The notes beneath the pieces are model-generated. The model did not search any database, had not been told where the DNA came from, and was given only the letters and a program-made list of their open reading frames with translations. Below, one piece after another: positions 1-64,000 of a stretch of 64,000 bases of DNA. The DNA is taken from positions 21,045 through 85,044 of the forward strand of contig JARRMM010000005.1 in NCBI GenBank assembly GCA_037386005.1, given 5' to 3'. The position numbers and the translations under genes are program-made. This DNA is from Deinococcales bacterium. Its GTDB lineage: Bacteria; Deinococcota; Deinococci; Deinococcales; Trueperaceae. Position 1 is the stretch's first letter, and each line of letters begins with the position of its first letter.

Positions 1-1329
1 CCGCCAGGAAGAACGGCAGGTCGAGCAGCCCCAGCCCCATCAGCCAGCCGGCAGCAGCGGCGCCGACCGCGGACGGCATCCGGAAGGAGAGAGCGTTGAG
101 GCTGCCCGCCAGCCCACGTCGCTCGTCGCGTACCAGCGCCATGCTGAACGCCTGGCGGGTGCCGGCGGTGCCGCGGTTGAGGATCGACCGGAAGGCGTAG
201 AGCGCTGCCGCCCAGGCGTAGGCGGGCATCAGGGGCATGGCCAGGAGCGTGAAGACACCGACGGTGCGCGGCCCCACGATCGAGCGCACGACGCCGACCC
301 GGGCGCCGACCTCGCCCGTGACCACCGAGGAGATGGCGGTGAGGAAGAAGGTCAGTGCGTAGACCGAGCCGATGGCTTCCGGCCCGACTCCGAAGCGCAC
401 CGCGAACCAGTAGGGCATGAGCGGTCCGATGAGACCGATGCCCAGCGCGTTCACCGAGTTCACGGTGGACAGGAGCGTCAGCGCGACGTTCTCGCGTCGC
501 CGTAGGGCGGCTGCCTCGCCGGCCCCGCTGAAAGCGGGCGCGGCACGCGGGGGCGGGGTGGTGGCGGTCGCCGCGGGAGCGGGGCCAGCGGGGAGAGGGC
601 CAGCGGCGCGGCGGCCGGCGGCCGGCACCTCCGCGGGTTCCGACGGCACGGCCGTCGGCGCTGCCGAGCCGCGGGCCGCGGCACGTCCGCCCGACCTGCG
701 CCCCGCCGGGGCGCCTCCTGCAGCCGGCCGATCATCCAGGTGGTCACGAGCGCCGCCACCAGGTTGAGCACGAACAGCGGCTCATAGGCGGTGGGTCCGG
801 GAAGGAACCGAGCGAACAGCGGCACCGCCGAGCCGATCAACGTGCCGAGGCCCATACCGAAGAAGCCCAGCGCCGCGTTGAGGCTGAACGCCTGGCTCCG
901 GCCCGTGGGCCTCACGCTTGCGGCCAGCCACGCCTGCTCGACCGGAGCGAACGGTCCGGCGGCGCCGTTGGCGCCGCGCCCGTACCCCAGGAGCACGGCC
1001 GTCAGCACCAGCACCCAGGAGTGCGGGAAGACGACCACCGCCAGGGCACCGACCGCCGACGCGAGCTGGTAGCCCATCAGGAAGGGGCGCCGTCCGAAGC
1101 GGTCGCTGAGCACGCCGGCGGCGAGCAGCATCGCGGCCCCGACGAGGCCGGTGGCCCCCAAGAGCAGCCCGATCGGAGCGGCACCCCAGCCCAGCGCCTT
1201 GAGGTAGAGCACGAAGTCCACCACCAGCGCGCCCTGTGCCATGCTGCGCAGGAATCGCGCCGACATCAGGCCGCGGGCGACCGGGTCGAGGTTGCGCCAA
1301 CCGCGGGGGGTGTAGGGGGGAGCGCTCAC
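1..1329 (-). pseudogene. MFS transporter with reading frame broken in the central loop; 3' part runs off the window start
   Basis: ORF 478-1329 (GTG start) gives six TM helices (..GVLSDRFGRRPFLMGYQL..) then an R/P-rich tail and stop at 478. Hand translation of the minus strand from ~720 to base 1 in another frame gives ..FSGAGEAAALRRRENVALTLLSTVNSVNALGIGLIGPLMPYWFAVRFGVGPEAIG.., the second six-TM half. A net 1-nt insertion or 2-nt deletion is needed between ~480 and ~720. Confidence 0.6.
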
Positions 1330-1832
1330 TCAGCTCCGCCGGGCCACGGTTTCGGGCCCGCGCACGAGCGACGTCACGACGCCGAAGGCGGCGTCGAGCG
1401 TGGCCATGAACACGCCGATGCCGACGATGGCCAGGGTCCCCCATCTGCCGGTCGGGTGCGCGGCCGCGGCGGCTGCCGTGGTTGCGGGAGCCGCCTGCGA
1501 CGCCTGCGTGCCCCCGACGGGTCCGTGCTCAGGGTCGGAGACCCGATGCTGGTTGTCCGAAGGGGGGTGCGCCACATCGCCTCTCTGCCGGGTCCCCCGG
1601 CGCCCGCAGCCGATGCTACCCCTTCCACCTGGAACCAACAAGCGCTGCACGCGACGCTCGCCGGGCGGGCCGACGGTGCGAGCGCCGACGTCGGCCACCC
1701 CCCGTCCGTACGGCGTGCGGCGCGTGATGGGCGACACAGCGCCCGGCCAGGAAGGTCGGGGACGGAGCTCAACCGTCGCTGTGCCGTCAGCGACATCCAC
1801 GTAGAGTGAGCGGAAGACCTCGGGAGGTCGCC

Positions 1833-2276
1833 ATGGTCAAGGAGTTCCGGGAGTTCATCAGCCGTGGGAACGTGCTGGATCTGGCGGTGGCCGTCATCAT
1901 CGGGGCCGCCTTCGGCGCCATCACGGCTTCGCTCGTGAACCAGGTGGTCATGCCGGTGATCGGCCTGTTGCTCGGCGGGGTCGACTTCAGCAACCTCGGC
2001 ATCATCCTGAAGAACGCCGACGCCTATGCGTCGGTGCACGACGCCGTCGCCGCGGGCGCTCCCGTCATCCAATACGGTGCGTTCCTCAACACCATCATCA
2101 ACTTCCTGATCATCGCCTTGGCGGTCTTCCTGATCGTACGGTGGTTCAACGCCATGAAGCGCCGTGCCGAGAAGCCCGCCGAGCCCGTGGTCCCGCCCCC
2201 GGTGCCCGCCGAAGAGCGGCTGCTCACCGAGATCCGCGATCTGCTTGCAGCGCAGCGCACGCCCAGCGCCGGCTGA
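1833..2276 (+). CDS. mscL: Large-conductance mechanosensitive channel MscL
   Basis: MVKEFREFISRGNVLDLAVAVIIGAAFGAI..VMPVIGLLLGG is the MscL N-terminal/TM1 signature. SD GGGAGG lies 5 nt upstream of ATG 1833; the ORF track starts at upstream GTG 1806. Confidence 0.93.
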   Translation: MVKEFREFISRGNVLDLAVAVIIGAAFGAITASLVNQVVMPVIGLLLGGVDFSNLGIILKNADAYASVHDAVAAGAPVIQYGAFLNTIINFLIIALAVFLIVRWFNAMKRRAEKPAEPVVPPPVPAEERLLTEIRDLLAAQRTPSAG

Positions 2277-2297
2277 GCAGGGAACCGGCTGGAACGG

Positions 2298-2993
2298 TCA
2301 GCCGTTCCGGTCGCCCTCGGCGACGAAGCCGGACGCGTCGAGGAAGGCCTCGAGCCCCACGCCGTAGGCGCGCAACGCCTCCAGGCTGGCGCGCAGATCG
2401 CCGGCGATCTCGAGGCTGTGATCAGCGCGGTCCACGACGACGGAGCGTCCGCCGGTAGCGTCCATCAACTCCTGCAACGCGGCGGCCTCGTACAGGGGGT
2501 CGGCCGTGCCGATGGCGAAGAACGATGGGGGCCGCCGCCTGAGCACGGCGCGGCGCAGTCCCTCGTTGCTGAGCAAGGGCGTCAGCCAGATGCAGGTCGG
2601 GTGGCGTTCGACGAAGGTCCCTTCGATCAGGTCGGCCAGCGCCAGGGTGCCGAGCGACTTGCCGACCAGCACGTGTCTTCGGTAGTTCCGTTCGCCCAGC
2701 GCGGCCCGGACGGCGCGCTCGGCATCCTGGCGCAGCCGCGAACGGCGTGCGGCGGGGTCAGCGCCGCTGAACGCCGGGTCGGTGTCGTAGGCCAGGTCCA
2801 GCCGGAGCACGTCGATGCCGCGCCACAACAAGCTGCGTTCGGCGAAGTGGAGCAGTGGCATCGTGGCCCGGTAGCCGAACCCCGGGAACAGCACGGCCAG
2901 CGTGTCGGTGTCGCCGTCACGGCGGAAGAAGGTGTGGGGTAGGCCTTCGCTGTCGCTCCTCGTCAGGTGGTCGAGCTGTCGGCGCTCGTGCAC
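2298..2993 (-). CDS. Alpha/beta hydrolase family protein
   Basis: ..LAVLFPGFGYRATMPLL.., nucleophile-elbow-like VLVGKSLGTLA, C-terminal DHSLE. GTG 2993 is preceded by GGGGAGGAG; the track ORF extends to 3107. Confidence 0.7.
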   Translation of the reverse strand: MHERRQLDHLTRSDSEGLPHTFFRRDGDTDTLAVLFPGFGYRATMPLLHFAERSLLWRGIDVLRLDLAYDTDPAFSGADPAARRSRLRQDAERAVRAALGERNYRRHVLVGKSLGTLALADLIEGTFVERHPTCIWLTPLLSNEGLRRAVLRRRPPSFFAIGTADPLYEAAALQELMDATGGRSVVVDRADHSLEIAGDLRASLEALRAYGVGLEAFLDASGFVAEGDRNG

Positions 2994-3256
2994 GGTGCTC
3001 CTCCCCGGTTCGCCCCCTACGGCGGGGACCTTTGCCTCATGCGCGTGCGGCCGTGGGGCCGCTACACTATATGCCCTGGGGGCGGGCGGCTCCCACCTTC
3101 CCACCAACGCGACGTCTCGCTCCCGTAGTTCCTTTCCGGGGGGTGCGGTCCTGGCGTGGCATCTCGCGGGGTGCCCGGGGGTCGTAAGCGAGAGGGGGGA
3201 TGCCTCGTCGATGCTCGTCCTTCGGACGCCTTCCGGATCGTTGCAAGGGGATCATC

Positions 3257-3736
3257 ATGAGACCGAGGCTTGGATGGCTGCTGCTGCTGGCGGCGTTGCT
3301 CGTTCCCTCCCTGGCCTGGGCGCAACCGTGCGAGGCCGAAGCGGACGTGAGCGCTGCCAAGGCCGCGATCGCGCAGGTGTGGGACCAGTACGAGACCGCC
3401 AGGAACGCCGGCGACCTCGCAACGTGGCTCGCGCTCTGGGATGAGAATGCGGTGCTGATGGAGCCGGGTCGGGAGGCCGTTGCAGGTATGGAGAGCCTCC
3501 GCACCGAAGTGAGCTGGGGCAGCGAGGATTCCAGGTTCGCCCTGCAGGCGCAGGAGACCGAGGTCTGCGGGCAGATCGCCTACTCGCGGGGGTCCTTCAC
3601 GGTGGACGTGCTGGATCAACGCGGAGGCGTCGTCGACCAGCAGGAGGGTACGTTCCTATCGGTACTGAGGCAGCAGGCGGACGGAAGCTGGAAGATCTAT
3701 CGCCACGCCGAGCACCTCAACCCGGCAGCTGACTGA
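3257..3736 (+). CDS. Secreted SnoaL-like/DUF4440 (NTF2-fold) protein
   Basis: Signal peptide MRPRLGWLLLLAALLVPSLAWAQ. Body ..AKAAIAQVWDQYETARNAGDLATWLALWDENAVLMEPG..ADGSWKIYRH is typical of DUF4440/SnoaL-like proteins. Confidence 0.75.
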   Translation: MRPRLGWLLLLAALLVPSLAWAQPCEAEADVSAAKAAIAQVWDQYETARNAGDLATWLALWDENAVLMEPGREAVAGMESLRTEVSWGSEDSRFALQAQETEVCGQIAYSRGSFTVDVLDQRGGVVDQQEGTFLSVLRQQADGSWKIYRHAEHLNPAAD

Positions 3737-3785
3737 GCGGTACCCGACGGACCCGTACCCGAAAGCGCGGTACCGCAACCGCCCA

Positions 3786-3815
3786 GCGCCGAGGGTGTCA
3801 ACGCACCCTCGGCGC
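3786..3815 (+). terminator. Stem-loop downstream of the SnoaL-like gene
   Basis: Perfect 12-bp stem GCGCCGAGGGTG / CACCCTCGGCGC with a 6-nt loop, followed by CCTCTGTCGT (weak U-tract). Confidence 0.5.
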
Positions 3816-3943
3816 CCTCTGTCGTAGGCACTGCTCCCGAAGGGATCGGGTGGTCGGTCGGCCAGGGCCCGCCGGCGACAGGAACATGAACGGGCCCGGC
3901 GGTGGAATGCGGCGCCTCACAGCCGAACGCGAAAAGGACGCTC

Positions 3944-4255
3944 ATGAGACCGATACGCATCGTTGCCCTCGGTGCCCTGCTCGTTACCGTGCTCACGTCC
4001 TGCGCGCCGGGGGTGACGTTGCTTCCGGAAGCGTTCAAGCCCGATCCTCAGCCGGTCACCGTCGCCGAAGCAGGTCAGGCCCTGGCGATCGCCCGGAAGT
4101 TCGTCGGTACGAACCACACCGTGATGCGCTTCCTGGACGCCAGCAGCTTCGAGGGCCAGGTCGGCATCCAGGAGTGGCCCGTCCACGGTGTCAAGCGCGG
4201 CCAATGGATCGTCGGTGCTGGCCGGCTGAAGGTCATCCGCGGCCCCAAGAACTGA
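3944..4255 (+). CDS. Small lipoprotein, unknown function
   Basis: MRPIRIVALGALLVTVLTSC has a lipobox-like LTSC. SD AAAGGA lies upstream of ATG 3944. Confidence 0.6.
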   Translation: MRPIRIVALGALLVTVLTSCAPGVTLLPEAFKPDPQPVTVAEAGQALAIARKFVGTNHTVMRFLDASSFEGQVGIQEWPVHGVKRGQWIVGAGRLKVIRGPKN

Positions 4256-4268
4256 GAGCGCGCTCGGG

Positions 4269-5129
4269 TCAGCTGCTGCGGTACACCCTGCGGAAGTAGA
4301 ACACCACCAGCAGCATCGTCATGAACAGCAGCACGTAGGCAAGGGCCGAGGCCTGGGCCAGGTCCAGCCCGCGGAAGGCGGTGCGGTAGATGAAGTACGC
4401 GAGCAGGTCGGTCGAGGAGCCCGGACCGCCCTTGGTCAGGACGTAGATCAGGTCGTAGGTGCGCAGCTCGATGATGCTCTGCAGGATGAGGACGATCCCG
4501 ATCACCGGGCGGAGGATGGGGAGCGTCACCAGGAAGAAGCGCTGAAAGGCGGAGGCCCCGTCCACAGTGGCCGCCTCCAGCGGCTCCAACGGCATGCTCC
4601 GAAGGCCGGCGAGGAGCACCAGCGTCACCAGCGACACCTGTTGCCACACGTCGATCGTCCCGACGACGAACAGGGCGTACCTCGGGTTGCCCAGCCAGTC
4701 GATGCGGGGCAACCCGAGGCGCGTCATGGCGAAGTTGACGATCCCCAGTTCGGGGTGCAGGATCATCTTCCAGATCAGAGCGACGCCGACGGGCGAGATG
4801 AGCATGGGGATGCTCAGGACCGAGTAGTAGACCTCGCGTCCCGGCACGGGCTGGTGCAGCAGCACCGCGAACACCAGCCCCAGCACCAGGCTGAGGCCCA
4901 CGGTGAACGCCGTGTAGACCGCGGTCAACCAGATGGCGTTCACGAAGTACGGGTCCTGGAAGCCGCGGACGTAGTGCTGCAGGCCCACCCACGGCTCGAA
5001 GCGGGGGGCCAGGAAGGAGTAGCCGGAGAACGACACCACCAGCGCATACCCCAGCGGGAAGGCGATAATCCCCACCAGGACGAGGATGCCCGGTAGCGCG
5101 AACTGCCAGCCCGTCCGTCGGCGTCGCAT
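4269..5129 (-). CDS. Carbohydrate ABC transporter permease (MalF/UgpA-like)
   Basis: Six-TM binding-protein-dependent permease; ..GLRSMPLEPLEAATVDGASAFQRFFLVTLPILRPV.. is the EAA loop motif. Confidence 0.88.
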   Translation of the reverse strand: MRRRRTGWQFALPGILVLVGIIAFPLGYALVVSFSGYSFLAPRFEPWVGLQHYVRGFQDPYFVNAIWLTAVYTAFTVGLSLVLGLVFAVLLHQPVPGREVYYSVLSIPMLISPVGVALIWKMILHPELGIVNFAMTRLGLPRIDWLGNPRYALFVVGTIDVWQQVSLVTLVLLAGLRSMPLEPLEAATVDGASAFQRFFLVTLPILRPVIGIVLILQSIIELRTYDLIYVLTKGGPGSSTDLLAYFIYRTAFRGLDLAQASALAYVLLFMTMLLVVFYFRRVYRSS

Positions 5130-5140
5130 CCCTCACCTCG

Positions 5141-6465
5141 CTACGGCAGGTTGGCCCGCTGGAAGAGCTGTTGGAGCGCCCTGGCGGCGTCCTGCGTCGC
5201 CTGATCCGGGCTCTTGGTCCCGGCCGAGGCTTCGGAGATCTCGCGGCCCAGGTCCTCCTCCATCTGCGCCGTGTACTGGAACAGCGGCACGCTCTTGGCC
5301 GTCTCGACGATGGTCGCGACGTCCGCGTAGTACGGGTACTTGGCCAGCACCTCGGGGTCGTTGAAGGCGTCGGTCCGGGTGGGCGCGTGCCCCTGCAGGG
5401 CGCGGGCCTTCACGATCGCCGGCGACTCGACCCACTGGATGAACTGCCAGGCGGCGTCCTTGTGGGCGGAGTTGTGCGGGATGCCCCAGCCCCAGCCGCC
5501 CGCTACCCCGTGCCCGCCGGGCATCGGCGCCAGCGCGACCTTGCCGGCCACGTTGGGGCAGTCCTGCGCATTGTCGAGCTGCGGCAGCATCCACCAGTAA
5601 CTCACGAAGCTCCAGGCCTGGCCCTGGCACATGATGCGGTAGGTGTCGTCGAGGTTGAAGTTGAGGGCGCCGGTGGGTGCGGCCGTTTGGATGTTGCGCG
5701 CGTAGAGCTGCATGGCCTGACGGCCCTCGGGGCTGTCGAGGGTGACGTTCCAGTTGCCGTCGGTGAAGTCACCGCCCAGCCCGAAGAGGTAGTTCGCGAA
5801 CTCCAGGAAGTTGGGGTCGCCGCGTTGTCACCGCCCAGCCCGAAGAGGTAGTTCGCGAACTCCAGGAAGTTGGGGTCGCCGCGTTGCCCCTGCATGGCGA
5901 CGCCCGCCATGTCGCTGTGCTGCGCGATGAAGACGCTGGTGTCGACGTAGTCCTGGACGGTCGCGGGGAGCTGGAGTGGGCGACCGAACTGCTCCTGGTA
6001 GGCCTGCTGCAGGGCGGGGTCCTGCAGCACGTCGGTGCGGTAGATCAGCCCCATCGCGTAGTTGTACATGGGGATCATGTACAGCGTGTCCTGGTAGTAC
6101 CCGACCAGGGCGAGCATCGACGGTAGGTAGGGACTGAGGTCGAAGTTGGTGCGGTCGACGTACGGTTGCAGAGGCTCGAGCCACCCCGCCGCCGGGAACT
6201 CACCGGCCCAGAGGAAGTCGACCTGCAGGAAGTCGTAGGTATTGGTGGGCGACAGCATCTGGGTGACGAGCTTGTCGTGCATGGCGCTGTACTGCACGAT
6301 CTCGAACTCGACCTTGATGCCGGTCTGCTGTTCGAACTGCGGCAGCAGGTCGGCGATGATGTGCGTCTCGGGCACGTCCTCCATGAGGGCGCGGAGCGTC
6401 ACGTTCTGGGCGAACGCCGCGCTCAGGCCGAGCACGAGACAGGCGATCAGCCAACGGAAACGCAT
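5141..6465 (-). pseudogene. Sugar ABC substrate-binding protein disrupted by a 59-bp tandem duplication
   Basis: N-part (ORF 5602-6540, real start ATG 6465 after AGGAGGAGG; signal peptide MRFRWLIACLVLGLSAAFAQ) and C-part (ORF 5141-5713) are in different frames. Removing one repeat copy gives continuous ..FANYLFGLGGDFTDGNWNVTLDSPEGRQAMQLYARNIQ.. Confidence 0.85.
5768..5886. repeat. Perfect 2 x 59-bp direct tandem duplication inside the SBP gene
   Basis: TCACCGCCCAGCCCGAAGAGGTAGTTCGCGAACTCCAGGAAGTTGGGGTCGCCGCGTTG at 5769-5827 and again at 5828-5886, counted base by base. 59 is not a multiple of 3. Confidence 0.95.
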
Positions 6466-6544
6466 GGGGTACCTCCTCCTAGGGTCCCAGGGGTGGATGC
6501 GTCGGTTCCGTTCCGGATGTGGTTCGGCGAGTCGCACCACCTCC

Positions 6545-7405
6545 TCACTTCACGGCGCCGAAGGTGAGGCCCGCCACGAGATAGCGATCGACGACGCGAG
6601 CGAGCAGGATCACCGGGAGGATGGAGAGCACCACGCCGGCGGCGACCTTCGAGAAGAGCACGCCGCGCTGCGTGATCTGCGCGGCGAGCACGACCGGGAT
6701 GGTCTGGGTCTCCAGCCCGGAGAGCAGGAGCACGAACAGGAACTCGTTCCACGCCAAGATGAACCCCAGCACGCCCGCGGCGAACAGCCCGGGCGTGGCG
6801 ACGGGGACGATGACGCGGAAGAACGCCACCATCGGCGTGGCGCCGTCGACCAGGGCCGACTCCTCCAGCTCGCGCGGGATACCCTCGAAGAAGCCCATCA
6901 GCATCCAGCTCATGAAGGGGAGTCCGAAGGCCAGGTAGGCGATGACGATCCCGGGCAGGGTATTGACCAGTCCCCAGCTACTGAACAGCGAGAACAGCGG
7001 CAGCGCCAGCGCGATCGGCGGCAGCATCTGCGTGGCCAGCACGCCGAAGCGGAGGCCCTCTCCTCCGGTGCGATAGCGCGCCAGCGCGTAGCCGAGCAGC
7101 GCCCCGATGGGGAGCCCGACCAGCACGGTGGCGGACGCGACCGCGAGGCTGTTGATCATGGCCCGTCCGAAGGGGCCATGCAACAGCTCGGCGAAGTTCC
7201 GCAGCGTGACGGGCCCCCACCGCGGCGGTAGCACGTAGGCCAGATTCTCGGGGAGCAACGCCGTGCGCAGGATCCAGAGGAGCGGGAGCAGGAAGAAGAG
7301 CGAGACCAGGAGCAGCGCGGCATGGGTGAGCACGATGCGTCGCGCCTGGCGGCGCCGGCTCCGGCGCGAACGCTGCGTACGTGGGAGCGCCGTCATGTGG
7401 TGCAT
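6545..7405 (-). CDS. Carbohydrate ABC transporter permease (MalG/UgpE-like)
   Basis: MHHMTALPRTQRS..LLLVSLFFLLPLLWILRTAL.. with EAA loop GIPRELEESALVDGATPMVAFFRVIVP. The 443-aa track ORF carries a spurious N-terminal extension; ATG 7405 or 7396 after GGAGGAG. Confidence 0.85.
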   Translation of the reverse strand: MHHMTALPRTQRSRRSRRRQARRIVLTHAALLLVSLFFLLPLLWILRTALLPENLAYVLPPRWGPVTLRNFAELLHGPFGRAMINSLAVASATVLVGLPIGALLGYALARYRTGGEGLRFGVLATQMLPPIALALPLFSLFSSWGLVNTLPGIVIAYLAFGLPFMSWMLMGFFEGIPRELEESALVDGATPMVAFFRVIVPVATPGLFAAGVLGFILAWNEFLFVLLLSGLETQTIPVVLAAQITQRGVLFSKVAAGVVLSILPVILLARVVDRYLVAGLTFGAVK

Positions 7406-8220
7406 GCTCCTCCGTTGACCTCGATCACCTCGCCCGTCAGGAAGTCGGCGTCCTGGGAGGCCAGGAACGCGACCACCCTCGCCACGTCCGCGGGGAGCTC
7501 GAGACGCCCCAGCGGGGTCTGGGCCACGTACTCGCGCACGACCTCCCCGGGCTCGAGGCCGCGCAGGGTCGCTTCCCAACCGACCTCGCGCTCCTGCATG
7601 GCGGTCCGTACGTAGCCTGGGTTGACGGCGTTGACCGTGATGGCATCCCTGGCGAGCTCCTTGGCCGCGGCCTGGACGAGGCCCACGACGGCGAACTTGG
7701 AGGCGGAGTAGTGCACCAGCAGCGGGGCCGCGATGCGCGCCGCCATCGAGGCCGTGGCGATGATCTTGCCGCGGAGCGCGTGGCCCTCCCGTATCGGCTG
7801 CTCCACCATGTGCCGGGCGAAGGTCTGGAGCGTGAGGAAGGTGCCCCGCGCATTGACGGCGAAGGTGTGGTCCCACTCTTGATCGGTGAGGTCGAGGAAG
7901 CGGTTCATGGTCGACACGCCGGCGTTGGCCAGCAGCACGTCGACGCGTCCGTCAACGCTGACGACGCGCTGCGCGAGGGACTCCAGGCTGTCGCGCCGTG
8001 TCACGTCGACCCACGCGCTCCGGGTGTCGTCGCCCAGGGCGCGGGCGGCCTCCTCGGCGCCACGCTCGTCCAGATCGGCGACCCAGACGCGGGCCCCTCG
8101 GGCGGCAAGCTCGGTCGCGCTGGCACGGCCGATGCCGGTCGCGCCTCCGGTGACGACGGCGATCAGGTCTTGAAGGGGGGCCTCGTGGCGTCTCTCGTTT
8201 CCCGCAGCGGTATCGGACAT
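7393..8220 (-). CDS. SDR family oxidoreductase
   Basis: TGxxxGxG motif VVTGGATGIGRA and catalytic YSASK. Confidence 0.88.
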   Translation of the reverse strand: MSDTAAGNERRHEAPLQDLIAVVTGGATGIGRASATELAARGARVWVADLDERGAEEAARALGDDTRSAWVDVTRRDSLESLAQRVVSVDGRVDVLLANAGVSTMNRFLDLTDQEWDHTFAVNARGTFLTLQTFARHMVEQPIREGHALRGKIIATASMAARIAAPLLVHYSASKFAVVGLVQAAAKELARDAITVNAVNPGYVRTAMQEREVGWEATLRGLEPGEVVREYVAQTPLGRLELPADVARVVAFLASQDADFLTGEVIEVNGGACTT

Positions 8221-8239
8221 GGTCTGCGCTCTCCCTCCA

Positions 8240-9754
8240 TCACCGCGCCAACCGCGGGTACAGGTCCCGGAGTCGCGTGTAGGTGTCGCGATAGACGCCG
8301 TAGAGGCGGTCGTAGCGCGCGCTTGCCCGCTCGTCGGGAAGGAAGCGCCGGTCGAGGTGGACGTAGCGCTCGACGGCGGACCAGTCGTCCAACCTGCCGC
8401 TACCGATCCCGGCGGCGATCGCCGCGCCCAGGCTCGAGCCGGGATGGTGCGCCACCCGCTGCACCGGCATCTTCAGCACGTCTGCGGCGATCTGCAGCCA
8501 CAGGTCGCTCCGAGCGCCGCCGTCAGCGGCGAGCACTCGCCGGATCGGCAGGCCCAGCTCGGCCAGCACGTCGACGTGGTGCCGGAAGCCGTACGCCACG
8601 CTCTCCAGTGCCGCGCGGTAGAGGTGGTGGCGCGTGTGATGGAGGTCGAGCCCCAGCAGCGTGCCGCGCGCCGCCGGGTCGTGGAGCGGCGTCTTCTCAC
8701 CCAGGAAGTAGGGGAGCAGCACGAGGCCATCGGAGCCCGCATCGAGCCCAGCTGCGAGCTCGTCGAGGAGCTCGTAGGCGGACCGGCCTTCGCGCCGGGC
8801 ACGCTCGCTCTCCTCGGCGCAGAACTGCTGGAGGTACCACTTCACCAGGCTCCCGCTGGTGGCCATGCAGCCGTTGAGGTAGAACTTCCCGGGCACGAGG
8901 TGATGGTCGATGAACAGGCGGCGGTCGGTGACGAGCCCGTCGAGGCTCAGCAGGATGTCGCCGGCGCCGCCGAACTTGATCACCAGATCGCCGTCGGCGT
9001 AGGCCGTCGTGGCGAAGGCGGAGGCGACGTGGTCGGCCGCGCCCCCGACCACCGGCGTACCGCTGGCCAGTCCGGTGGCTTCCGCGGCAACGGGGTGGAC
9101 GACGCCGATGACGTCGTGGGCGTCGTGCACGTCGGGGAGCTGGTGGCGCACGAGGCCGGCGAGCTCGAGCAGCTCGTCGGAGAAGCGCCCCTGTCGGAGG
9201 TCGTACAGCCCCGATTCGAGGGCCCAGTTGCGCTCGACGCCGCGGACGCCGGTCAGGCGGAAGTTGATGTAGTCGTACGAGCCGAGCAGCGTCGACAGCC
9301 TGTCGAGCGTGTGGGGCTCGTGCTTGCGTAGCCAGCGCGCCTTCGGGGCGACCACCTGCTGGTTGATGCTTCCGCCGGTGAGCCGGAAGAAGCGGTCCTC
9401 GTCGTAGCCTTGCTTCAACTCCAGGATCTCGGTCCCGGTGCGGGCGTCGTTCTGCTGGATGCTGCGGCGCAGCGGCACGCCCTCACCGTCGAGCAGCACC
9501 ATGGCGGGGACCATGCCGCTGACGCCGACCGCGGCGACGTCGCCGCCCCGGGCGCCGGCGCGTTCCAGTAGCGCCCGCGTGACGGCGCAGCTGTTCTCCC
9601 ACCACTGCTCGGGGTCCTCCTCGGCCCACGTCGGTTCCTCGCTGTAGAGCGTCGCCTCGCGCTCCGCCTCGGCGACGATGCCGCCGTGGAGGTCCGTCAG
9701 CACGCCCTTGGTGAGGGTGGTTCCGATGTCGAGGCCCAGCAACAGCTCGCTCAT
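8240..9754 (-). CDS. FGGY-family carbohydrate kinase (xylulokinase-like)
   Basis: N-terminal LGLDIGTTLTKGVL ATPase motif, ~500 aa, typical FGGY N and C domains. Confidence 0.85.
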   Translation of the reverse strand: MSELLLGLDIGTTLTKGVLTDLHGGIVAEAEREATLYSEEPTWAEEDPEQWWENSCAVTRALLERAGARGGDVAAVGVSGMVPAMVLLDGEGVPLRRSIQQNDARTGTEILELKQGYDEDRFFRLTGGSINQQVVAPKARWLRKHEPHTLDRLSTLLGSYDYINFRLTGVRGVERNWALESGLYDLRQGRFSDELLELAGLVRHQLPDVHDAHDVIGVVHPVAAEATGLASGTPVVGGAADHVASAFATTAYADGDLVIKFGGAGDILLSLDGLVTDRRLFIDHHLVPGKFYLNGCMATSGSLVKWYLQQFCAEESERARREGRSAYELLDELAAGLDAGSDGLVLLPYFLGEKTPLHDPAARGTLLGLDLHHTRHHLYRAALESVAYGFRHHVDVLAELGLPIRRVLAADGGARSDLWLQIAADVLKMPVQRVAHHPGSSLGAAIAAGIGSGRLDDWSAVERYVHLDRRFLPDERASARYDRLYGVYRDTYTRLRDLYPRLAR

Positions 9755-10551
9755 CGAAGCGTCGTCACCCGCTCCATGAGGCGCTGGACGCGTTCCCGGT
9801 CGACCGGATTCCAGGTGACGCCGCCCACCTTCAAGCTGGTCCCCACGATCGCGGCATCGGCAACGGCCAGGATGTCGGTCACGTTCTCGAGACGCACGCC
9901 GGTGTTGGCGATGACGGGCACGTCGGGAAGGGCCTCCTTGACCTCGTCCAGCTGCGCGAGGCCCACGCTCTCACCGGTCATGGGCCCGGAGACGCAGACC
10001 GCGTCGGCCAGGCTCGCGAACACCGCGCTGCGGGCCTTCGCAGCCAGGCTGCGTTCGCCCAGGGGGGCCGCGAACTCGGCGTTGATGTTGTAGAACAGCA
10101 GAGCCCGCGCGTCGAGGGCCGCCTTGAGGCGGAGCGCGGCTGCGGCGTCGGGCTCCCACAGGCCCATGTCGGAGTCGTAGACCCCGGTGAAGACCTCGCG
10201 CACGAAGCTCGCGCCGGTGGCATGGGCGAGCGCGATGGAGGCAGGCGGATCCCACAGGTAGTCGACCCCGAAGGGAACGGTGACCCGTCCACGGAGCTCC
10301 GCGACCACCGCCGCCATGGCCGCCAGGCTCTCGGGTGCGGCACGGGTCAGGTAGGGCCGGTCGCCCTCGTTGCCGAACATCACCGCGTCCACCCCGCCCC
10401 CCTGCAGCGCCTCGAGGTCGGCGGCGACAGCGTCCACGATCGCACGCATGCCGCCCTGCCGGTCGTAGAGCGGGCTACCCGGGAGGGGCGGAAGGTGGGC
10501 CATGGCGATGATGGGCTTGGCGACGCCGAACAGACTCCGGAACGCTTCCAT
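9751..10551 (-). CDS. BtpA/SgcQ family TIM-barrel protein
   Basis: ..PIIAMAHLPPLPGSPLY..GGVDAVMFGNEGDRPY.. matches the BtpA family pattern. 4-nt overlap with the downstream kinase gene. Confidence 0.75.
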   Translation of the reverse strand: MEAFRSLFGVAKPIIAMAHLPPLPGSPLYDRQGGMRAIVDAVAADLEALQGGGVDAVMFGNEGDRPYLTRAAPESLAAMAAVVAELRGRVTVPFGVDYLWDPPASIALAHATGASFVREVFTGVYDSDMGLWEPDAAAALRLKAALDARALLFYNINAEFAAPLGERSLAAKARSAVFASLADAVCVSGPMTGESVGLAQLDEVKEALPDVPVIANTGVRLENVTDILAVADAAIVGTSLKVGGVTWNPVDRERVQRLMERVTTLR

Positions 10552-10784
10552 GGTGCCGCCCTCGTTTCGGTGCCCCCGCGCACGGGCTCGGGGGAGGAGA
10601 CGCCTTCGACAGGGGCACCGCAGGGCGTGGCGCTCGACGCGCGGGCCCGGCGGCCCTCTCTCATCGGCTGAAGTGTCCCATGACTAGCAGAGCCGGGCCG
10701 CCCGTTCCAGAGGTGATTGTCCCGGTCTGGCGGGCCTCCGGCAGGTCGAGCGTGCGCCCGGCTGGGGTGGTGGGTGCGAGGGTC

Positions 10785-11435
10785 CTAGCCCTGGGCTTCC
10801 GCCTCCGACGTGAGACGGTAGGCCGTGTCGAGCTCCTCGGGCCCGCGGATCACGAAGCCGAGATCGCGCAGCCGCCCGTCGTGGAGCCCGTAGATCCAGG
10901 CGCGCACGGAAAGCGCTTGGCCGCGCGCCCAGGCCTCCTGCACGATGCTGGTGGTGCACACGTTGCGGGTCTGCTCGATGGCGTTGAGCTCGGCGAGCTT
11001 GTCCGCGCGAGCCTTCCCCTCGGGGAGGGTCGACAGCGCGCTCTCGTGCTTGGCGGCCACGTCCTTGATGTGGCGCAGCCAGTTGTCGATGAGCCCGTGT
11101 CCGTGGTGGTCGAGCGCGGCCTGGACGCCGCCGCAGCCGTAGTGACCGCACACGATGATGTGCTCGACGCGGAGCACCGAGACGGCGTACTCGAGCACCG
11201 TGAGGGCGTTGAGGGCGGAGTGCGCGAAGACGTTCGCGACGTTGCGGTGGACGAACACCTCCCCCGGGTCGAGGCCCGCGATGACGTTGGCGGGCACGCG
11301 GGAGTCGGCGCAGCCGATCCACAGGTAGCGGGGGGTCTGCTGGGCGGCGAGCCGCGGGAAGAAGCCGGCGTCCTCGCCGGCTACGCGTTCGGCCCAGGCG
11401 CGGTTGCGTTCGAGCAGTTCGGCGGGATCGCTCAC
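10785..11435 (-). CDS. Beta-class carbonic anhydrase
   Basis: Zinc ligand motifs CADSRV and HYGCGG; ~216 aa. Confidence 0.9.
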   Translation of the reverse strand: MSDPAELLERNRAWAERVAGEDAGFFPRLAAQQTPRYLWIGCADSRVPANVIAGLDPGEVFVHRNVANVFAHSALNALTVLEYAVSVLRVEHIIVCGHYGCGGVQAALDHHGHGLIDNWLRHIKDVAAKHESALSTLPEGKARADKLAELNAIEQTRNVCTTSIVQEAWARGQALSVRAWIYGLHDGRLRDLGFVIRGPEELDTAYRLTSEAEAQG

Positions 11436-11460
11436 GGCCCGATGATACGGTGTCCGGCCT

Positions 11461-12426
11461 CTAGCCTGCGCTGTCGCTCTTGCCGATGGTGCCCCCGAGC
11501 GCGCGGTGGCCCTGCCCGACCACCAGGAAGCCGTTGTGGTCGACCTCCCGCACGATGCGGGTGAGCTCGCGCACCTCGGTCCGGTTGATGGTGCAGAACA
11601 GCACCGTGCGCTCGCCGCGGCTGTACATGCCCTCCCCGCTCCAGGCGGTGACGCCCGTGTGCATCCGCATCTGCAGGGCGGCGGCGACGTTCTCCGGCTG
11701 GTCGGTGACGATGAAGACGGTGCGCACGATGGACGGCCCCTCGGTAGCGTAGTCGGTGGCGAGGCCGTTGATGAACAGCGCGACCAGCGAGTACAGGGCG
11801 CGCTCCCAGCCGAACACGGCGCCCATCAGCACCACGATGAGGCCGTCGGTCAGCATGTACACCTGACCCATGGGGATGCCCGTCCGGCGCTGCAGCACGC
11901 GGCCGAGGATGCCGGTACCGCCGATGTTGCCGTGCGCGCGGATGACCAGGCCGCCCGCGATGCCGGTGACCGCGCCGCCGTAGAGCGAGTTGAGCAGCGC
12001 GTCGTGGCTGGCGCCGGCGTGCGGGAGGTAGGGGGCGAGCGCGTCGATGCCGATGAAGACCACCGTGACGACGTAGAGCGTGCGGGCCAGGAAGGGCGGG
12101 CCCCCGAGCTGCACGGCGCCCAGCAACAGCAGCGGGATGTTGAGCGCGAACAGCACGACGCCGTTGGGGAGCGGAACGAAGTGCGTGAACACCAGCGTCA
12201 GGCCGCCGATCCCGCCGGGGGCCACGTTGCTCGGGACCAGGAAGAGATCGAAGGCGGCGGCGTAGAGCAGCGCGCCCGCCGTCAGCAGGACGAGGTTCAC
12301 GCCCTCGCGTCGGAACAGGGTGAGAAGCGCCTGCCAGGTCCGCGCCGCAAGGCTGGCGGCGGTGTACGGGGCCGGGCCGCCGGGTTCACCGGCTTGGATG
12401 CTGAGGCTCTCGGGATCCCGTGGCAT
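11461..12426 (-). CDS. YitT family membrane protein (DUF2179 C-terminal domain), copy 1
   Basis: ..LLTAGALLYAAAFDLFLVPSNVAPGGIGGLTL.. and C-terminal ..FLVVGQGHRALGGTIGKSDSAG. ATG 12426 lies 6 nt after GGAGG. Confidence 0.85.
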   Translation of the reverse strand: MPRDPESLSIQAGEPGGPAPYTAASLAARTWQALLTLFRREGVNLVLLTAGALLYAAAFDLFLVPSNVAPGGIGGLTLVFTHFVPLPNGVVLFALNIPLLLLGAVQLGGPPFLARTLYVVTVVFIGIDALAPYLPHAGASHDALLNSLYGGAVTGIAGGLVIRAHGNIGGTGILGRVLQRRTGIPMGQVYMLTDGLIVVLMGAVFGWERALYSLVALFINGLATDYATEGPSIVRTVFIVTDQPENVAAALQMRMHTGVTAWSGEGMYSRGERTVLFCTINRTEVRELTRIVREVDHNGFLVVGQGHRALGGTIGKSDSAG

Positions 12427-12591
12427 GGTCATCCTCCGGGTCGACGAGCACCGGGCTCCGCTCGGCGGCGGGCGCTGCCGGCACTCGCGCCGCCACGCTA
12501 CCGCACCGCCTCGGCCCGCCGCTACGGGTCGGCCGGCCCGCGCGACGAACGTCGCTCCTGCCGTCACCTCCCGGTGGGGTGGCGGTCGCGC

Positions 12592-13326
12592 TCAGGCCCG
12601 GCCGGAGGACGGCGGCGGCCGCCGCTCCTGGTCCAGCTCCGCCATCAGGTCGAGCTGGAGCTGCTGGATCTCCAGCAGCCTTCCCCATGCGTGCTGGAGC
12701 AGGTGGTCGAGCTTCTCGTGGAGCAGTCGCACCTCGAGCTCCGCCTTGAGGTTCGTGCGGAAGTCGTACTCCGCGCGCATGCGGTCCTTGGCCTCCTGCC
12801 GGTTCTGGCTCATCAGGATGACGGGGGCCTGGATGGCGGCCAGGCACGACAGCACCAGGTTCAGCAGGATGAACGGGTAGGGGTCGAACGGGTGACGGAG
12901 CAGCTGGCTGGCGTTGACCCCGATCCACAGGGCCAGGACCGCGAGGAACCCCACGATGAAGGTCCAGGAGCCGCCGAAGTCGGCGATGGCGTCGGCGATG
13001 CGCTGTCCGGTCCGGCGCTCGGAATCGAAGGTCTCGTTGACGTTCTCGCTGAGGAGGTCCTCGGTCCGGAAGGCCTGCACGACCTGGGTCTCCATCCGGT
13101 CGAGCTCGCCCCGGTCCGCCTCCAGCATGGTGCGGACGTACTCGGCCCGGTACTGAGCGAGATCATCCCTGCAGATGACGTCGGCATCTCGCCAGCCGGG
13201 GTGGTCGCGACGTACGGCCTCACGTACGCCAGGTCGCACGAGGGCGGCGGGGACGAGCTCGGAACGCGGGAGCGTGCGGCCGCAGACGGGGCAGGTCGCC
13301 GTCGCGGGGGAGGGGGCGTGGTCCAT
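12592..13326 (-). CDS. DUF1003 domain membrane protein
   Basis: ..RIADAIADFGGSWTFIVGF..DPYPFILLNLVLSCLAAIQAPVILMSQNRQ.. is the DUF1003 core; N-terminal CPVCG zinc-ribbon-like motif. Confidence 0.85.
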   Translation of the reverse strand: MDHAPSPATATCPVCGRTLPRSELVPAALVRPGVREAVRRDHPGWRDADVICRDDLAQYRAEYVRTMLEADRGELDRMETQVVQAFRTEDLLSENVNETFDSERRTGQRIADAIADFGGSWTFIVGFLAVLALWIGVNASQLLRHPFDPYPFILLNLVLSCLAAIQAPVILMSQNRQEAKDRMRAEYDFRTNLKAELEVRLLHEKLDHLLQHAWGRLLEIQQLQLDLMAELDQERRPPPSSGRA

Positions 13327-13390
13327 GCCGCATGCTACGCGTGGCGGTCGCTCCGGGGCGCGTCAGCCGATCGGTTCGCGTTCGCGCCGC

Positions 13391-13870
13391 TCAGCGCGGC
13401 GTGCCGAAGTCGAGCGTCCAGTAGGTGCCCGCGACGCCCGTGCCCAGGTCCGTGAAGTGCGAGTTCATGATGTTGGCGCAGTGCCCGGGGCTCTTCAGCC
13501 AGGCGGCCATCACCGTCTCGGGGCTGGTGAATCCGTAGGCGATGTCTTCGCCGGCCCAGCTGTAGGCGTACCCCTGGGCCTCGAGGCGCTGGCCCAGGCT
13601 GCTGCCGTTCGAGCCGGTGTGCGAGAAGAAGTCGTTCGTCTCCATGTCCTGGCTGTGGAGCTGGGCCGCACGCGTCAGTCGTCCGTCGAGCGCCAGGGGC
13701 GGCGCCGCGCCGTAGGGGGTGGTGCCGCAGCTGCGCGCGCTGCTGCGGGCCTGGTTGACCAGGCCGAGCAGCGTCGCGGCCTGGGGTGGCGGCGCCACCG
13801 TGCCACAGCCGGCCAGCAACAAGCTGCCGGCGAGCAGGAGGACCCCCAGGAGCGACCACGATCGGAGCAT
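13391..13870 (-). CDS. CAP/SCP (PR-1-like) domain lipoprotein
   Basis: MLRSWSLLGVLLLAGSLLLAGC lipobox, then ..AAQLHSQDMETNDFFSHTGSNGSS..WLKSPGHCANIMN.. CAP motifs. Start uncertain (13870 or 13927). Confidence 0.8.
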   Translation of the reverse strand: MLRSWSLLGVLLLAGSLLLAGCGTVAPPPQAATLLGLVNQARSSARSCGTTPYGAAPPLALDGRLTRAAQLHSQDMETNDFFSHTGSNGSSLGQRLEAQGYAYSWAGEDIAYGFTSPETVMAAWLKSPGHCANIMNSHFTDLGTGVAGTYWTLDFGTPR

Positions 13871-14032
13871 GCGCCGATGGTACGGGGTGCCCTGCGAGGG
13901 CTGGATGAGGTGGGCCACTCGTGGCACCGAGCGCGGCGCGGCCGCGCGTCACGGTGGCGCGATCCGGTGGCGGCTTGTGAACGGCCTCGCCGGCTCACCG
14001 TTCCGGCCGTTGCGCTCGCACTCAGTCCGTGG

Positions 14033-14329
14033 TCACTCCACGGTACGCAGGATCTCGCGGTAGCCGTGCCGTACCAGCGGCACGAAGCGAGCGTAGAGCC
14101 GCTGCCACTCGTCGTTCTGGGTGAGCGTGGCCATGCCGCTCTCGTACGCGGCCAGGCTCTCGGCGGTGGTCTCGAGGACCATGGTGTAGTACTCGCCGAC
14201 CAGGTCGGTGAGCACGCGCGCTCCCGGCATGCCGAGCCGCTCGAGCAGCGGCCGCATCTCGCGCATGGCGGCCTGGGCGTCGCGAGCCTTCCCGAACTCC
14301 AGCTTGAACACGTCCCGGATCACGATCAT
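14033..14329 (-). CDS. Small alpha+beta barrel protein (NIPSNAP/Dabb-like)
   Basis: 98 aa, MIVIRDVFKLEFGKARDAQAAMREMRPLLERLG..; SD GAGGAAGAA before ATG 14329. The track ORF extension to 14560 looks out of character. Family call is tentative. Confidence 0.5.
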   Translation of the reverse strand: MIVIRDVFKLEFGKARDAQAAMREMRPLLERLGMPGARVLTDLVGEYYTMVLETTAESLAAYESGMATLTQNDEWQRLYARFVPLVRHGYREILRTVE

Positions 14330-14565
14330 GGTTCTTCCTCCGTAGCGCTGGCGCGGGTGCTCCGTCGCGCGCTCGGGCGCGGACGTGGCGGTGGCCACAC
14401 ACCCGCGGGTGCGGCCCGGCCGCCCCACCGGGCGCCATCGAGGAGCGTGCGTCGAGGTGCGTCGGCGTAGGGGGGAGCGTTCGGTGCGAAGGTCCGGCGG
14501 GACTCGATGATGCGCGGGTGAAGCGGCCGCGTCAAGGGCACGTGCCGGTCGCGGCCGCATCCTGC

Positions 14566-15519
14566 TCAGCCGGCGCTGTCGCTCTTGCCGATGGTGCCGC
14601 CGAGCGCCTTGTGGCCCTGCCCCACCACCAGGAAGCCGTGGTGGTCGGTCTCGCGGACCACGCGCGTGACCTCCCGGACCTCCGCGCGGTTGACGGTGCA
14701 GAACAACACCGTACGCTCGCCACGCCGGTACATGCCTTCGCCGCGCCAGGCCGTCACGCCGCTCCGCAGGCGCTGCTGCAGGGCGCCGGCGACCTCGCTG
14801 GGGCGGTCGGTGACGATGAAGACGGTGCGGACCAGCGAGGGCCCCTCGGTCGCGTAGTCGGTCGCCAGGCCGTTGACGAAGAGCGCCACCAGCGAGTACA
14901 GGGCTCGCTCCCAGCCGAACACGGCGCCCAGGAGCAGGACGATGGCGCCATCGGTCAGCAGGTAGACCTGGCCCATCGGGATGCCGGTGCGTCGTTGCAG
15001 GACCCGGCTGAGGATGCCGGTGCCGCCGATGTTGCCGCGGGCCCGGATGACCAGGCCGGCCGCGACGCCGGTGACAGCGCCTCCGTAGAGGGCGTTGAGC
15101 AGCGGGTCGGGACTGGCGCCGCTGTCGGGCAGGAACGGTGCGAAGGCGTCGATCGCGATGACGGTCACGCCGATCACGTAGACCGTGCGAGCGAAGAAGC
15201 GGGCGCCGCCGAGTTGCCAGGCGCCGAGCAGCAGCAGCGGGATGTTCAGCACGAACAGGACGAGGCCGTCGGGCAGCGGCAGCCAGTGCGTCACGACCAG
15301 CGTGAGGCCGGTCAGGCCGCCGGGCGCCACGTGGCCGGGTGCGAGGAAGAGGTCGAACGCGAGCGCGTTGACCAGCGCGCCTGCCGTCAACAGCGCGGCG
15401 TTGACGCCTTCACGGCGGATGAACCCCGCGAGGCCGTGCCCGAGCTGCAGGCGCGCGCGATCCACATGGCGGCGTGCCGGCCGCCAAGGCACACGTCGGT
15501 GGTCGGTGTCGTGCCGCAT
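14566..15519 (-). CDS. YitT family membrane protein (DUF2179), copy 2
   Basis: Collinear with copy 1 throughout and has the same C-terminus ..GGTIGKSDSAG. ATG 15519 lies 6 nt after AGGGAGGG. Confidence 0.85.
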   Translation of the reverse strand: MRHDTDHRRVPWRPARRHVDRARLQLGHGLAGFIRREGVNAALLTAGALVNALAFDLFLAPGHVAPGGLTGLTLVVTHWLPLPDGLVLFVLNIPLLLLGAWQLGGARFFARTVYVIGVTVIAIDAFAPFLPDSGASPDPLLNALYGGAVTGVAAGLVIRARGNIGGTGILSRVLQRRTGIPMGQVYLLTDGAIVLLLGAVFGWERALYSLVALFVNGLATDYATEGPSLVRTVFIVTDRPSEVAGALQQRLRSGVTAWRGEGMYRRGERTVLFCTVNRAEVREVTRVVRETDHHGFLVVGQGHKALGGTIGKSDSAG

Positions 15520-15744
15520 GGGCAACCCTCCCTGGCATGGCGTCGCCGCCGCGTGCCTACCCCCGGTCCCGGGCGATGCTGCGCGGCGGCGCGATCCGGA
15601 CGGCGGTGGCCGTCCGGTCCCCCACCGTGCCATGGCACGCAGGAGCTGGCGGTGGGCCGACGGACATGCTGTGGGGTGGTGCCGCACGCCTGGGAGGGGC
15701 GACGGGTCTTCGGCGGCCGCGCGGTCCCCGGCCGTGCCGCGCCG

Positions 15745-16158
15745 CTACACGAGGTCGACCAGCGACGCCGTCCAGAACAGGAGCATCACCAGGAACAGCG
15801 CCCGCATGGCGTTGGAGGAGGAGAACGGCCCGCTGCGGGGCCGCGAGGAGTACTGGCGGAAGCCGAGCCGCGCCTCGAGCTCGGCCGCGCGCCGCACGAA
15901 AGAGTACCAGTAGAGCATGGTGCGCTCCTGGAGCACCCAGTAGACGAGCGTGGTCAGCAGGCCGGCGAGCTCGATGGCGATGGCCGTCCGCCCCGTCGGG
16001 GGTGCGCCCCGGCCGAGCAGGACGTTCAGGAGGCCCGCCGTCAGGGCGATGTAGATGGTGAGCTGCGCGAAGCGGAGCGTGGACCAGTGGCGCACGTTGC
16101 TGCTGGCGTCGAGGTACTCGTCCCGCGGATTGCCCTGGTCCACCGTTGCGTCGTGCAC
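15745..16158 (-). CDS. Hypothetical membrane protein
   Basis: About 3 TM segments (..FAQLTIYIALTAGLLNVLLG.., ..IAIELAGLLTTLVYWVL.., ..LFLVMLLFWTASLV). GTG 16158 is preceded by GGGAGGG. Confidence 0.5.
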   Translation of the reverse strand: MHDATVDQGNPRDEYLDASSNVRHWSTLRFAQLTIYIALTAGLLNVLLGRGAPPTGRTAIAIELAGLLTTLVYWVLQERTMLYWYSFVRRAAELEARLGFRQYSSRPRSGPFSSSNAMRALFLVMLLFWTASLVDLV

Positions 16159-16225
16159 CTCGCCCTCCCGGCGTCCCTGTCGGGCGCTGGACGTCACGCC
16201 GCGCAGGCAGCGCGGCGCCGTGCGG

Positions 16226-16693
16226 TTACGGCTGGCTCCGTGCGCCGCACCGCGGCGCGTGCTCGAGCTCGCGCTTGAGTCGCCGCAGGCTGTCCGCCAT
16301 GCGCCGCTGGAACAGCGTCGAGGCGAGCACCGGCGGGACGGCCCGCGAACGATCGAGGTCGACGCCATCCCGGCTGGCGTCGACGTCGACGCGGGTCCCC
16401 TGGCGCGTAGGCGCGAGGCGGAAGCGGTAGGCGAAGGGGTTGGGGCCGGGTTGGCTCTCGATGGTGAAGCGCCGCTCGGGATCGAACTCGGTGACGCTCA
16501 CTCGATTCTCCACGTGCCCGGCGGGGAGCGAGCGTTCGACCCGGTAGGTCGCCCCGGTACGGTTGTCACCGCCGGTGATCTTCTCGACCGATTCGATGGC
16601 GTGGTGCCAGCGCGGGAGACGGACGGGGTCGGAGATGTAGGCGAAGACCTCCTGGCTCGGTCGGTGGATCTCGATGGTCAGATGGATGGCCAT
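16226..16693 (-). CDS. SRPBCC (polyketide cyclase/dehydrase-like) family protein
   Basis: MAIHLTIEIHRPSQEVFAYISDPVRLPRWH.. is the typical SRPBCC N-terminus. Confidence 0.75.
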   Translation of the reverse strand: MAIHLTIEIHRPSQEVFAYISDPVRLPRWHHAIESVEKITGGDNRTGATYRVERSLPAGHVENRVSVTEFDPERRFTIESQPGPNPFAYRFRLAPTRQGTRVDVDASRDGVDLDRSRAVPPVLASTLFQRRMADSLRRLKRELEHAPRCGARSQP

Positions 16694-16859
16694 GACGACC
16701 TCCCTGGCTTGCGGTGCGGGCCCGCGGCGCACGGCGGGCGCCGGGACGGCGCGGCGCGCTCCTGCGGGTTCGGCCCTAGCCTAGCGGGGTCTGGCGAGGG
16801 CCGCGCAGCGCAGCGCACACGTTGCCGACCATGCGTGCGCATGTGCCGTCACGCACGCT

Positions 16860-18707
16860 TCAGCCGGCGAGGAGCCTGGCCAGGTAGACGGCGGCGGCGG
16901 CGTCCCATGCCTGCGGCCGGCAGGCGACCGGGTACGGCACGGGTGGAGCCTGGCGCCGCGGGTAGCCGGCCACCAGCTCCGGGAGGCGCCGGTCGGGCTG
17001 GCCGTCCGCCAGCTCGAGCACGGCTCGAGCCACCCGCCTCGCTTCATCGTGGAAGCCGTAGCGCTCGAGGCCGGCAGCGATCAGGGCGGTGTCGTGAGGC
17101 CACACCGAGCCGTTGTGGTAGCTCACCGGGTTGTAACGGCGCTCGCGCGCCCCGAGGGTCCGGAAGCCCCAGCCGCTGAAGCTGTCGTCGTCGAACAGGG
17201 TGGTGACCAGCCGGTCTGCTGCCTCGGTGGGGACGATCCCCGTCCAGAGGAGCTGTCCCGCATCCGAGCTCTTGACGGCCAGTGGCCGCTTGGCGCCGTC
17301 GAGAGCCATGGCGTAGGTGCCGAGGTCGTCGAGCCAGAACGCGGCGTGGAAGCGCTCCTTGAGCCGCTGCGCCCGGTCGCGCCAGCGGCCCGCCTCGTCA
17401 CCGTTGCCGAGCCGGCGGTGGAAGTCGGCGGCGGCGCGGAAGGCGGCGTAGGCGTAGCCCTGGACCTCGCTCACGGCGATGGCCCCGGTCGCCAGGCTGC
17501 CGTCGGCGTGTGCCATGGAGTCGCCCGAGTCCTTCCAGGACTGGACGCTCAGGCCGGTGCCGGAGTGGGTCGGCGCCGAGATGAACTCGAGGAAGCCGTC
17601 GCCGTCGGGGTCGGCGGCACCCGTCATCCAGTCCAGCGCCGCCTGCCAGGCCGGCGCCAGCTCCGCGACCAGCGCGTCGGAGCCGCGAGCGCCCACCAGG
17701 GCGCCGAGCAGCATCACGAACAGGGCGGTGGCGTCGACGGTGCCGTAGTACGGCGCGTGCGGCACCTCACCCGTGCGGGCGAGCTCGCCGAAGCGCATCT
17801 CGTGCGGGATCTTGCCGGGCTGCGCGGCCCGGAAGCGGTCGTCGGCGTGGGCCTGAAGCTGGGCCAGGTAGCGCAGCGTCCCCTCGGCAACGTCGGGTCG
17901 GTAGGGCAGCAGCAGGTGGGCGGCGAGGAGCGCATCGCGCCCGAACGTGGCCACGAACCAGGGGATACCGGCGGCGAGCACGGGCCCGGCCTCCGTGAAC
18001 AGCAGCAGGCTGCGGAGGTCGTCGACGGCCTGGCGAAGGGCGGGCGTCCCGGCCCCTTCGGTCAGGTCCGCGAAGGACGCGCGCCAGGCGTCGTAGTCGG
18101 GTCCGGGGCGTTCCTCGTCGACCGGATTGTGGAGGAGGGTCTCGACCTCGACCTGCCAGCGCTCGCCCGGCTCCAGCGCCAGCGCGAAGACGGCGGTCTC
18201 ACCGTCGAAGCGCTGCGGCGGGCACGAGAAGCGCACCTCGACGCCCTGCTCGATGCCGTCGGCGGCGCGGTAGCGGTAGGCGACGCCGGTCTCGGTGACC
18301 GCCCGGGTCGGCGTCTCACGGGGATGATCGAACCAGCCGCGCACCTCGAAGAGGTCGACGAAGTCGGCGGCGAGCTCGAGCCGCAGGGTGAGCTCCTGCG
18401 GCTGCATGCTGGTGTTCTCGACGGTGACGGTATCGCTCAGCCTCTTGGCAGCGAGGGCTAGCTCACGCTCCACGCCCACCTCCTGGCCGTGCCCGCGGAG
18501 GCGGCCCCGGCGTTCGTAGAGCGTGTCGGGCCGGGGCGTGTGCAGCACCAGGGTCTGGAAGCCCTCGCCAGGATCCCACGCGTAGCGTGCCAGGAATCGC
18601 GTGTCGCGGTCGTACAGCCCCTTCTCGCCGCCGCGCACGGCGCCGTCGGCGTCGGCTACGAGGAAGCTGTAGTTCTCCTTGAGGACGATGTTGTTCTGAA
18701 AGTCCAT
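16860..18707 (-). CDS. Amylo-alpha-1,6-glucosidase / glycogen debranching enzyme-like protein
   Basis: N-terminal MDFQNNIVLKENYSFLVADADG..GLYDRDTRFLARY and C-terminal (alpha/alpha)6 motifs ..GIPWFVATFGRD.., ..YYGTVDATALF.., ..YHNGSVWPHD.. Confidence 0.85.
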   Translation of the reverse strand: MDFQNNIVLKENYSFLVADADGAVRGGEKGLYDRDTRFLARYAWDPGEGFQTLVLHTPRPDTLYERRGRLRGHGQEVGVERELALAAKRLSDTVTVENTSMQPQELTLRLELAADFVDLFEVRGWFDHPRETPTRAVTETGVAYRYRAADGIEQGVEVRFSCPPQRFDGETAVFALALEPGERWQVEVETLLHNPVDEERPGPDYDAWRASFADLTEGAGTPALRQAVDDLRSLLLFTEAGPVLAAGIPWFVATFGRDALLAAHLLLPYRPDVAEGTLRYLAQLQAHADDRFRAAQPGKIPHEMRFGELARTGEVPHAPYYGTVDATALFVMLLGALVGARGSDALVAELAPAWQAALDWMTGAADPDGDGFLEFISAPTHSGTGLSVQSWKDSGDSMAHADGSLATGAIAVSEVQGYAYAAFRAAADFHRRLGNGDEAGRWRDRAQRLKERFHAAFWLDDLGTYAMALDGAKRPLAVKSSDAGQLLWTGIVPTEAADRLVTTLFDDDSFSGWGFRTLGARERRYNPVSYHNGSVWPHDTALIAAGLERYGFHDEARRVARAVLELADGQPDRRLPELVAGYPRRQAPPVPYPVACRPQAWDAAAAVYLARLLAG

Positions 18708-18869
18708 GGCCCGGGTCCCTTCGCATGAAGCGGCAGCGCGCTGCGACGAGCACGGTAGCAGGTCGGGACGCCGCCCCGCCCCAGGCATGGTGCATCGGAT
18801 CGTCCGCCGGCCCCGTCCGTGGCCCACGGCCAGCGGCCCCGTGGCCCGGTCCAGAGTGGGATCCTAGCC

Positions 18870-19535
18870 TCAGTCGGCCGCCCGCCGGAGCGTGGCGTCC
18901 ACCTCCAGGTGGATGGGGTCGGAGACCGCCAGGATCGGACCCACGACCGGCCGCTTGAGCCCGAAGTCGTCGAAGGTGACGTCGGCCTTTGCCTTCACGG
19001 TGACGGTGTCGGCGGAGAAGTCGGCGGTCGCGTCCCAGGTCACGGACTTGGTCGTGCCGTGGACGGTGAAGTCCCCGACGATCCGGAAGCTCGCGCTGCC
19101 GCTGGTGGGCAGCGGCCAGGGGAGCCCTTCGAGCTTCGTGGGTACCAGCACGGCGTCGGGGTAGGTGTCGGTCTGCAGGGTGTTGCGCTGGATGAAGCGG
19201 TCTCGGCGGGCCGCGTCGCTGGTGAGGCCGCGCAGGTCGACGGTGAGCTTGGAGCCGTCCGAGACGCTGCCATCGGCGGCGAGGACCACCGAGCCGGAGA
19301 CCAGCTTGGTGACGCCGACGGCGTCCCGGGGTAGCGACAGGCCGACGACCTTCTCGCTGACCGTGTAGCCGGCCTGGCTCTGGTCGGTGACGACCGTATA
19401 GGTCTGGGCGCTCGCCCACACGGGCGCCAGCAGCGCCAGGCAGAGGGCGATGAGCATCAGTCGGGCGCGCCCGCGCCAGGCGTGGCGGGGCGTGGGGCGG
19501 CCGGTGGGGGTCTTCATGGGGGCGGGATGGGGCAT
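18870..19535 (-). CDS. Secreted YceI-like domain protein
   Basis: Signal peptide ..RARLMLIALCLALLAPVWASAQ, then ..LTSDAARRDRFIQRNTLQTDTYPDAVL..GDFTVHGTTKSVTW.. ATG 19535 follows AGGAGGAGGAA. Confidence 0.8.
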   Translation of the reverse strand: MPHPAPMKTPTGRPTPRHAWRGRARLMLIALCLALLAPVWASAQTYTVVTDQSQAGYTVSEKVVGLSLPRDAVGVTKLVSGSVVLAADGSVSDGSKLTVDLRGLTSDAARRDRFIQRNTLQTDTYPDAVLVPTKLEGLPWPLPTSGSASFRIVGDFTVHGTTKSVTWDATADFSADTVTVKAKADVTFDDFGLKRPVVGPILAVSDPIHLEVDATLRRAAD

Positions 19536-19816
19536 CGCGGTTCCTCCTCCTGATCCGGGGCGCAGCGCGCGGCGACGTCCTGGTACGGTGCGCAACTGGT
19601 GCGGGGCGTCGTGGTGCGGAGCCAGCGGTCTGGGGCAGCGCGCGGTGCGGGTGGCTGCGAGTCTAGCGCGGGCCGCTCCGCCTCGCCGTGGCGAGGTCGG
19701 ACGGTCCGGCATGCTCGCGTCCCCTGGTCGGTCGGACGACGGTACGAGCCCCGTGTGCAGATGCCATGCACGGGCGGCTCATTCCTGTGGGGCGAAGCCA
19801 GCGACGGGCGCCGACC

Positions 19817-21475
19817 TCACACGGCGACGCCGGCCGCCGCCCGGCCGGCGATGCGGCCGCTGAACAGGCACCCTCCGAGGAAGGTGCCCTCCAGGGAGCG
19901 GTAGCCGTGCATCCCGCCGCCTCCGAAGCCGGCGACCTCGCCGGCGGCGAACAGCCCGGGGAACGGATCGCCTCCGAGGCGCAGCACGCGGCCCTGGAGG
20001 TCGGTCTCGAGCCCACCCAGCGTCTTGCGCGTCAGGACCCGCAGACGGGCGGCGACGAGCGGTCCCGCCGCCGGATCGAGCAACCGGTGCGGCCGCGCGA
20101 CCCGGATCAGCCGGTCGCCCAGCGAGCGCCGGGCGTTGCGGATGGCCATGGCCTGGAAGTCCTTGCCGAAGCCGGTCACGAGCTGCTCGTCGCGGGCCTC
20201 CACCTCCGCCCGCACGACGTCCGGGTCGAGTCGGTCCTCGCCGGTCAGGGCGTTCATCGACCGGATCAGCCGGTCCAGCGTGGTGGCCTGGACGAAGTCC
20301 TCGCCGCGTTCGAGGAAGGCTCGGAGCGGCGGTTGCAGGCCGGCCAGGCGCCCCCGCACCAGGCGGTTGAGGCTTCTGCCCGTGAGATCCGGGTTCTGCT
20401 CACTCCCGGAGAGGGCGAACTCGCGCCGCAGGATGCGCCGGTCGAGCACGAACCAGGTGTAGGCGTGTCCGCGGCGCCCGAGGTGCTGGAGCGTGTCGAG
20501 GGTGTTGAAGCCCGGCAGGTACGGGGGCGGGAGGCGGCGACCGTCGGGGTCGAGCCACAGGCTGCTCGGTCCCGGCAGGATGCGGATGCCGTGCCCCGGC
20601 CACAGAGGGTCGTGGTTGCGCACGCCCTCGGTGTAGTGCCACATGCGGTCGGCGTGGATCAGCCGCCCGCCCGCGGCCGCCACGATCTGCTGCAGGCGGC
20701 CGTCGACGTGCGCCGGCACCCCGGTGAGCATCTCGCCCGGCGGGGCCCCCAGCCGCTCGGCGGGCCAGTTCCGGCGCACCAGATCGTGATCGCCGCCGAT
20801 GCCGCCCGACGCCACCACCACGGCGTCGGCGGCCAGCCGGAAGCTGCCCGCCACGGCACGCGAGGTGGGGCGGCCGCGCTCGGTGTCGTCGGGCTCGAGC
20901 ACGTCGCCCACCACCCCGCGGACCGCGCCACCGCTCACCTCCAGCTCGCGCACGCGGTGGCGGAAGCGGAGCTCCAAGCGACCGGCTCGTTCGTGCTCGC
21001 GCACGCGCCTGGCGAACGCCTCGACCAGGGCCGGGCCCGTGCCCCAGGCGATGTGGAAGCGGGGCACGCTGTTGCCGGGGCCGTCCGCACGTCCCATGCC
21101 GCGCTCGGCCCAACCCACGATGGGGAAGAAGCCGATCCCGTGTGCGCGCAGCCAGGCGCGCTTCTCGCCCGCAGCGAATGCCACGTACGCCTCGGCCCAG
21201 CGGCGGGGCCAGCGATCGTCGTCCCGGTCGAAGGCGGCTGTTGCGAGCCAATCGCGCCAGGCCAGCTCGACCGAGTCGCGGATACCCAGCCTGCGCTGCT
21301 GCGGCGTGTCCACCAGGAACAGACCGCCGAACGACCAGAAGGCCTGCCCGCCCAGGTTGGCTTCCGATTCCTGATCGAGCAGCAGTACCCGGCGGCCGGC
21401 GTCGGCCGCCTCGGCGGCGGCCACCAGGCCCGCCAGGCCTGCACCGACGACGATGACGTCCGCGTCTGGCGTCAC
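19817..21475 (-). CDS. FAD-binding dehydrogenase (COG3573-like)
   Basis: N-terminal Rossmann motif DVIVVGAGLAGLVAAAEAADAGRRVLLLDQE and C-terminal ..GLFAAGEVAGFGGGGMHGYRSLEGT.. GTG 21475 overlaps the upstream stop (GTGA). The track ORF extends spuriously to 22405. Confidence 0.85.
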   Translation of the reverse strand: MTPDADVIVVGAGLAGLVAAAEAADAGRRVLLLDQESEANLGGQAFWSFGGLFLVDTPQQRRLGIRDSVELAWRDWLATAAFDRDDDRWPRRWAEAYVAFAAGEKRAWLRAHGIGFFPIVGWAERGMGRADGPGNSVPRFHIAWGTGPALVEAFARRVREHERAGRLELRFRHRVRELEVSGGAVRGVVGDVLEPDDTERGRPTSRAVAGSFRLAADAVVVASGGIGGDHDLVRRNWPAERLGAPPGEMLTGVPAHVDGRLQQIVAAAGGRLIHADRMWHYTEGVRNHDPLWPGHGIRILPGPSSLWLDPDGRRLPPPYLPGFNTLDTLQHLGRRGHAYTWFVLDRRILRREFALSGSEQNPDLTGRSLNRLVRGRLAGLQPPLRAFLERGEDFVQATTLDRLIRSMNALTGEDRLDPDVVRAEVEARDEQLVTGFGKDFQAMAIRNARRSLGDRLIRVARPHRLLDPAAGPLVAARLRVLTRKTLGGLETDLQGRVLRLGGDPFPGLFAAGEVAGFGGGGMHGYRSLEGTFLGGCLFSGRIAGRAAAGVAV

Positions 21476-24400
21476 AGAGCAGCGGCGGACGCGCGCAGCA
21501 TGCCGTTGCGCACACGGGAGAAGGAGGCGATGAGGTCGGGCGAGGAGAGTTCGGACGCCAGAGCGTCCAAGAGGGTGCGCGTCCGTTCCAGGAGGACGCG
21601 GGCGTCGCCGTGGTGTCCGGTGCGCTCGTGAGCGCGTCCGGCCGCGCACCTGGCGCGTGCCTCGTCGAATGGGAAGCCACTCGCCTGCCACAGATCGCCC
21701 GCCCGCTGCCACAGGACCGCCGCCTCGGCGTCGTCGCCCGCCGCGTCGGCCACCGTGGCCCGGGCCGCTGCCGTCGTCGCACTTGCGTCCGCCGAGCCGT
21801 ACTGGCGCTCGGTCTCGTGGAGCACGCGAAGGCACACGTCGATCTGCCGTTCCCTCAGTGGGGACGTCGAGCGCCGTGCGAGCCAGCGCACGGCGGTCAG
21901 GAGGGCGCCGAGCACCTCCTCGGCGTGCGTGCCGCGGGGGCGGGTGAGATCGACGAGCTGGGCCGCGCTGCGGTCGGCCTCGTCGCTGCGGCCGAGGGCG
22001 GCGGCGGCACGCAGCCGGGCGCGCAGGTAGGGAGCCTGGAGCTGCTCCTCGCGCACCCGATCGAGCGCGCGGGACCCGGCGACGAGGAGGTCGTGCGCTG
22101 CGGCGGGCCGGCCCAGGTCGAGCTCCGTACCGGCCAGCTCCAGATCGATCCAGGCGCCCTTCGCATAGGCGTCGCTCCCGGTCGACCCCGGCACGACGGC
22201 ACGCAACCCCTGGAGCTGTCGCCGGGCCCAGCGCCAGCGCCCCCGCCGCCACTCCAAGCGGCCGAGGCTCAGGCGGGCGGAGAGCTCGAAGAGGTGGATC
22301 TGGTGGTCGCGGGCGTAGTCGACGAGCTCCGTCCAGCGCACGACCGCTTCCTGGATCCTGCCCAGCGCTTCGAGGAGGCCGGCCAGGTTGAACGCGGCGC
22401 GACACGCGTCGTGCGGCAGGCCCAGCTCCTGGGCCAGTCGATGACTCCGCTCGAGGTGGAGCAGGCCCTCGTCTCGCGTGGCGGCGCCCGCGCGCGCGAG
22501 CACGGTCCCGACGTTGTTCAGGGCGTGGGCCACCGCGTCCTGGGCTCCCAGGCGCTCCGACAGGGCCAGGGCCCGTTCACCCCAGACGAGGGCCTGGTCG
22601 TGGTCCGAGGCGAGCATGTGGAGCTGCGAGAGGGCGCTCTGGGCCCGGGCGAGCTCCGCCGTCTCCGGCCCGTCTCCGAGCACGGCCAGCGCCTCCTCGG
22701 TGGCGGCCAGGGCCCGGTCGAAGTCGCCTTCCTCGTGGAAGACCCTGCCCAGGGTCAGGAGGACGGCTCCGGCATCGTGGTGCCGACCGGCCGCCTCGAG
22801 GCCCTCCCGGGCCCGCGAGAGCGCACCTTCCGCTTCGCCGAGGTCGCCGCGGAGCCAGCGACACTCGCCCAGGTCACGGTGCAGTGTGGCGAGCGAGCTC
22901 GGGTCGGCATCGGGCGGCCAGGACGCCAGCGCCCGTTGGTAGTGATCGATGGCTTCGTCCAGGGCCGCGGATCGTCGGGCGCGGTCTCCCGCCCGCCGCT
23001 GGTGGATGGCCGCGCGCTCGGGCGCGTTCGCCAGCCTGAAGTGCAGCGCCAGCGCGGCGGGGTCGGCCTCCTCGCCGAGGAGGTCCTCCAGGGCCTGACC
23101 TACGGCCTCGTGCAGGTAGGCGCGCTCGCTCGCAGCGAGTTGGTCGTACAGGTAGCGCTGGATGAGGTCGTGGTGGAAGCGATAGCGCGAGACCAGCCCG
23201 CGGGGCGTTCGGCGGACGTCGATGCCGCCGACGAGCCGATGGTGGCGGTCGAGCACGTCTCCCAGCTCGCGGGCGATGGCGCGGGGCTCGCGTTCCAGCA
23301 CGCGCGCGACCACCTCCGTCGTGAACAGCTCCCCCTCCACGCTCGCCACGCGCAGGACCGACCGGGTGACCGGCTCCAGCCTGTCGATCCGCTCGCCGAG
23401 CACGCCCGTGAGACGTTCCGGTAGCACGTCCCAGCGGAGCGTTGCCGCCTCGGTCCAGCGGCCCGACGCGTCGCGCGCCAGATCACCGCGCTCCTGCAAG
23501 GCCCGGATCAGCTCGATGGTGAACAGGGGTTGCCCCGCCGTCCGGCGGAACAGGGCCGTGCGGAAGCGTTCCCCGAGGCGGTTGGGTTCGCTGTCCAGCC
23601 AGGCGTCCAGGAAGGCGCGGCCATCCGCGCGATCGAGGTCCAGCACGGCGTCGCTGCCGAGGCGCCCGATCTCGTGCACGACCGGTTCCAGCGGGTGTCG
23701 ACGCGGGTCGGCCAGCGACGGGGGGCCGGCAGGTCGATAGGCGCCCAGGACGAGGATGCGGTGCTCGCGCACGTTCCTCGCCAGTTGCAGGAGCAGGTCC
23801 GCGGAGCTCCGGTCCGTCCACTGGAGGTCGTCGAGGATCAGGAGGAGGGGCGTCTCGTCGGCGATGTGGGTCAGCACCCGCTCGAGCTCGGTGAGCAAGG
23901 CACCCTGACCGAGATACCCGTCACGATCCGGGAGCGTGGTGGCGCCGAGGGCCGGGTTCCGGACCCGGGACAGGGCGAGCTCGACCCCCGCGTCGAGCAG
24001 CCGGGCCTGGAGGGCGCGGCTGGCGACCACCGTGTCGAGCAGATGGGGACCGTGCTCGGCGATGGCTCGGCTCGCCCACGGCATCGCCTGCCACAAGCGA
24101 GCGGCACGCGTGGTCTCGAACGCGTCCGCCGTCGTCCTCAGCGGAACGCCGCCCGTGAGTTGCTCCAGGACCTCCCGGAACGGAAGGAAGGGGTCGTCGC
24201 CGCCGATGAAGGCGTTGCAGCTTCCGAGAGCGACCAGCAGGGTGGGCTCACGGAGCTGCGCGCGCTCGGCCGCGGCGCGGAGCAGCGCGGTCTTCCCCTG
24301 GCCGGCCTCGCCGCGCACGAGGACCGTGCGGCCGTGCCCGGATCGCGCCTCTTCGAAGGCTCCCAGCAACCGGTCGAGCTCGGCCTCTCGGCCGACCACC

Positions 24401-24786
24401 GGAGACTCCGACGGACCGGCTGGAGCGCCCTCGCTGCCGACCGAGTCGGTGGACGCGCCGGCTCCGGGAGTTCGCGAGGGGGCCGGGACGACGGTGGCGA
24501 GCCATGGGCGGTCAAGGTCGGGCCGGGGCTGGGCGGGAGGAGCGTCCGCCCAGCCGGTCCGCGCGAACCGTACGAACGCGGCGCGCTCCTCGGAGGGCAC
24601 GCCGACCGCGGTCGCCACGGCCTCGGCCACGCGCTTCGACGGCCGGCGTTCGTCCGCCTCGAGCTTCCGGATGGTGGCCGCCGAACAACCGACCTGCCGA
24701 GCGAGCTCCTTCTGGGTGAGGTCGAGCAGCTTGCGGCTCCGCTGGAGCCAGCGCCCGAACACCGGGTCGATGGGCGATGGGTTCAC
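21472..24786 (-). CDS. XRE-type HTH / P-loop NTPase (AAA_16-like) / TPR regulator, copy A (~1104 aa)
   Basis: HTH ..LDLTQKELARQVGCSAATIRKLEADERRPS.., Walker A GEAGQGKT, Walker B LLLILDDLQWTD, long TPR-like C-terminus. GTG 24786 lies 6 nt after AGGAAGG. Confidence 0.85.
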   Translation of the reverse strand: MNPSPIDPVFGRWLQRSRKLLDLTQKELARQVGCSAATIRKLEADERRPSKRVAEAVATAVGVPSEERAAFVRFARTGWADAPPAQPRPDLDRPWLATVVPAPSRTPGAGASTDSVGSEGAPAGPSESPVVGREAELDRLLGAFEEARSGHGRTVLVRGEAGQGKTALLRAAAERAQLREPTLLVALGSCNAFIGGDDPFLPFREVLEQLTGGVPLRTTADAFETTRAARLWQAMPWASRAIAEHGPHLLDTVVASRALQARLLDAGVELALSRVRNPALGATTLPDRDGYLGQGALLTELERVLTHIADETPLLLILDDLQWTDRSSADLLLQLARNVREHRILVLGAYRPAGPPSLADPRRHPLEPVVHEIGRLGSDAVLDLDRADGRAFLDAWLDSEPNRLGERFRTALFRRTAGQPLFTIELIRALQERGDLARDASGRWTEAATLRWDVLPERLTGVLGERIDRLEPVTRSVLRVASVEGELFTTEVVARVLEREPRAIARELGDVLDRHHRLVGGIDVRRTPRGLVSRYRFHHDLIQRYLYDQLAASERAYLHEAVGQALEDLLGEEADPAALALHFRLANAPERAAIHQRRAGDRARRSAALDEAIDHYQRALASWPPDADPSSLATLHRDLGECRWLRGDLGEAEGALSRAREGLEAAGRHHDAGAVLLTLGRVFHEEGDFDRALAATEEALAVLGDGPETAELARAQSALSQLHMLASDHDQALVWGERALALSERLGAQDAVAHALNNVGTVLARAGAATRDEGLLHLERSHRLAQELGLPHDACRAAFNLAGLLEALGRIQEAVVRWTELVDYARDHQIHLFELSARLSLGRLEWRRGRWRWARRQLQGLRAVVPGSTGSDAYAKGAWIDLELAGTELDLGRPAAAHDLLVAGSRALDRVREEQLQAPYLRARLRAAAALGRSDEADRSAAQLVDLTRPRGTHAEEVLGALLTAVRWLARRSTSPLRERQIDVCLRVLHETERQYGSADASATTAAARATVADAAGDDAEAAVLWQRAGDLWQASGFPFDEARARCAAGRAHERTGHHGDARVLLERTRTLLDALASELSSPDLIASFSRVRNGMLRASAAAL

Positions 24787-24830
24787 GCTACGACCTTCCT
24801 GCGATGCGCGGTTCGGGACGGTAATGCTCG

Positions 24831-24854
24831 CGATTGTAGCACCGCCTGTCACGC
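24831..24854 (-). promoter_or_regulatory. Extended -10 promoter (TGCTACAAT on minus strand) plus conserved block upstream of regulator A
   Basis: CGATTGTAGCACCGCCTGTCACGC is identical 24/24 to 30472-30495 upstream of regulator C. It sits ~45 nt upstream of the start codon. Confidence 0.6.
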
Positions 24855-24899
24855 GTGCCGTAACCGTTGCCGTTGCGGTCTGGCGATGCCGCCGCACAC

Positions 24900-25027
24900 C
24901 GGCCTGACGGGATCCATGGCGTCCGAGGGAGGTCGACGGCTTCGCGGCGCTGCTGGATCCAGCGCCCGAGCAGGGCGACCTCGTCGTGCCAGGTGCGGTC
25001 GCTCACGTTCCCCCGGAGTCGGTGCAT
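24900..25027 (-). pseudogene. 5' remnant of a further XRE-HTH/P-loop/TPR regulator gene (copy A')
   Basis: ORF 24788-25027 begins MHRLRGNVSDRTWHDEVALLGRWIQQRREAVDLPRTPW; compare copy A ..PVFGRWLQRSRKLLDLTQKEL. Similarity stops after ~35 codons. Its own TGCTACCAT box is at 25050-25058. Confidence 0.5.
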
Positions 25028-25269
25028 GCCTGCGTGCGTCTGTGGGGCGATGGTAGCACCGCATGCCGACCCTCCCGTCTTCCGTACCGTGACGGCGTGC
25101 GGGAGACGGCGATTCGCTGCCGGGCCGTATCGGCGTCGGCACGCTACCCGTCCCGCCGGCGGTCACGCCGTCGGTCACGCCCTCGGTCGCCATCGTCGTG
25201 ACCACGGCTGCCGCCCTCTGCGCTGCAATGGCGCCACGTACCGGACGGGGGCCGGACGGGGAGGTCGCC

Positions 25270-25491
25270 ATGATGAGTCTCATCTATGTGGAGACGATCG
25301 CGAAGGAGCGGTACTGGGAGATGGTGCGGCAGGCAGCCCGTCAGCGGGCGGCGCTCGCCCCCGTGCTGAGGCAGCGGCGCAAGGAGGCGCGGGCTCGCCT
25401 TGTCGCTCGGATCCGGCGCTTGCGCCGACGCTGGCGCCCGACCGCTGCCGAGCCACGCTCGCGAGCGGAACCGGCGTCCGATGGCCTGTGA
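25270..25491 (+). CDS. Small Arg-rich protein, paralog A (73 aa)
   Basis: MMSLIYVETIAKERYWEMVRQAARQRAALAPVLRQRRKEARARLVARIRRLRRRW..; SD GGGGAGG 5 nt upstream. Shares the core with 26781-27026 and 30589-30855. Confidence 0.6.
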   Translation: MMSLIYVETIAKERYWEMVRQAARQRAALAPVLRQRRKEARARLVARIRRLRRRWRPTAAEPRSRAEPASDGL

Positions 25492-25552
25492 CCGTCGCGT
25501 CCACTGCACATGGTGACGGGAGGGTTCGAGGGGGGCGTGGGCCGCGAAGCGT

Positions 25553-26622
25553 TCACGGCACGAACTGCGTGCCCTCGACCATGGACCGCACGGTGCGCGC
25601 GAACGTCGCTCGCAGCTCGCCCTCGGGAAGCTGCGCGGCGAGGCCGTCGAGCAGACGCTCGGCGCGCGCCGTGGCGCCCCTGGCCTCGCCGCCTCGTCCT
25701 GCGTCGAGCGCAGCTCCCGCGAGGACGCCGAGGGCACGCGCCTCGTCGAACGGGAAGCCGGTCGCCCACCAGCGCTCGGCGGCCTGCGTCAGGAGGTCCG
25801 GAGGTCCGCAGCATCGTCGGATCGCCCATCGGCGAGCCGGAGCACGCCGACCGCCTCGCGCAGCGACGCCCGTGTCTCGGGAGAGCCGACCTGTCGGTCG
25901 AAGCGTCGGAGGGCGTCCAGACGCACCCGCGCCAGCTTCCCGGAACCGGTCGGGGACCGGTGCGCGAGCCAGCGCACCGCGCTCAGGGCGGGGGCCACGA
26001 TCGCCATCGGTTGGGTCCCGTGGGGCGCGACGGCCTCCGCGATGGCGGCGGCGTCGTCACGTCGTCCCAGGGTCTCGAGCGCGGTGCCACGGATGACGCC
26101 GGCCTGCGAGGCTTCGTAGTGCAGGCCGAGCGCATCGGCTGTGCGGTAGGCCTCCGTCAGGAGCGACAGGCCCTCCGGCGGGCGGTGGGGTCCGGTCACG
26201 ACCAGCTTGGCCGCGATGGCGATCTGGCTGAGGAGGAGGAGAGCCGCCCCCGCCGCCTGCTTGTCGCTCACGCTTCCGAGCGTGTCGGCCGCCTGCTGGG
26301 GGGGTAGCCCTTCCTCTTCGTCGTTGCCGGACAACCACAGGCACTCGCCCAGCTCCAGCAGAAGCGCGTCCGACGTTGCCGGATCCGTGCCCCCGGCATC
26401 GCCGCTTCTGGGCCCGGCTCGTCGGGCTGCGCCGGTCCAGCGCGCCGCCGCCTCGTCGTGGCGTGCGGCCGGGCTCACGACCGATCCGGCACGGAGCCGC
26501 TCGAGCTCGCCGCCTCGGGGTGGCGTGGGGACCGGCGTCCAGGAGCGTAGTTGGGCTGTCGCCGCAGGTGAGGGAGGGGTGGCTCGTGGGGCGCCGTCGG
26601 GGGCCTCCCGTGCGGCTCCCAC
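25553..26622 (-). pseudogene. 3' remnant of an XRE-HTH/P-loop/TPR regulator (copy B): TPR half only, frameshifted
   Basis: ..DALLLELGECLWLSGN.. aligns to ..LATLHRDLGECRWLRGD.. of copy A (~aa 690). No HTH or ATPase part. ORF stops at 25789; after removing one 8-nt repeat copy it continues ..DDAADLLTQAAERWWATGFPFDEARA.. to TGA at 25553. Confidence 0.7.
25792..25808. repeat. 8-bp tandem duplication (GAGGTCCG x2) causing the frameshift in remnant B
   Basis: GAGGTCCG at 25793-25800 and 25801-25808. In-silico removal of one copy restores the frame and the family-conserved W-x-x-G-(F/Y)-P-(F/M)-(D/H)-EARA motif. Confidence 0.8.
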
Positions 26623-26780
26623 AACACCGCTGTCCGCCGCTGTCCCCCCGCTGTGTCGCTCCCTGGGTCGCCACGGGGGTCGGTCGCCGTGCCGCCGAGC
26701 GTGCCGGTCTCCGTGACCCGAGGCTCCTTCGTTCGCGTTGGAATGCCGTCATCGCAAGGAGAGAGCGAAGGAGGCCGAGG

Positions 26781-27026
26781 ATGACGGATCCGTGGATGGC
26801 CAGGAAGCAGGCGAAGGAACACCACCAGGACCTCGTGCGGCAGGCGGGCCGCGAGCGCCGGTTGGAGTCGGCCGCCGCCAAGGCAGTCGAGCGCGGCTTC
26901 TGGGCTCGCCTCTTCGGGCTGCGCCGCAGCGTCGGCGCAGCAGACCGCAGCACGCGATCGACCCCCCAAGCTACTTCGGTGCGCTCGTCGCCTGCCCGCC
27001 TCGACGTGGCGGAGCACGACCTCTAG
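26781..27026 (+). CDS. Small Arg-rich protein, paralog B (81 aa)
   Basis: MTDPWMARKQAKEHHQDLVRQAGRERRLESAAAKAVERGFWARLFGLRRS..; SD AAGGAGG upstream; conserved leader. Confidence 0.55.
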   Translation: MTDPWMARKQAKEHHQDLVRQAGRERRLESAAAKAVERGFWARLFGLRRSVGAADRSTRSTPQATSVRSSPARLDVAEHDL

Positions 27027-27111
27027 CACGCGACATCTAGCACAGGACGACACGTCGGCCACGCACGGGGCGCTCACCGGGGCGCGAGACCGGCCTGCCG
27101 CTCAGCGGCGG

Positions 27112-30100
27112 CTAGAAGAGCAGCCCCTCCTGCATCTCGAGCATCCGACGGCGCTCGGCCGCGAAGGACGAGGCCATCTCCCCGTCCTGAAGCTGCGCTT
27201 CCAGGTCTGCCAGGAGCGCATCGGCCCGGTCGAGCGCCTCGTTGCCCTCGCCGTTCGAGCCCAACTGCCGGAGAAGGTGCGCTGCCGCACAGCGGGCCCT
27301 CGCCTCGTGCATGGGGTAGCCGTGCTCGGCCCAGAGCTCTGCGGCGAGCACGTAGTTACCGGCTGCCGCTGCGCCCGTGCCATCCGCCTCGGCCAGCGCG
27401 CCACGGGCTGCCTCCAGGGCTGCCCGGGCATGCACCGACCCGTACTGCCGCTCGGTGCGTTCGAGGATGCGGACGCAGAGCTCGACGCGGCGGCGATGGT
27501 CGTCGGCGGAATGGTGGGCGAGCCAGTGTGCCGCGGTCATCACGGGGTCGATCACCGTGTCCGGGTAGCTGGTCCTGTCGCCCACGGCGTCGACCAGGTC
27601 GGCCGCGAGCCGATCCGCCGCTGCGGTGTCGTCCCTGGCGGCGGCCCCTCGCAGCAGCTCACGCATGCCTTGAGAGCGGAACCTCAGCGCCATCCCGGGC
27701 GGCATCGCCGTTGCGATCGTGTTCAACCACGGCTGGGCCTCGGCCACGCGACCGAGGTCCAGGTCTGCCATCGCTACGGCGAAGGTGTGCTGGTTGAAGG
27801 TGCCGGCCTCCGCACGCAGCGCGAGTAGGGCCGCGACAGCCGCCGACCACCGGCACCGGCTCCAGTCGAGTCGGAACAAGCGAGTCCGGCCGAACCGCTC
27901 GAACGCCTTGAGCTGGTGGCGACGGGAGTGATCGATGAGCTGGCGGAACGGCTCGGCTGCCTCCTCGAGCCGGCCGTAGCTCTCGAGGGCCGCGCCGAGG
28001 AACGAAAGGGCGGATCCCACCTCGACGAAGGCGCCGATGCGTTCCGCGACCTCCACCGCCTCCTGGATCCTCGCAAGGGCGTCATCGTGCCGATCGCTCC
28101 GGGTACAGGCCAACACCCAACCTAGGACCATGAGCCCCTGGGCCCGGTGCCGGTCGCTCCCCAGCCGCTCGGCCACGGCGAGGCCACGCTCCGCCACTGC
28201 GAGGGCCCGGTCGTCATGCTCGTGGAGGTCGCTCTCGGCGATCCTGGTCAGAAGAAAGGCGAGCTCGGGTGACTCGGGGCCCTTCTCGAGCAACGGCAAC
28301 CACGCGTGGAAGGCGTCGAGCATACGCAGGTTCTCCGGTGGCCGGTTCACGACGATGCGCATGATCTCGGCCCGGATGGCCCCGGAGGAGCGCCGGTCAC
28401 CGAGCCGCTCGTACTCGGCCAACGACTTCTCGAGGATGCGCTCTGCGTCGATTGGGTCACCGTGGAGGCTCAGACACTGCGCAAGGTCGTAGAGCAACTC
28501 CGCACGTCCTTCGGTGTCGGCTTCGGGCCAGGCGTCGAGGGCGCTTCGGTAGGAATGAATGGCGTCGGTCAGGGCGAAGGCGCTGCGGGCGCGGTCGCCG
28601 GCCTTCCGCAGGTGGGGTGCCGCGAGCGCCGTGGCGTGGGCCTCGGTGTAGTGATAGGCGAGGGCGAGCGGATCGGCGTCCTCCCCCATGAGGGCTTCGG
28701 TGGCGGCCGCGACCTTCTCGTGCAGGTAGCTTCGTTCCGCTGCTCCCACGTGATCGAGCACGTAGCGTTGGATAAGGTTGTGGCGGAAGCGGTAGCGGGA
28801 GACGCGCTGTCCGCCGGGGAGGCGGGAGACGTCCGCGAGCTCGACGAGGCGGTGCTCTTGCTCGAGCTCGTTGCTCGATACCCGGGCGACGTCCAGCGGG
28901 TCGAGGTCCAGCACGCGCGCCACGACCTCGACGGTGAAGGTCTCGCCTTCGATGCCGGCGGCGGTCAGGACCTGACGGGCGGACGGGTCGAGCCGTGTGA
29001 TGCGCTCGCCGAGCGCACCGGCGACGCGTGCCGGCAGGGCGTCCCAACGCAACTCGGGCCCTTCGATCCAGCGCCCCTCGGCGTCCCGGATCAGGTCACC
29101 GCGCTGCTGCATGGCGCGGAGCAGCTCGATGGTGAAGAGGGGCTGCCCGCCGGTCTGGCGCAGAAGCGCGTCCCGGAAGGCAGGCCCGAGGTCGTTGGGT
29201 TCGGTGTCGAGCCAGGCGTCGAGGAAGGCACGGGTGTCGGCACGGTCCAGGTCGACACGGATGTCCCCGAACTGGCGTGTGAGGCCGTGGATGACCCGCT
29301 GCATCACGGGAGAGGCGCTCCCGTCGGAAGGGGACACCTCGCCGGTGCGGCAGGCGCCGATGATGAGAATGCGCGTCGTTGGGCTGGTGCGGGCGAGCTG
29401 CAGCAAGAGCTCGAGCGAGTGCTCGTCGGCCCATTGGAGGTCGTCGAGAAGCAGCAGGAGTGGCGCGTGTGTGGCGACGTGGGCGAGGACGTCGACGGCT
29501 TCCGAGCGTAGCGCCGCGGCGTTCCGCTGACCGACCGGGCTCGCCGTGGCGCGGGTGTCGGGCGTGGTGAGGCGGTCGGGCAGTGCGATGCCTGCTTCGG
29601 TGAGGCGAGAGCGCAGGGGCGCGAGGGGCAGGAGGGTGTCGAGGAGGTCGGGTCCGTGGTCGAGCACACTGGCCAGGCCGCGGGGCAGGAACGCCCGGAG
29701 GCGGGCGTAGCGGCTCGCGTCGAAGGGGGTCCGGTCGGCTCCCGATGGAACGTGGCCGGTGAGTTGAGCGAAGATCTCCCGGAACGGGGCGAAGGGATCG
29801 CCGACGCCGGTGTAGGCGCTGCAGGTTCCGACGACGGCGAGGAGCTCGGGGTTGGCGGCCTGCGCCCTACCGGCGAACGCCTTCATCAGGCTGGTCTTGC
29901 CCTGACCGGCCTCGCCGGCGATCAGCATCACGCGCCCGCGTCCGTTCAGCGCGTCGTTCAGGGCGCCTTGCAGGCGGTCGAGCTCGGCGGAGCGCGCCAG
30001 GAAGAGGGGAGAAGCCGGGGCCTCGTCGTCGAGGTCGGACTCGGGACGCTCGACGGGCCTCGCGGGGGCAGTGGCGGTGCTCGGCGCGGTGACGTCGCCG

Positions 30101-30426
30101 TCTGGACGCGCCGGCCCGGCTTCCGTTGCCGACTCCACGAGCCAGGGCCGCTCCAGGTCGGGCCGTCGGGTGTCCTGGGCGTCGTCCGCACCGCCGGCAC
30201 GGGCGAAGCGCACGAAGGCGTCGTGCTCGTTGTCGGGCACACCGGTGGCGCGGGCGATCGCGCCGGCGACGGGCTTCGAGGGCCGACGTACGCCGCTCTC
30301 GAGCTTGCGGACGGTGTGGAGGGAACAGCCGACGAGGCGCGCGAGCTCCTTCTGGGTCAGGTCGAGCGCCTTGCGGCGCCTCCGAAGCCACGGCCCGAAC
30401 AGGGCGTCCTCGGTGGATGTGTCCAC
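27112..30426 (-). CDS. XRE-type HTH / P-loop NTPase / TPR regulator, copy C (~1104 aa)
   Basis: ..LDLTQKELARLVGCSLHTVRKLESGVRRPS.., Walker A GEAGQGKT, Walker B LLLLLDDLQWAD, TPR-like C-terminus. Collinear with copy A. GTG 30426 chosen by alignment to A; the track uses TTG 30432. Confidence 0.85.
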   Translation of the reverse strand: MDTSTEDALFGPWLRRRRKALDLTQKELARLVGCSLHTVRKLESGVRRPSKPVAGAIARATGVPDNEHDAFVRFARAGGADDAQDTRRPDLERPWLVESATEAGPARPDGDVTAPSTATAPARPVERPESDLDDEAPASPLFLARSAELDRLQGALNDALNGRGRVMLIAGEAGQGKTSLMKAFAGRAQAANPELLAVVGTCSAYTGVGDPFAPFREIFAQLTGHVPSGADRTPFDASRYARLRAFLPRGLASVLDHGPDLLDTLLPLAPLRSRLTEAGIALPDRLTTPDTRATASPVGQRNAAALRSEAVDVLAHVATHAPLLLLLDDLQWADEHSLELLLQLARTSPTTRILIIGACRTGEVSPSDGSASPVMQRVIHGLTRQFGDIRVDLDRADTRAFLDAWLDTEPNDLGPAFRDALLRQTGGQPLFTIELLRAMQQRGDLIRDAEGRWIEGPELRWDALPARVAGALGERITRLDPSARQVLTAAGIEGETFTVEVVARVLDLDPLDVARVSSNELEQEHRLVELADVSRLPGGQRVSRYRFRHNLIQRYVLDHVGAAERSYLHEKVAAATEALMGEDADPLALAYHYTEAHATALAAPHLRKAGDRARSAFALTDAIHSYRSALDAWPEADTEGRAELLYDLAQCLSLHGDPIDAERILEKSLAEYERLGDRRSSGAIRAEIMRIVVNRPPENLRMLDAFHAWLPLLEKGPESPELAFLLTRIAESDLHEHDDRALAVAERGLAVAERLGSDRHRAQGLMVLGWVLACTRSDRHDDALARIQEAVEVAERIGAFVEVGSALSFLGAALESYGRLEEAAEPFRQLIDHSRRHQLKAFERFGRTRLFRLDWSRCRWSAAVAALLALRAEAGTFNQHTFAVAMADLDLGRVAEAQPWLNTIATAMPPGMALRFRSQGMRELLRGAAARDDTAAADRLAADLVDAVGDRTSYPDTVIDPVMTAAHWLAHHSADDHRRRVELCVRILERTERQYGSVHARAALEAARGALAEADGTGAAAAGNYVLAAELWAEHGYPMHEARARCAAAHLLRQLGSNGEGNEALDRADALLADLEAQLQDGEMASSFAAERRRMLEMQEGLLF

Positions 30427-30471
30427 GACCAACCTTCCCCCAGGTTCCTCCGTTGCCTACGGCGTCAGGGA

Positions 30472-30495
30472 CGATTGTAGCACCGCCTGTCACGC
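30472..30495 (-). promoter_or_regulatory. Extended -10 promoter (TGCTACAAT) plus conserved block upstream of regulator C
   Basis: Identical 24-mer to 24831-24854, although the flanking coding sequences are clearly diverged. Confidence 0.6.
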
Positions 30496-30554
30496 TCGGT
30501 GTCCCGGTTGCGGTCGCGGTCTCCGTGACCACGCGGTCCCTCGTTCACGCTGAA

Positions 30555-30564
30555 ATGGCGCCAT
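30555..30564. promoter_or_regulatory. Perfect palindrome ATGGCGCCAT in the leader of small ORF C
   Basis: Lies 25 nt upstream of ATG 30589. Equivalent positions are ATGGCGCCAC (25228-25237, paralog A) and ATGCCGTCAT (26743-26752, paralog B). Confidence 0.45.
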
Positions 30565-30588
30565 CTGAAGGAGAGAGGGAGGCCGATC

Positions 30589-30855
30589 ATGAACGACTAC
30601 ACGGCGCAGCGTGCGATGCGGGGACGGTACGAGGATCTGGCCCGGCAGGCGAACCGGGAGCGGCGGGCCACGAGCTCGGTGGCGAGCGTCGGCGGGCGCA
30701 GCCTGCTCGCCAGGTTCTTCGGGCGGTTGTTCGGCCGGCGCGACGGCGCGCCTCGCGAAGTCGTGGAGCCTGCGGCGAGGACGGCGCCGCAGAGAGAGCC
30801 GGAGTCCGCGCGCGGGCCGGCCCGCAGCTGGGATGCGATGCGGAGTGACGTCTAG
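30589..30855 (+). CDS. Small Arg-rich protein, paralog C (88 aa)
   Basis: MNDYTAQRAMRGRYEDLARQANRERRATSSVASVGGRSLLARFFGRLFGRRDG..; SD GGAGAGAGGGAGG upstream. Confidence 0.6.
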   Translation: MNDYTAQRAMRGRYEDLARQANRERRATSSVASVGGRSLLARFFGRLFGRRDGAPREVVEPAARTAPQREPESARGPARSWDAMRSDV

Positions 30856-31087
30856 CTTGAACGGGGGCGCGCCGGACGTGCCCCGATGGGGCGCCCGCCC
30901 GCCGCGAACGCCGGCCGGCGGCGCGCCGGTGCGGAGGCTGCGGCGGAAGGAACCGAGGGCTCGCTGGGTGACTCGGATCCGCCGCCTGAGGGCACGATTG
31001 ACGCACCAACGGTCACGCCGTCGGTCGTCCGCTCGGGACGGGCGCCGACCTGCTACGGGGTCGCTTGTCGGCGCGAAGAGGGGGCCG

Positions 31088-31121
31088 CACCCGCACGGGC
31101 GCGGCCCCCTCGATCCTGTGC
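31088..31121. terminator. Strong stem-loop between convergent small-ORF region and the DUF1059 gene
   Basis: 11-bp perfect stem GAGGGGGCCGC / GCGGCCCCCTC with a 12-nt loop. No clear U-tract on either strand. Confidence 0.4.
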
Positions 31122-31146
31122 AACGCGTCAGGCGGAACGAGATGCT

Positions 31147-31323
31147 TCAGGCAGAACGAACCGAAGCGAGGACCTTGTCGACCATCGCGTCGTCGACCTC
31201 CTCCACCCCGTGGACCTCTCGGGCGTGCTGCGCAACGATCTCGAGGAGCTCCTGCTCGTCCTCCGCGCGCACCTCCGCGTCGCAATCGAAGCCCACGTCC
31301 CGACATCTGAGCAACTTGGCCAT
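31147..31323 (-). CDS. DUF1059 family small protein (58 aa; below ORF-track length cutoff)
   Basis: Hand translation: MAKLLRCRDVGFDCDAEVRAEDEQELLEIVAQHAREVHGVEEVDDAMVDKVLASVRSA. The C-x-D-x-G-x-D-C and H-A-x-x-x-H-G pattern is typical of DUF1059. SD GGGAGGA; 21 nt downstream of the SARP gene stop. Confidence 0.75.
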   Translation of the reverse strand: MAKLLRCRDVGFDCDAEVRAEDEQELLEIVAQHAREVHGVEEVDDAMVDKVLASVRSA

Positions 31324-31344
31324 GCTGACGTCCTCCCTTCCCGG

Positions 31345-33015
31345 CTAGCCTGGACCATCCCCCGTCACAGCAGCGTCACGCCCCTGCGCTCCGGTCCCAT
31401 CGCGCAGCAGTCTGCGCGAGGCTTCGACCAGGGGCTCCCAACCCACGGCGTCTGCCCGCCGAAGAGCCGCACGGGCGCACGTCTCCGCCCGAGCCCGCCG
31501 TCCGGCGCCGAGCTCGGCACGCGCGAGGGTGAGTAACGACTCGATCTGGAGCCGCTTGTCTCCCGTCTCCGTAGCGATGGTGAAGGCAGTGGCAGCCGCC
31601 TGGGTCGGCGTCAGGAGGCCGGCCCGGTGCCGTTCTGGCAGCTGCAGACGCGCCTGCGCCAGGCTATCCAGGACGTACCCCTCGAGCAGGCGATCGCGCG
31701 CCAGCCGGGCCAGGGCGAGGGCGCGCTCGAGCAGGCGGACGCCGTCTCGGGCGCGCCCCTCGACCGCCATCTGCAGCCCCAGGTTGTTGAGGACGTTGGC
31801 CTCCGTCATTCGTTCGCCGGTGGCGCGGGCGAGCGCCAGGGCCCGCAGGTAGTGCCCCGTCGCCTGCCGGCCTCGCCCCAGCGCGTCCTCGACCAGAGCC
31901 AGGTTGAGGCGCATGCGGAGCTCGGCGAAGGCGTCGCTCTGCTCCAGGTGCTTCAGCGCCTCGCCCCAGCGGGATCGTGCCCCGTCGAGGTCGCCGCGCG
32001 CCCAGCTGAGCGAACCGCGGACGAAGTGGGCCTCGGCCACGGTCGAGGAGGTCTCCTGGCCTTGAGCGAGCAGCTCGAGGGCCCGTGTGGCGCGGCGTTC
32101 GGCGGCCGCGTTGCGTCCCAGCCGATGCTCCAGCCAGGCGAGGTCTACCAGCGCGCGTGCAAGCTCGTGGGGCTCGGTCAACGCGGCCACGACCGATTGC
32201 AGCAACGACGCGCCCTCCTCCATCCAGCCGCCCGTTTCCGCCGAGTGAGCCAGCGGACCGCCCATGGCCGTGAGTGACGGCAGCTCGGTCTGAAGGGCCC
32301 CGGCGGCCGCACGCGCCGCCCCCCGTGCCAGGGCCTGGGTCGCCGCCGTCGGGGCGGCCCCCACCTCCTCCGCCAACGCGCGACGCAAGCGCGCGTAGGC
32401 ACGCAGCGCCGCTCCCGGCTCGCCGCGGGCGAGCTCGAGCTCCATCAAGGTGCGGCAGGCGTCCTCCGACCAGGGGCGCAGGCGCACCAGCTTCACCGCC
32501 GCGAGGACGGCTGCGGCGAGGTCTCCTTCGGAGGTCGCTGACTCGATGCTGGCTGTCAGCGCTGCGGCCTGCCGCTCCGTTACGTCGCTGCGGCTCGCCT
32601 CGAGCCACGACTCCAGCTCCGGCAGGTCGGAGGCGTCCAGGCTGCCGAGCAGGCCCGCTGGGGCGATGGCGGCGAGGTCGTCGGAGTCCATGTCCCGGAC
32701 GTCGGCCCAGAGGTCCTCGCGCAAGGCCACGCCATCGCGGTCCAGCACCGGAGCGTGCTGGTCGATCCGCAGGAGCGCCTGCCGGAGGTTCGCGCGCGCC
32801 CGGGACTCGGGCCTTTCGGGCCACAAGAGCCCCGCGAGCCGCTCCCTGGGCGTCGGTCCTTCGAGCGCCAGGAAGGCCAGGATGAGGGAGGCCACCCGCG
32901 CTGGTCGCCAACGGCCCGTCGGTCCTACGAGCTCGGCGGTCTCGCCCAGGAGATGGAGCTGCCACGGGTTCCGGACGGCGCCGTCTGTGCCCGGACGCGG
33001 CGTGTAGGCGCTCAT
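31345..33015 (-). CDS. SARP-type (OmpR-like wHTH + BTAD) regulator with C-terminal TPR repeats
   Basis: ..WQLHLLGETAELVG..RVASLILAFLALEGPTPRERLAGLLWPERPESRARANLRQALLRI.. (wHTH), BTAD ..ACRTLMELELARGEPGAALRAYARLRRALAEEVG.., then TPR-like repeats. ATG 33015 follows GGAGGGGG. Confidence 0.8.
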   Translation of the reverse strand: MSAYTPRPGTDGAVRNPWQLHLLGETAELVGPTGRWRPARVASLILAFLALEGPTPRERLAGLLWPERPESRARANLRQALLRIDQHAPVLDRDGVALREDLWADVRDMDSDDLAAIAPAGLLGSLDASDLPELESWLEASRSDVTERQAAALTASIESATSEGDLAAAVLAAVKLVRLRPWSEDACRTLMELELARGEPGAALRAYARLRRALAEEVGAAPTAATQALARGAARAAAGALQTELPSLTAMGGPLAHSAETGGWMEEGASLLQSVVAALTEPHELARALVDLAWLEHRLGRNAAAERRATRALELLAQGQETSSTVAEAHFVRGSLSWARGDLDGARSRWGEALKHLEQSDAFAELRMRLNLALVEDALGRGRQATGHYLRALALARATGERMTEANVLNNLGLQMAVEGRARDGVRLLERALALARLARDRLLEGYVLDSLAQARLQLPERHRAGLLTPTQAAATAFTIATETGDKRLQIESLLTLARAELGAGRRARAETCARAALRRADAVGWEPLVEASRRLLRDGTGAQGRDAAVTGDGPG

Positions 33016-33076
33016 GCGCATACCCCCTCCGTCACCGGTCGGTGACGTTCGTTGCGCGACGCTGACTGGGAAGGCG

Positions 33077-33085
33077 ATTCTAGCA
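33077..33085 (-). promoter_or_regulatory. Extended -10 element TGCTAGAAT upstream of the SARP gene
   Basis: Plus-strand ATTCTAGCA lies ~60 nt upstream of the start. It resembles the TGCTACAAT boxes of regulators A and C. Confidence 0.45.
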
Positions 33086-33242
33086 CTCGTTCCGGGAGGC
33101 TCCGGTGGCGCCCCGTGAGTTCGAGCGGGCTCCCTCCGCGCAGGTGCTGTACACTCGCCCAACGATCCAACGAGTGTCCCAGCCCGCCCCGTCCGTCCGT
33201 CGTCCCCACGTGGCGCCGGGGACCCGTGACGGGAGGTGCGGC

Positions 33243-34304
33243 ATGGCAGGAGGATCGGCCCTGGGATCGACGACGGCGTCCTGGGCGGCATACCGGCCCA
33301 GCGCCCTGGACCGGCTGGTGGACGCCGTGGCGCGCCTGCCCGGCTGGCCGCCGATGGCGTACCTGGTGTTGGGGGCCGGCGGGGTGGTGCTGCTCCATGC
33401 CGTCCGGGTGGTGGACGGGTCGCTCGAGGCGGGCGCCATCTCGGCGCCGCTTGTGAGCTTCGGGACCTGGGGTCCGCTGGTGCTGGCGGCGAAGGCGCTC
33501 ATGCGCCGGACGGCACGGCACAGCGTCGATGGCTTCCGGCCCGCCCTGCGCGGCGACGACCGCGACTGCGACGCGATCCGCTACCGGCTGATGACCCAGC
33601 CGCTGTTCGGGACCTGGCTGGGCGGACTCGGCTTCATCGGCTTCGCGGCCCCTGCGACCTTCCTGAGCGAGCACTACGTGCGGACCACCGGCCTGTTCAC
33701 CTCGCCGGCGGCCGTCGCGCTGCAGCTGCCGCTGCTAGTGTTCTACCTGTGGGTGACGGGTGCAGCGGGCTACGGCATCGTCCACACGCTCGTCACCGTC
33801 CACGGCGTCTACGTGCGCCGGGCGCGCGTGGACGTCCTGCGACCGGAGCCGCTCTACGCGCTCTCCCGGCTCACCAGCTTCTCGGCGATGGCGGTGCTGC
33901 TGGTGCAGTACAACTGGATCGCCGGCAACCCCGCCATCCTGCGTTCACCGGCAGCGCTCGCCAACATCCTCACCTGGGACGCGCTCGCCCTCGTCCTGTT
34001 CGTGTGGCCGCTGTGGGGCGCCCACCGCATGCTGGCGGACGCCAAGAGCGCGCTGCTGGGGGAGGTGGGCATGCGGGTCGAGAGGGCCGGCGCCGAGCTG
34101 CGCCGCGCCGTCGACGAGGACGCCACCGCTCGTATGGCCCCCCTCAAGGACGCCCTGCTCGGCCTGGAGTCGTCCTTGCGGGTGGTGGAGCGCGCGTCGA
34201 CGTGGCCCTGGCAGCCGGAGACGCCGCGACTGGTCGTCTCCGCCGTGCTCCTTCCACTCGGGGCCTGGCTGCTGCAGCAGGTGCTCGACCGCGTGTTGCT
34301 CTAG
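33243..34304 (+). CDS. Hypothetical polytopic membrane protein
   Basis: About 6 hydrophobic segments plus a C-terminal coiled-coil-like region; SD GGGAGG before ATG 33243. Divergent from the SARP gene. No family recognised. Confidence 0.55.
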   Translation: MAGGSALGSTTASWAAYRPSALDRLVDAVARLPGWPPMAYLVLGAGGVVLLHAVRVVDGSLEAGAISAPLVSFGTWGPLVLAAKALMRRTARHSVDGFRPALRGDDRDCDAIRYRLMTQPLFGTWLGGLGFIGFAAPATFLSEHYVRTTGLFTSPAAVALQLPLLVFYLWVTGAAGYGIVHTLVTVHGVYVRRARVDVLRPEPLYALSRLTSFSAMAVLLVQYNWIAGNPAILRSPAALANILTWDALALVLFVWPLWGAHRMLADAKSALLGEVGMRVERAGAELRRAVDEDATARMAPLKDALLGLESSLRVVERASTWPWQPETPRLVVSAVLLPLGAWLLQQVLDRVLL

Positions 34305-34364
34305 GCGGGCGCGACGCGGAGCGGACCGTGGGGGCGCCGCGGCCACCCCCGCTGCCCGCCCCCG

Positions 34365-36023
34365 CTACGCAGCGGTCTGCACGAAACGCTCCCGCAGCAC
34401 GTACCGCTGCACCTTGCCGCTGTAGGTCGTGGGCAGCTCCTCGAGCAGCACCAGCTTCTCGGGCCACATGAAGCGCGCCATGTCGTGGGACCTGAGGTGC
34501 TCGCGGAGCTCGTCGAGGGTGGGTGCGCCTCCCTCCGCGTCCGGCGTCACGCAGGCGCACACCCGCTCGCCCAGCTTGGGATCGGGCATGCCGACGACCA
34601 CCACCTCCTGCACCTTGGGGTGCGTGACCAGGACCTCTTCCACCTGACGCGGGTCGATCTTCTCGCCACCCCGGTTGATGATGTCGTCGGCCCGCGCCAG
34701 GTAGCGGTAGTTGCCGTCGAACTGCCGCACCAGGACGTCGTTGCCACGGAACCAGCCGTCGTCGGTGAAGGCGCTGGCCGTCGCCTCGGGGCGCATGAAG
34801 TAGCCGGCGGCGAAATTCGGGCCGCGCGCCCACACCTCGCCGGCCTCGCCGTCGGGCACCTCGCGGCCATCGTCGTCGAGGAGCTTGAACTCGACGCCGG
34901 GGATGGGACGCCCCACCGTGGTGGCCACCACGTCCAGCGGGTCGTCGAGGCTCGACATGGTGGCGGCGAACCCCTCGGTCCAGCCGTAGAACACCATGGC
35001 CCAGGAGCCGGTGCGGTCGACCCACTCGCGCAGCTTCACTTCGGGGATGGGCGCGCCGGCGTACACGGCCGCTTTGAGGCTCGACCAGTCGACGTCGTCG
35101 AGCTCGGGGCGGCGCAACAGGTGCAGGATGTGCGGTGGTGCGCCCACCAGGTACTGGGGCGCGGTCGTCCGCGCCAGCTCGAGCACCCGCTCCACCGTGA
35201 ACAGGTCGACCACCGTCCATCCGGAGCGCTGGTAGAGCGACAGCATCACGCCCACGCCGAGGCCCGTGAGGTGCGAGATGGGCGCCACGATCAGGACGTT
35301 GCCGCTCGTCGTCATCGGCACCCGCTCGCTGTAGGCCCGCGCGCAGAACAGGGTGTTGCCGTGGAGCAGGGTTACGCCCTTCGGCCGCCCGGTGGTGCCC
35401 GAGGTGAACATGACCATCACCGGGTCGCCGGGGTGGGGGCGGGTGTCGGCGAAATCGGCGACGTCGTAGCGGCCCTCGCCCTCCCGGATCAGGTCGGCGA
35501 GCTGCAGGTCGGCCTCCTCCGCGTCCGGCCCCACCCCGATGGTGAGCCGCAGGCCCGGGAGCTCGGCCTTGAGCTTCTGGGCCATCGCCTGGTGGTCGTA
35601 GGCGCGGTAGCGTCCCGGGCCGATGTAGGCGACCGCCTCGCTCAGCTCGGCGGCGTAGCGCACCTCGCGTTCCCGGAACGGCGTCTGCACGATCAGCGGC
35701 ACCGCGCCCGCGTAGTTGACGGCGAACAGCGCTGCCACCAGGCTGTTCCAGCTCGGCAGGTGGACGGCCACGCGCTCCCCCGGTCGGATCCCACGGTCAC
35801 GCAACGCCCCGGCCAGGGCCAGGACGCGCCGGTGGAAGGTGCGGAGCTCGAGCGCTTCCTCGTCGTCCCGCACCACCGCATCCGGAGCGTCGCGGGTGGC
35901 CTGCTCCAGCACGTCGCACCAGGTCTCGTTCGACCAGGACCCTTCCCGGAGGTAGCGTTCCACCACCTCGGGGGTCATCCAGGCTCCCTTCGACTTCGAC
36001 AGGAACTCCAACGCCATCACCAT
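34365..36023 (-). CDS. AMP-dependent synthetase/ligase (acyl-CoA synthetase-like)
   Basis: AMP-binding motif MFTSGTTGRPKGV and ..YGWTEG.. core. Alternative start ATG 36017, which has better SD spacing. Confidence 0.88.
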   Translation of the reverse strand: MVMALEFLSKSKGAWMTPEVVERYLREGSWSNETWCDVLEQATRDAPDAVVRDDEEALELRTFHRRVLALAGALRDRGIRPGERVAVHLPSWNSLVAALFAVNYAGAVPLIVQTPFREREVRYAAELSEAVAYIGPGRYRAYDHQAMAQKLKAELPGLRLTIGVGPDAEEADLQLADLIREGEGRYDVADFADTRPHPGDPVMVMFTSGTTGRPKGVTLLHGNTLFCARAYSERVPMTTSGNVLIVAPISHLTGLGVGVMLSLYQRSGWTVVDLFTVERVLELARTTAPQYLVGAPPHILHLLRRPELDDVDWSSLKAAVYAGAPIPEVKLREWVDRTGSWAMVFYGWTEGFAATMSSLDDPLDVVATTVGRPIPGVEFKLLDDDGREVPDGEAGEVWARGPNFAAGYFMRPEATASAFTDDGWFRGNDVLVRQFDGNYRYLARADDIINRGGEKIDPRQVEEVLVTHPKVQEVVVVGMPDPKLGERVCACVTPDAEGGAPTLDELREHLRSHDMARFMWPEKLVLLEELPTTYSGKVQRYVLRERFVQTAA

Positions 36024-36094
36024 CCCTTCGTCACCGCGTGCGACTCACGGAACCAGCGATCCAGCCAGCGACTCACCCCCTTCGCCTGCGCGCC

Positions 36095-37339
36095 TCACAG
36101 GCGCGCGAACACCACGGCGGCGTTGTTGCCGCCGAACCCGAAGCTATTGGACAGCGCCCGACGCAGCGGCGCCTGGCGTGGAGCGTTCGCCACCACGTCG
36201 AGGTGGAACCCCTCGTCGGGGCAGGCGTGGTTGATGGTCGGCGGTGCCACCCCCGATACCAGGGCCTGGACAGCGGCGATGGCCTCGGCGGCGCCCGAGG
36301 CGGCGATGAGGTGGCCCGTCATCGACTTGGTGGCGGAGACCAGCAGGTCGAGCGCGTGGTCCCCGAACACGAGGCCGATGGCCGTGGCCTCGGCCGCGTC
36401 CCCCAGCGGCGTCGAGGTGGCGTGGGCGTTGACGTGGTCGACGTCGCCTGGGTCGAGGCGGGCCTCGTCGAGCGCCCGGCGCATGGCCAACGCGGCCCCG
36501 CCGCCGCGGGGGTCGGGCTGGGTCACGTGGTAGGCGTCGGCGCTGCGTCCGTAGCCGAGCAGCTCCGCGTGGATGCGCGCGCCGCGCCGCTCGGCGTGCG
36601 CGAGCGACTCCAGCACCAGCACGGCCGCGCCCTCCCCCAGCACGAAGCCGTCGCGCTCACGGTCGAAGGGGCGGCTGGCGCAAGCCGGCTCGTCGTTGCG
36701 GTGCGAGAGCGCCCCCATCGCCGACAGCGCGCCGAGGAGGAGAGGCGTGAGGGGCGCCTCGGCCCCGCCCGCCAGCATCACCTCGGCCTCGCCCCGCTGC
36801 ACGGCCCGGAAGGCCTCGCCGAGCGCGTCCGTGCCGGTCGCGCACGCCGTGGAGGGGCTCAGCATGGGCCCGCGCAAGCCGTAGCGCATGGCGACCTGTG
36901 CGGACACGGCGTTCCCGATCATCTTGGGGAGCAAGAAGGGGTCGACGCGCCCCGGACCGCGCTGACGGGCACGCTCGCCGGCTTGCTCGAGGCTCTCGAT
37001 GCCGCCGAGAGCCGTGCCGACGGCGGCGCCCCAACGACTGCGGTCGCCAGCCCCGGCGAATGCGTCCTCGAGGCCGGCGTCCTCGACGGCGAGCGCGGCC
37101 GCGGCCAGCCCCAGAGCGGCCACGCGGTCGTGCCGCCGTCGCTCCGCACGGCCCAGCGCCTCAGCCGGGTCGAGGCCCACCTCGGCGGCGATGCGCACCG
37201 GCAGGCCGGTCGCGTCGAAGCGGCGCAGGGGTCCCACGCCCGACACGCCGGCGAGCTGGGCCTCGTGGAAGGCCGTGGCGCCCACGCCGATGGGCGTGAC
37301 CGGCCCCAGGCCGGTGATGACGACTCTGCGTTCGTCCAT
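36095..37339 (-). CDS. fabF: Beta-ketoacyl-ACP synthase II
   Basis: Active-site Cys context PSTACATG, His motifs NAHATSTPLGD and KSMTGHLIAASG, C-terminal NSFGFGGNNAAVVF. Confidence 0.9.
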   Translation of the reverse strand: MDERRVVITGLGPVTPIGVGATAFHEAQLAGVSGVGPLRRFDATGLPVRIAAEVGLDPAEALGRAERRRHDRVAALGLAAAALAVEDAGLEDAFAGAGDRSRWGAAVGTALGGIESLEQAGERARQRGPGRVDPFLLPKMIGNAVSAQVAMRYGLRGPMLSPSTACATGTDALGEAFRAVQRGEAEVMLAGGAEAPLTPLLLGALSAMGALSHRNDEPACASRPFDRERDGFVLGEGAAVLVLESLAHAERRGARIHAELLGYGRSADAYHVTQPDPRGGGAALAMRRALDEARLDPGDVDHVNAHATSTPLGDAAEATAIGLVFGDHALDLLVSATKSMTGHLIAASGAAEAIAAVQALVSGVAPPTINHACPDEGFHLDVVANAPRQAPLRRALSNSFGFGGNNAAVVFARL

Positions 37340-37545
37340 CGCTGCGTCTCGCGCTCCCTTCTCGGTCCCGAGCGGCAGACGGTCGCCGAGCGGGACCGAC
37401 CCGACGTCGGTCCGCTCCCATGGTGCAACCCGTCCAGCCCTACGCGGGGTCGCCGCCGATGCATCTGCCGTTCCCTGTCCATCACGCGCAAGCGCTCCGG
37501 GGCGAGCCGGGGTAGGCTTGCAGACGCCGGCGGCGCGGTGCGCAG

Positions 37546-39060
37546 GTGCGGCGGCCGGGAGCGGAGGGACCGACCTTGGACGGGCAGGAGAAGGGGATCG
37601 CCGAGCTGCAGGCGGCCATGGCGTCGGGGGAGGCCAGCGCGCTGCAGCTCACGGAGACGTACCTGGCGCGCATCGCGGCGATCGACCGGCGTGGCCCGAC
37701 GCTGAACGCGGTCATCGAGCTCAACCCGGAGGCCCTGGCGATCGCTGCCGACCTCGACCGCGAGCGGCGCGAGCGGGGTCCGCGGGGGCCGCTACACGGC
37801 ATCCCGGTGCTCGTCAAGGACAACATCGACACCGGCGACCGGATGATGACGACCGCCGGATCGCTGGCGCTGGAGGGCAACCTGGCGCCGGAGGACGCCG
37901 GCGTCGTGGCGCGGCTGCGGCGCGCCGGCGCGGTGCTGCTGGGCAAGACCAACCTGAGCGAGTGGGCGTACTTCCGTTCCACCCGGGGGTGCAGTGGCTG
38001 GAGCAGCCGGGGCGGGCAGACGCGCAACCCCCACGCCCTCGACCGTACCCCTTCCGGTTCCAGCTCAGGCTCGGGTGTCGCCGTGGCGGCCGACCTGTGC
38101 GCCGGTGCCATCGGCACCGAGACGGACGGCTCCATCGTGAGCCCGGCGTCCATGAACGGGGTGGTGGGCCTCAAGCCGACCGTGGGGCTCGTCGGCCGGA
38201 GCGGCATCATCCCGGTGGCCGTCTCGCAGGACACGGCCGGTCCGATGGCACGTTCGGTCGCCGATGCCGCGGCGCTGCTCACCGCCATCGCAGGGCCCGA
38301 CCCGCGCGACCCCGCCACGCGGGACGCGCCGCAGCTCGATTACACGCAGTTCCTCGACGAGGACGCTCTCCGGGGCGCCCGCCTGGGCGTGGCCCGGGAC
38401 TGCTTCGGACGCCACGAGGGCGCCGACGCCGTCATCGAGGGCGCGATCGCGGCGATGCGCGCGGTCGGCGCCGACATCGTGGACCCGGTCGAGATCGGAC
38501 GCGTCCGGATGGACGAGGCCCCCGAGCTGAGGCTCATGCTGATCGAGATCAAGGCCGGGGTGGATGCCTACCTCGCGGAGCACCCCTGTGCGGCCGTGCG
38601 CAGCCTGGAGGAGGTGGTGGCGTTCAACCGCCTCCACGCCGACCGGATGATGCCCTACTTCGGCCAGGAACTGCTGGAGCGCGCCGTGGCGGAGGGCGCC
38701 GTCGACGAGGTTACCCACCGGGAGGTCCGCGAGGCGTGCCGCCGGGCGGCACGCGACGAGGGCATCGACCGCGCGCTCCGCGAGCACCGTCTGGACGCAC
38801 TGGTGGCGCCCACCAAGCCGCCGGCCTGGACGATCGACCCGGTCGATGGCGACAAGCGGTTGGGCGGCTGCGCGACCCCCGCCGCGATGGCGGGCTACCC
38901 GCACGTCACCGTGCCCGCCGGCGCCGTGCACGGGCTGCCGATCGGCCTGTCGTTCTTCGCTGGGGCCTACGCCGAGCCGCGCCTGATCGGCCTTGCCCAC
39001 GCCTTCGAGCGGGCGGTTCCAGCGCGCGTGCGGCCACGCTTCGCCGCTAGCGTTTCCTGA
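37546..39060 (+). CDS. Amidase signature family enzyme
   Basis: Amidase signature ..PSGSSSGSGVAVAADLCAGAIGTETDGSIVSPAS.. Alternative TTG start at 37576 after GGAGGG. Confidence 0.88.
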   Translation: MRRPGAEGPTLDGQEKGIAELQAAMASGEASALQLTETYLARIAAIDRRGPTLNAVIELNPEALAIAADLDRERRERGPRGPLHGIPVLVKDNIDTGDRMMTTAGSLALEGNLAPEDAGVVARLRRAGAVLLGKTNLSEWAYFRSTRGCSGWSSRGGQTRNPHALDRTPSGSSSGSGVAVAADLCAGAIGTETDGSIVSPASMNGVVGLKPTVGLVGRSGIIPVAVSQDTAGPMARSVADAAALLTAIAGPDPRDPATRDAPQLDYTQFLDEDALRGARLGVARDCFGRHEGADAVIEGAIAAMRAVGADIVDPVEIGRVRMDEAPELRLMLIEIKAGVDAYLAEHPCAAVRSLEEVVAFNRLHADRMMPYFGQELLERAVAEGAVDEVTHREVREACRRAARDEGIDRALREHRLDALVAPTKPPAWTIDPVDGDKRLGGCATPAAMAGYPHVTVPAGAVHGLPIGLSFFAGAYAEPRLIGLAHAFERAVPARVRPRFAASVS

Positions 39061-39204
39061 CACGATGCCCACGCGAAGCGCGTCGGCGCCCCACCCACGT
39101 GGGTCCCGAAACGTCTCTGGCGCGGGCGCTCACCGCGAGGTATAAGGGCGCATGCGGGCCGTTACCGGCGTCCTAGACCTCGTTGCCGACCTTGCCGGGA
39201 TGTC

Positions 39205-40002
39205 GTGAGCGAGGTCCTCGGCCTGCCGCCGGCGGCCCTTCTGGCCGCAGCCGCCGCTGCGTTGCTGGTGGGCGTGGCCAAGGCGGGGTTCGGTGCCGGC
39301 TCCGGCGTCATCGCTACGCCGCTGGTGGCCCTGACGCTACCGGTCCCCCAGGCCGCCGCGCTGCTCCTGCCCGTGCTCATCGGAGCCGACATCTTCGCCG
39401 TGTGGCACTACCGGCGCAGCGCGAGCGTACGCGACCTGCGCCTGCTGTTGCCCAGCGCGCTCGTGGGGATCGTGCTGGGGGCGCTCACCTTCGACCTGCT
39501 GGCGCCGCACGGGCGCGTGCTCGAGGTGGGGATCGGCATCTTGGCGCTGGTGTTCGTCGTCTGGCAGGGGGTGCGGGTGCAGGTCTTGCGGGCGCTCGTC
39601 GGCCACCCGCCGTCGCGCCTGTGGGGTGGCGTGCTGGGGGGTCTGGCGGGGTTCACCTCGACCCTGGCGCACGTGGGCGGCCCGCCGGTCGCGGTGTACC
39701 TGCTCCCCCGGGGGCTCGGGCGCGAGCTGTTCGTGGGCACGGCGGCCTGGTTCTTCTTCATCGTCAACGTGGTGAAGCTGGTGCCCTACGGCCTGCTGGG
39801 GCTGCTGAGCGTCGACAACCTGGTGGTGGCCCTGTTGCTGCTGCCGCTGGCGTACGGCGGGGTGGCGCTGGGCGTGTGGCTGAACCGGACCGTCCGTGAG
39901 CGCGGTTTCACGTTGGCGATCTACGTTCTGCTCACGCTCACGGGCATCCAGCTGGTGACCGGCGGTTCGCTCATCGGGCGGCTGGCGCACCTGCACCTGT
40001 GA
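39205..40002 (+). CDS. TauE/SafE (TSUP) family anion exporter
   Basis: About 8 TM helices with internal repeat; ..GVAKAGFGAGSGVIATPLV.. and ..GFTSTLAHVGGPPVAVYLL.. Confidence 0.8.
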   Translation: MSEVLGLPPAALLAAAAAALLVGVAKAGFGAGSGVIATPLVALTLPVPQAAALLLPVLIGADIFAVWHYRRSASVRDLRLLLPSALVGIVLGALTFDLLAPHGRVLEVGIGILALVFVVWQGVRVQVLRALVGHPPSRLWGGVLGGLAGFTSTLAHVGGPPVAVYLLPRGLGRELFVGTAAWFFFIVNVVKLVPYGLLGLLSVDNLVVALLLLPLAYGGVALGVWLNRTVRERGFTLAIYVLLTLTGIQLVTGGSLIGRLAHLHL

Positions 40003-40070
40003 ACGGCTCGTGTCGGGTGTAGCCTTCCCTCGAGGGGGCGCACGTCGGGCCCCCGAGAGTCGAGGACGAC

Positions 40071-40487
40071 GTGAGCCCTGAACCTGTGAACCGTGACTCC
40101 GCCTCCCCGTCCGGGACGTCCTCGCGGCGCCAGGCCCGCCGCGAGCGTCGGCAGGGCCGTGACCGTGTCGGCCTGGGCGTGCTGTTGGTCGCGGTAGGCG
40201 CTCTCCTGCTCCTGCGCGACAGCTTCGGGGTGACCTTCCAGGACTGGTGGGTGGTGTTCTTGCTGGTGCCCGCCGCCGCCTTCCTCTACCGCGCCTACAA
40301 CGGCTACCGGGCGTCCGGGAGCTTCGACCGTGAGGTGGTCCGCCACGCCACCCCCGGGGTGGTCCTGGTGATCGTGTCGGTCGTGTTCCTGTTCGGCCTG
40401 TCGTGGAACCTGATGGGGCCGTTGCTGCTCATCTTCCTGGGCGCCGTGCTGCTGGTGCGCCCCGGGAGCGCCCCCTCGCGCGACTAA
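40071..40487 (+). CDS. Hypothetical membrane protein
   Basis: Arg-rich N-terminus then 4 TM segments. No family recognised. Confidence 0.5.
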   Translation: MSPEPVNRDSASPSGTSSRRQARRERRQGRDRVGLGVLLVAVGALLLLRDSFGVTFQDWWVVFLLVPAAAFLYRAYNGYRASGSFDREVVRHATPGVVLVIVSVVFLFGLSWNLMGPLLLIFLGAVLLVRPGSAPSRD

Positions 40488-41389
40488 CCGGCCAGCCCGT
40501 TCGACCGCAGGAACGAGCCCAGCGCCTCCACCAGCGCGGGCGCTAGCGGCAGCGACGGGTCGCTGTAGGCCGCCAGGTTGGCGTCGCGGTCCGCCGGGGC
40601 GAGCTTGAGCACGTGGTTCATGCCCTCGATGAGGGCGAGGGTGCCGTGGCGCGTCGCCGCGGCGAGGGCCTCGCCGTCCGACCGCGGCACCTGCAGGTCC
40701 GTCGTGCCCTGGACCACCAGCGCCGGCACCTCGAGATCGGCGATGGCCCGCGTGGGATCCACCCGGAACCAGCTCACCAGGTAGGGCCGCACGCTGGCGC
40801 GGAACAGCCCCTGACCGATGGAGGGAACGGCGGCCACGCTGGCCGGCAGCTCGGTCGCGGTGCGACCCGCCTCGAGCTCCCTCAGGACCCCGTCCACGTC
40901 CTCCAGCAGCGCCGGCGGGAGCTGTGCGCCGAGCTGCGAGCGGAGCACGTCGGCGGCCGGGCGACCGGCGCCCTCCAGCGAGACGAACGCCGCGGCGCGC
41001 ACACGCGCCGCGGCGAGCATGCCGACGAGCGAGCCCTCGCTGTGGCCGAGCACCACGCGGCGGTCGAAGCGGTCGTCGCTGGCCAACACGTCGAGCCAGG
41101 CCTCGGCGTCGTCCACCGACAGGTCGAAGGTCATGCGTGCTTCGTCGACGCCGGCCGGCGCGCTCTCGCCGATCCCGCGCTTGTCGTAACGGAGCGACGC
41201 CACGCCGGCGTGCGCCAGCGCCGCGGCGAGCATCTTCAGCGAGTCGTTGCGGCCCGGAAGCAGGGTCGAGTTGCCATCGCGGTCGGTCGGGCCGGACCCG
41301 GCGACGATGAGCGCAGCGGGGAACGGCGGGTCGCCTTCGGGGAGCTCGAGGGTGCCGTGGAGAGCGCCGCTGGGGGTTCCGAGGATCAT
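40484..41389 (-). CDS. Alpha/beta hydrolase
   Basis: ..ALIVAGSGPTDRDGN.. and nucleophile elbow VVLGHSEGSLVG. ATG 41389; the track ORF extends spuriously to 41773. Confidence 0.8.
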   Translation of the reverse strand: MILGTPSGALHGTLELPEGDPPFPAALIVAGSGPTDRDGNSTLLPGRNDSLKMLAAALAHAGVASLRYDKRGIGESAPAGVDEARMTFDLSVDDAEAWLDVLASDDRFDRRVVLGHSEGSLVGMLAAARVRAAAFVSLEGAGRPAADVLRSQLGAQLPPALLEDVDGVLRELEAGRTATELPASVAAVPSIGQGLFRASVRPYLVSWFRVDPTRAIADLEVPALVVQGTTDLQVPRSDGEALAAATRHGTLALIEGMNHVLKLAPADRDANLAAYSDPSLPLAPALVEALGSFLRSNGLAG

Positions 41390-41478
41390 CCGCGGAGCAG
41401 CATACCGCCATCCCGGGGGCCGGGAGAGAAGCGGGTCTCGGCCACCGAGCGCGGGGCGAAGCGGCGCTAGAGTGAGCC

Positions 41479-42126
41479 ATGGCCGTCGACCGGTCGCCCC
41501 GGGGGGACCTGCCGACGCTCGCGTCCGATACGGCGCGAACGCCCCTGGTTCGTAGGGTCGCCGGTGCCCTCGTGGGGCGCCGGATGTGGCTCGCGGGCAC
41601 GGTGTACCTGTGCCTGGACCTGTCGGCCAGCATGGCCGACCCCGGCAAGATGCCACAGCTCGTCCGCGGGTCGGTGCGGTTCTTCTACGAGGCCTGGCGT
41701 CGCGACTACGCCATCGGGCTGGTCGGCTTCGGGTCGACGGCGCGCGTGCTGACGGGCGCCACGCGCGATCCACACCGCTTCCAGCGGTGCATGAGTGGGC
41801 TCGAGCCGAACGGCCGCACCGCCATGGCGCGGGCGCTCCACCTGGCCGCGGCGCGCCTGCGCTTCCGGCGCGGCCGGCGCGTCATCCTGCTGATCACCGA
41901 CGGCATGCCGGACAGCCGCGAGGCGACGCTCGACGCCGCCGCGGCGGCCCGCGCAGCAGGCATGACCGTCATCGCCGTGGGGACCGACGACGCCGACGAG
42001 GCGTTCCTGAGCGCGCTCACGCCCCGCCCGGAGCTGGCCCGCGTGGTATCGGGCGAAGCCTTCGGCGAGGCCATCGGGGACGCGGCGGGTCGGCTCGTAT
42101 CGGACCGGCACCAGCGGCGGCGCTGA
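41479..42126 (+). CDS. von Willebrand factor A (vWA) domain protein
   Basis: MIDAS-like VYLCLDLSASM, ..GRTAMARAL.., ..VILLITDGMPD.., ..VIAVGTDDAD.. Confidence 0.8.
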   Translation: MAVDRSPRGDLPTLASDTARTPLVRRVAGALVGRRMWLAGTVYLCLDLSASMADPGKMPQLVRGSVRFFYEAWRRDYAIGLVGFGSTARVLTGATRDPHRFQRCMSGLEPNGRTAMARALHLAAARLRFRRGRRVILLITDGMPDSREATLDAAAAARAAGMTVIAVGTDDADEAFLSALTPRPELARVVSGEAFGEAIGDAAGRLVSDRHQRRR

Positions 42127-42368
42127 GCCACCCGCCGGCCGGTGACGTTTGGCTCTGGCACCGACGCCCGGCGCCCCCCATGCTCGAATCGGAGCCGGCA
42201 CAAACCGCCACGTCTCGCGATCGTCGCCCACCACGGCGGGAGAGCCTGATCGTCTGGATCCGCCGAGAGCGGACGGGGACGCGAACGAGGAGGCGACGGC
42301 TCCAGGGGAGGTGGGATCCTGCCGTCCATGACGACCGAAGACCTTGGCTGTCGGCATGGGAGAACGCT

Positions 42369-42911
42369 ATGCGCAGACTGCTCGCAGCCCTGGCCTTGTG
42401 CGGGGTGTTCGCCGGCATGGCGCTCGGCCAGTCCACACGTTTCGTGGCGCCCTCGCTCGTCTTCGACGACTCCGCCTTCAACTACACCGCCGATGCCACT
42501 GGCTCGTTGACCTTCGCCCGCAACATGGGGACCAACACGCTGAAGGTCACGCTCGTTCCCGGCGAGGTGGAGGGCGGCCTGCGGTTCACCACCACCGACG
42601 CCGACCGCGCCGCCGTTGTCGGGGTCGATCGCGAGGTGGCGCGTGCCGTGATCGGCATCGACGTGTCCGAGCGCGGGATCGAGCTCCCGTTCGACCTGGC
42701 GACGATCGATCCGTACGAGGTGCTGAGCTACTTCCACCAGCAGCTCCCCGCTCTGGGCTTCGAGCCCAGCCAGGAGCTGTTCGGCGGCAACGCCTACGTC
42801 TTCACGTGCTCGTGCCAGGAGAACCAGATGACCAGTGCTCGGCTGAGCATGGACCGCACCGGGAAGCGGGCGTTCGTGCGTCTGGTGCTCGAGCTGCCCA
42901 CCGCCTACTAG
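42369..42911 (+). CDS. Secreted hypothetical protein
   Basis: Signal peptide MRRLLAALALCGVFAGMALGQ; SD GGGAG before ATG 42369. It is the only convincing coding part of track ORF 41586-42911. Confidence 0.6.
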   Translation: MRRLLAALALCGVFAGMALGQSTRFVAPSLVFDDSAFNYTADATGSLTFARNMGTNTLKVTLVPGEVEGGLRFTTTDADRAAVVGVDREVARAVIGIDVSERGIELPFDLATIDPYEVLSYFHQQLPALGFEPSQELFGGNAYVFTCSCQENQMTSARLSMDRTGKRAFVRLVLELPTAY

Positions 42912-43008
42912 CGGTCCGCGTTCGGGCCGTACACCCTGCACGAGCGATCGGCCCGCGCGCCGGAGGGTCGAGGCGGCGTCCGGCGGTCCGGCGCGCCGCC
43001 CGGAGGAG

Positions 43009-43254
43009 TCATGCCTGCGCCTGGACCTCCACGTACCACGAGTCGCGCTTGGCGAACACGTGGAAGCGTACCCCCCCGTACTGACCGAAGTCGGTCGTGA
43101 CGTTGGCGAAGCCGTAGGCCAGGCCCCGGTTGGAGAAGGGTCCGACGATGCAGTCGGTCTCGCCCTTCCAGCGGTTGGGGGAGATGGGGGTCACGGGGCG
43201 CACGCCGGCGCCACCACGGACCGGCGCGAATACGCGGGTTCTCTCGCGCACCAT
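43009..43254 (-). CDS. Hypothetical 81-aa protein
   Basis: Canonical SD AGGAG 6 nt before ATG 43254; ..WKGETDCIVGPFSNRGLAYGFANVTTDFGQYGGVRFHVF.. is non-repetitive. No family recognised. Confidence 0.5.
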   Translation of the reverse strand: MVRERTRVFAPVRGGAGVRPVTPISPNRWKGETDCIVGPFSNRGLAYGFANVTTDFGQYGGVRFHVFAKRDSWYVEVQAQA

Positions 43255-43599
43255 ACGGGACTCCTGTAGGATTCCGCTCCAGGATCAGCTGGGCGTCGCC
43301 GGAAACGCTCACCCGTGCGGTGAGGGACGGATCGGTTCTACTCGAAACGAAACGGAAGGAGATCGCGGGGTCCTCCAGTATAGGGGTTCGCAGGCGACGG
43401 TCGCAAGGGGTCGGGGCGTCAGCCCGACGGGGCCGGACCGCGGCCGAGCGGACGCCCGCCCCCCTCCGGATGCCGTGGGCTCCCCCGGCAAACGGAGGCG
43501 CCTGATGGCCACGAGCCCGCCACGAGAGGGCTCCCACGGGCGTCCAGCAGGCACGCAAGGTCCTCCCCCCCGGATCTCCGGTGGCGTTGTCCCGGACGC

Positions 43600-43627
43600 T
43601 TGACGCCGCGGGGGCTGGGTCTACACT
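43600..43627 (+). promoter_or_regulatory. Sigma-70-like promoter for the 43740 membrane-protein gene
   Basis: TTGACG, 16-nt spacer, TACACT. It is followed by a ~110-nt leader with three short hairpins. Confidence 0.5.
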
Positions 43628-43739
43628 CGCCCCGTGATCGGAGGTCGATCACGTAGCAGGAGCGATCTGCGCTCCTTGTTACTGCCGTTGCCTTGAACGT
43701 CCTCTGCCGCCTCGACGGCGGTTGGAAGGGAGGATCACC

Positions 43740-44396
43740 ATGGCAGACGAGCAGGCCATGACGAGAAGCATCCAGAGAAGTGCGACACCCAGGATCGGCA
43801 ACGAGGCCGTCGCGACCGTTGGCGCCGCCGGCTCCGTCGTGGCGATCGTCGGTCTCGCCGGGGTTCTGCCCCAGCTTCTGGCCGAGATCGCCGTCATCCT
43901 CGTGGGGGCCGCCTACGTCGCCGCCCAGGGGAGCGCGGTGGCGCGCTTCCAGCTCTCGCTGAGCGAGGAGGAGCGTAGGCAGCTCCACAGGCTCCCGGTC
44001 GGCGGCGCGGTCACCGGCGAGTTCGTCGGCGGCATGGCCGCTGCGCTGCTGGGCCTGCTGGCGCTCCTCAACGTCGCGCAGATGCCGCTGCTCGCCATCG
44101 CGGTCATCCTGTTGGGTGCCGTGCAGATCGCGAGCGGTCGGAGTCTGAACCGCATCAGCGCGTTGATGATCGAGACGTCGGACGCCGATCCCCGGGTCAA
44201 GGCGGTGGCTCGCGAGGCCGCTGGGGCGTCGTTGGGGGCCGTGTTGCTGATCGGCATGGGCGCCGTGACGCTCGGCATCCTGGCGTTGGTCCTCCACGTC
44301 GCCACGCTGTCGCTGGTGCTCGCAGCCGGGATCGCGCTCGGCCTGGGGACGCTGGTCGATGCGGCTTCCCGTTCCGAGCACGTACCCGCGTCCTGA
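43740..44396 (+). CDS. Hypothetical membrane protein
   Basis: About 6 Ala/Gly/Leu-rich TM segments; SD GGAAGGGAGG before ATG 43740. Confidence 0.6.
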   Translation: MADEQAMTRSIQRSATPRIGNEAVATVGAAGSVVAIVGLAGVLPQLLAEIAVILVGAAYVAAQGSAVARFQLSLSEEERRQLHRLPVGGAVTGEFVGGMAAALLGLLALLNVAQMPLLAIAVILLGAVQIASGRSLNRISALMIETSDADPRVKAVAREAAGASLGAVLLIGMGAVTLGILALVLHVATLSLVLAAGIALGLGTLVDAASRSEHVPAS

Positions 44397-44422
44397 GCGT
44401 CCCTGTCGCGCGTGCGGGGGGC

Positions 44423-44460
44423 CGAGGGGCCGCGAGCCGGCCTGGGGTCGCGGCCCCTCG
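44423..44460 (+). terminator. Stem-loop after the membrane-protein gene
   Basis: 13-bp perfect stem CGAGGGGCCGCGA / TCGCGGCCCCTCG. No U-tract. Confidence 0.45.
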
Positions 44461-44565
44461 CACGCCCGCCGACGGGCGCCCGTGGGCGCGACGCGGGCAC
44501 GAGCCCTGTTCCGATGCCCCCGTGTCCGGCCGGACCGCGTCGCGCCGGCACGGAAGGAGGTCGTC

Positions 44566-44892
44566 ATGAGCGAGATCCATCCATCGGACGCGCATCGGGT
44601 CCTGCGCCGGGAGTTCGGCTTCCGCCTGGACGACACGCGTGAGCGGGGCCGGGAGCGGATGGTCGCTGCCGTGGAGCGCGGCCTGGGCGTCTCGAGGAAG
44701 GACGCCGACGACGCCGTGTACGCGCTCGAGCACGCCGAGCTGGTGCGCTTCGTCCACGACGACGCCGGCGACGAGGGCGCACCGTTGCCCCAGGGCCTCC
44801 CCCGGGGCGCGACCGCGCCCGCGCCGATCCTCTCGCGCGCACCCGCCGACGCGACCGGCGCCGGCCACTGGCGCATCGGCGAGGAAGGCTGA
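44566..44892 (+). CDS. Hypothetical 108-aa protein immediately upstream of rtcB
   Basis: Strong SD GGAAGGAGG 5 nt before ATG 44566; MSEIHPSDAHRVLRREFGFRLDDTRERGRERMVAAVERGLGVSRKDADDAVYALEHAELVRF.. No family recognised. Confidence 0.55.
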   Translation: MSEIHPSDAHRVLRREFGFRLDDTRERGRERMVAAVERGLGVSRKDADDAVYALEHAELVRFVHDDAGDEGAPLPQGLPRGATAPAPILSRAPADATGAGHWRIGEEG

Positions 44893-44949
44893 GCGGCATA
44901 TCGGGGTCGGCGCGCCGAGCACGGTGGGCCGACCGTTGAAGGACGGAAC

Positions 44950-46284
44950 ATGCGCGAGGCATGGGCACGGCTCGGTGCCGAGCTGGTCCAGGAGGGCGTG
45001 TACCGCGCGGAGCGCGGCGGCGTCGAGGTGCTGGTGCTGCTGACCGAGCCGCTGGTGGAGACGCTGGAGGAGGGGGCCCTGGCGCAGCTCGAGCGGGCGT
45101 TGGCGCTCCCGGGGCTCGAGCGCGTGGTGGTCACGCCCGACGTGCACACCGGCTACGCCGTTCCGATCGGCTTCACTGCGGTCTCCCGCACCCATCTGTA
45201 CCCCGACACGGTCGGCCCGGACCCGGCCTGCTCGGTCTCGCTGTCGAGGTTCTGCGCACCCACCCTCGATGCGCTCGACAAGCCCGCGCGCCGCGCCATC
45301 CTCGACGACCTGGAAACGCACATCGGAGTCTCCCAGCGGCGGCGGCACCGCCGTCACCCACGCATCGGCGCCCGGTTGAGCTTCGAGGAGCTGCTGGCGG
45401 TGGTGTGGGGTGAACGCAGGGCGCCGGGGACCTGGGTTGCAGGGTCGCCGAGGCTGCCGGAACGCTTTGACGCCGCCGACCTCGAGAGGCTCACGTCGTT
45501 CCTGCGCGAGGCGGCGACGGAGGCCACGCTGGCGCAGATCGGAACGATCGGCGGCGGCAACCACTTCCTGGAAGTGGAACGGGGCCAGGGAGGCGACCAC
45601 TACATCATGGCGCACTTCGGCTCGCGCGGCCTCGGCGGCCGGGGCAGCGAGCTCTTGTTCGCGCGGCTGCGCGCGGACCAGCGCGGCCGTTGCGGCGCCG
45701 TCGCCGGTGACGCGCTGCTCTGGGTCGACGCCGACAGCTCGCTCGGGCGTCTGTACGACATGTTCCAGCAGGCCATGCTCGAGTACACCAGCTACCACCA
45801 CGGCGAGGTCCAGCGCGTGGCGGGGGACGTCATCGGTCGGCATCTGATGCCGTGCGAGGCCCCGGCGTTCGCGGGGCACATCCCCCACAACTTCATCGAA
45901 TGGCGGGGCGGCCGCTACTGGCAGCGCAAGGGGGCGACGCCCGCCTACGGCGACACCACCGTGCCGCTCCTCATCCCCGGCAGCATGAGCACGGCCTCCT
46001 ACCTGCTGAGGCCGGGTCCCAACGCCGACCGGTTCGGCGCCAGCGTGCCGCACGGTGCCGGCCGCAAGCTCAGCCGACGCGAGGCCGCCCGATCGCTCGA
46101 TCAGGCCACCATGGACGCCGCCTTCGATGCCAGCGGCGCCATGGGCAACTTCCGCCACGTGCCGCTCGACGAGTCGAGTGGCGCCTACAAGAACGTCGAC
46201 GAGGTCATCCGCGCGGTGACCGTCTCCGGCGTCGCCGAGGTCGTCGACCGGCTCACCCCGCTGCTGGTCCTCAAGGGCGTGTGA
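44950..46284 (+). CDS. rtcB: RtcB family RNA ligase
   Basis: Motifs TPDVHTGYAVPIG, GGGNHFLEVE, HFGSRGLG, IPHNF, IPGSMSTASY, PHGAGR. Confidence 0.85.
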   Translation: MREAWARLGAELVQEGVYRAERGGVEVLVLLTEPLVETLEEGALAQLERALALPGLERVVVTPDVHTGYAVPIGFTAVSRTHLYPDTVGPDPACSVSLSRFCAPTLDALDKPARRAILDDLETHIGVSQRRRHRRHPRIGARLSFEELLAVVWGERRAPGTWVAGSPRLPERFDAADLERLTSFLREAATEATLAQIGTIGGGNHFLEVERGQGGDHYIMAHFGSRGLGGRGSELLFARLRADQRGRCGAVAGDALLWVDADSSLGRLYDMFQQAMLEYTSYHHGEVQRVAGDVIGRHLMPCEAPAFAGHIPHNFIEWRGGRYWQRKGATPAYGDTTVPLLIPGSMSTASYLLRPGPNADRFGASVPHGAGRKLSRREAARSLDQATMDAAFDASGAMGNFRHVPLDESSGAYKNVDEVIRAVTVSGVAEVVDRLTPLLVLKGV

Positions 46285-46291
46285 AGTTGGA

Positions 46292-47308
46292 TCAGTCGAG
46301 GAAGTCTCGCAAGGACACGTCGCGGCGGGCCAGGTACTGCAGCTTCCGGAGCGCACGCGCCTCGGCCTGACGCACCGCTTCCCGCGTGATCCCGTACTGG
46401 CGCCCGATGTCTTCGAGCGTGTGCTGCTGCCCGTCCACCAGCCCGAACCGGAGCCGCAGGACGTTGGCCTCGCGTTCCGACAGCCGCCCGAGCAGGTGGC
46501 CCAGCTTGTCCGAGAGAGCGGACTCGCTGGCGAGCTCGACGGGAGCGTCGGCATGCGCGTCGGCCAGAAGCTCGCCCAGGGTGGTGTCCTGCTCGTCGCC
46601 CACGGGCCGTTCCAGGGAGAGCGTGTCGCGCGCTTGCCGCAGCGTGTGATCGACGCGCTCCACCGTCCAGCCCTCCCCCATGCCCCCGGCGATCTCCTCG
46701 CGGGTGGGCGGGCGCCCCAGCTCCTGCTCGAGCTTGTCGGCCGTGGAGCGAAGCTTGTTGAGCGTCTCCTGGAAGTGCACCGGCAAGCGGATCGTACGCG
46801 AAGCGTTCGCCAGCGCACGCACTACCGCCTGACGGATCCACCACACCGCGTAGGTCGAGAACTTGTAGCCCGTGCTCACGTCGTATTTCTCGACCGCGTG
46901 CATCAAGCCGGCATTGCCCTCCTGGATCAGGTCCAGGAGCGGCAGCCCCCGGTTCCGGTAGCGCTTGGCGACCGACACGACCAGCCGCAGGTTGGCCTCG
47001 ATGAGGTGCTGCCGCGCGCGCTCGGCGTCCTCGACCTGCCGCATCAGGCGGCGCCGCTCGCGGGGCTCGAGGGCGTCCGCCTCGCGCTCGAGGCGTGCCT
47101 CCGCTTCCTTCCCGCTGTCGACGCGACGCGCGAGGGCCACCTCCTCCTCGCGATCCAGGAGGGGGACGCGCCCGATCTCGCTCAGGTAGCGCTGGAGGTC
47201 GTTGCCGTCGCTGACGGCTCGTCGCTGCTGCGAGGCTTCGTGCCCGGCATCGTGGAGCGGCGTCTCGGCCTCGCGTTCGTGCTCGTCTTGGATCAACGTT
47301 CTGTTCAT
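46292..47308 (-). CDS. Sigma-70 family RNA polymerase sigma factor (group 1/2-like, no long region 1.1)
   Basis: Region 2 ..LIEANLRLVVSVAKRYRNRGLPLLDLIQEGNAGLMHAVEKYD..YKFSTYAVWWIRQAV.. and region 4.2 ..TLEDIGRQYGITREAVRQAEARALRKL.. The track ORF extends spuriously to 48643. Start ATG 47308 or 47314. Confidence 0.9.
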   Translation of the reverse strand: MNRTLIQDEHEREAETPLHDAGHEASQQRRAVSDGNDLQRYLSEIGRVPLLDREEEVALARRVDSGKEAEARLEREADALEPRERRRLMRQVEDAERARQHLIEANLRLVVSVAKRYRNRGLPLLDLIQEGNAGLMHAVEKYDVSTGYKFSTYAVWWIRQAVVRALANASRTIRLPVHFQETLNKLRSTADKLEQELGRPPTREEIAGGMGEGWTVERVDHTLRQARDTLSLERPVGDEQDTTLGELLADAHADAPVELASESALSDKLGHLLGRLSEREANVLRLRFGLVDGQQHTLEDIGRQYGITREAVRQAEARALRKLQYLARRDVSLRDFLD

Positions 47309-47463
47309 AGGCATCTCCGTGGGGCGGCCGCCCTGCGCTTCCCGAAGGCTCCGGGCTCCAAGCCCCGAGCCATCCACGCACCGCCCCCACCGGGGTCGGC
47401 AGCGCGTCGATGGAATGAGTACGGGGGACGTGACGACGCCATGGGCCGCCGCCACACAAGGTG

Positions 47464-47482
47464 ATTGTACCACAGCGGTACA
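47464..47482 (-). promoter_or_regulatory. Extended -10 (TGGTACAAT) overlapped by palindrome TGTACC-N5-GGTACA upstream of the sigma factor gene
   Basis: Minus strand reads GTGTACCGCTGTGGTACAATCAC. The 6-nt half-sites at 47466-47471 and 47477-47482 are perfect. Confidence 0.5.
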
Positions 47483-47653
47483 CATTCCTCCAAGCGCTTG
47501 TGAACGGCTCCGCCTGCATCCGTATGCGCAGCGTGACGTCGGGGACGTGCCCCGGACGCGCTCGCAGGCGCGGTAGATTGCATGGGAGCCGCCCGGGCGC
47601 CGTCGCCGCCGGGGCGCCGCCGGCTGCGCGACCAGGGGGGTGAGGCGAGAGCC

Positions 47654-48748
47654 ATGCGCGACGCCTTCCAAAGCATGTGGCGTAACCCGTTGGTCCGGGT
47701 GGTGGCCGCCCTGCTCCTCGTCGCGGCATTCCTCTGGTTCCTGTATGCGACGCGGGGCGTCTGGTTCATCGTCATCGCCGCCTTCGTGCTGGCGTACCTG
47801 CTCCACCCCCTGGTCCGGTGGAGTCGTCGACGCTTCCACGTGCGCTGGATCGGCCTGGCGGTGTCGGTGCTGGCGGTGCTCGCGGTTCTGGGCGGTTTCG
47901 CCCTGCTGTTCTACGACCTCTTCAAGCAGCTCTCCACCCTGCCCGACCAGCTGCCCGGGCTGATCCAGCAGGCCACCTCCGTGACGCAGCACGTGCCGGC
48001 GCTCATCCAGAGCGCCCCGCTGCCCTCCTCGTTCAAGACCACCCTCAGCAACGCCTACGGCTCGCTGCACACGCAAGTCAGCCAGTGGGCGAGCCACTTC
48101 CTGGATCAGTTCGCCAACTACGTCACCGGCGGCGGTCTCTTCCATACCGTCCGGACGATCGTCGGCGACTTCGTGCGCGTGCTCGGTCTGCTCGCGCTCA
48201 CCGCCTACCTGCTCGCCGACTTCCAGCGCGTGAGCCGCAGCCTGCAGCTCGCCGCGCCCGAGCCCTACCAGCCCTTCATCGCGGACGTCATCGGCAAGTT
48301 CGAGCACGCCGTGGGCGGCTACTTCCGCGGCCAGCTCATCGTGGCCGCCATCGTGGGTGCCGTCACCGGCGTCGGCATGGCCATCCTCGGCGTACCGCTG
48401 GCACTCTCGCTGGGCTTCCTGGGAGGGCTGTTCGACCTCGTGCCCTACCTCGGCCCGATCATCGCCGTGACCCCCGCGCTGCTGCTCGCGGCGCCGCTGG
48501 GATGGTGGACGGTGCTCGGCGTGGTCATCGTCTTCACCATCGCCAATCAGCTCGAGGGGCACGTGCTGGAGCCGCTGGTCCTCGGGCGAACGGTGCGACT
48601 GCACCCCACGACCGTCGTCGTCGCCCTGCTCCTCGGCCTGCACTTCGCAGGTGTGCTGGGCGCGCTGCTGGCGGTGCCGTTGATGGGTTTCGCCAAGCTC
48701 CTTTTCGACCAGTACTACCGCAACAGCCGCTTCTACCGCGACGGCTGA
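47654..48748 (+). CDS. AI-2E family transporter (PerM/UPF0118)
   Basis: About 8 TM helices; ..GQLIVAAIVGAVTGVGMAILGVPLALSLGFLGGLFDLVPYLGPII.. is typical of the family. Confidence 0.85.
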   Translation: MRDAFQSMWRNPLVRVVAALLLVAAFLWFLYATRGVWFIVIAAFVLAYLLHPLVRWSRRRFHVRWIGLAVSVLAVLAVLGGFALLFYDLFKQLSTLPDQLPGLIQQATSVTQHVPALIQSAPLPSSFKTTLSNAYGSLHTQVSQWASHFLDQFANYVTGGGLFHTVRTIVGDFVRVLGLLALTAYLLADFQRVSRSLQLAAPEPYQPFIADVIGKFEHAVGGYFRGQLIVAAIVGAVTGVGMAILGVPLALSLGFLGGLFDLVPYLGPIIAVTPALLLAAPLGWWTVLGVVIVFTIANQLEGHVLEPLVLGRTVRLHPTTVVVALLLGLHFAGVLGALLAVPLMGFAKLLFDQYYRNSRFYRDG

Positions 48749-49866
48749 CCAGGGGGCGCCTCGCTCCGCTCACGGCTGGGCCCGTCGTTGGTGGACCCCT
48801 CGCTGTTGCGCCCCTCGCTGCTGCGCTCGTGCGCGCGTACGGTCGGCGGGGGAGCTGCCTCGGGTGGCCCGCCCTGTTGTGGCCCGCCCTGTTGCGGGCC
48901 GCCCTCGTGTGGGCCCTCCTCGCCTGCGCCCCCGTCCGGGTCCTCGTCCGGGTCCTCGTCCGGGTCCTCGTCCGGGCCCGATTCTGAGCCCAGGTCCGGC
49001 GAGCGACCGTCCTGCTGGGTGCGCCGGCGCCGCAGGCGGGCCTCCTGGGCCCTGCGCGCCTGCTCGAACACCGCCACGAACACGCTGAGGCCGAGCGCCC
49101 CGAGCACCACGATGCTGAGCGGGACGGGGATCCCCGGCGGGATCACCACCACGAAGACGCCCGCCAACGAGTCCCACAGTGCGTGCAGGAGCACGACGAA
49201 GGTGAAGGCCAGCGTCACCGAAGGGGTGATGCGGAAGCGCCCGCCCTTCGCCTCCCGGAAGGTGACGGCGGCCAGGATGCCGGTCCAGACACCGTGCTCG
49301 AAGGGGGCCAGCAGGCCCCGGATCACCGTCTCGCGTACCGCCGCGCCGATGTGGCCGCCGCTCGCCAGCAGGGTGGTGAAGGCGTAGCCGGTGCTCTCCA
49401 GGGCGGCGAAACCCATGCCGACGGCCGCGCCCAGGAGGAGCCCGTCCATCTCGGTGCGTTGGCGAGCACGGCGGGCCAGGATCAACACGGCGGCGATCTT
49501 CGAGCCCTCCTCGATCAACCCGACCAGGACGGCTCCGGCGGCGCTCAGCCGGCCGAAGCCAGGGCTGGGCGGGAGCAGCAACGGCTCCAGCAGTGAGGCG
49601 CCGAGCAGGCCCAGCGCACCCCCGATGGTGAAGCTCCGGAGCATCGTGCGGGGCGTCAGATTGCTGAGATGGCGGTGCTCGTAGAGGAACATGACGAACA
49701 CCACCGGCACGAGGAAGTTGCCGATCAGCACCACGGTGGGGAAGAGGTTCGGGTTCCGCGTGACGAGCAGCAGGAGGCTTCCGGCCACGAACAGGCCCGA
49801 GCCCGTGAGGAGCGTCCACAGCCACTCCGAGCCGCCACGGTGGGCTCGCTGGTCATCGGCAGCCAC
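48733..49866 (-). CDS. PrsW family intramembrane metalloprotease with repetitive acidic/Pro-Gly C-terminal tail
   Basis: Motifs LIEEGSK, GFAALESTGYAF, FEHGVWTG, LLHALWD. GTG 49866 lies 5 nt after GGAAGGAGG. Tail ..GPDEDPDEDPDEDPDGGAGEEGPHEGGPQQGGPQQGG.. Confidence 0.8.
   Translation of the reverse strand: MAADDQRAHRGGSEWLWTLLTGSGLFVAGSLLLLVTRNPNLFPTVVLIGNFLVPVVFVMFLYEHRHLSNLTPRTMLRSFTIGGALGLLGASLLEPLLLPPSPGFGRLSAAGAVLVGLIEEGSKIAAVLILARRARQRTEMDGLLLGAAVGMGFAALESTGYAFTTLLASGGHIGAAVRETVIRGLLAPFEHGVWTGILAAVTFREAKGGRFRITPSVTLAFTFVVLLHALWDSLAGVFVVVIPPGIPVPLSIVVLGALGLSVFVAVFEQARRAQEARLRRRRTQQDGRSPDLGSESGPDEDPDEDPDEDPDGGAGEEGPHEGGPQQGGPQQGGPPEAAPPPTVRAHERSSEGRNSEGSTNDGPSRERSEAPPGQPSR
48866..48976. 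repeat. Short in-frame tandem repeats in the PrsW 3' region
   Basis: About 3 copies of a 15-bp unit (GGCCCGCCCTGTTGT-like, 48866-48910) and ~3.6 copies of the 12-bp unit GTCCGGGTCCTC (48934-48976). Confidence 0.8.
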
Positions 49867-50128
49867 GGGGGCCTCCTTCCCGACTGGGTCCTTGCGGACT
49901 GAGTCCTTGCAGACCACGAGCCGTGCCCCGATGGACGGCACGGGAGGCGCGGCGGCGGGCGCCGTCAGGGGCGCGGGGGCCGCAACGGCCGCCGGTGCGG
50001 TACGCCCCAGACAGGAAGGCCCCGCCGCGCCTCGACCCATCGTGAGGGTCGGAGCGGGCGGGGCTGGAATCCGGCGCGACGTCAGGGGGCCGAACCTCGG
50101 GTCGGTCGGGCCGGCGTCGCCGGAGCCG

Positions 50129-50737
50129 CTACATGCCGCTGCTGCTAGAGCCTCCCGAGCTGCTGGAGCCGGACATGGCGCTCGCCAGGTCCGCCTTGGG
50201 TGTGGTGATGATCCACCCCACCGCGGCGACCGGCGTCCCGTGCGAGAGCACGTTGCCCTGGATCTTGCTCTTGGCGTTGGCGTTGACCAGCTTGGGCGGG
50301 GTACCGGGCTTGACGGCCCAGTACACGCTGTTGCTGTCGATCATGCTGTCGGAGACCGTGTACTGGACGGGGTTCTTGAAGGCCTCGACGAGCTTGCCGG
50401 TCTTCGTGTCGAGGACGCGGTAGGCGAAGTTGGCGACGACCTTCTGCTTGCTGTTGACCATGCTGTCCCAGCGCGCGTTGCTGGACGCCAGCACCTGGAA
50501 CTCGACCGGGTCCTGGAAGGCGTTCGTCGGGATGTAGATGGTCATCTCACCGGGGGCGGACTTGGTGAAGTACGCGTCCGGCACCGTGATGGACGCGGAC
50601 TGGCCGGGCTGCAGGTTGACCGTCGCGAGGACGTGGGGGAACTCCTGGCTCACCGGTGTGCTCGGCATCTGCTGGGCGAACGTGGCGCCCGCAAGCAGGA
50701 CGACCAAGCCGGCCAGGATCATCGTGCGAGTACGCAT
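50129..50737 (-). CDS. Secreted hypothetical protein with Ser/Gly-rich C-terminus
   Basis: Signal peptide MRTRTMILAGLVVLLAGATFAQ; SD GAAGGAGG before ATG 50737. The track ORF extends to 50929. Confidence 0.65.
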   Translation of the reverse strand: MRTRTMILAGLVVLLAGATFAQQMPSTPVSQEFPHVLATVNLQPGQSASITVPDAYFTKSAPGEMTIYIPTNAFQDPVEFQVLASSNARWDSMVNSKQKVVANFAYRVLDTKTGKLVEAFKNPVQYTVSDSMIDSNSVYWAVKPGTPPKLVNANAKSKIQGNVLSHGTPVAAVGWIITTPKADLASAMSGSSSSGGSSSSGM

Positions 50738-50875
50738 GCCGACCTCCTTCCGGCCCCGCTCGGGGCCAACGGTCATGGTGGCGGCTGTTCTCATGAAAGG
50801 GTTGAGCATTCGGTGAGGAGCGGCCGGCCCGGCACGGCGGACGTGCGGCCGGAGGGGCGCGCCGTCGTGTGTGCG

Positions 50876-50887
50876 GGACAATTGTCC
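50876..50887. promoter_or_regulatory. Perfect 12-nt palindrome GGACAATTGTCC in a divergent intergenic region
   Basis: Lies ~25 nt upstream of a plus-strand extended -10-like TGCTACCCT (50912-50920), between divergent secreted-protein genes. Confidence 0.4.
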
Positions 50888-51002
50888 TCTGGTGATGAAT
50901 GTCCCAGTCGGTGCTACCCTCGGAGGCAAGATCCGAGCCGTTGACGGGCTCTAGGGGGCCTGGAGCCGCTGACGGCGCCAAGTCCGCGTGGAAGGGAGAG
51001 CC

Positions 51003-51383
51003 ATGCGCCATACGAAGTGGTTGATCGTTCTCGTTGCGTTCCAACCGGGCGAGGCGGCGGTCTGGCGCGCCTACGTGTTCGACGCCGTGACGGGCGCGCG
51101 CGTCACGCAAGCCGAGATCACCAACCGCGACATCAAGCTCCAGGTCACCCTCGACAACGGCAAGAGCATCGACATGAGCTACGGCGCGCACCCGCCCGGC
51201 GCTCCCGCCAGCAGCCAGGAACACTACTGGACCGGCGCCTGGACCATCCCCGCCGACGCCGCCGCGGGCACGTACAACTGGACGCTCACGGTGACGGACG
51301 GGACCGGCCACAAGGACTCCTTCACGCCGATCGGGCAGAACATCGGCTTGGACCAGCTCACGATCGCCAAGCCGCAGTCCTGA
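51003..51383 (+). CDS. Small secreted beta-sandwich-like protein
   Basis: MRHTKWLIVLVAFQPGEAAV.. N-terminus; ..AAAGTYNWTLTVTDGTGHKDSF..; SD GGAAGGGAG before ATG 51003. Confidence 0.6.
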   Translation: MRHTKWLIVLVAFQPGEAAVWRAYVFDAVTGARVTQAEITNRDIKLQVTLDNGKSIDMSYGAHPPGAPASSQEHYWTGAWTIPADAAAGTYNWTLTVTDGTGHKDSFTPIGQNIGLDQLTIAKPQS

Positions 51384-51412
51384 GTCCGAACGCGTAGGCT
51401 TGCACGCAACCG

Positions 51413-51449
51413 CGGCCGCAGCTCCGCCACCGTCGTGGAGCTGCGGCCG
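51413..51449 (+). terminator. Stem-loop terminator candidate
   Basis: 13-bp perfect stem CGGCCGCAGCTCC / GGAGCTGCGGCCG with an 11-nt loop, followed by TGCTCT. Confidence 0.5.
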
Positions 51450-51577
51450 TGCTCTGGGACGGGTGTGAGCGCACCTCGATGGCGGGGACGGCCCGACGCG
51501 TCCGTTGCGATCTTGGAGCCGGGATCCTCCGGGCGGTCGGACCTGCGCGCAACGCACCCGGGAAGGCGAGGTGGACG

Positions 51578-53011
51578 ATGACGAACCGTACGACGACGAG
51601 CCTCTGGACCGCCGTTCGGGCGAGGCGGCCGCAGCGATCCATGCTGGCCGCGCTCGTCGCGGCGCTGCTGGTCCTCGGCCTGCTCGGCTCGACGGCGAGC
51701 GCCGCGGGCCGTCTCGCCTTCGCGCCGGATCACGGCCCGGTCGGCACCGCGGTGACGGCGCAGGCCTCGGGCCTGACCCCGGGCGCGCACCTGACGCTGG
51801 TGTGGCAGACGGCCGATGCGTCGTGGCAGGTGGGGGATGGCGCCTTCAACGGCGTGCGCGCCTCCACCGTCGAGCGCACCCTGGGCGACGGGGTGGTCCG
51901 CGCGGACGGGACCCTGACCCTCCACTTCACCGTGCCCGAGGACTACGGCTACACCCACAACCTGTTCCTGCTCGACGCCCAGGGGAACCGGGTCGCGCGG
52001 CAGGGCTTCGTGGTCTCCCCGCACCTCACCGTCACGCCCACCTCGGGTCCCGTGGGCACGCCGATCCATATCCGCTTCACGGGCCTCGGCTACCGCTTCT
52101 ACCATCTCGCCTGGCACCTGCTGTACGACGGTGGCAACACCGGCATCCTGACGGGGCTCAGCACCCATGGAACGGCCGAGGCCACCATCCCGGCGACGGG
52201 AACGGTGGGGCCACACACGCTGCAGGTGATCGTGGGCACGCACTCCATCCCGTACCTCAACGAGCAGCAGGCTCCCATCTACATCCCCCAGGTCCCGCTG
52301 GTCGAGAGCGCCGTGTTCAGGGTCACGAGTGGGCCGGCGGTCACGCGATCGGCGGCCTCGCAGGACCTCCCCCGGACGCCCGGGAGCGCCGCATCGGCGA
52401 CGGGCGGCAGCACCCCGTCGTTGTCGCTCGACTACACCTCGGGGACGGTGGGGAGCCCGACGGTGCTCCGCGGGCACGGCTTCCCACCCGCCAGCAAGGT
52501 GACGTTGACCTGGAGCACGGTGGTCGGCAACCGCATCTCGGGAGCCGGCTGGCAGGAGTCGACGCGCCCCTTCGCGACCGTCACCAGCGGCGCGGACGGC
52601 GGCTTCGCCTACCGCTTCGACACGCCCGACGACCTCGGCGGCGTCCACCACATCGTGGCGACGGCGGGGAACGCCAGGGCGGCGGCGAGCTACACCATCG
52701 AGCCGTCGGCCTTCGAGGTCTCACCGCGGACGGTCGCACCCGGGGGCGACCTCACCGTTCACCTCAAGGGCGTCGGTTGGACCGCCACCGCCAACATCTA
52801 CACGCTGGTGATGGACAACAGCCTGTTCGGCTACGCCTGCGGCTTCAGCCTCTACCCGTCCATCTACAAGGGGGATCTCAAGGGGCCGGGCGCGCCGACG
52901 AGCACCGCCAACGCCAACTACCTCCTGCTGCCGATGCTCAATGTCCTCGACCACCCGGGCGAACGGCTGCCCGCCTTCCAGCTCGCCTTCACGGTGTCGG
53001 GGAGCGGCTAG
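51578..53011 (+). CDS. Secreted protein with four IPT/TIG-like repeats
   Basis: Signal peptide ..MLAALVAALLVLGLLGSTASAA. Repeats start DHGPVGTAVTAQASGL, TSGPVGTPIHIRFTGLG, TSGTVGSPTVLRGHGF and PRTVAPGGDLTVHLKGVG. Confidence 0.65.
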   Translation: MTNRTTTSLWTAVRARRPQRSMLAALVAALLVLGLLGSTASAAGRLAFAPDHGPVGTAVTAQASGLTPGAHLTLVWQTADASWQVGDGAFNGVRASTVERTLGDGVVRADGTLTLHFTVPEDYGYTHNLFLLDAQGNRVARQGFVVSPHLTVTPTSGPVGTPIHIRFTGLGYRFYHLAWHLLYDGGNTGILTGLSTHGTAEATIPATGTVGPHTLQVIVGTHSIPYLNEQQAPIYIPQVPLVESAVFRVTSGPAVTRSAASQDLPRTPGSAASATGGSTPSLSLDYTSGTVGSPTVLRGHGFPPASKVTLTWSTVVGNRISGAGWQESTRPFATVTSGADGGFAYRFDTPDDLGGVHHIVATAGNARAAASYTIEPSAFEVSPRTVAPGGDLTVHLKGVGWTATANIYTLVMDNSLFGYACGFSLYPSIYKGDLKGPGAPTSTANANYLLLPMLNVLDHPGERLPAFQLAFTVSGSG

Positions 53012-53861
53012 GGCGGCGCTCGTCGGCCGTCGCGCGCGCCAGCTCCGCGCCCAGGAAGAAGATCTGTGCCGAGTAGTAGATCCACAGCAGCACGACGATG
53101 AGCGAGCCGGCCGCGCCGTAGGCCGAGGAGATGGCGTTGTGTCCCAGGTAGCGGCCGAGTAGCCACTTCCCGGCCGTGAACAGCAGGGCGGCGCCGACCG
53201 ACCCGGGCCAGACGTCGCGCCAGCGCACGGCTTTGTCCGGCAGGTAGCGGTACAGCACGCCGATGAGCAGCGCCGTGACCACGAAGGTCGCGCCGCCGTT
53301 GACGGCGCTGAGGAGCTCCGCCGGGACGCCGACGGTGTGGCTGAAGTAGCGATTGAACGCGGTGACGGCGGTGTTGAACAGGAGCGAGGCGAGCAGCAGG
53401 AAGCCGAGCGCGAACACCAGCGCGAAGGAGAGGAGGCGGTCGAGCACCACCTTCGCGATGCCGCCGCCGCGCTTGTGCCCGGCGCCCCAGATGGTGTTGA
53501 GGGCGCTCTTGAGCTGGGCCAGCACGGCCGAGGCTCCGAAGAGCAGCGCGCCGACCCCGACCGCCGAGGTGATCACGCCCGAGCTCGGGCGGTAGGCGCT
53601 GTAGGCGTTGTGGAACAGGGTACGGGCGAGGTCGGCGCCGGACGGCCCGACCAGCGTCTGGAGCTGAGCGATGAGCTCGCTCTGGATCTGCTGGCGGGCG
53701 AACACCAGGCTGGCGACGCCGACCGCGACCACCACCAACGGCGCCATCGAGAGCACGGTGTAGAAGGCCAGGGCCGCGCCCAGTCGCGGCACGCGGTGCT
53801 GCTGCCAGCCGCGCGCGGTGGCCCTGAGGACGCGCCAGGCGAAGCGGTGGGGGGAGTGCAT
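52989..53861 (-). CDS. YihY/BrkB family membrane protein
   Basis: MHSPHRFAWRVLRATARGWQQHRVPRLGAALAFYTVLSMAP.. and C-terminal ..GSLIVVLLWIYYSAQIFFLGAEL.. are family hallmarks. Start uncertain. Confidence 0.85.
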   Translation of the reverse strand: MHSPHRFAWRVLRATARGWQQHRVPRLGAALAFYTVLSMAPLVVVAVGVASLVFARQQIQSELIAQLQTLVGPSGADLARTLFHNAYSAYRPSSGVITSAVGVGALLFGASAVLAQLKSALNTIWGAGHKRGGGIAKVVLDRLLSFALVFALGFLLLASLLFNTAVTAFNRYFSHTVGVPAELLSAVNGGATFVVTALLIGVLYRYLPDKAVRWRDVWPGSVGAALLFTAGKWLLGRYLGHNAISSAYGAAGSLIVVLLWIYYSAQIFFLGAELARATADERRPSRSPTP

Positions 53862-54088
53862 CAGGGGGTCCCGTGCGGGCAAGGGGTGCGTGACGGGGCG
53901 GGCTCGAGCGGGCACCCCCACCGGCCGGGCCGGTCCGCGCGCGCGTCCGTCCTCGTTGTCGCCGTCGGTCGCGCCATGGCGCCTCCTCGTTGCCGCCAGG
54001 GTAGCGGTCTGCACCGCGGCGGGGCGTTGCCCGCCGGCACTCCGGTGTGGGGTTGCCGACACGCGGCACCTGCCTGCATCGGGGATTG

Positions 54089-54117
54089 TTGACAGTCTAA
54101 CTATTATCGCCTATATT
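54089..54117 (+). promoter_or_regulatory. Near-consensus sigma-70 promoter of the marR-MFS operon
   Basis: TTGACA (54089-54094), 17-nt spacer, TATATT (54112-54117), in the only AT-rich patch of the region. Confidence 0.75.
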
Positions 54118-54142
54118 GTTCCGCGTGAAAACGACTGGCCTC

Positions 54143-54616
54143 ATGAATGACGTGCTCCACGTGACGCGATCGGCGCGCCGTCTAGGACGCGCTCTCTCGT
54201 CGATCGCGGCGGAGCCTGTACAGCGAGCCTGCGGGCTCTCGTTGAAGGAGCTGATGGTGCTGCGAGCGTTCGAGGGCGAGTCCGCCCATCCCCACGAGCT
54301 GAGCGATCGCACCGGCACCGCCGCGCCGTTGGTCACGCGTGCGCTCGATCGGCTGAGCGAGCTCGGCTACGTGGAACGCCGGCCCGACACCGCCGACCGG
54401 CGCCGCGTCGTGGTGGTGGTGACCGGCGCCGGTGCCGACGCCAGCGCCGCGGGCTGGGACGCGCTCGGCGAGGTGCTGAAGCGCGCCTTCCGTGACGTGC
54501 CCGACGGCGCGTTCGCGCGGCTCGCCGAGGACATGGAGGCGCTCTCCCGGGTCGCCGAGGCGCAGCTCGACGCCGACCGGCTTGCCGAGCGCGATGCCGT
54601 GGGTGGCGGAGCATGA
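54143..54616 (+). CDS. MarR family transcriptional regulator
   Basis: ..LSLKELMVLRAFEGESAHPHELSDRTGTAAPLVTRALDRLSELGYVERRPDTADRRRVVVVVT.. is a wHTH of MarR type. Start ATG 54143 or in-frame GTG 54125; track TTG 54116 lies inside the -10 box. Confidence 0.85.
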   Translation: MNDVLHVTRSARRLGRALSSIAAEPVQRACGLSLKELMVLRAFEGESAHPHELSDRTGTAAPLVTRALDRLSELGYVERRPDTADRRRVVVVVTGAGADASAAGWDALGEVLKRAFRDVPDGAFARLAEDMEALSRVAEAQLDADRLAERDAVGGGA

Positions 54617-56196
54617 GGGCGACCGGAGCGCGCCGCCAGCCGCAGACCACCAACCGCATCACCGGAAACGCTCGCTGGTGGGCGCTCGGTGCGGTCCTGC
54701 TGTCGATGTTCTTCGCCTCGCTCGACCAGACGGTGGTCTCGACCGCCCTGCCGGTCATCGTCGGCGACCTCAAGGGGTTGAGCCTCTACGCCTGGGTGTT
54801 CACGGCCTACATGATGGCGTCCGCCATCACGGTGCCGATCTACGGCAAGCTCTCGGACCTCTACGGGCGCAAGCCGTTCTACATCTTCGGCCTGATCGTG
54901 TTCATGGTCGGCTCGGTCGTCAGCTCCAGCATCATCGGCCCGACGATCGGCGGCTGGATCACCGACCATCTCGGCTGGCGCTGGGTCTTCTACGTCAACC
55001 TGCCGGTCGCGGCGGCGGCCCTCATCGCCGTGCTCGTCACCTTGCCGCGGGTCCGTGTCGATCACCGCGTGAAGCTGGACTGGCGCGGCAGCGTCCTGAT
55101 GGCGATGGGCCTGGTCCCGCTGCTGCTGGCGCTGACCTGGGCTGGCGGTCAGTACGCCTGGGGCAGCTCCGTCGTCCTCGGGTTGTTCGCTGCCGCCGCG
55201 GTCTTCCTCGCTCTGTTCGTATGGAACGAGCGCCGGGCGGCGGAGCCGGTCCTCGACCCCAGCCTCTTCGCCAAGCCCATCTTCACCGTCACCGTGGTCG
55301 TCGCGTTGTTCGTCACCATGGGCATGTTCGGCACGCTCATGTTCCTGCCGCTCTACGTGCAGGGAGTCGTGGGGATGTCGGCGCAGAGCTCGGGCGAGGT
55401 GCTCACCCCGATGATGCTCAGCTTCATCGTCGGCAGTGTCGGTTCCGGCTGGCTCATGTCCCGGACCGGCCGCTACAAGCTGCTGGCCGTCCTGGGAGCC
55501 CTGTTCATGGTGGGCGGGATGGTGCTGTTCAACCTCATGGGCGTCGACACCACCTGGCCCACCGTGGTCCGCAACATGATCGTGATGGGCGTCGGCATCG
55601 GTACCCTGTTGCCGCTGCTGAACGTGGCCGTGCAGAACGCCTTCCCCTACAAGATCATGGGCGTGGTCAACGCCACCCAGCAGTTCGTGCGCTCGCTCGG
55701 CGGCGTCATCATCGCGCCGATCCTCGGCACGGTGCTGGCACGCGGATTCGTGGGCAGCTTCCAGGCCGCCCTGCCGGGCCCGCTCAGGCAGATGCTGCAG
55801 TCGCTCCCGCCGGCCCAGCGGGCCGCCATGAACGACCCCCAGGGGTTGATCAGCTCGCAGGCGCAGGAGGCGATCCGCTCGAGCTTCGCCCGCTTCGGCG
55901 CCCAGGGGCAGACGCTCTACGAGCAGTTCGTGCACGCGGTCCGCGTCGGCCTCGACCATGGCATGGGCGAGATCTTCACGGTCGGTTTGGTGGTGGCGAT
56001 CCTGGCGTTCCTCTCGACCTTCCTGCTGCCCGAGATCGGCCTCAAGCACGACGAGTTCTTCGACATGGACGAGGCCCCGCTCGACCGCGGGGAGCCGGGC
56101 GACGTCGAGGCGCGCGAGCGGCCGGCGGAGCGTCCCGCCGCGCCCAGCGGCGCGGCCGGGCCGTCGCGCTTCGAGCCCGCCGACGCGGAGTCTTGA
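54613..56196 (+). CDS. DHA2 (EmrB/QacA-type) MFS efflux transporter, apparently lacking ~50 aa around TM3-TM5
   Basis: ..FFASLDQTVVSTALPVIVGDL.., GKLSDLYGRKP, WRWVFYVNLP. ATGA overlap with marR stop. VGSVVSSSIIGPTIGGW joins what are normally separate TM3 and TM5 segments. Confidence 0.8.
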   Translation: MRATGARRQPQTTNRITGNARWWALGAVLLSMFFASLDQTVVSTALPVIVGDLKGLSLYAWVFTAYMMASAITVPIYGKLSDLYGRKPFYIFGLIVFMVGSVVSSSIIGPTIGGWITDHLGWRWVFYVNLPVAAAALIAVLVTLPRVRVDHRVKLDWRGSVLMAMGLVPLLLALTWAGGQYAWGSSVVLGLFAAAAVFLALFVWNERRAAEPVLDPSLFAKPIFTVTVVVALFVTMGMFGTLMFLPLYVQGVVGMSAQSSGEVLTPMMLSFIVGSVGSGWLMSRTGRYKLLAVLGALFMVGGMVLFNLMGVDTTWPTVVRNMIVMGVGIGTLLPLLNVAVQNAFPYKIMGVVNATQQFVRSLGGVIIAPILGTVLARGFVGSFQAALPGPLRQMLQSLPPAQRAAMNDPQGLISSQAQEAIRSSFARFGAQGQTLYEQFVHAVRVGLDHGMGEIFTVGLVVAILAFLSTFLLPEIGLKHDEFFDMDEAPLDRGEPGDVEARERPAERPAAPSGAAGPSRFEPADAES

Positions 56197-56266
56197 CCCG
56201 AGTCCTGACCCGGGCCCGGATCTGGTCCCGGATCCGAGTCCTGATATCGAGCCCGTCCTAGACGGA

Positions 56267-56295
56267 GTCCCGGCAGCCTGAACGGCGGCCGGGAC
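56267..56295 (+). terminator. Stem-loop after the MFS gene
   Basis: Stem GTCCCGGC / GCCGGGAC with a 13-nt loop, followed by TTGTTCG. Confidence 0.45.
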
Positions 56296-56352
56296 TTGTT
56301 CGTGGGCGTTCGCGGATGAGAGATCGAGGCTCGGGCTCTCACAGTGTATACA

Positions 56353-56377
56353 TGTGTGTCGCGTATACCGAGGCACA
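56353..56377. promoter_or_regulatory. Imperfect inverted repeat around GTATAC upstream of the liv-type operon
   Basis: GTGTGTCGCG-TATAC-CGAGGCACAC (8/10 arm matches). A second GTATAC lies at 56345-56350. AT-richer than its surroundings. Confidence 0.35.
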
Positions 56378-56614
56378 CGCATCGTCGGTTCCGTGCGCTC
56401 CCGTCGCACGCCGTTGCAGGCCCACGAAGGTGGGTCGCGGTACCCGTCCGTTCCGTTCCCTTCGAAAGGGGTGAGCGATGCGCAGCCTGCCCGTCCACGG
56501 ACCCACGTCGCCGTCCGACGCCCGCCCACCCGGTGGCCCCATGGCCCGGAGCGAACGGCGCGAGGCGTCCTCGCCACCGGCCGGCCGCGCCACCGTGCGG
56601 GGACGGCGCCCAGC

Positions 56615-57490
56615 ATGAGCATCCTGCTCCTCTCCATCGGGTTCGGGCTGATCACCGCCTCGGTCATCGCCATCGCCGGGGTGGGGCTCTCACTCCAGTT
56701 CGGCGTCACCAACTTCGTCAACTTCGCCTACGGCGATTTCATGACCCTCGGCATGTACCTGACGCTGCTGTTCGGTTCCGTGCTGGGGCTCAACGTCTTC
56801 GAGGCCCTGCCGCTGGTCGTGCTCTGTACCGGCCTGGCCGGGGTCATCACCAACCGCCTGGTGCTCGACTCCTTCACGCGCCGCGGCTCCAACCCGATCA
56901 TCCTGCTGATCGCCACCATCGGGGTCTCGCTCATCATCCAGAGCGGGCTGCTCGCGGTGTGGGGGTCCCAGTTCCAGAAGTTCGCACTCGGCGCCAGCCA
57001 GCCCCTGCACGTGGGACCGTTCATCTTCACCCCGCGCCAGCTCGTCATCCTGGGCATCGCCGTCCTGGCGATGATCGTCATCCATGTCCTGCTGCGCTAC
57101 ACGCGTCTGGGCAAGGCCATGCGGGCCATGTCCGACCGGCGGACGCTGGCGCGCATCGTCGGCATCAATACCGGCTGGCTCACCGACTGGACATGGTTCA
57201 TCAGCACGGCGATGGCCGGCCTGGCGGGCGTGGTGCTGGCCATCAACACGGCCAGCTTCACCCCCTTCACGGGCTTCGGCTTCCTACTCGTCATCTTCGC
57301 GGCCGTCATCGTGGGCGGCATCGGGAAGCCGTACGGGGCCATGCTCGGCGCGCTCATCATCGGGGTCATCACCTCGGTGGCCGCGTCGTACATGGACTCG
57401 GCCTACAAGGACGCCATCGCCTTCGCCGTACTCATCGGCGTCCTGCTGGTGCGGCCGGAGGGCATCTTCGCCTCCCGGGGGCGCTGCTGA
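56615..57490 (+). CDS. livH: Branched-chain amino acid-type ABC permease (LivH-like)
   Basis: MSILLLSIGFGLITASVIAIAGVGLSLQFGVTNFVNFAYGDFMTLG.. is typical of LivH. The track ORF has a spurious 5' extension. Confidence 0.88.
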   Translation: MSILLLSIGFGLITASVIAIAGVGLSLQFGVTNFVNFAYGDFMTLGMYLTLLFGSVLGLNVFEALPLVVLCTGLAGVITNRLVLDSFTRRGSNPIILLIATIGVSLIIQSGLLAVWGSQFQKFALGASQPLHVGPFIFTPRQLVILGIAVLAMIVIHVLLRYTRLGKAMRAMSDRRTLARIVGINTGWLTDWTWFISTAMAGLAGVVLAINTASFTPFTGFGFLLVIFAAVIVGGIGKPYGAMLGALIIGVITSVAASYMDSAYKDAIAFAVLIGVLLVRPEGIFASRGRC

Positions 57491-58515
57491 TGGCGGCGCT
57501 CAGCTACTACGCCACCGTGCTGGCGATCTTCGCTTGCATCTACGGCATCATCACCGTCGGCCTCAACATCCAGTGGGGCTTCGCCGGGATCCTCAACTTC
57601 GGCGTCTACGCGTTCGTCGCCATCGGGGCCTACACCTACGGGCTGTTCACGCTGGGCAAGCCGATCGCCGGCGCCGGCCAGACCTACGTGCTGGGGATCC
57701 ACGCACCATTCGTCGTTGGCCTGCTGGCGGCTGCCGTGGCAGGAGGCCTCGTCGCCTGGCTCCTCGGCGCGGTGGCGTTGCGGCGCCTACGCAGCGACTA
57801 CCTGGCGATCACGACCATCGCGTTCAGCCAGATCCTGTGGCTGATCGCAGGCAACGAGACCTGGCTCGTCAACGGCTGGGACGGCATCTCGGGGATCCCT
57901 CAGCCGTTCAACGGCTGGTTGAAGCTGTCGTTCAACGACTACAACTTCTTCTTCCTGGCGCTCAGCCTGGTGACGCTCGCCCTCGTCCTGTGGCTGGCCC
58001 AGGCCATCCTCCGGGCCCCCTTCGGGCGGATCCTGCGGGGCGTGCGCGAGGACGAGCTGGTGGTGGAGAGCTTCGGGCGCAACACCGCCTCGCTGAAGCT
58101 GCGTGCGTTCATCGCCGGCGCGGTGCTGGCCTCGATCGGCGGAGCGCTGCTCGCGGCGTACGTGGGCGCGTTCAACCCCAGCGCCTTCCTCGTGGGCGAG
58201 ACCTTCTTCGTGTGGGCGGCGTTGTTGATCGGCGGAAGCGGCAACAACTGGGGTGCGCTCCTCGGCGCGATCCTGGTGCCGGTGGTGTTCACCGAGGGGA
58301 CGCGGTTCCTCCCGAACATCCCCTCCAACCCCCAGCTCATCGAGGCGTTCCGCTACATCATCATCGGCCTGCTCCTGATCCTGACGCTGAAGTTCCGGCC
58401 GCAGGGGATCATCCCCGAACGTCCCGATCGGTTCCACCGTGCTGTGAAGCGCGATCGCAGGCCGAAAGGGACGTTCTCCGAGGCGACCAGCTCCGAGGAG
58501 CCGCCCCATGCTTGA
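57490..58515 (+). CDS. livM: Branched-chain amino acid-type ABC permease (LivM-like)
   Basis: ..GLNIQWGFAGILNFGVYAFVAIGAY.. and ..AITTIAFSQILWLIAGN..; ATG overlaps the livH stop (TGATG). Confidence 0.88.
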   Translation: MAALSYYATVLAIFACIYGIITVGLNIQWGFAGILNFGVYAFVAIGAYTYGLFTLGKPIAGAGQTYVLGIHAPFVVGLLAAAVAGGLVAWLLGAVALRRLRSDYLAITTIAFSQILWLIAGNETWLVNGWDGISGIPQPFNGWLKLSFNDYNFFFLALSLVTLALVLWLAQAILRAPFGRILRGVREDELVVESFGRNTASLKLRAFIAGAVLASIGGALLAAYVGAFNPSAFLVGETFFVWAALLIGGSGNNWGALLGAILVPVVFTEGTRFLPNIPSNPQLIEAFRYIIIGLLLILTLKFRPQGIIPERPDRFHRAVKRDRRPKGTFSEATSSEEPPHA

Positions 58516-59263
58516 GGTCCGGTCGGTGTCCAAGCGCTTCGGCGGGAACCGGGCGGTCGACGGCTGCTCCTTCACGGTGGAGGCGCAGACCAGCATCGGC
58601 CTCATCGGCCCCAACGGTGCAGGCAAGACCACCACCGTGAACCTGATCAGCGGGCGCATGCCCGTCGACCGCGGAAGCATCGTGTTCAAGGGGCAACCGA
58701 TCCAGAACCTGCCCATGTGGAAGGTCGCTCGGCGGGGCCTGACCCGGACGTTCCAGATCTCCCGCGAGCTGCGCGCCCTCACGGTCATGGAGAACATGCT
58801 GATCGCCGCGCAGCTTCAGCCCTTCGAGGGGATCGTGCAGACGGTCTTCGAGGTAGGGCGCATCCGTAGCGCGGAGAAGGACGGCGTCCGCAAGGCGTTC
58901 GAGCTGCTCGAGCTCTTCCAGCTCAGCCACCTCGCCAACGAGTACGCCGCCAACCTGAGCGGCGGCCAGAAGCGGCTGCTCGAGCTGGCACGCTCGCTCA
59001 TGACCGACCCGGAGCTGCTCATCCTCGACGAGCCCCTGGCCGGCGTGAACCCGACCACGGCTCGCAACATCGCCGAGTACATCGAGACGATGCGCGCGCG
59101 CGGCATCACGTTGCTGATCATCGAACACAACCTCAACATGGTCGAGCGCCTGTGCGAGCGCGTCATCGTCATGGCCGAGGGGAGCGTCCTGGCGGAGGGC
59201 AGCATGAAGCAGATCCGGGAGAACCCCGCCGTGGTCGACGCCTACCTGGGGACGGTGGTCTGA
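58508..59263 (+). CDS. livG: ABC transporter ATP-binding protein (LivG-like)
   Basis: Walker A GPNGAGKTT, signature LSGGQKRLLELAR, Walker B LLILDEP, C-terminal ..NPAVVDAYLG. Confidence 0.9.
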   Translation: MLEVRSVSKRFGGNRAVDGCSFTVEAQTSIGLIGPNGAGKTTTVNLISGRMPVDRGSIVFKGQPIQNLPMWKVARRGLTRTFQISRELRALTVMENMLIAAQLQPFEGIVQTVFEVGRIRSAEKDGVRKAFELLELFQLSHLANEYAANLSGGQKRLLELARSLMTDPELLILDEPLAGVNPTTARNIAEYIETMRARGITLLIIEHNLNMVERLCERVIVMAEGSVLAEGSMKQIRENPAVVDAYLGTVV

Positions 59264-59965
59264 ATGGCCCTGCTCGATGTGACGGCCCTGACCGCCGGGT
59301 ACGGCGACACCACCGTGTTGAGCGACGTCGCCATCACCGTGGAACCCGGCCAGGTGGTGAGCATCATCGGTCCCAACGGGGCGGGCAAGTCCACGCTGAT
59401 GAAGACGGTCTTCGGGTTGCTCAAGCCATCGAAGGGGACCGTCGCGTTCGAGGGCCGGGACATCACGGGGTGGGCCCCCGACCGCATCGTGCGCCTCGGC
59501 CTGTGCTACGTGCCGCAGGTGGAGAACACCTTCCCGAGCCTGACCGTCGAGGAGAACCTCGAGATGGGCGCCTTCACCTTGCGCGGCAGCAAGCGCGAGC
59601 GGCTCGAGCGGGTCTACGACATGTTCCCCGACCTCGCGGCGGCCAAGAGCCGGCCGGCGGGGAAGCTCTCCGGCGGTCAGCAGCACATGCTGGCGCTCGG
59701 GCTCGCCCTCATGCTGAGCCCGCGCCTCGTGATGATGGACGAACCGACGGCGGGCCTGTCCCCGAAGTTCGCGTCCTCGGCGCTGGAGCAGGTCCGCACC
59801 CTGCGCGCGGCCGGAGTGGCGGTCCTGCTGGTGGAGCAGAACGCCGCCGCGGCCCTGCAGCTATCGGACTGGGGATACGTGCTCGCGAGCGGGCAGAACC
59901 GCTTCCAGGACACTGGCCATGCCCTGCTGGACAACCCCGAGGTCTCGCGGCCGCCATGGGTGTGA
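59264..59965 (+). CDS. livF: ABC transporter ATP-binding protein (LivF-like)
   Basis: Walker A GPNGAGKST, signature LSGGQQHMLALG, Walker B LVMMDEP. C-terminus ..NPEVSRPPWV deviates from the usual ..V-x-x-AYLG ending. Confidence 0.88.
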   Translation: MALLDVTALTAGYGDTTVLSDVAITVEPGQVVSIIGPNGAGKSTLMKTVFGLLKPSKGTVAFEGRDITGWAPDRIVRLGLCYVPQVENTFPSLTVEENLEMGAFTLRGSKRERLERVYDMFPDLAAAKSRPAGKLSGGQQHMLALGLALMLSPRLVMMDEPTAGLSPKFASSALEQVRTLRAAGVAVLLVEQNAAAALQLSDWGYVLASGQNRFQDTGHALLDNPEVSRPPWV

Positions 59966-60552
59966 GCCGCACCCCCGTGCGGCAGGCCATCCACATGCTC
60001 GAGACCGAGGGTCTGGTGACGACGCAGCGCCGGCAGATCACGGTGGCCGGCTTCGAGATCGAGGAGCTCGAGGAGGTCTACCTGGTCCGTCGAGCTCTGG
60101 AGGGGCTGGCGACCGAGCTGGCCGCCATCAACATGACCGACGAGGAGCTCGGGGAGCTCGGCGAGGTCGTCGAGCTGATGGAGTTCTACCTCAAGCGCGG
60201 CAACCTCACCGCACTGCAACAGACCACGCGGGAGTTCCATCAGCGCATCTACAACGCCTCCCGCAACAGGATGCTGATCACCATGCTCGCCAACCTGTGG
60301 GACTACATCGAGAGCGCCGGCGGCGCCGTGTCGGGCGCCGAGCGCCTCACCCCCGACCCACTGAAGGGGCACCGCATCATCCTGCGGGCCCTGCACGACC
60401 GCGATCCCCTGCTCGCTCGGCGCCTCGCCGAAGGGCACGTCATGACGGCCAAGGACAGCATGCTCCAGGCCGTCCGCCACGCCTCGCATTCACCGGGCCG
60501 TCGGACCCGCGTAGGGTCCGGCGCGCCCCGTGAAGGAAAGGGGAGCGATTGA
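59956..60552 (+). CDS. GntR/FadR-type (FCD domain) regulator lacking the N-terminal part of the wHTH
   Basis: First in-frame ATG gives MGVSRTPVRQAIHMLETEGLVTTQRRQITVAG.. (recognition helix and wing only), then an FCD-like domain ..LVRRALEGLATELAA.. The frame upstream overlaps livF and does not resemble GntR helix 1-2. Confidence 0.6.
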   Translation: MGVSRTPVRQAIHMLETEGLVTTQRRQITVAGFEIEELEEVYLVRRALEGLATELAAINMTDEELGELGEVVELMEFYLKRGNLTALQQTTREFHQRIYNASRNRMLITMLANLWDYIESAGGAVSGAERLTPDPLKGHRIILRALHDRDPLLARRLAEGHVMTAKDSMLQAVRHASHSPGRRTRVGSGAPREGKGSD

Positions 60553-61841
60553 CATGGCCGAAACCGAACTGCTCAGCAACGACCCGGGGGCCGTATCCCG
60601 GAGGCGACCGTCGATGGACGCGTGGAGGAGTCCGCGTGGGCGCCCTGCTCCTCCTGGCGGTCGCGTCGCTCACGCTGACGTCCGCCTTCGCCCAGGGCGC
60701 CCTCAAGGTGGCCGTGGTCGGCCCCTTCAGCGGCTTCGAGTCGTTCATCGGACCGGACACCCTCAAGGGCGTGCAGCTCGCCAGCGACCTGATCGACAAG
60801 GCGGGCGGCGTGATGGGCAAGAAGGTCGACGTGTCGACGGGCGATACCACCGGTGACGCTATCGACGCGGTGCCCGCCATGCAGAAGGTGGTGAACGTCA
60901 ACCACGTCAACGGCATCATCGGGCCGTCGTCGGTGACCATCCAGGCCGCCCTGCCGTTCATCAAGAACCTGAACATCCTGGACGTGATGGTCGGCGGGAC
61001 CACCGCGCTCGACAACAACGCGTTGCCGAACCTGTTCCGCACCACGCCGTCCGACTCGCTCATGGGCGTGGCGATGGCCTACTACGCCAAGACCAAGGGC
61101 TACACCCGGGCGGCCGTGGTGTTCGGCACCAACGCCTCGGCGCAGACGCTCAAGGCGCCGGTCGTGAACACCTTCAAGAAGGAGGGAGGCACGATCGTCG
61201 CCGATGTCAGCATCTCGCCGAACCAGAGCTCGTACCGCAGCGAGATCCTCAAGATCTACGCCGCGAAGCCCGACGTCATCTTCTTCCAGCTCGACCCGGG
61301 CACCGGGGGCACCTACTTCAAGGAGGTGACCCAGCTCGAAGGGTCGTCCGTGCCCTACATCGGCACCGACGTCACGGCCTCGGCCGACTTCATCAAGGCC
61401 GTGGGCGCACAGACGGCGGACGCGATGATCACGTCGATCCAGGGCAGCTCGACGGGCGGCAGCGGCGCCGGCGCGTTCGCTGCGGCCTACAAGGCCAAGT
61501 ACGGCGGCAACCCCGTGGAGCTCGCCAACTACGGCTACGACGCCATGAACGTGATGGCGCTGGCCTGGGAGAAGGCGGGGACCACCTCGGGCAGTGCCGT
61601 GTTCAAGGCGATGCACGACGTCGCCAGCGCGCCGGGGACGGCGTGCACGACGTTCGCCGACTGCTCCGCGCTGCTCAAGGCCGGCACCGCCATCAACTAC
61701 GAGGGCGCCAGCGGTCCGGTGGACTTCAACCCGTACGGCAACGTCGCCGCCGGCTTCGAGGCCGTCAAGGTCGACACCCAGGGCAACGCCAAGGTGCTCC
61801 TGAACATCGGAGCCAAGGACCTCGAGCCCTACCTGAAGTAG
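60549..61841 (+). CDS. Type-1 periplasmic binding protein (Liv-type ABC substrate-binding protein)
   Basis: Signal peptide ..VGALLLLAVASLTLTSAFAQG, then ..ALKVAVVGPFSGFESFIG.. Start TTG 60549 (TTGA overlap with the gntR-like stop) or GTG 60636 after GGAGGAG. Confidence 0.85.
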   Translation: MTWPKPNCSATTRGPYPGGDRRWTRGGVRVGALLLLAVASLTLTSAFAQGALKVAVVGPFSGFESFIGPDTLKGVQLASDLIDKAGGVMGKKVDVSTGDTTGDAIDAVPAMQKVVNVNHVNGIIGPSSVTIQAALPFIKNLNILDVMVGGTTALDNNALPNLFRTTPSDSLMGVAMAYYAKTKGYTRAAVVFGTNASAQTLKAPVVNTFKKEGGTIVADVSISPNQSSYRSEILKIYAAKPDVIFFQLDPGTGGTYFKEVTQLEGSSVPYIGTDVTASADFIKAVGAQTADAMITSIQGSSTGGSGAGAFAAAYKAKYGGNPVELANYGYDAMNVMALAWEKAGTTSGSAVFKAMHDVASAPGTACTTFADCSALLKAGTAINYEGASGPVDFNPYGNVAAGFEAVKVDTQGNAKVLLNIGAKDLEPYLK

Positions 61842-61948
61842 CGCTGCCTGCGAGGCTCGCATGAGCCTCCTGTGCACGTCTGCGGTCCCCGCCCCGCGTG
61901 TCGGTGGCGGGGGCCGCTCATGCGGGCTGCGGCGCCCGGCTGGCGCGC

Positions 61949-61975
61949 GTTGGTATGCCACTGTGGTATACCAAC
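61949..61975. promoter_or_regulatory. 27-nt near-perfect palindrome upstream of the GntR gene (candidate autoregulatory operator)
   Basis: GTTGGTATGCCAC-T-GTGGTATACCAAC (12/13 arm matches). It ends 16 nt before ATG 61991 and has a GntR-like GT-N-AC core. Confidence 0.6.
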
Positions 61976-61990
61976 GTGCTAGGCTGCGCC

Positions 61991-62734
61991 ATGCCCGACC
62001 GACCCGCCTTCGATCGCGAGCCTGCACCCGCTGGCGGCGGGGCGCCCACGCGGCACGGGGCGGACCGCTCCGCCTCGTCCCGCGGCGAGCGCGCCGTGTC
62101 CGACCTGCGTCGCCTCATCCTCTCCTTCGCGCTCCGGCCCGGGGAGAGCCTGTCCGAACGACGGCTGGAGAAGCTCCTGGCGGTGTCCCGCAGCCCGGTG
62201 CGCGCGGCGCTCGCCCGGCTCGCCGCCGAGGGGCTGGTCCGTCGTGAGGGCCGCAGCTACCGCGTGGCTCCCGTCGACCTGGCGGAGATCGAAGAGCTCT
62301 TCGCCTACCGCGTGCTGCTCGAGACGGCGGCCGTGCGCTGGGCGGCCGCCTCGGCACCGTCCTCGGCGCTCGACGCCATCGCCGATGCCTTGCGTCGGGT
62401 CGCGGACGAGCCCGGACCGGAGGAACTGCTGGAGCTGAGCGCTCGGTTTCACCTCGGGTTCGCGCGCGCCTGCGGCAATCGCTTCGTGGCCGACGCGCTG
62501 GCTGCGCTCTTCCCGCGCATCACGCGGGCGCGCTACCTGGAGCTCGGCTCGACGGACCGGGTCCGGCAGGCCGACGACGAGCACCGCCGTATCCTCCAGC
62601 TGGTGCGGGAGCACCGGGGTGACGAGGCGGCCGGCCTGATGCGCGACCATCTGGAGCGCACCTGCCAGAACCTTGTGGGCAGCCTGGAGGCGCATGCAGG
62701 GCTTCGCGCCATGGTAGGGGAGGCGCTGACGTGA
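61991..62734 (+). CDS. GntR/FadR-family (FCD) transcriptional regulator
   Basis: ..DLRRLILSFALRPGESLSERRLEKLLAVSRSPVRAALARLAAEGLV.. is a full wHTH, followed by an FCD domain. ATG 61991; the track ORF starts at 61898. Confidence 0.85.
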   Translation: MPDRPAFDREPAPAGGGAPTRHGADRSASSRGERAVSDLRRLILSFALRPGESLSERRLEKLLAVSRSPVRAALARLAAEGLVRREGRSYRVAPVDLAEIEELFAYRVLLETAAVRWAAASAPSSALDAIADALRRVADEPGPEELLELSARFHLGFARACGNRFVADALAALFPRITRARYLELGSTDRVRQADDEHRRILQLVREHRGDEAAGLMRDHLERTCQNLVGSLEAHAGLRAMVGEALT

Positions 62735-63939
62735 CGGCGTTGCAGGGCATCCGCGTGCTCGAGCTGGGGCAGTTCATCGCCGGCCCCTACTGCGCGCAGG
62801 TCCTGGGCGACCACGGCGCCGAGGTCATCAAGGTCGAGCGCCCCGGCACGGGCGATGCCATGCGGCTCTGGGGCGTGCACCACGGCGACGGCCCGCCGAT
62901 GTGGTGGCCCGTCATCGGCCGGAACAAGAAGAGCGTGGCGGTCGACCTCAAGTCGGACCAGGGGAAGGCGCTGGTGCGGCGGCTCGCGCTGAGCTGCGAT
63001 GTCATCGTCGAGAACTTCCGTCCCGGCACGCTCGAGCGCCTCGGCCTCGCTCCGGACGAGCTCCTCGCCGAGCGGCCCGGCCTGGTGGTGGCCCGGATCT
63101 CGGGCTTCGGCCAGACCGGCCCCTACCGGCAGCGGGCGGGCTTCGGCGGGGTCGCCGAGGCCATGGGGGGGCTCCGCTTCCTCACCGGCGAGCCGGAACG
63201 TCCGCCGGTCCGGGTCGGCCTGGCGATCGGCGATACCCTGGCGGGCCTGTTCACCGCCTTCGGCGTCCTCGCGGCGCTCCGCCAGCGCGACCTCACCGGC
63301 CGCGGCCAGGTGGTCGACACGGGACTGACCGATGCCGTCGTCGCCGTCCTCGAGAGCGTCCTCTCGGAGTACGGGTCGTCCGGCGCGGTCCGTCGCCGGT
63401 CCGGCAACACGCTCCCCGGGATCGCGCCCTCCAACATCTACCCGACGCGCGACGAGCGCTGGGTAGTGATCGGGGCCAACGCCGACGGCCCGTTCCAGCG
63501 CCTGTGCGAGGCCATGGGTGTGCCCGAGCTGGCGCGCGACCCGCGCCTCGAGGGCCACGAGGGGCGGGGTCGTCATCAGCAGGAGCTCGACGAACTAATC
63601 GCTACCTGGACGGAGCAGCGCTCGCTGGCGGAGATCCTCGCCGTGCTGGAGGCCGCCGGTGTGCCCGCCGGCCCCGTCAACTCGGCAGCCGACGTCGCCG
63701 GCGACCCGCACTTCCGCGAGCGCGGGACCGTCCTCGAGGTGGAGAGCGAGATGGGGAGGTTGTTGATGCAGGGTGTGGTGCCGCGGCTCACCGGGACGCC
63801 CGGCAGCGTGCGCTGGGCGGGCCCGCCTCTCGGTGCGCACACCGAAGCGGTCTTGCGGGACGCGCTGGGCCTCGATGCCACTGCGATCGGCGAGCTCGCC
63901 GATCGTCACGTCGTGGAGCTGGGGCCGACGTCGTGGTGA
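62731..63939 (+). CDS. Family III CoA-transferase (CaiB/BaiF family)
   Basis: MTALQGIRVLELGQFIAGPYCAQVLGDHGAEVIKVERPGTGDAMR.. is the family hallmark. GTGA overlap with the gntR stop. Confidence 0.9.
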   Translation: MTALQGIRVLELGQFIAGPYCAQVLGDHGAEVIKVERPGTGDAMRLWGVHHGDGPPMWWPVIGRNKKSVAVDLKSDQGKALVRRLALSCDVIVENFRPGTLERLGLAPDELLAERPGLVVARISGFGQTGPYRQRAGFGGVAEAMGGLRFLTGEPERPPVRVGLAIGDTLAGLFTAFGVLAALRQRDLTGRGQVVDTGLTDAVVAVLESVLSEYGSSGAVRRRSGNTLPGIAPSNIYPTRDERWVVIGANADGPFQRLCEAMGVPELARDPRLEGHEGRGRHQQELDELIATWTEQRSLAEILAVLEAAGVPAGPVNSAADVAGDPHFRERGTVLEVESEMGRLLMQGVVPRLTGTPGSVRWAGPPLGAHTEAVLRDALGLDATAIGELADRHVVELGPTSW

Positions 63940-64000
63940 TCCGGGACGTCACCCTCCGTGACGGCCTGCAGAACCAGCTCACGGTGCTCCCGACGGAGCG
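63936..64000 (+). CDS. HMG-CoA lyase-like (HMGL family) protein, 5' partial
   Basis: Hand translation VIRDVTLRDGLQNQLTVLPTE contains the RDGLQN motif. GTG overlaps the CoA-transferase stop. Runs off the window end. Confidence 0.6.
   Translation, partial: MIRDVTLRDGLQNQLTVLPTE

Follow-up and report, generated by a model that had tools for sequence, protein, structure and literature searches.

The Importer Locus

The window, i.e., the whole stretch of 64,000 nt analysed here, carries on its minus strand, between 4269 and 10551, a gene cluster that reads in the order BtpA/SgcQ-family protein, FGGY kinase, SDR dehydrogenase, MalG-like permease, binding protein and UgpA/MalF-like permease. The BtpA/SgcQ-family protein (9751-10551) matches the Pfam family BtpA as well as NCBIfam TIGR00259, the latter above its cut-off. 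The FGGY sugar kinase (8240-9754) is recognised by Pfam FGGY_N and FGGY_C and gives a xylulokinase-like NCBIfam match below cut-off, and the SDR dehydrogenase (7393-8220) gives a polyol-dehydrogenase-like NCBIfam match that is likewise below cut-off. The binding-protein gene lies between two ABC permease genes whose products both match PF00528: the MalG-like permease upstream (6545..7396, minus strand), with GlcU and MalG-like NCBIfam matches below the family cut-offs, and the UgpA/MalF-like permease downstream (4269..5129, minus strand), with UgpA and GlcT-like NCBIfam matches that also fall below them. No ATPase gene was found in the cluster at 4269-10551, and the reconstituted binding protein described below gives no NCBIfam equivalog match. 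By its sequence features, the locus is an ordinary CUT1-type cluster for the uptake and catabolism of a sugar or polyol.

A 59-nt Tandem Duplication in the Binding-Protein Gene

As deposited, the binding-protein gene contains a perfect tandem duplication of a 59-nt unit at window 5768-5886 (contig C5, genome coordinate 26812). Tandem Repeats Finder (TRF) reports a period of 59, 2.0 copies, 100% matches, no indels and a score of 238, and a base-by-base comparison at an offset of 59 gives 60 identities out of 60 consecutive positions starting from window 5768. Copy 1, with the sequence GTCACCGCCCAGCCCGAAGAGGTAGTTCGCGAACTCCAGGAAGTTGGGGTCGCCGCGTT, occupies 5768..5826 and is identical to copy 2 at 5827..5885, so that the whole two-copy array spans 118 nt and the one-copy and two-copy forms are 59 bp apart. 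The two copies are directly adjacent with no Ns between them, and the junction at 5826/5827 reads ..GGGGTCGCCGCGTT then GTCACCGCCCAGC.. or, in another rendering, ..GTCGCCGCGTT then GTCACCGCCCAG... The repeat boundary is ambiguous by 1 nt, as base 5886 (G) adds one further matching base. The sequence-only reading of this DNA, which placed the copies at 5769-5827 and 5828-5886, described the same repeat in a different phase, and its claim of exactness agrees with both the TRF result and the offset comparison. On sequence grounds, chance cannot be the source of an exact match of 60 nt. A whole-genome search found the unit solely at window 5768-5886, on which ground a dispersed repeat or mobile element was rejected. 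No microhomology longer than 1 nt is present at the site, and no repeat-prone sequence marks it.

The duplication divides the solute-binding-protein gene into two parts that are read in different frames. The N-terminal part (5602..6465, minus strand) starts at the ATG at 6465 with a signal-peptide-like sequence, MRFRWLIACLVLGLSAAFA; its frame is correct through ..FANYLFGLGGD and then runs into an out-of-frame tail ending at a stop at 5602. Residues 1-213 of this product (P0001) are identical to those of the intact protein P0002 from a sibling genome. The C-terminal part (5141..5830, minus strand) continues in another frame through ..QRGDPNFLEFANYLFGLGGDFTDGNW.. to the stop at 5141, and tblastn maps residues 194-421 of the collapsed protein to this interval at 100% identity. 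Called mechanically from its first ATG, the ORF of the C-terminal part covers 5141-5713 and encodes 190 aa. When one copy of the unit is deleted in silico, an uninterrupted protein of 421 aa is obtained, which matches SBP_bac_1 (PF01547) over residues 40-330 with E = 7e-39 and 135 bits, where the gathering cut-off is 26, covering profile positions 13-304 of 307 in one stretch, and which also matches SBP_bac_8 (PF13416). The sequence-only account of the gene was right on each of these points: reading the minus strand from the ATG at 6465 reproduces its frameshift after ..FANYLFGLGGD with a stop at 5602, the rest of the protein that it placed in the 190-aa ORF at 5141-5713 is indeed intact, with a clean frame to the stop at 5141, and the seamless product that it expected from a one-copy deletion is the 421-aa protein with its SBP_bac_1 match. 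Within the locus, this is also the sole binding-protein gene of the importer, as it had claimed. Across the genome, no paralogue of the binding protein is more than 28% identical to it, and a compensating paralogue was rejected because the nearest candidate is at most 28% identical.

A public collection already carries a 212-aa fragment of this gene, P0122 (MGGDFTDGNW..), which corresponds to window 5141-5779 on the minus strand and was called on this contig (102,209 nt). Its first residue falls on the CTG codon at 5777-5779, which lies within copy 1. This truncated entry would owe its existence to the false frameshift in the deposited sequence.

Conspecific Genomes and Homologues

Two conspecific metagenome-assembled genomes (MAGs), whose accession prefixes are consecutive, are 99.1-99.7% identical to the window locus at the DNA level: GCA_037386085.1, represented by the 52.7-kb contig JARRML010000044.1 (hereafter L041), and GCA_037386155.1, represented by JARRMK010000099.1 (L044). 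Both carry the 59-nt unit once, within an intact gene of 421 aa. BLAST of the window against each yields two HSPs, both ending at window 5827, whose stretches of sibling sequence have 60 nt in common. In a protein search, the L041 protein (P0002, 421 aa) matched the window protein in its collapsed form at 100% identity, and the L044 protein, also of 421 aa, differs at two residues. Both loci keep the gene order of the window; in L041 this includes permease, binding protein and permease, with a 283-aa gene called at the position of the MalG-like permease.

Within the binding-protein gene, the window and L041 differ at about 30 nucleotides. Since the two proteins are identical, all of these differences are synonymous, which indicates that the gene is under purifying selection. 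Some 20 of the substitutions, all synonymous, are concentrated within 270 nt at window 5435-5708, in the C-terminal half of the gene, where L044 is like the window. This strain-variable patch, of a kind that fragments metagenome assembly graphs, lies 60 nt from the duplication. No strain switch that could mark a contig boundary was found at the copy-to-copy junction, as the window shares the haplotype of L044 to the left and to the right of it.

The collapsed protein is 55-83% identical to binding proteins of about 420 aa from Trueperaceae, Thermus, Meiothermus and other bacteria, where such homologues are common. This marks the organism as a Trueperaceae-like bacterium within the Deinococcota, of 71% GC. 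Almost all of the close homologues are 416-435 aa long, apart from a few that are truncated, and an insertion is seen in none of them. Recurrence of duplications in the binding-protein gene was found neither in the two MAGs nor among these homologues. A degenerate 36-nt pattern designed for the junction or for the single-copy state had no match in JGI metagenome contigs, and exact look-ups of both flanking permeases, made in search of independent assemblies of the same sample, also gave no match.

Another split gene lies in the window. The gene of an MFS transporter at 478-1329 (minus strand) is interrupted: compared with L041, 31 nt are missing from the window at about 689, beside four mismatches. 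L041 in turn lacks the 43 nt corresponding to window 916-958 and is split there instead, and a sequence that includes both segments forms one ORF of 475 aa. That the gaps differ between the MAGs suggests local assembly errors in both; on the sequence comparison, strain-specific deletions or gene decay would be the alternative.

Exact Tandem Duplications Elsewhere in the Genome

A genome-wide scan found only three exact tandem duplications with a period of at least 35 nt in the whole genome. In addition to the 59-nt duplication at C5:26812, which breaks the solute-binding protein and whose collapse restores the SBP_bac_1 match, a 68-nt duplication at C246:2945-3080 frameshifts an acetate kinase gene, and a 35-nt duplication at C46:14715-14784 frameshifts a response-regulator/pyridine-nucleotide-disulphide-oxidoreductase (flavin reductase) gene. 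Collapse of the former yields a match to positions 2-392 of 392 of the Acetate_kinase profile in one stretch, and collapse of the latter a match to positions 1-291 of 291 of Pyr_redox_2, again in one stretch. The three lengths (35, 59 and 68 nt) are all 2 mod 3, and all three duplications are gene-breaking and N-free, with a boundary microhomology of at most 1 nt each. Looked up as exact sequences, neither the collapsed acetate kinase nor the collapsed reductase had a match. For shorter non-triplet exact duplications (13-31 nt), ORF length carries no information, since long spurious ORFs occur in every frame at 71% GC.

Draft Status and Unmerged Overlaps of the Assembly

The genome comprises 252 contigs totalling 3.56 Mb at 70.9% GC, interrupted by 36 runs of 1-120 N. 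It is a scaffolded draft built from short reads and almost certainly a metagenome-assembled genome. At three of the N runs, the left flank ends with exactly the sequence with which the right flank starts: 25 nt at C32:7088-7139 (52 N), 19 nt at C115:16847-16873 (27 N) and 11 nt at C36:21650-21696 (47 N). Judged by these flanking sequences, the three runs are scaffolding gaps between contigs that actually overlap. Overlaps were also left between the ends of separate contigs. Four pairs (C92/C7, C63/C198, C49/C115 and C35/C107) share exact end overlaps of 119 nt, and five further exact contig-end overlaps are found at C63/C165, C79/C95, C79/C13, C38/C211 and C217/C121 (66, 44, 44, 39 and 34 nt, respectively). 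Several joins are thereby open to curation. The lengths of the three gene-breaking duplications, 35, 59 and 68 nt, lie within the range of these unmerged overlaps.

Overlaps of 119 nt at contig ends are characteristic of a de Bruijn graph whose final k is 119 or 120. As no paper naming these accessions was found, the assembler is deduced from the overlap lengths alone. The default k list of MEGAHIT includes both 59 and 39 as steps, and in an IDBA-UD ladder of 20 they are k-1 steps. The presence of 59 in the k ladder fits the final overlaps of 119 nt; 35 and 68 fit no such step, so that this point is suggestive. Comparable defects are described for IDBA-UD and CLC assemblies, in which Ns are put in at the scaffolding step although the flanks overlap (Chen et al. 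2020, Genome Res 30:315, PMC7111523). The same study reports scaffold ends that overlap perfectly by n or n-1 bases, n being the largest k (Chen et al. 2020, PMC7111523).

Origin of the Duplication

It appears highly probable that the 59-nt duplication is an assembly artefact, namely an unmerged overlap between contig ends, and not a feature of the organism. The gene in the organism would then most likely hold a single copy of the unit and encode, as its sequence predicts, an ordinary CUT1-type sugar/polyol-binding protein of 421 aa. What can be observed directly is the exact duplication, the scaffolded state of the draft, the other unmerged overlaps and the single copy in the conspecific genomes; it is from the last three of these, together with the two additional duplications and the occurrence of 59 as a k step, that the artefact reading is drawn. 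In the proposed scenario, two contigs, assembled from short metagenome reads with a de Bruijn graph, would each have ended within the binding-protein gene with 59 nt in common. A scaffolding or gap-closing step would have set both contigs adjacent to each other on the basis of read-pair links, and the overlap would have been left unmerged, with the contigs written end to end, generating both the exact 59-nt duplication and a false frameshift. Copy 1 (5768..5826) would accordingly represent the end of the left-hand contig and copy 2 (5827..5885) the start of the right-hand contig. We infer that the scaffolder made the join at 5826/5827 and that the junction between the copies is spanned by no read. 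The duplications on C246 and C46 may have the same origin; the 68-nt duplication on C246, in particular, is probably a join artefact of the same kind. An assembly artefact had been the fallback explanation in the sequence-only reading, and the other unmerged overlaps, the two further duplications and the one-copy conspecific MAGs make it the best-supported one.

Some observations count against an artefact. The N-free duplications differ from the overlaps that are flanked by Ns, and a joining step that adds zero Ns is surmised. Of the three lengths, only 59 fits the k ladder, with 35 and 68 falling outside it. Finally, the haplotype is constant across the junction, which thus lacks an independent mark of a contig boundary.

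A real and very recent duplication would give an identical consensus sequence. According to this explanation, the 59-nt unit was duplicated by an event such as replication slippage or misaligned repair and became fixed or dominant in the sampled population, leaving a young pseudogene of a dispensable importer. The deposited sequence does carry the duplication, and neither the copies nor the downstream part of the gene are mutated, which fits a very young event; moreover, the frame-breaking 31-nt gap by which the MFS gene at 478-1329 differs from that of the sibling MAG makes gene decay in this lineage conceivable. However, a mutational origin would require three independent and flawless frame-breaking duplications in unrelated conserved genes, including that of acetate kinase, within one 3.56-Mb draft in which older, diverged duplications of such a kind are absent from coding frames. 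The assembly demonstrably leaves contig overlaps unmerged, both conspecific MAGs hold one copy, and all substitutions in the gene relative to the sibling strain L041 are synonymous. A real mutation is an unlikely alternative to the unmerged overlap.

The reversible on/off lesion put forward in the sequence-only reading, by which the duplication would arise and collapse often so that subpopulations alternate with and without the only binding protein of the importer, finds no support and is very improbable: the recorded structure has the right form (exact, frame-breaking and with a seamless revertant), and an exact in-ORF tandem duplication can revert precisely by a mechanism documented for Streptococcus pneumoniae capsule genes (Waite et al. 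2001, 2003, cited in PMC4243769), yet there is no sign of recurrence, with one copy in either conspecific MAG and no insertion among close homologues, the site has no repeat-prone sequence and at most 1 nt of microhomology, two unrelated genes of the same assembly, which also leaves overlaps unmerged, hold like duplications, nothing gives cause to expect phase variation in a sugar importer of the cytoplasmic membrane, and the duplication would first have to be real.

The significance of an unmerged overlap at this site is mainly one of data quality. The deposited MAG would split at least three good genes by false frameshifts (those of the binding protein, acetate kinase and the response-regulator/flavin reductase), and annotation pipelines would call such split genes pseudogenes or fragments. 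Conclusions on gene loss, genome decay or phase variation drawn from the deposited genome would be misleading. A genuine duplication would amount to a single recent loss-of-function mutation in a transporter that is not essential, and this, too, would be ordinary.

Comparison with Known Systems

The reconstituted locus resembles CUT1 ABC importers in the PF01547 and PF13416 matches of its binding protein and in the two flanking BPD_transp_1 permeases present in the window. It differs from them in that the window cluster has neither an ATPase gene nor an NCBIfam equivalog match.

The closest precedent for a functional duplication is the phase variation of the pneumococcal capsule. Spontaneous duplications in cap3A, cap8E and tts lead there to reversible phase variation (Waite et al. 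2001, 2003, cited in PMC4243769). The likeness is that an exact tandem duplication disrupts the frame of an ORF and that the gene would be restored if one copy were lost precisely. In the pneumococcus, however, many different duplications recur in one and the same gene, both states are obtained from a single culture and selection on the capsule fluctuates, whereas here the relatives are one-copy. By analogy, a real, spontaneous and precisely reversible duplication that coexists with the one-copy form and switches a sugar/polyol importer off and on in an environmental Trueperaceae bacterium could be imagined, with only a very slight chance of being correct; it would bring a mechanism of the pneumococcal capsule type to a nutrient-uptake gene of a free-living organism.

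Likeness is also found to the negative-gap or local assembly errors described by Chen et al. 2020 (PMC7111523), with which the duplication shares its main characters, i.e., an exact duplicate that is shorter than the final k and that lies in a scaffolded draft. The explicit example given in that paper has Ns between the duplicated flanks, whereas the copies here abut without an N. The present assembly also has Ns placed between exactly overlapping flanks, as well as end overlaps of k-mer length, as in the assemblies described by Chen et al. 2020.

Follow-up and report, generated by a model that had tools for sequence, protein, structure and literature searches.

A phased repeat array and a divergent small gene beside tandem STAND regulators in a Deinococcales genome

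MalT, a STAND transcription factor, binds cooperatively to several repeated MalT boxes. In the AfsR system the small gene, afsS, is found downstream of afsR. GutR possesses an N-terminal HTH, a P-loop NOD and a C-terminal TPR, and it controls an adjacent operon. STAND activation proceeds by multimerisation, for which both inducer and ATP are needed (PMC6468293), and in the case of MalT protein partners such as MalY also control activity (PMC10427625). AfsR activates afsS (PMC10936776), whilst GutR from Bacillus subtilis has been named as a non-immune STAND regulator (PMC13581612).

The window analysed here is a stretch of 64,000 nucleotides from the MAG of an uncultured Deinococcales organism. 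It harbours a regulatory island which, judged from its sequence, appears to consist of tandem, partly decayed copies of a STAND regulator, a repeat array and a divergent gene for a small helical protein (Table 1). A preliminary description had listed two intact giant proteins of 1104 aa together with two remnants of their family, as well as three small ORFs, all intact, and one SARP gene. This inventory is borne out, and a fourth small-ORF fragment was found in addition. The same description proposed that giant and small ORF, if functionally paired, would form an undescribed, intracellular STAND-type variant of the RRNPP systems. The pairing is recurrent, and no paper or curated family describing it was found. 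The RRNPP systems are not the closest analogue: neither their NTPase-free HTH–TPR architecture nor an exported peptide occurs here, and AfsR/afsS and MalT/PH0952 are nearer.

Table 1. Features of the island, in window coordinates.
Feature	Position	Strand	Description
FAD_binding_2 oxidoreductase gene	19817-21475	-	552 aa; Pfam FAD_binding_2, E = 1.4e-85
big1	21472-24786	-	Intact STAND transcription factor, XRE HTH + AAA_16 NOD + TPR, 1104 aa
big1 control region, left half	24787-24881		82% identity to 30472-30522; phased-array matches at 24835/24836
Copy X 5' remnant (HTH start)	24900-25027	-	Translation; 75% DNA identity to 5' ends of big1 and big2
Copy X control region	25028-25269		TRF period-12 repeat 25150-25188, score 57
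smA	25270-25491	+	73 aa; family HMM E = 8.6e-15; called as gene on same-species contig
Copy Y 3' remnant	25565-26622	-	Frameshifted, internal deletions; tblastn and DNA repeats
Copy Y control region, right half	26623-26780		78% identity to 30517-30580
smB	26781-27026	+	81 aa; NCBI locus tag P8Y02_03735; family HMM E = 4.1e-15
big2	27112-30426	-	Intact STAND transcription factor, XRE HTH + AAA_16 NOD + TPR, 1104 aa
big2/smC divergent control region, complete	30427-30588		82% identity to orthologous L094 region
smC	30589-30855	+	88 aa; NCBI locus tag P8Y02_03720; family HMM match
Small-ORF fragment	30905-30997	+	Matches smA residues 24-54; tblastn 68% identity, E = 2e-7
DUF1059 small gene	31147-31323	-	58 aa; Pfam DUF1059, E = 9e-21
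SARP regulator, stand-alone	31345-33015	-	BTAD + TPR, 556 aa

The giant regulators and their neighbours

The domains expected from the preliminary description are present in both intact giants. Pfam matches to HTH_31/HTH_3, AAA_16 (E = 2e-21 to 2e-23) and TPR_12 all lie above the cut-offs, and each protein has GEAGQGKT as its Walker A motif and LLL(I/L)LDDLQW as its Walker B motif. The genes for big1 and big2 have a coding GC signature (GC3 0.87–0.89), and the proteins share 44% identity from end to end. Identity between the paralogues drops from the HTH (0.61) through the NOD (0.41–0.67) to the TPR region (0.33–0.38). The giant at another Deinococcota locus, L002, is the orthologue of big1, with 57% identity.

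In an AF2 model of big2 (mean pLDDT 86) the HTH is followed by a linker, an alpha/beta P-loop domain and a region of helical and winged-helix structure; residues 562–1103 then form a TPR solenoid with some 13 helical-hairpin repeats. The HTH, matched at residues 10–71 of the giants, has a pLDDT above 90 and is predicted to bind DNA. The best fold match of the model is the STAND protein PH0952 (PDB 6mfv; E = 1e-9, 822 aligned columns), and profile matches of the TPR region to solved structures include LGN, kinesin light chain, Rap, the AfsR TPR and the PH0952 sensor. The giants are placed among the STAND proteins by a P-loop NOD with Walker A and B motifs preceding helical and winged-helix subdomains, by a C-terminal repeat sensor with TPR_12 matches, and by what the sequence predicts to be a DNA-binding effector domain, the XRE HTH. 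ATP- and inducer-dependent oligomerisation is indirectly hinted at by the phased, multi-site array described below.

The giants and MalT/PH0952 share one layout of NOD, arm and TPR-like sensor, and by analogy inducer-released autoinhibition followed by ATP-dependent multimerisation would be expected (PMC6468293). MalT differs in that its DNA-binding domain is C-terminal and of LuxR type rather than an N-terminal XRE HTH, and in having maltotriose as its inducer; no sequence similarity to the MalT/PH0952 type was detectable in the NOD of the giants. The domain order of GutR, as described, agrees with that of the giants, but its inducer is a small molecule, glucitol, and neither a small-protein partner nor a phased five-unit array has been described for it.

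An identity as AfsR-type large SARPs was rejected. These combine a SARP domain (OmpR-type winged HTH and BTAD) with an NB-ARC NOD, whereas the window giants have an XRE HTH and AAA_16, with no BTAD and no NB-ARC match in Pfam. AfsR chains match them through the TPR only, and AfsR is absent from the top 50 fold matches. Antiviral STAND proteins (Avs, bNACHT) were likewise rejected, the effector being an HTH instead of a destructive N-terminal domain (nuclease, protease, TIR, Sir2 or the like); PADLOC returned only HTH-level matches and no Avs or NLR model.

The decayed copies are genuine relatives. In copy Y, tblastn aligns 25565–26025 with big1 residues 949–1099 in two frames, and DNA repeats carry the homology on to about 26455. 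The DNA identity of the copy X remnant, which is short, extends over 51 nt and is accompanied by the peptide ...LLGRWIQQRREAVDL. Small ORFs lie opposite three of the four copies, as first reported: smA opposite the 5' remnant, smB opposite the 3' remnant and smC opposite big2. There is none opposite big1 itself.

The FAD gene start and the big1 stop share 4 nt, an arrangement also seen in gene calls on a same-species contig, and the gene is thus a downstream member of the big1 operon; the order giant then FAD gene recurs in L002 and L101. At the other end of the island, the predicted SARP gene is confirmed by BTAD and TPR_12 matches. The DUF1059 gene lies downstream of it, convergent toward smC, and the pair is kept in L094 and L101. 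No SARP gene adjoins the giants at L001–L080: the SARP is a syntenic neighbour in this lineage and elsewhere lies outside the module.

The control regions and their phased array

The region between big2 and smC displays the complete arrangement. An extended -10 for big2 (reverse complement TGCTACAAT) lies at 30474–30482, and an array of five 12-bp units spans 30476–30536, with a terminal inverted GTGACC at 30525–30530. A 20-nt gap is followed by the -10-like hexamer TGAAAT (30551–30556) and then by the SD GGAGAGAGGGAGG. The array is operator-like in form, with four direct 12-bp units of consensus nGT[C/A/G][A/G/C]CGCYCGC and a terminal inverted GTGACC. The usual targets of XRE HTH domains are palindromes, bound as dimers, and not direct-repeat arrays.

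The other copies retain parts of this plan. Upstream of big1, positions 24832–24844 hold an extended -10 block, whose reverse complement is TGCTACAAT, and four phased 12-bp units run from 24835, the region being truncated by a deletion junction at about 24882. Copy X has a -10 block GATGGTAGCAC at about 25048, five units (25150–25209) including the terminal GTGACC (25198–25203), the -10-like TGCAAT (25224–25229) and an SD. In copy Y the phased units end with GTGACC at 26713–26718, followed by TGGAAT at 26739–26744 as the -10-like hexamer and then an SD. The hexamers are weak, and a consensus promoter scan detected no promoter. A conserved RNA structure was sought and none was found, and the leader is less structured than shuffled sequences.

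Fourfold phased GTnnC occurs 10 times in eight Deinococcota control regions, against 0 in 2000 shuffles, and within the window (both strands) it is confined to the three giant-upstream regions. In eight of eight regions exactly 20 nt separate GTGACC from the -10-like hexamer, which ties the array to the small-ORF promoter. The array goes with giants of the XRE type: for 13 of them, the 260 nt upstream contain paired TGT[AC]NC units at about 200 times the density of the rest of the loci, irrespective of the divergent partner.

A number of parallels can be drawn with AfsR/afsS. In each case a STAND regulator adjoins a small gene of about 60–90 codons, lacking an enzymatic domain, and direct-repeat boxes spaced at about one helical turn overlap the -35 of the small-gene promoter. 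The array here nevertheless has five units with a 12-bp period, as against a pair spaced at 11 bp, the small gene is read divergently, and its product is an Arg/Ala-rich helix, to which the sequence of AfsS is presumably unrelated. A further likeness is seen in the Chloroflexota, where relatives of the window giants have a SARP N-terminus. The units of XRE-type giants in that phylum read TGTATCC...TGTATCC...GGATACC; SARP-type relatives have another box, GGGACG, whose repeats are spaced at 11/12/11 bp and stop 8 bp short of the -10, in agreement with the published SARP rule (PMC10936776).

The small-ORF family and its recurrence

The three small ORFs are mutually homologous. Each has the strong SD claimed for it (GGAGG, 6–9 nt before the start), and all nine copies in Deinococcota retain an ATG start with a correctly spaced SD. 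The lack of a signal peptide, first judged by eye, is upheld, with no hydrophobic segment and a maximal 15-aa hydropathy of at most 1.1. The arginine richness held to mark these ORFs is not distinctive, at 16–25% Arg against 18.9 +/- 7.7% in arbitrary window ORFs of 60–110 aa. Spurious ORFs are plentiful in this window. Pfam gave no match to the small ORFs even at E <= 10, and a WhiJ-type pair of XRE and DUF397 proteins was rejected, the small partner not being DUF397.

The small ORFs nonetheless share three motifs along their length, including a C-terminal (G/A)(A/T)PR, and belong to an unnamed superfamily ('ARERHxDLLREAEQxRL') of 55–100 aa proteins with an N-terminal helix motif from residue 1 (A-R-E-R/H-Y/H-x-D-L-x-R-E/Q-A-x-x-x-R-L). 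The HMM matches of smA, smB and smC (E = 9e-15 to 2e-17) are to a family HMM of which they are themselves part; independent support comes from a second HMM, derived solely from the copies in the window, by which the small ORF of L002 is recovered (E = 1.5e-6). That the small ORF is a real protein family is shown by purifying selection, by the conserved SD and by a predicted N-terminal helix. In smC, AF2 predicts a helix at residues 3–49. Comparison with its orthologue in L094, a close relative, gave a dN/dS of 0.37 for codons 1–27 and about 1 beyond, the first 14 codons being nearly invariant even at synonymous sites. Values among the window paralogues were uninformative; Chloroflexota relatives are under purifying selection (dN/dS 0.15–0.27). 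In the window copies constraint is thus shown for the first ~27 codons only, the Arg-rich tail being neutral, high-GC read-through. The fragment at 30905–30997 is what is left of another module copy.

At least five further loci in Deinococcota, L002, L013, L101 and L102 among them, have the layout of giant, intergenic region and small ORF, and the pairing also occurs at four Chloroflexota loci (L008, L083, L088, L096). The homologous Chloroflexota NOD–TPR giants opposite the small-ORF family have a SARP+kinase module replacing the XRE HTH, and those at L083 and L088 carry a SARP domain. Such recurrence across genomes means that the pairing is not a mere artefact of local duplication, the reading on which the preliminary description would have fallen. 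Of the 10 subfamilies whose context is known, seven have an AAA_16–TPR giant no more than 3 kb away; on a rough estimate, chance would account for a few percent. The association is not universal. An exhaustive profile search for the superfamily yielded 444 clusters, whose members are mostly unlinked to giants (near them in 2 of ~15 informative loci), and many family giants face other genes, such as those for SCO4226-like proteins, as do several of the giants nearest big2 (L001, L003, L100). L094 retains the array and small ORF, but has lost the adjacent giant, so that control there would either be exerted in trans, by the paralogue that the same genome carries at L102, or be dispensable.

Comparison with the RRNPP systems (PlcR/PapR, NprR/NprX, Rgg/SHP, Rap/Phr) can now be completed. 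These too have an N-terminal XRE HTH with TPRs and an adjacent small ORF, and the profile matches of the giants to solved structures include TPR domains of Rap. By contrast, some 450 aa of NOD and linker separate HTH from TPR in the giants, and the small ORFs, without signal sequence or hydrophobic segment, are of 70–100 aa and conserved N-terminally, whereas RRNPP systems conserve the C-terminal mature peptide. The present pairing, moreover, belongs to the Deinococcota and Chloroflexota and not to the Bacillota. An RRNPP identity was rejected on account of the NTPase module and of a small ORF which, with its neutral C-terminus and no signal peptide, does not resemble a pro-peptide.

Proposed regulatory logic and its alternatives

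We favour, with a probability of roughly 0.55, the view that the island is an amplified, partly decayed module in which a MalT/PH0952-type STAND regulator controls a divergent small gene, following an AfsR/afsS-like logic. Its first part would be the STAND factor, transcribed from the extended -10 promoter and combining the XRE HTH as output, AAA_16 as nucleotide-binding oligomerisation domain and a TPR sensor of ~13 repeats. The second would be the phased operator array, its inverted GTGACC fixed 20 nt before the -10-like hexamer, and the third the divergent small gene, the functional part of whose product would be an N-terminal alpha-helix of roughly 27–45 aa. A signal perceived at the TPR domain would release autoinhibition, and ATP-dependent oligomerisation would then place several HTH domains on the phased array. 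Its occupancy would both autoregulate the giant promoter, with which the first unit overlaps, and turn on an activator-dependent small-gene promoter; the ancestral copy would also drive the co-transcribed FAD oxidoreductase gene. The small helical protein would be the output of the circuit and possibly a feedback component. Points against this reading are the weak promoter hexamers, the preference of XRE HTH domains for palindromes, the L094 locus, the giants near big2 that face other genes, and a protein-level constraint shown in the window copies for the first ~27 codons only.

The ancestral order, for which L101 is the presumed single-copy representative, would have had the FAD gene downstream of the giant, a divergent small ORF across the promoter, and DUF1059 and SARP genes converging on that ORF. 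In this lineage the unit of giant, array and small ORF may have been amplified four or five times, with later deletions destroying two giants and one small ORF.

Alternatively, the small helical protein may be an intracellular ligand or anti-activator of the TPR sensor, in a feedback loop akin to RRNPP or MalY–MalT, although we consider this fairly unlikely. The small ORF stands beside NOD–TPR bodies despite the swapped DNA-binding module (XRE in Deinococcota, SARP+kinase in Chloroflexota), and since linkage survives the swap, a link to the NOD–TPR body explains it better than a common operator. The TPR belongs to the TPR_12 type, which binds peptides or helices and is seen in LGN, kinesin light chain, Rap and AfsR, and the oligopeptide-binding domain SBP_bac_5 takes its place in some relatives. 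Both the TPR domain and the small ORF are fast-evolving, and the small protein, modelled as one long helix plus a disordered tail, has the typical shape of a TPR ligand. MalY–MalT provides a precedent for a protein inhibitor of a STAND transcription factor (PMC10427625). Such a ligand is harder to reconcile with the absence of giant–small-ORF fusions among 120 giants, a mirror-tree correlation of giant and small ORF carried by a single pair, the persistence of the L094 small ORF without an adjacent giant, the many giants with other partners and the scarcity of generic superfamily members near giants.

It is unlikely that the adjacency is meaningless, the array serving autoregulation of the giant and its own operon and the small ORF being an unrelated neighbour carried by synteny and duplications. 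The L094 locus, the mostly different contexts of the 444 representative clusters and the presence of the same array type upstream of XRE-type giants regardless of partner would all fit; the fixed 20-nt spacing in eight of eight loci, the pairing in two phyla with different DNA-binding modules and the 3-kb proximity in seven of 10 subfamilies argue otherwise. Very unlikely is a reading of the window small ORFs as non-functional proteins, whose conserved part is regulatory DNA or a 5' leader in a frame left open by high-GC chance: dN/dS beyond codon 27 and among paralogues, background Arg content, the near-invariance of the first 14 codons including synonymous sites and the frequency of spurious ORFs are compatible with it, but it is opposed by the SD and ATG kept in nine Deinococcota copies, by significant profile homology to Chloroflexota proteins under purifying selection, by motifs spread along the protein as far as (G/A)(A/T)PR and by the lack of a conserved RNA structure, with a leader less structured than shuffled sequences.

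The combination of STAND regulator, phased array and divergent small gene is itself uncharacterised, and it forms a regulatory unit of a broadly familiar kind. As the trio recurs in other bacteria, it represents a real regulatory unit open to experiment.

A tandem island of STAND giants and divergent small genes

The stretch derives from a Deinococcales MAG, has a GC content of ~72% and contains abundant spurious ORFs. GC-frame analysis and translation identified two intact giants, big1 and big2, with GC3 values of 0.87–0.89 and 44% identity over their full length. Both carry the domains attributed to them in the preliminary description, HTH_31/HTH_3, AAA_16 and TPR_12 being matched above the Pfam cut-offs in each. 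The principal features of the island are listed in the table.

Features of the regulatory island (window coordinates)
Feature	Position	Strand	Description and basis
big1	21472–24786	-	intact, 1104 aa; GC-frame analysis and translation
smA	25270–25491	+	small ORF; gene called on same-species contig
smB	26781–27026	+	small ORF; NCBI entry a hypothetical protein
big2	27112–30426	-	intact, 1104 aa; GC-frame analysis and translation
smC	30589–30855	+	small ORF; NCBI entry a hypothetical protein
Fourth small-ORF fragment	30905–30997		DNA repeats and tblastn
SARP gene	31345–33015		matches BTAD and TPR

The small ORFs smA, smB and smC are mutually homologous. Extra copies of the giant have left two remnants, a frameshifted 3' one and a short 5' one, detected as DNA repeats and by tblastn. 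Homology between the regions upstream of big1 and big2 extends only to ~24881, where the former joins the 5' remnant, and the 3' remnant is fused with the right half of a control region, the intergenic DNA separating giant and small ORF. The start of a FAD_binding_2 gene overlaps the big1 stop codon by 4 nt. On the simplest reading, the island consisted of four or five tandem units, each a giant and a divergent small ORF, subsequently eroded by deletions. In a second assembly of the same species (GCA_037386155.1; locus L085, 683–3941), big2 is interrupted and gives two genes of 903 and 184 aa, owing either to pseudogenisation at the strain level or to misassembly of the repeated region, and sister-assembly contigs likewise break within the island. 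A 46-aa protein, P0013 (P8Y02_15870), whose first 43 residues are identical to smA, is encoded on a further contig (2.7 kb) of the source MAG and represents either strain variation or duplication of the repeated island during assembly.

A single-copy layout is found in locus L101 (Trueperaceae), where AMP-binding, SARP and DUF1059 genes in the same orientation converge on a 72-aa ORF, which is itself divergent from a giant followed by a FAD gene. In L002 the giant is orthologous to big1 (57% identity); a FAD gene lies downstream of it and a small ORF is divergent from it, and the SARP side has been deleted. Locus L094 is syntenic with the window on both flanks, yet has no giant, retaining a stub from the beginning of the giant gene, an entire control region (82% identical) and an orthologue of smC. 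The same genome has a second locus, L102, with a giant and a divergent small ORF. The synteny of these four loci thus indicates that giants have been gained, amplified and lost fast, and that the control region and small ORF persist.

Other features are seen around the SARP gene. The BTAD-TPR SARP is always followed by a DUF1059 gene of 58–60 aa (window 31147–33015, L094 8389–10256, L101 1595–3468), the two forming a further conserved regulator/small-protein pair that converges on the small-helix ORF. Compared with L094, the SARP and AMP-binding genes of the window are separated by an insertion of 1.3 kb (33037–34347), which carries a 353-aa ORF (33243–34304, plus strand) that by eye is multi-pass membrane-like and has no Pfam match. 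L002 contains a chimeric remnant (5977–6325) in which a promoter block of the giant type and an XRE HTH segment of 72 aa run in frame into a SARP N-terminus (...WRLRLLGETAELTGPSTRWRPP...), suggesting recombination between a giant and the adjoining SARP gene.

The two protein families

The giants belong to a large, modular family in which an N-terminal module (XRE HTH, SARP, Ser/Thr kinase, LuxR or cyclase) is joined to an AAA_16 core and a C-terminal sensor (TPR or SBP_bac_5); database names are merely "AAA family ATPase" or similar. Among the relatives, P0246, P0256, P0271, P0276, P0281 and P0297 have SBP_bac_5 (oligopeptide-binding) or other modules (kinase, cyclase, LuxR), and in some SBP_bac_5 takes the place of the TPR sensor behind an unchanged XRE-AAA_16 core. 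Judged by its domain content, the family swaps effector as well as sensor modules. In the AF2 model of big2 (mean pLDDT 86) the HTH is followed by a disordered linker, then by a P-loop domain, a winged-helix region and ~13 TPR-like repeats; the best fold match of the model is PH0952, a MalT-clade STAND protein with a TPR sensor. A PDB sequence search found no solved relative of the P-loop oligomerisation domain, profiles reaching TPR-containing structures only. Membership tests place the giants among generic STAND regulators and outside both the RRNPP and AfsR types. A role in defence was rejected, as PADLOC finds no defence family and nothing beyond the HTH.

Unfiltered tblastn with the small ORFs returned hundreds of spurious Arg/Ala-rich matches in high-GC DNA, and homologues were instead sought by HMM against six-frame ORFs. 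Candidates noted by eye in L004 and L080 gave no score with the full family HMM and were dropped. A profile built from the three window ORFs recovered the L002 copy (E = 1.5e-6). A word-indexed database search yielded 21 proteins of the family, and exhaustive HMMER 444 representative clusters, nearly all 55–100 aa long and matched from residue 1. None of the 444 clusters has a name or a Pfam family, and smA, smB and smC match nothing in Pfam or NCBIfam. In AF2 predictions the small protein forms a single long helix at its N-terminus and ends in a disordered tail. The Arg-richness described earlier for these ORFs is not distinctive, their Arg content being the background of arbitrary ORFs in window DNA; the reported lack of a signal peptide is borne out by the absence of a hydrophobic segment.

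Constraint on smC was measured against the L094 orthologue, the window paralogues being set aside because their sequences are saturated. The dN/dS ratio is 0.37 over codons 1–27 and ~1 further on, with values of 0.11–0.25 for the flanking genes in the same comparison; Chloroflexota copies of the small ORF give 0.15–0.27. In two Chloroflexota loci (L083 6001–9588, L088 5159–8755) the small-helix ORF heads a conserved operon, followed by genes for a 157-aa protein with a ...DGHHR... motif, an MFS transporter, a FAD_binding_3 monooxygenase and a rhodanese. The small proteins of these loci have two conserved Cys, one of them C-terminal.

Pairing across genomes and the phased array

A divergent small ORF recurs beside giant homologues in other genomes. 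In Deinococcota, the small-helix ORF is divergent from big2, from two remnants and from the XRE-type giants of L002, L013, L101 and L102; in L100 it lies nearby, not divergent. It is absent beside the giants of L001 (where a SCO4226-like gene is found), L003 and, by HMM, L004. Anaerolineae subfamilies (P0008, P0020, L008), together with P0171, are divergent from giants of SARP-kinase-AAA_16-TPR architecture, MFS genes coming after these small ORFs. A Promineifilaceae subfamily is found at a distance of 2.5 kb from a giant of this kind, and the L007 copy is the third gene in an operon divergent from an XRE-type giant. No giant is linked to P0019 or P0174. A metagenome scan for generic members with the motif DLLREAEQxRL gave 33 loci, with giant homology in 2 of the ~15 with enough flanking DNA; the neighbours are diverse and often other regulators. 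The forward and reverse association tests therefore establish that the link is real, but confined to certain lineages. Generic members often lie beside GntR, ArsR/MarR-type and HTH_67 regulators (L106, L114 and L117, left flanks; L105, L125), and in L135 (655–4176) one comes immediately after a cyclase-NB-ARC-TPR-LuxR STAND giant.

Another small partner also recurs. A ~85-aa PF14026 "SCO4226-like nickel-responsive" protein replaces the helix ORF on the divergent strand in L001 (5513–5881), L026 (5278–5541), L029 (5632–5898) and L032 (5555–5893), with a further copy at L100 483–734. That this partner faces XRE-type AAA_16-TPR giants at four unrelated loci hints that such giants often control small-protein genes.

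The control regions hold phased units of 12 bp (consensus nGT[C/A/G][A/G/C]CGCYCGC). The first unit overlaps the extended -10 of the giant (reverse complement TGCTACAAT), and the terminal unit, GTGACC, is inverted, being the reverse complement of GGTCAC. Exactly 20 nt downstream of the terminal unit, in 8/8 Deinococcota regions, lies a -10-like TG[ACG]A[AC]T, followed by a Shine-Dalgarno sequence and the small ORF. Four phased copies of GTnnC occur 10 times in the 8 Deinococcota control regions, compared with 0 in 2000 shuffles, and within the 64-kb window only at three giant-upstream regions. A consensus sigma-70 scan found no two-hexamer promoter, and a search for an RNA element gave no Rfam match and no conserved RNA structure.

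At unrelated loci with various divergent partners, XRE-type giants carry TGTATCC direct repeats at ~12 bp, often ending with an inverted GGATACC, and paired units are ~200x denser upstream of these giants than in the rest of the same loci. Since unrelated XRE-type giants carry the same grammar whatever their partner, the array is best assigned to giants of this type. SARP-type relatives have GGGACG boxes spaced by 11/12/11 bp, the last lying 8 bp from an extended -10; this arrangement is the published SARP geometry (PMC10936776). A single SARP-read G-K-N-A-C-G core common to Deinococcota and Chloroflexota arrays was discarded, as XRE-type giants carry TGTAnC/GTCAC units whatever their partner, SARP-type giants carry GGGACG, and the other XRE-type giants have no accompanying SARP.

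The region upstream of the SARP gene (33016–33100) shares the giants' promoter block (GGCGATTCTAGCACTCG at 33076), one of only three in the window (24832, 30473 and 33076). Ahead of the SARP gene, at 33031–33046, the array unit forms a perfect inverted repeat, GTCACC-GGTC-GGTGAC; the GTCACC-N4-GGTGAC palindrome alone is not significant, with 2 in the window against ~1 expected on a rough estimate.

A proposed STAND switch and its small partner

The module is real, conserved and undescribed. Its kind is already known, that of a STAND transcription factor with an adjoining small-protein gene, and its operator grammar is newly defined. The most economical model, by analogy with AfsR/afsS, is a STAND regulator with a divergent small target gene; the likeness would lie in the logic of small-gene activation. 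The giant would read the phased array, autoregulate and switch on the divergent small gene; the helical product of that gene would serve as the output, and possibly also in feedback.

The preliminary description had instead proposed that the small protein is sensed by the TPR domain of the giant. In favour of this, giant and small ORF remain paired where the DNA-binding domain has been exchanged, and the TPR domain is of the kind that binds peptides. Against it, no giant–small helix fusion occurs among 120 giants, and the small ORF persists in L094 without an adjoining giant. Mirror-tree co-divergence of giant and small ORF draws its signal from a single pair. Sensing by the TPR domain is a less likely alternative. 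It is attractive, albeit equally doubtful, to consider that the small protein is both transcriptional output and cytoplasmic ligand or antagonist, its conserved N-terminal helix docking in the TPR solenoid to give a self-contained NLR-like feedback switch, with the pairing conserved across DNA-binding-domain swaps (XRE, SARP-kinase) and paralogous pairs diversifying against cross-talk. We know of no bacterial STAND transcription factor gated by a dedicated adjacent micro-protein.

Bacterial STAND (NLR-like) transcription factors are abundant, with signals and targets mostly undefined; to our knowledge only a few, namely MalT, GutR and AfsR, have been characterised in this respect. The locus offers a compact testable system, with an operator grammar (12-bp units in phase, the terminal one inverted, and a constant offset of 20 nt), a predicted target promoter, a micro-protein that is a candidate output or partner, and naturally occurring variants in which the module is amplified, single-copy or giant-deleted. 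If the small gene is merely a target, it would provide a second example of the AfsR–afsS design, from outside the actinomycetes. Should the small helix gate the sensor, this would represent a new mode of control of an NLR-type switch and the first function for a superfamily whose small, unannotated proteins form at least 444 clusters and are found in Chloroflexota, Deinococcota and relatives of these phyla.
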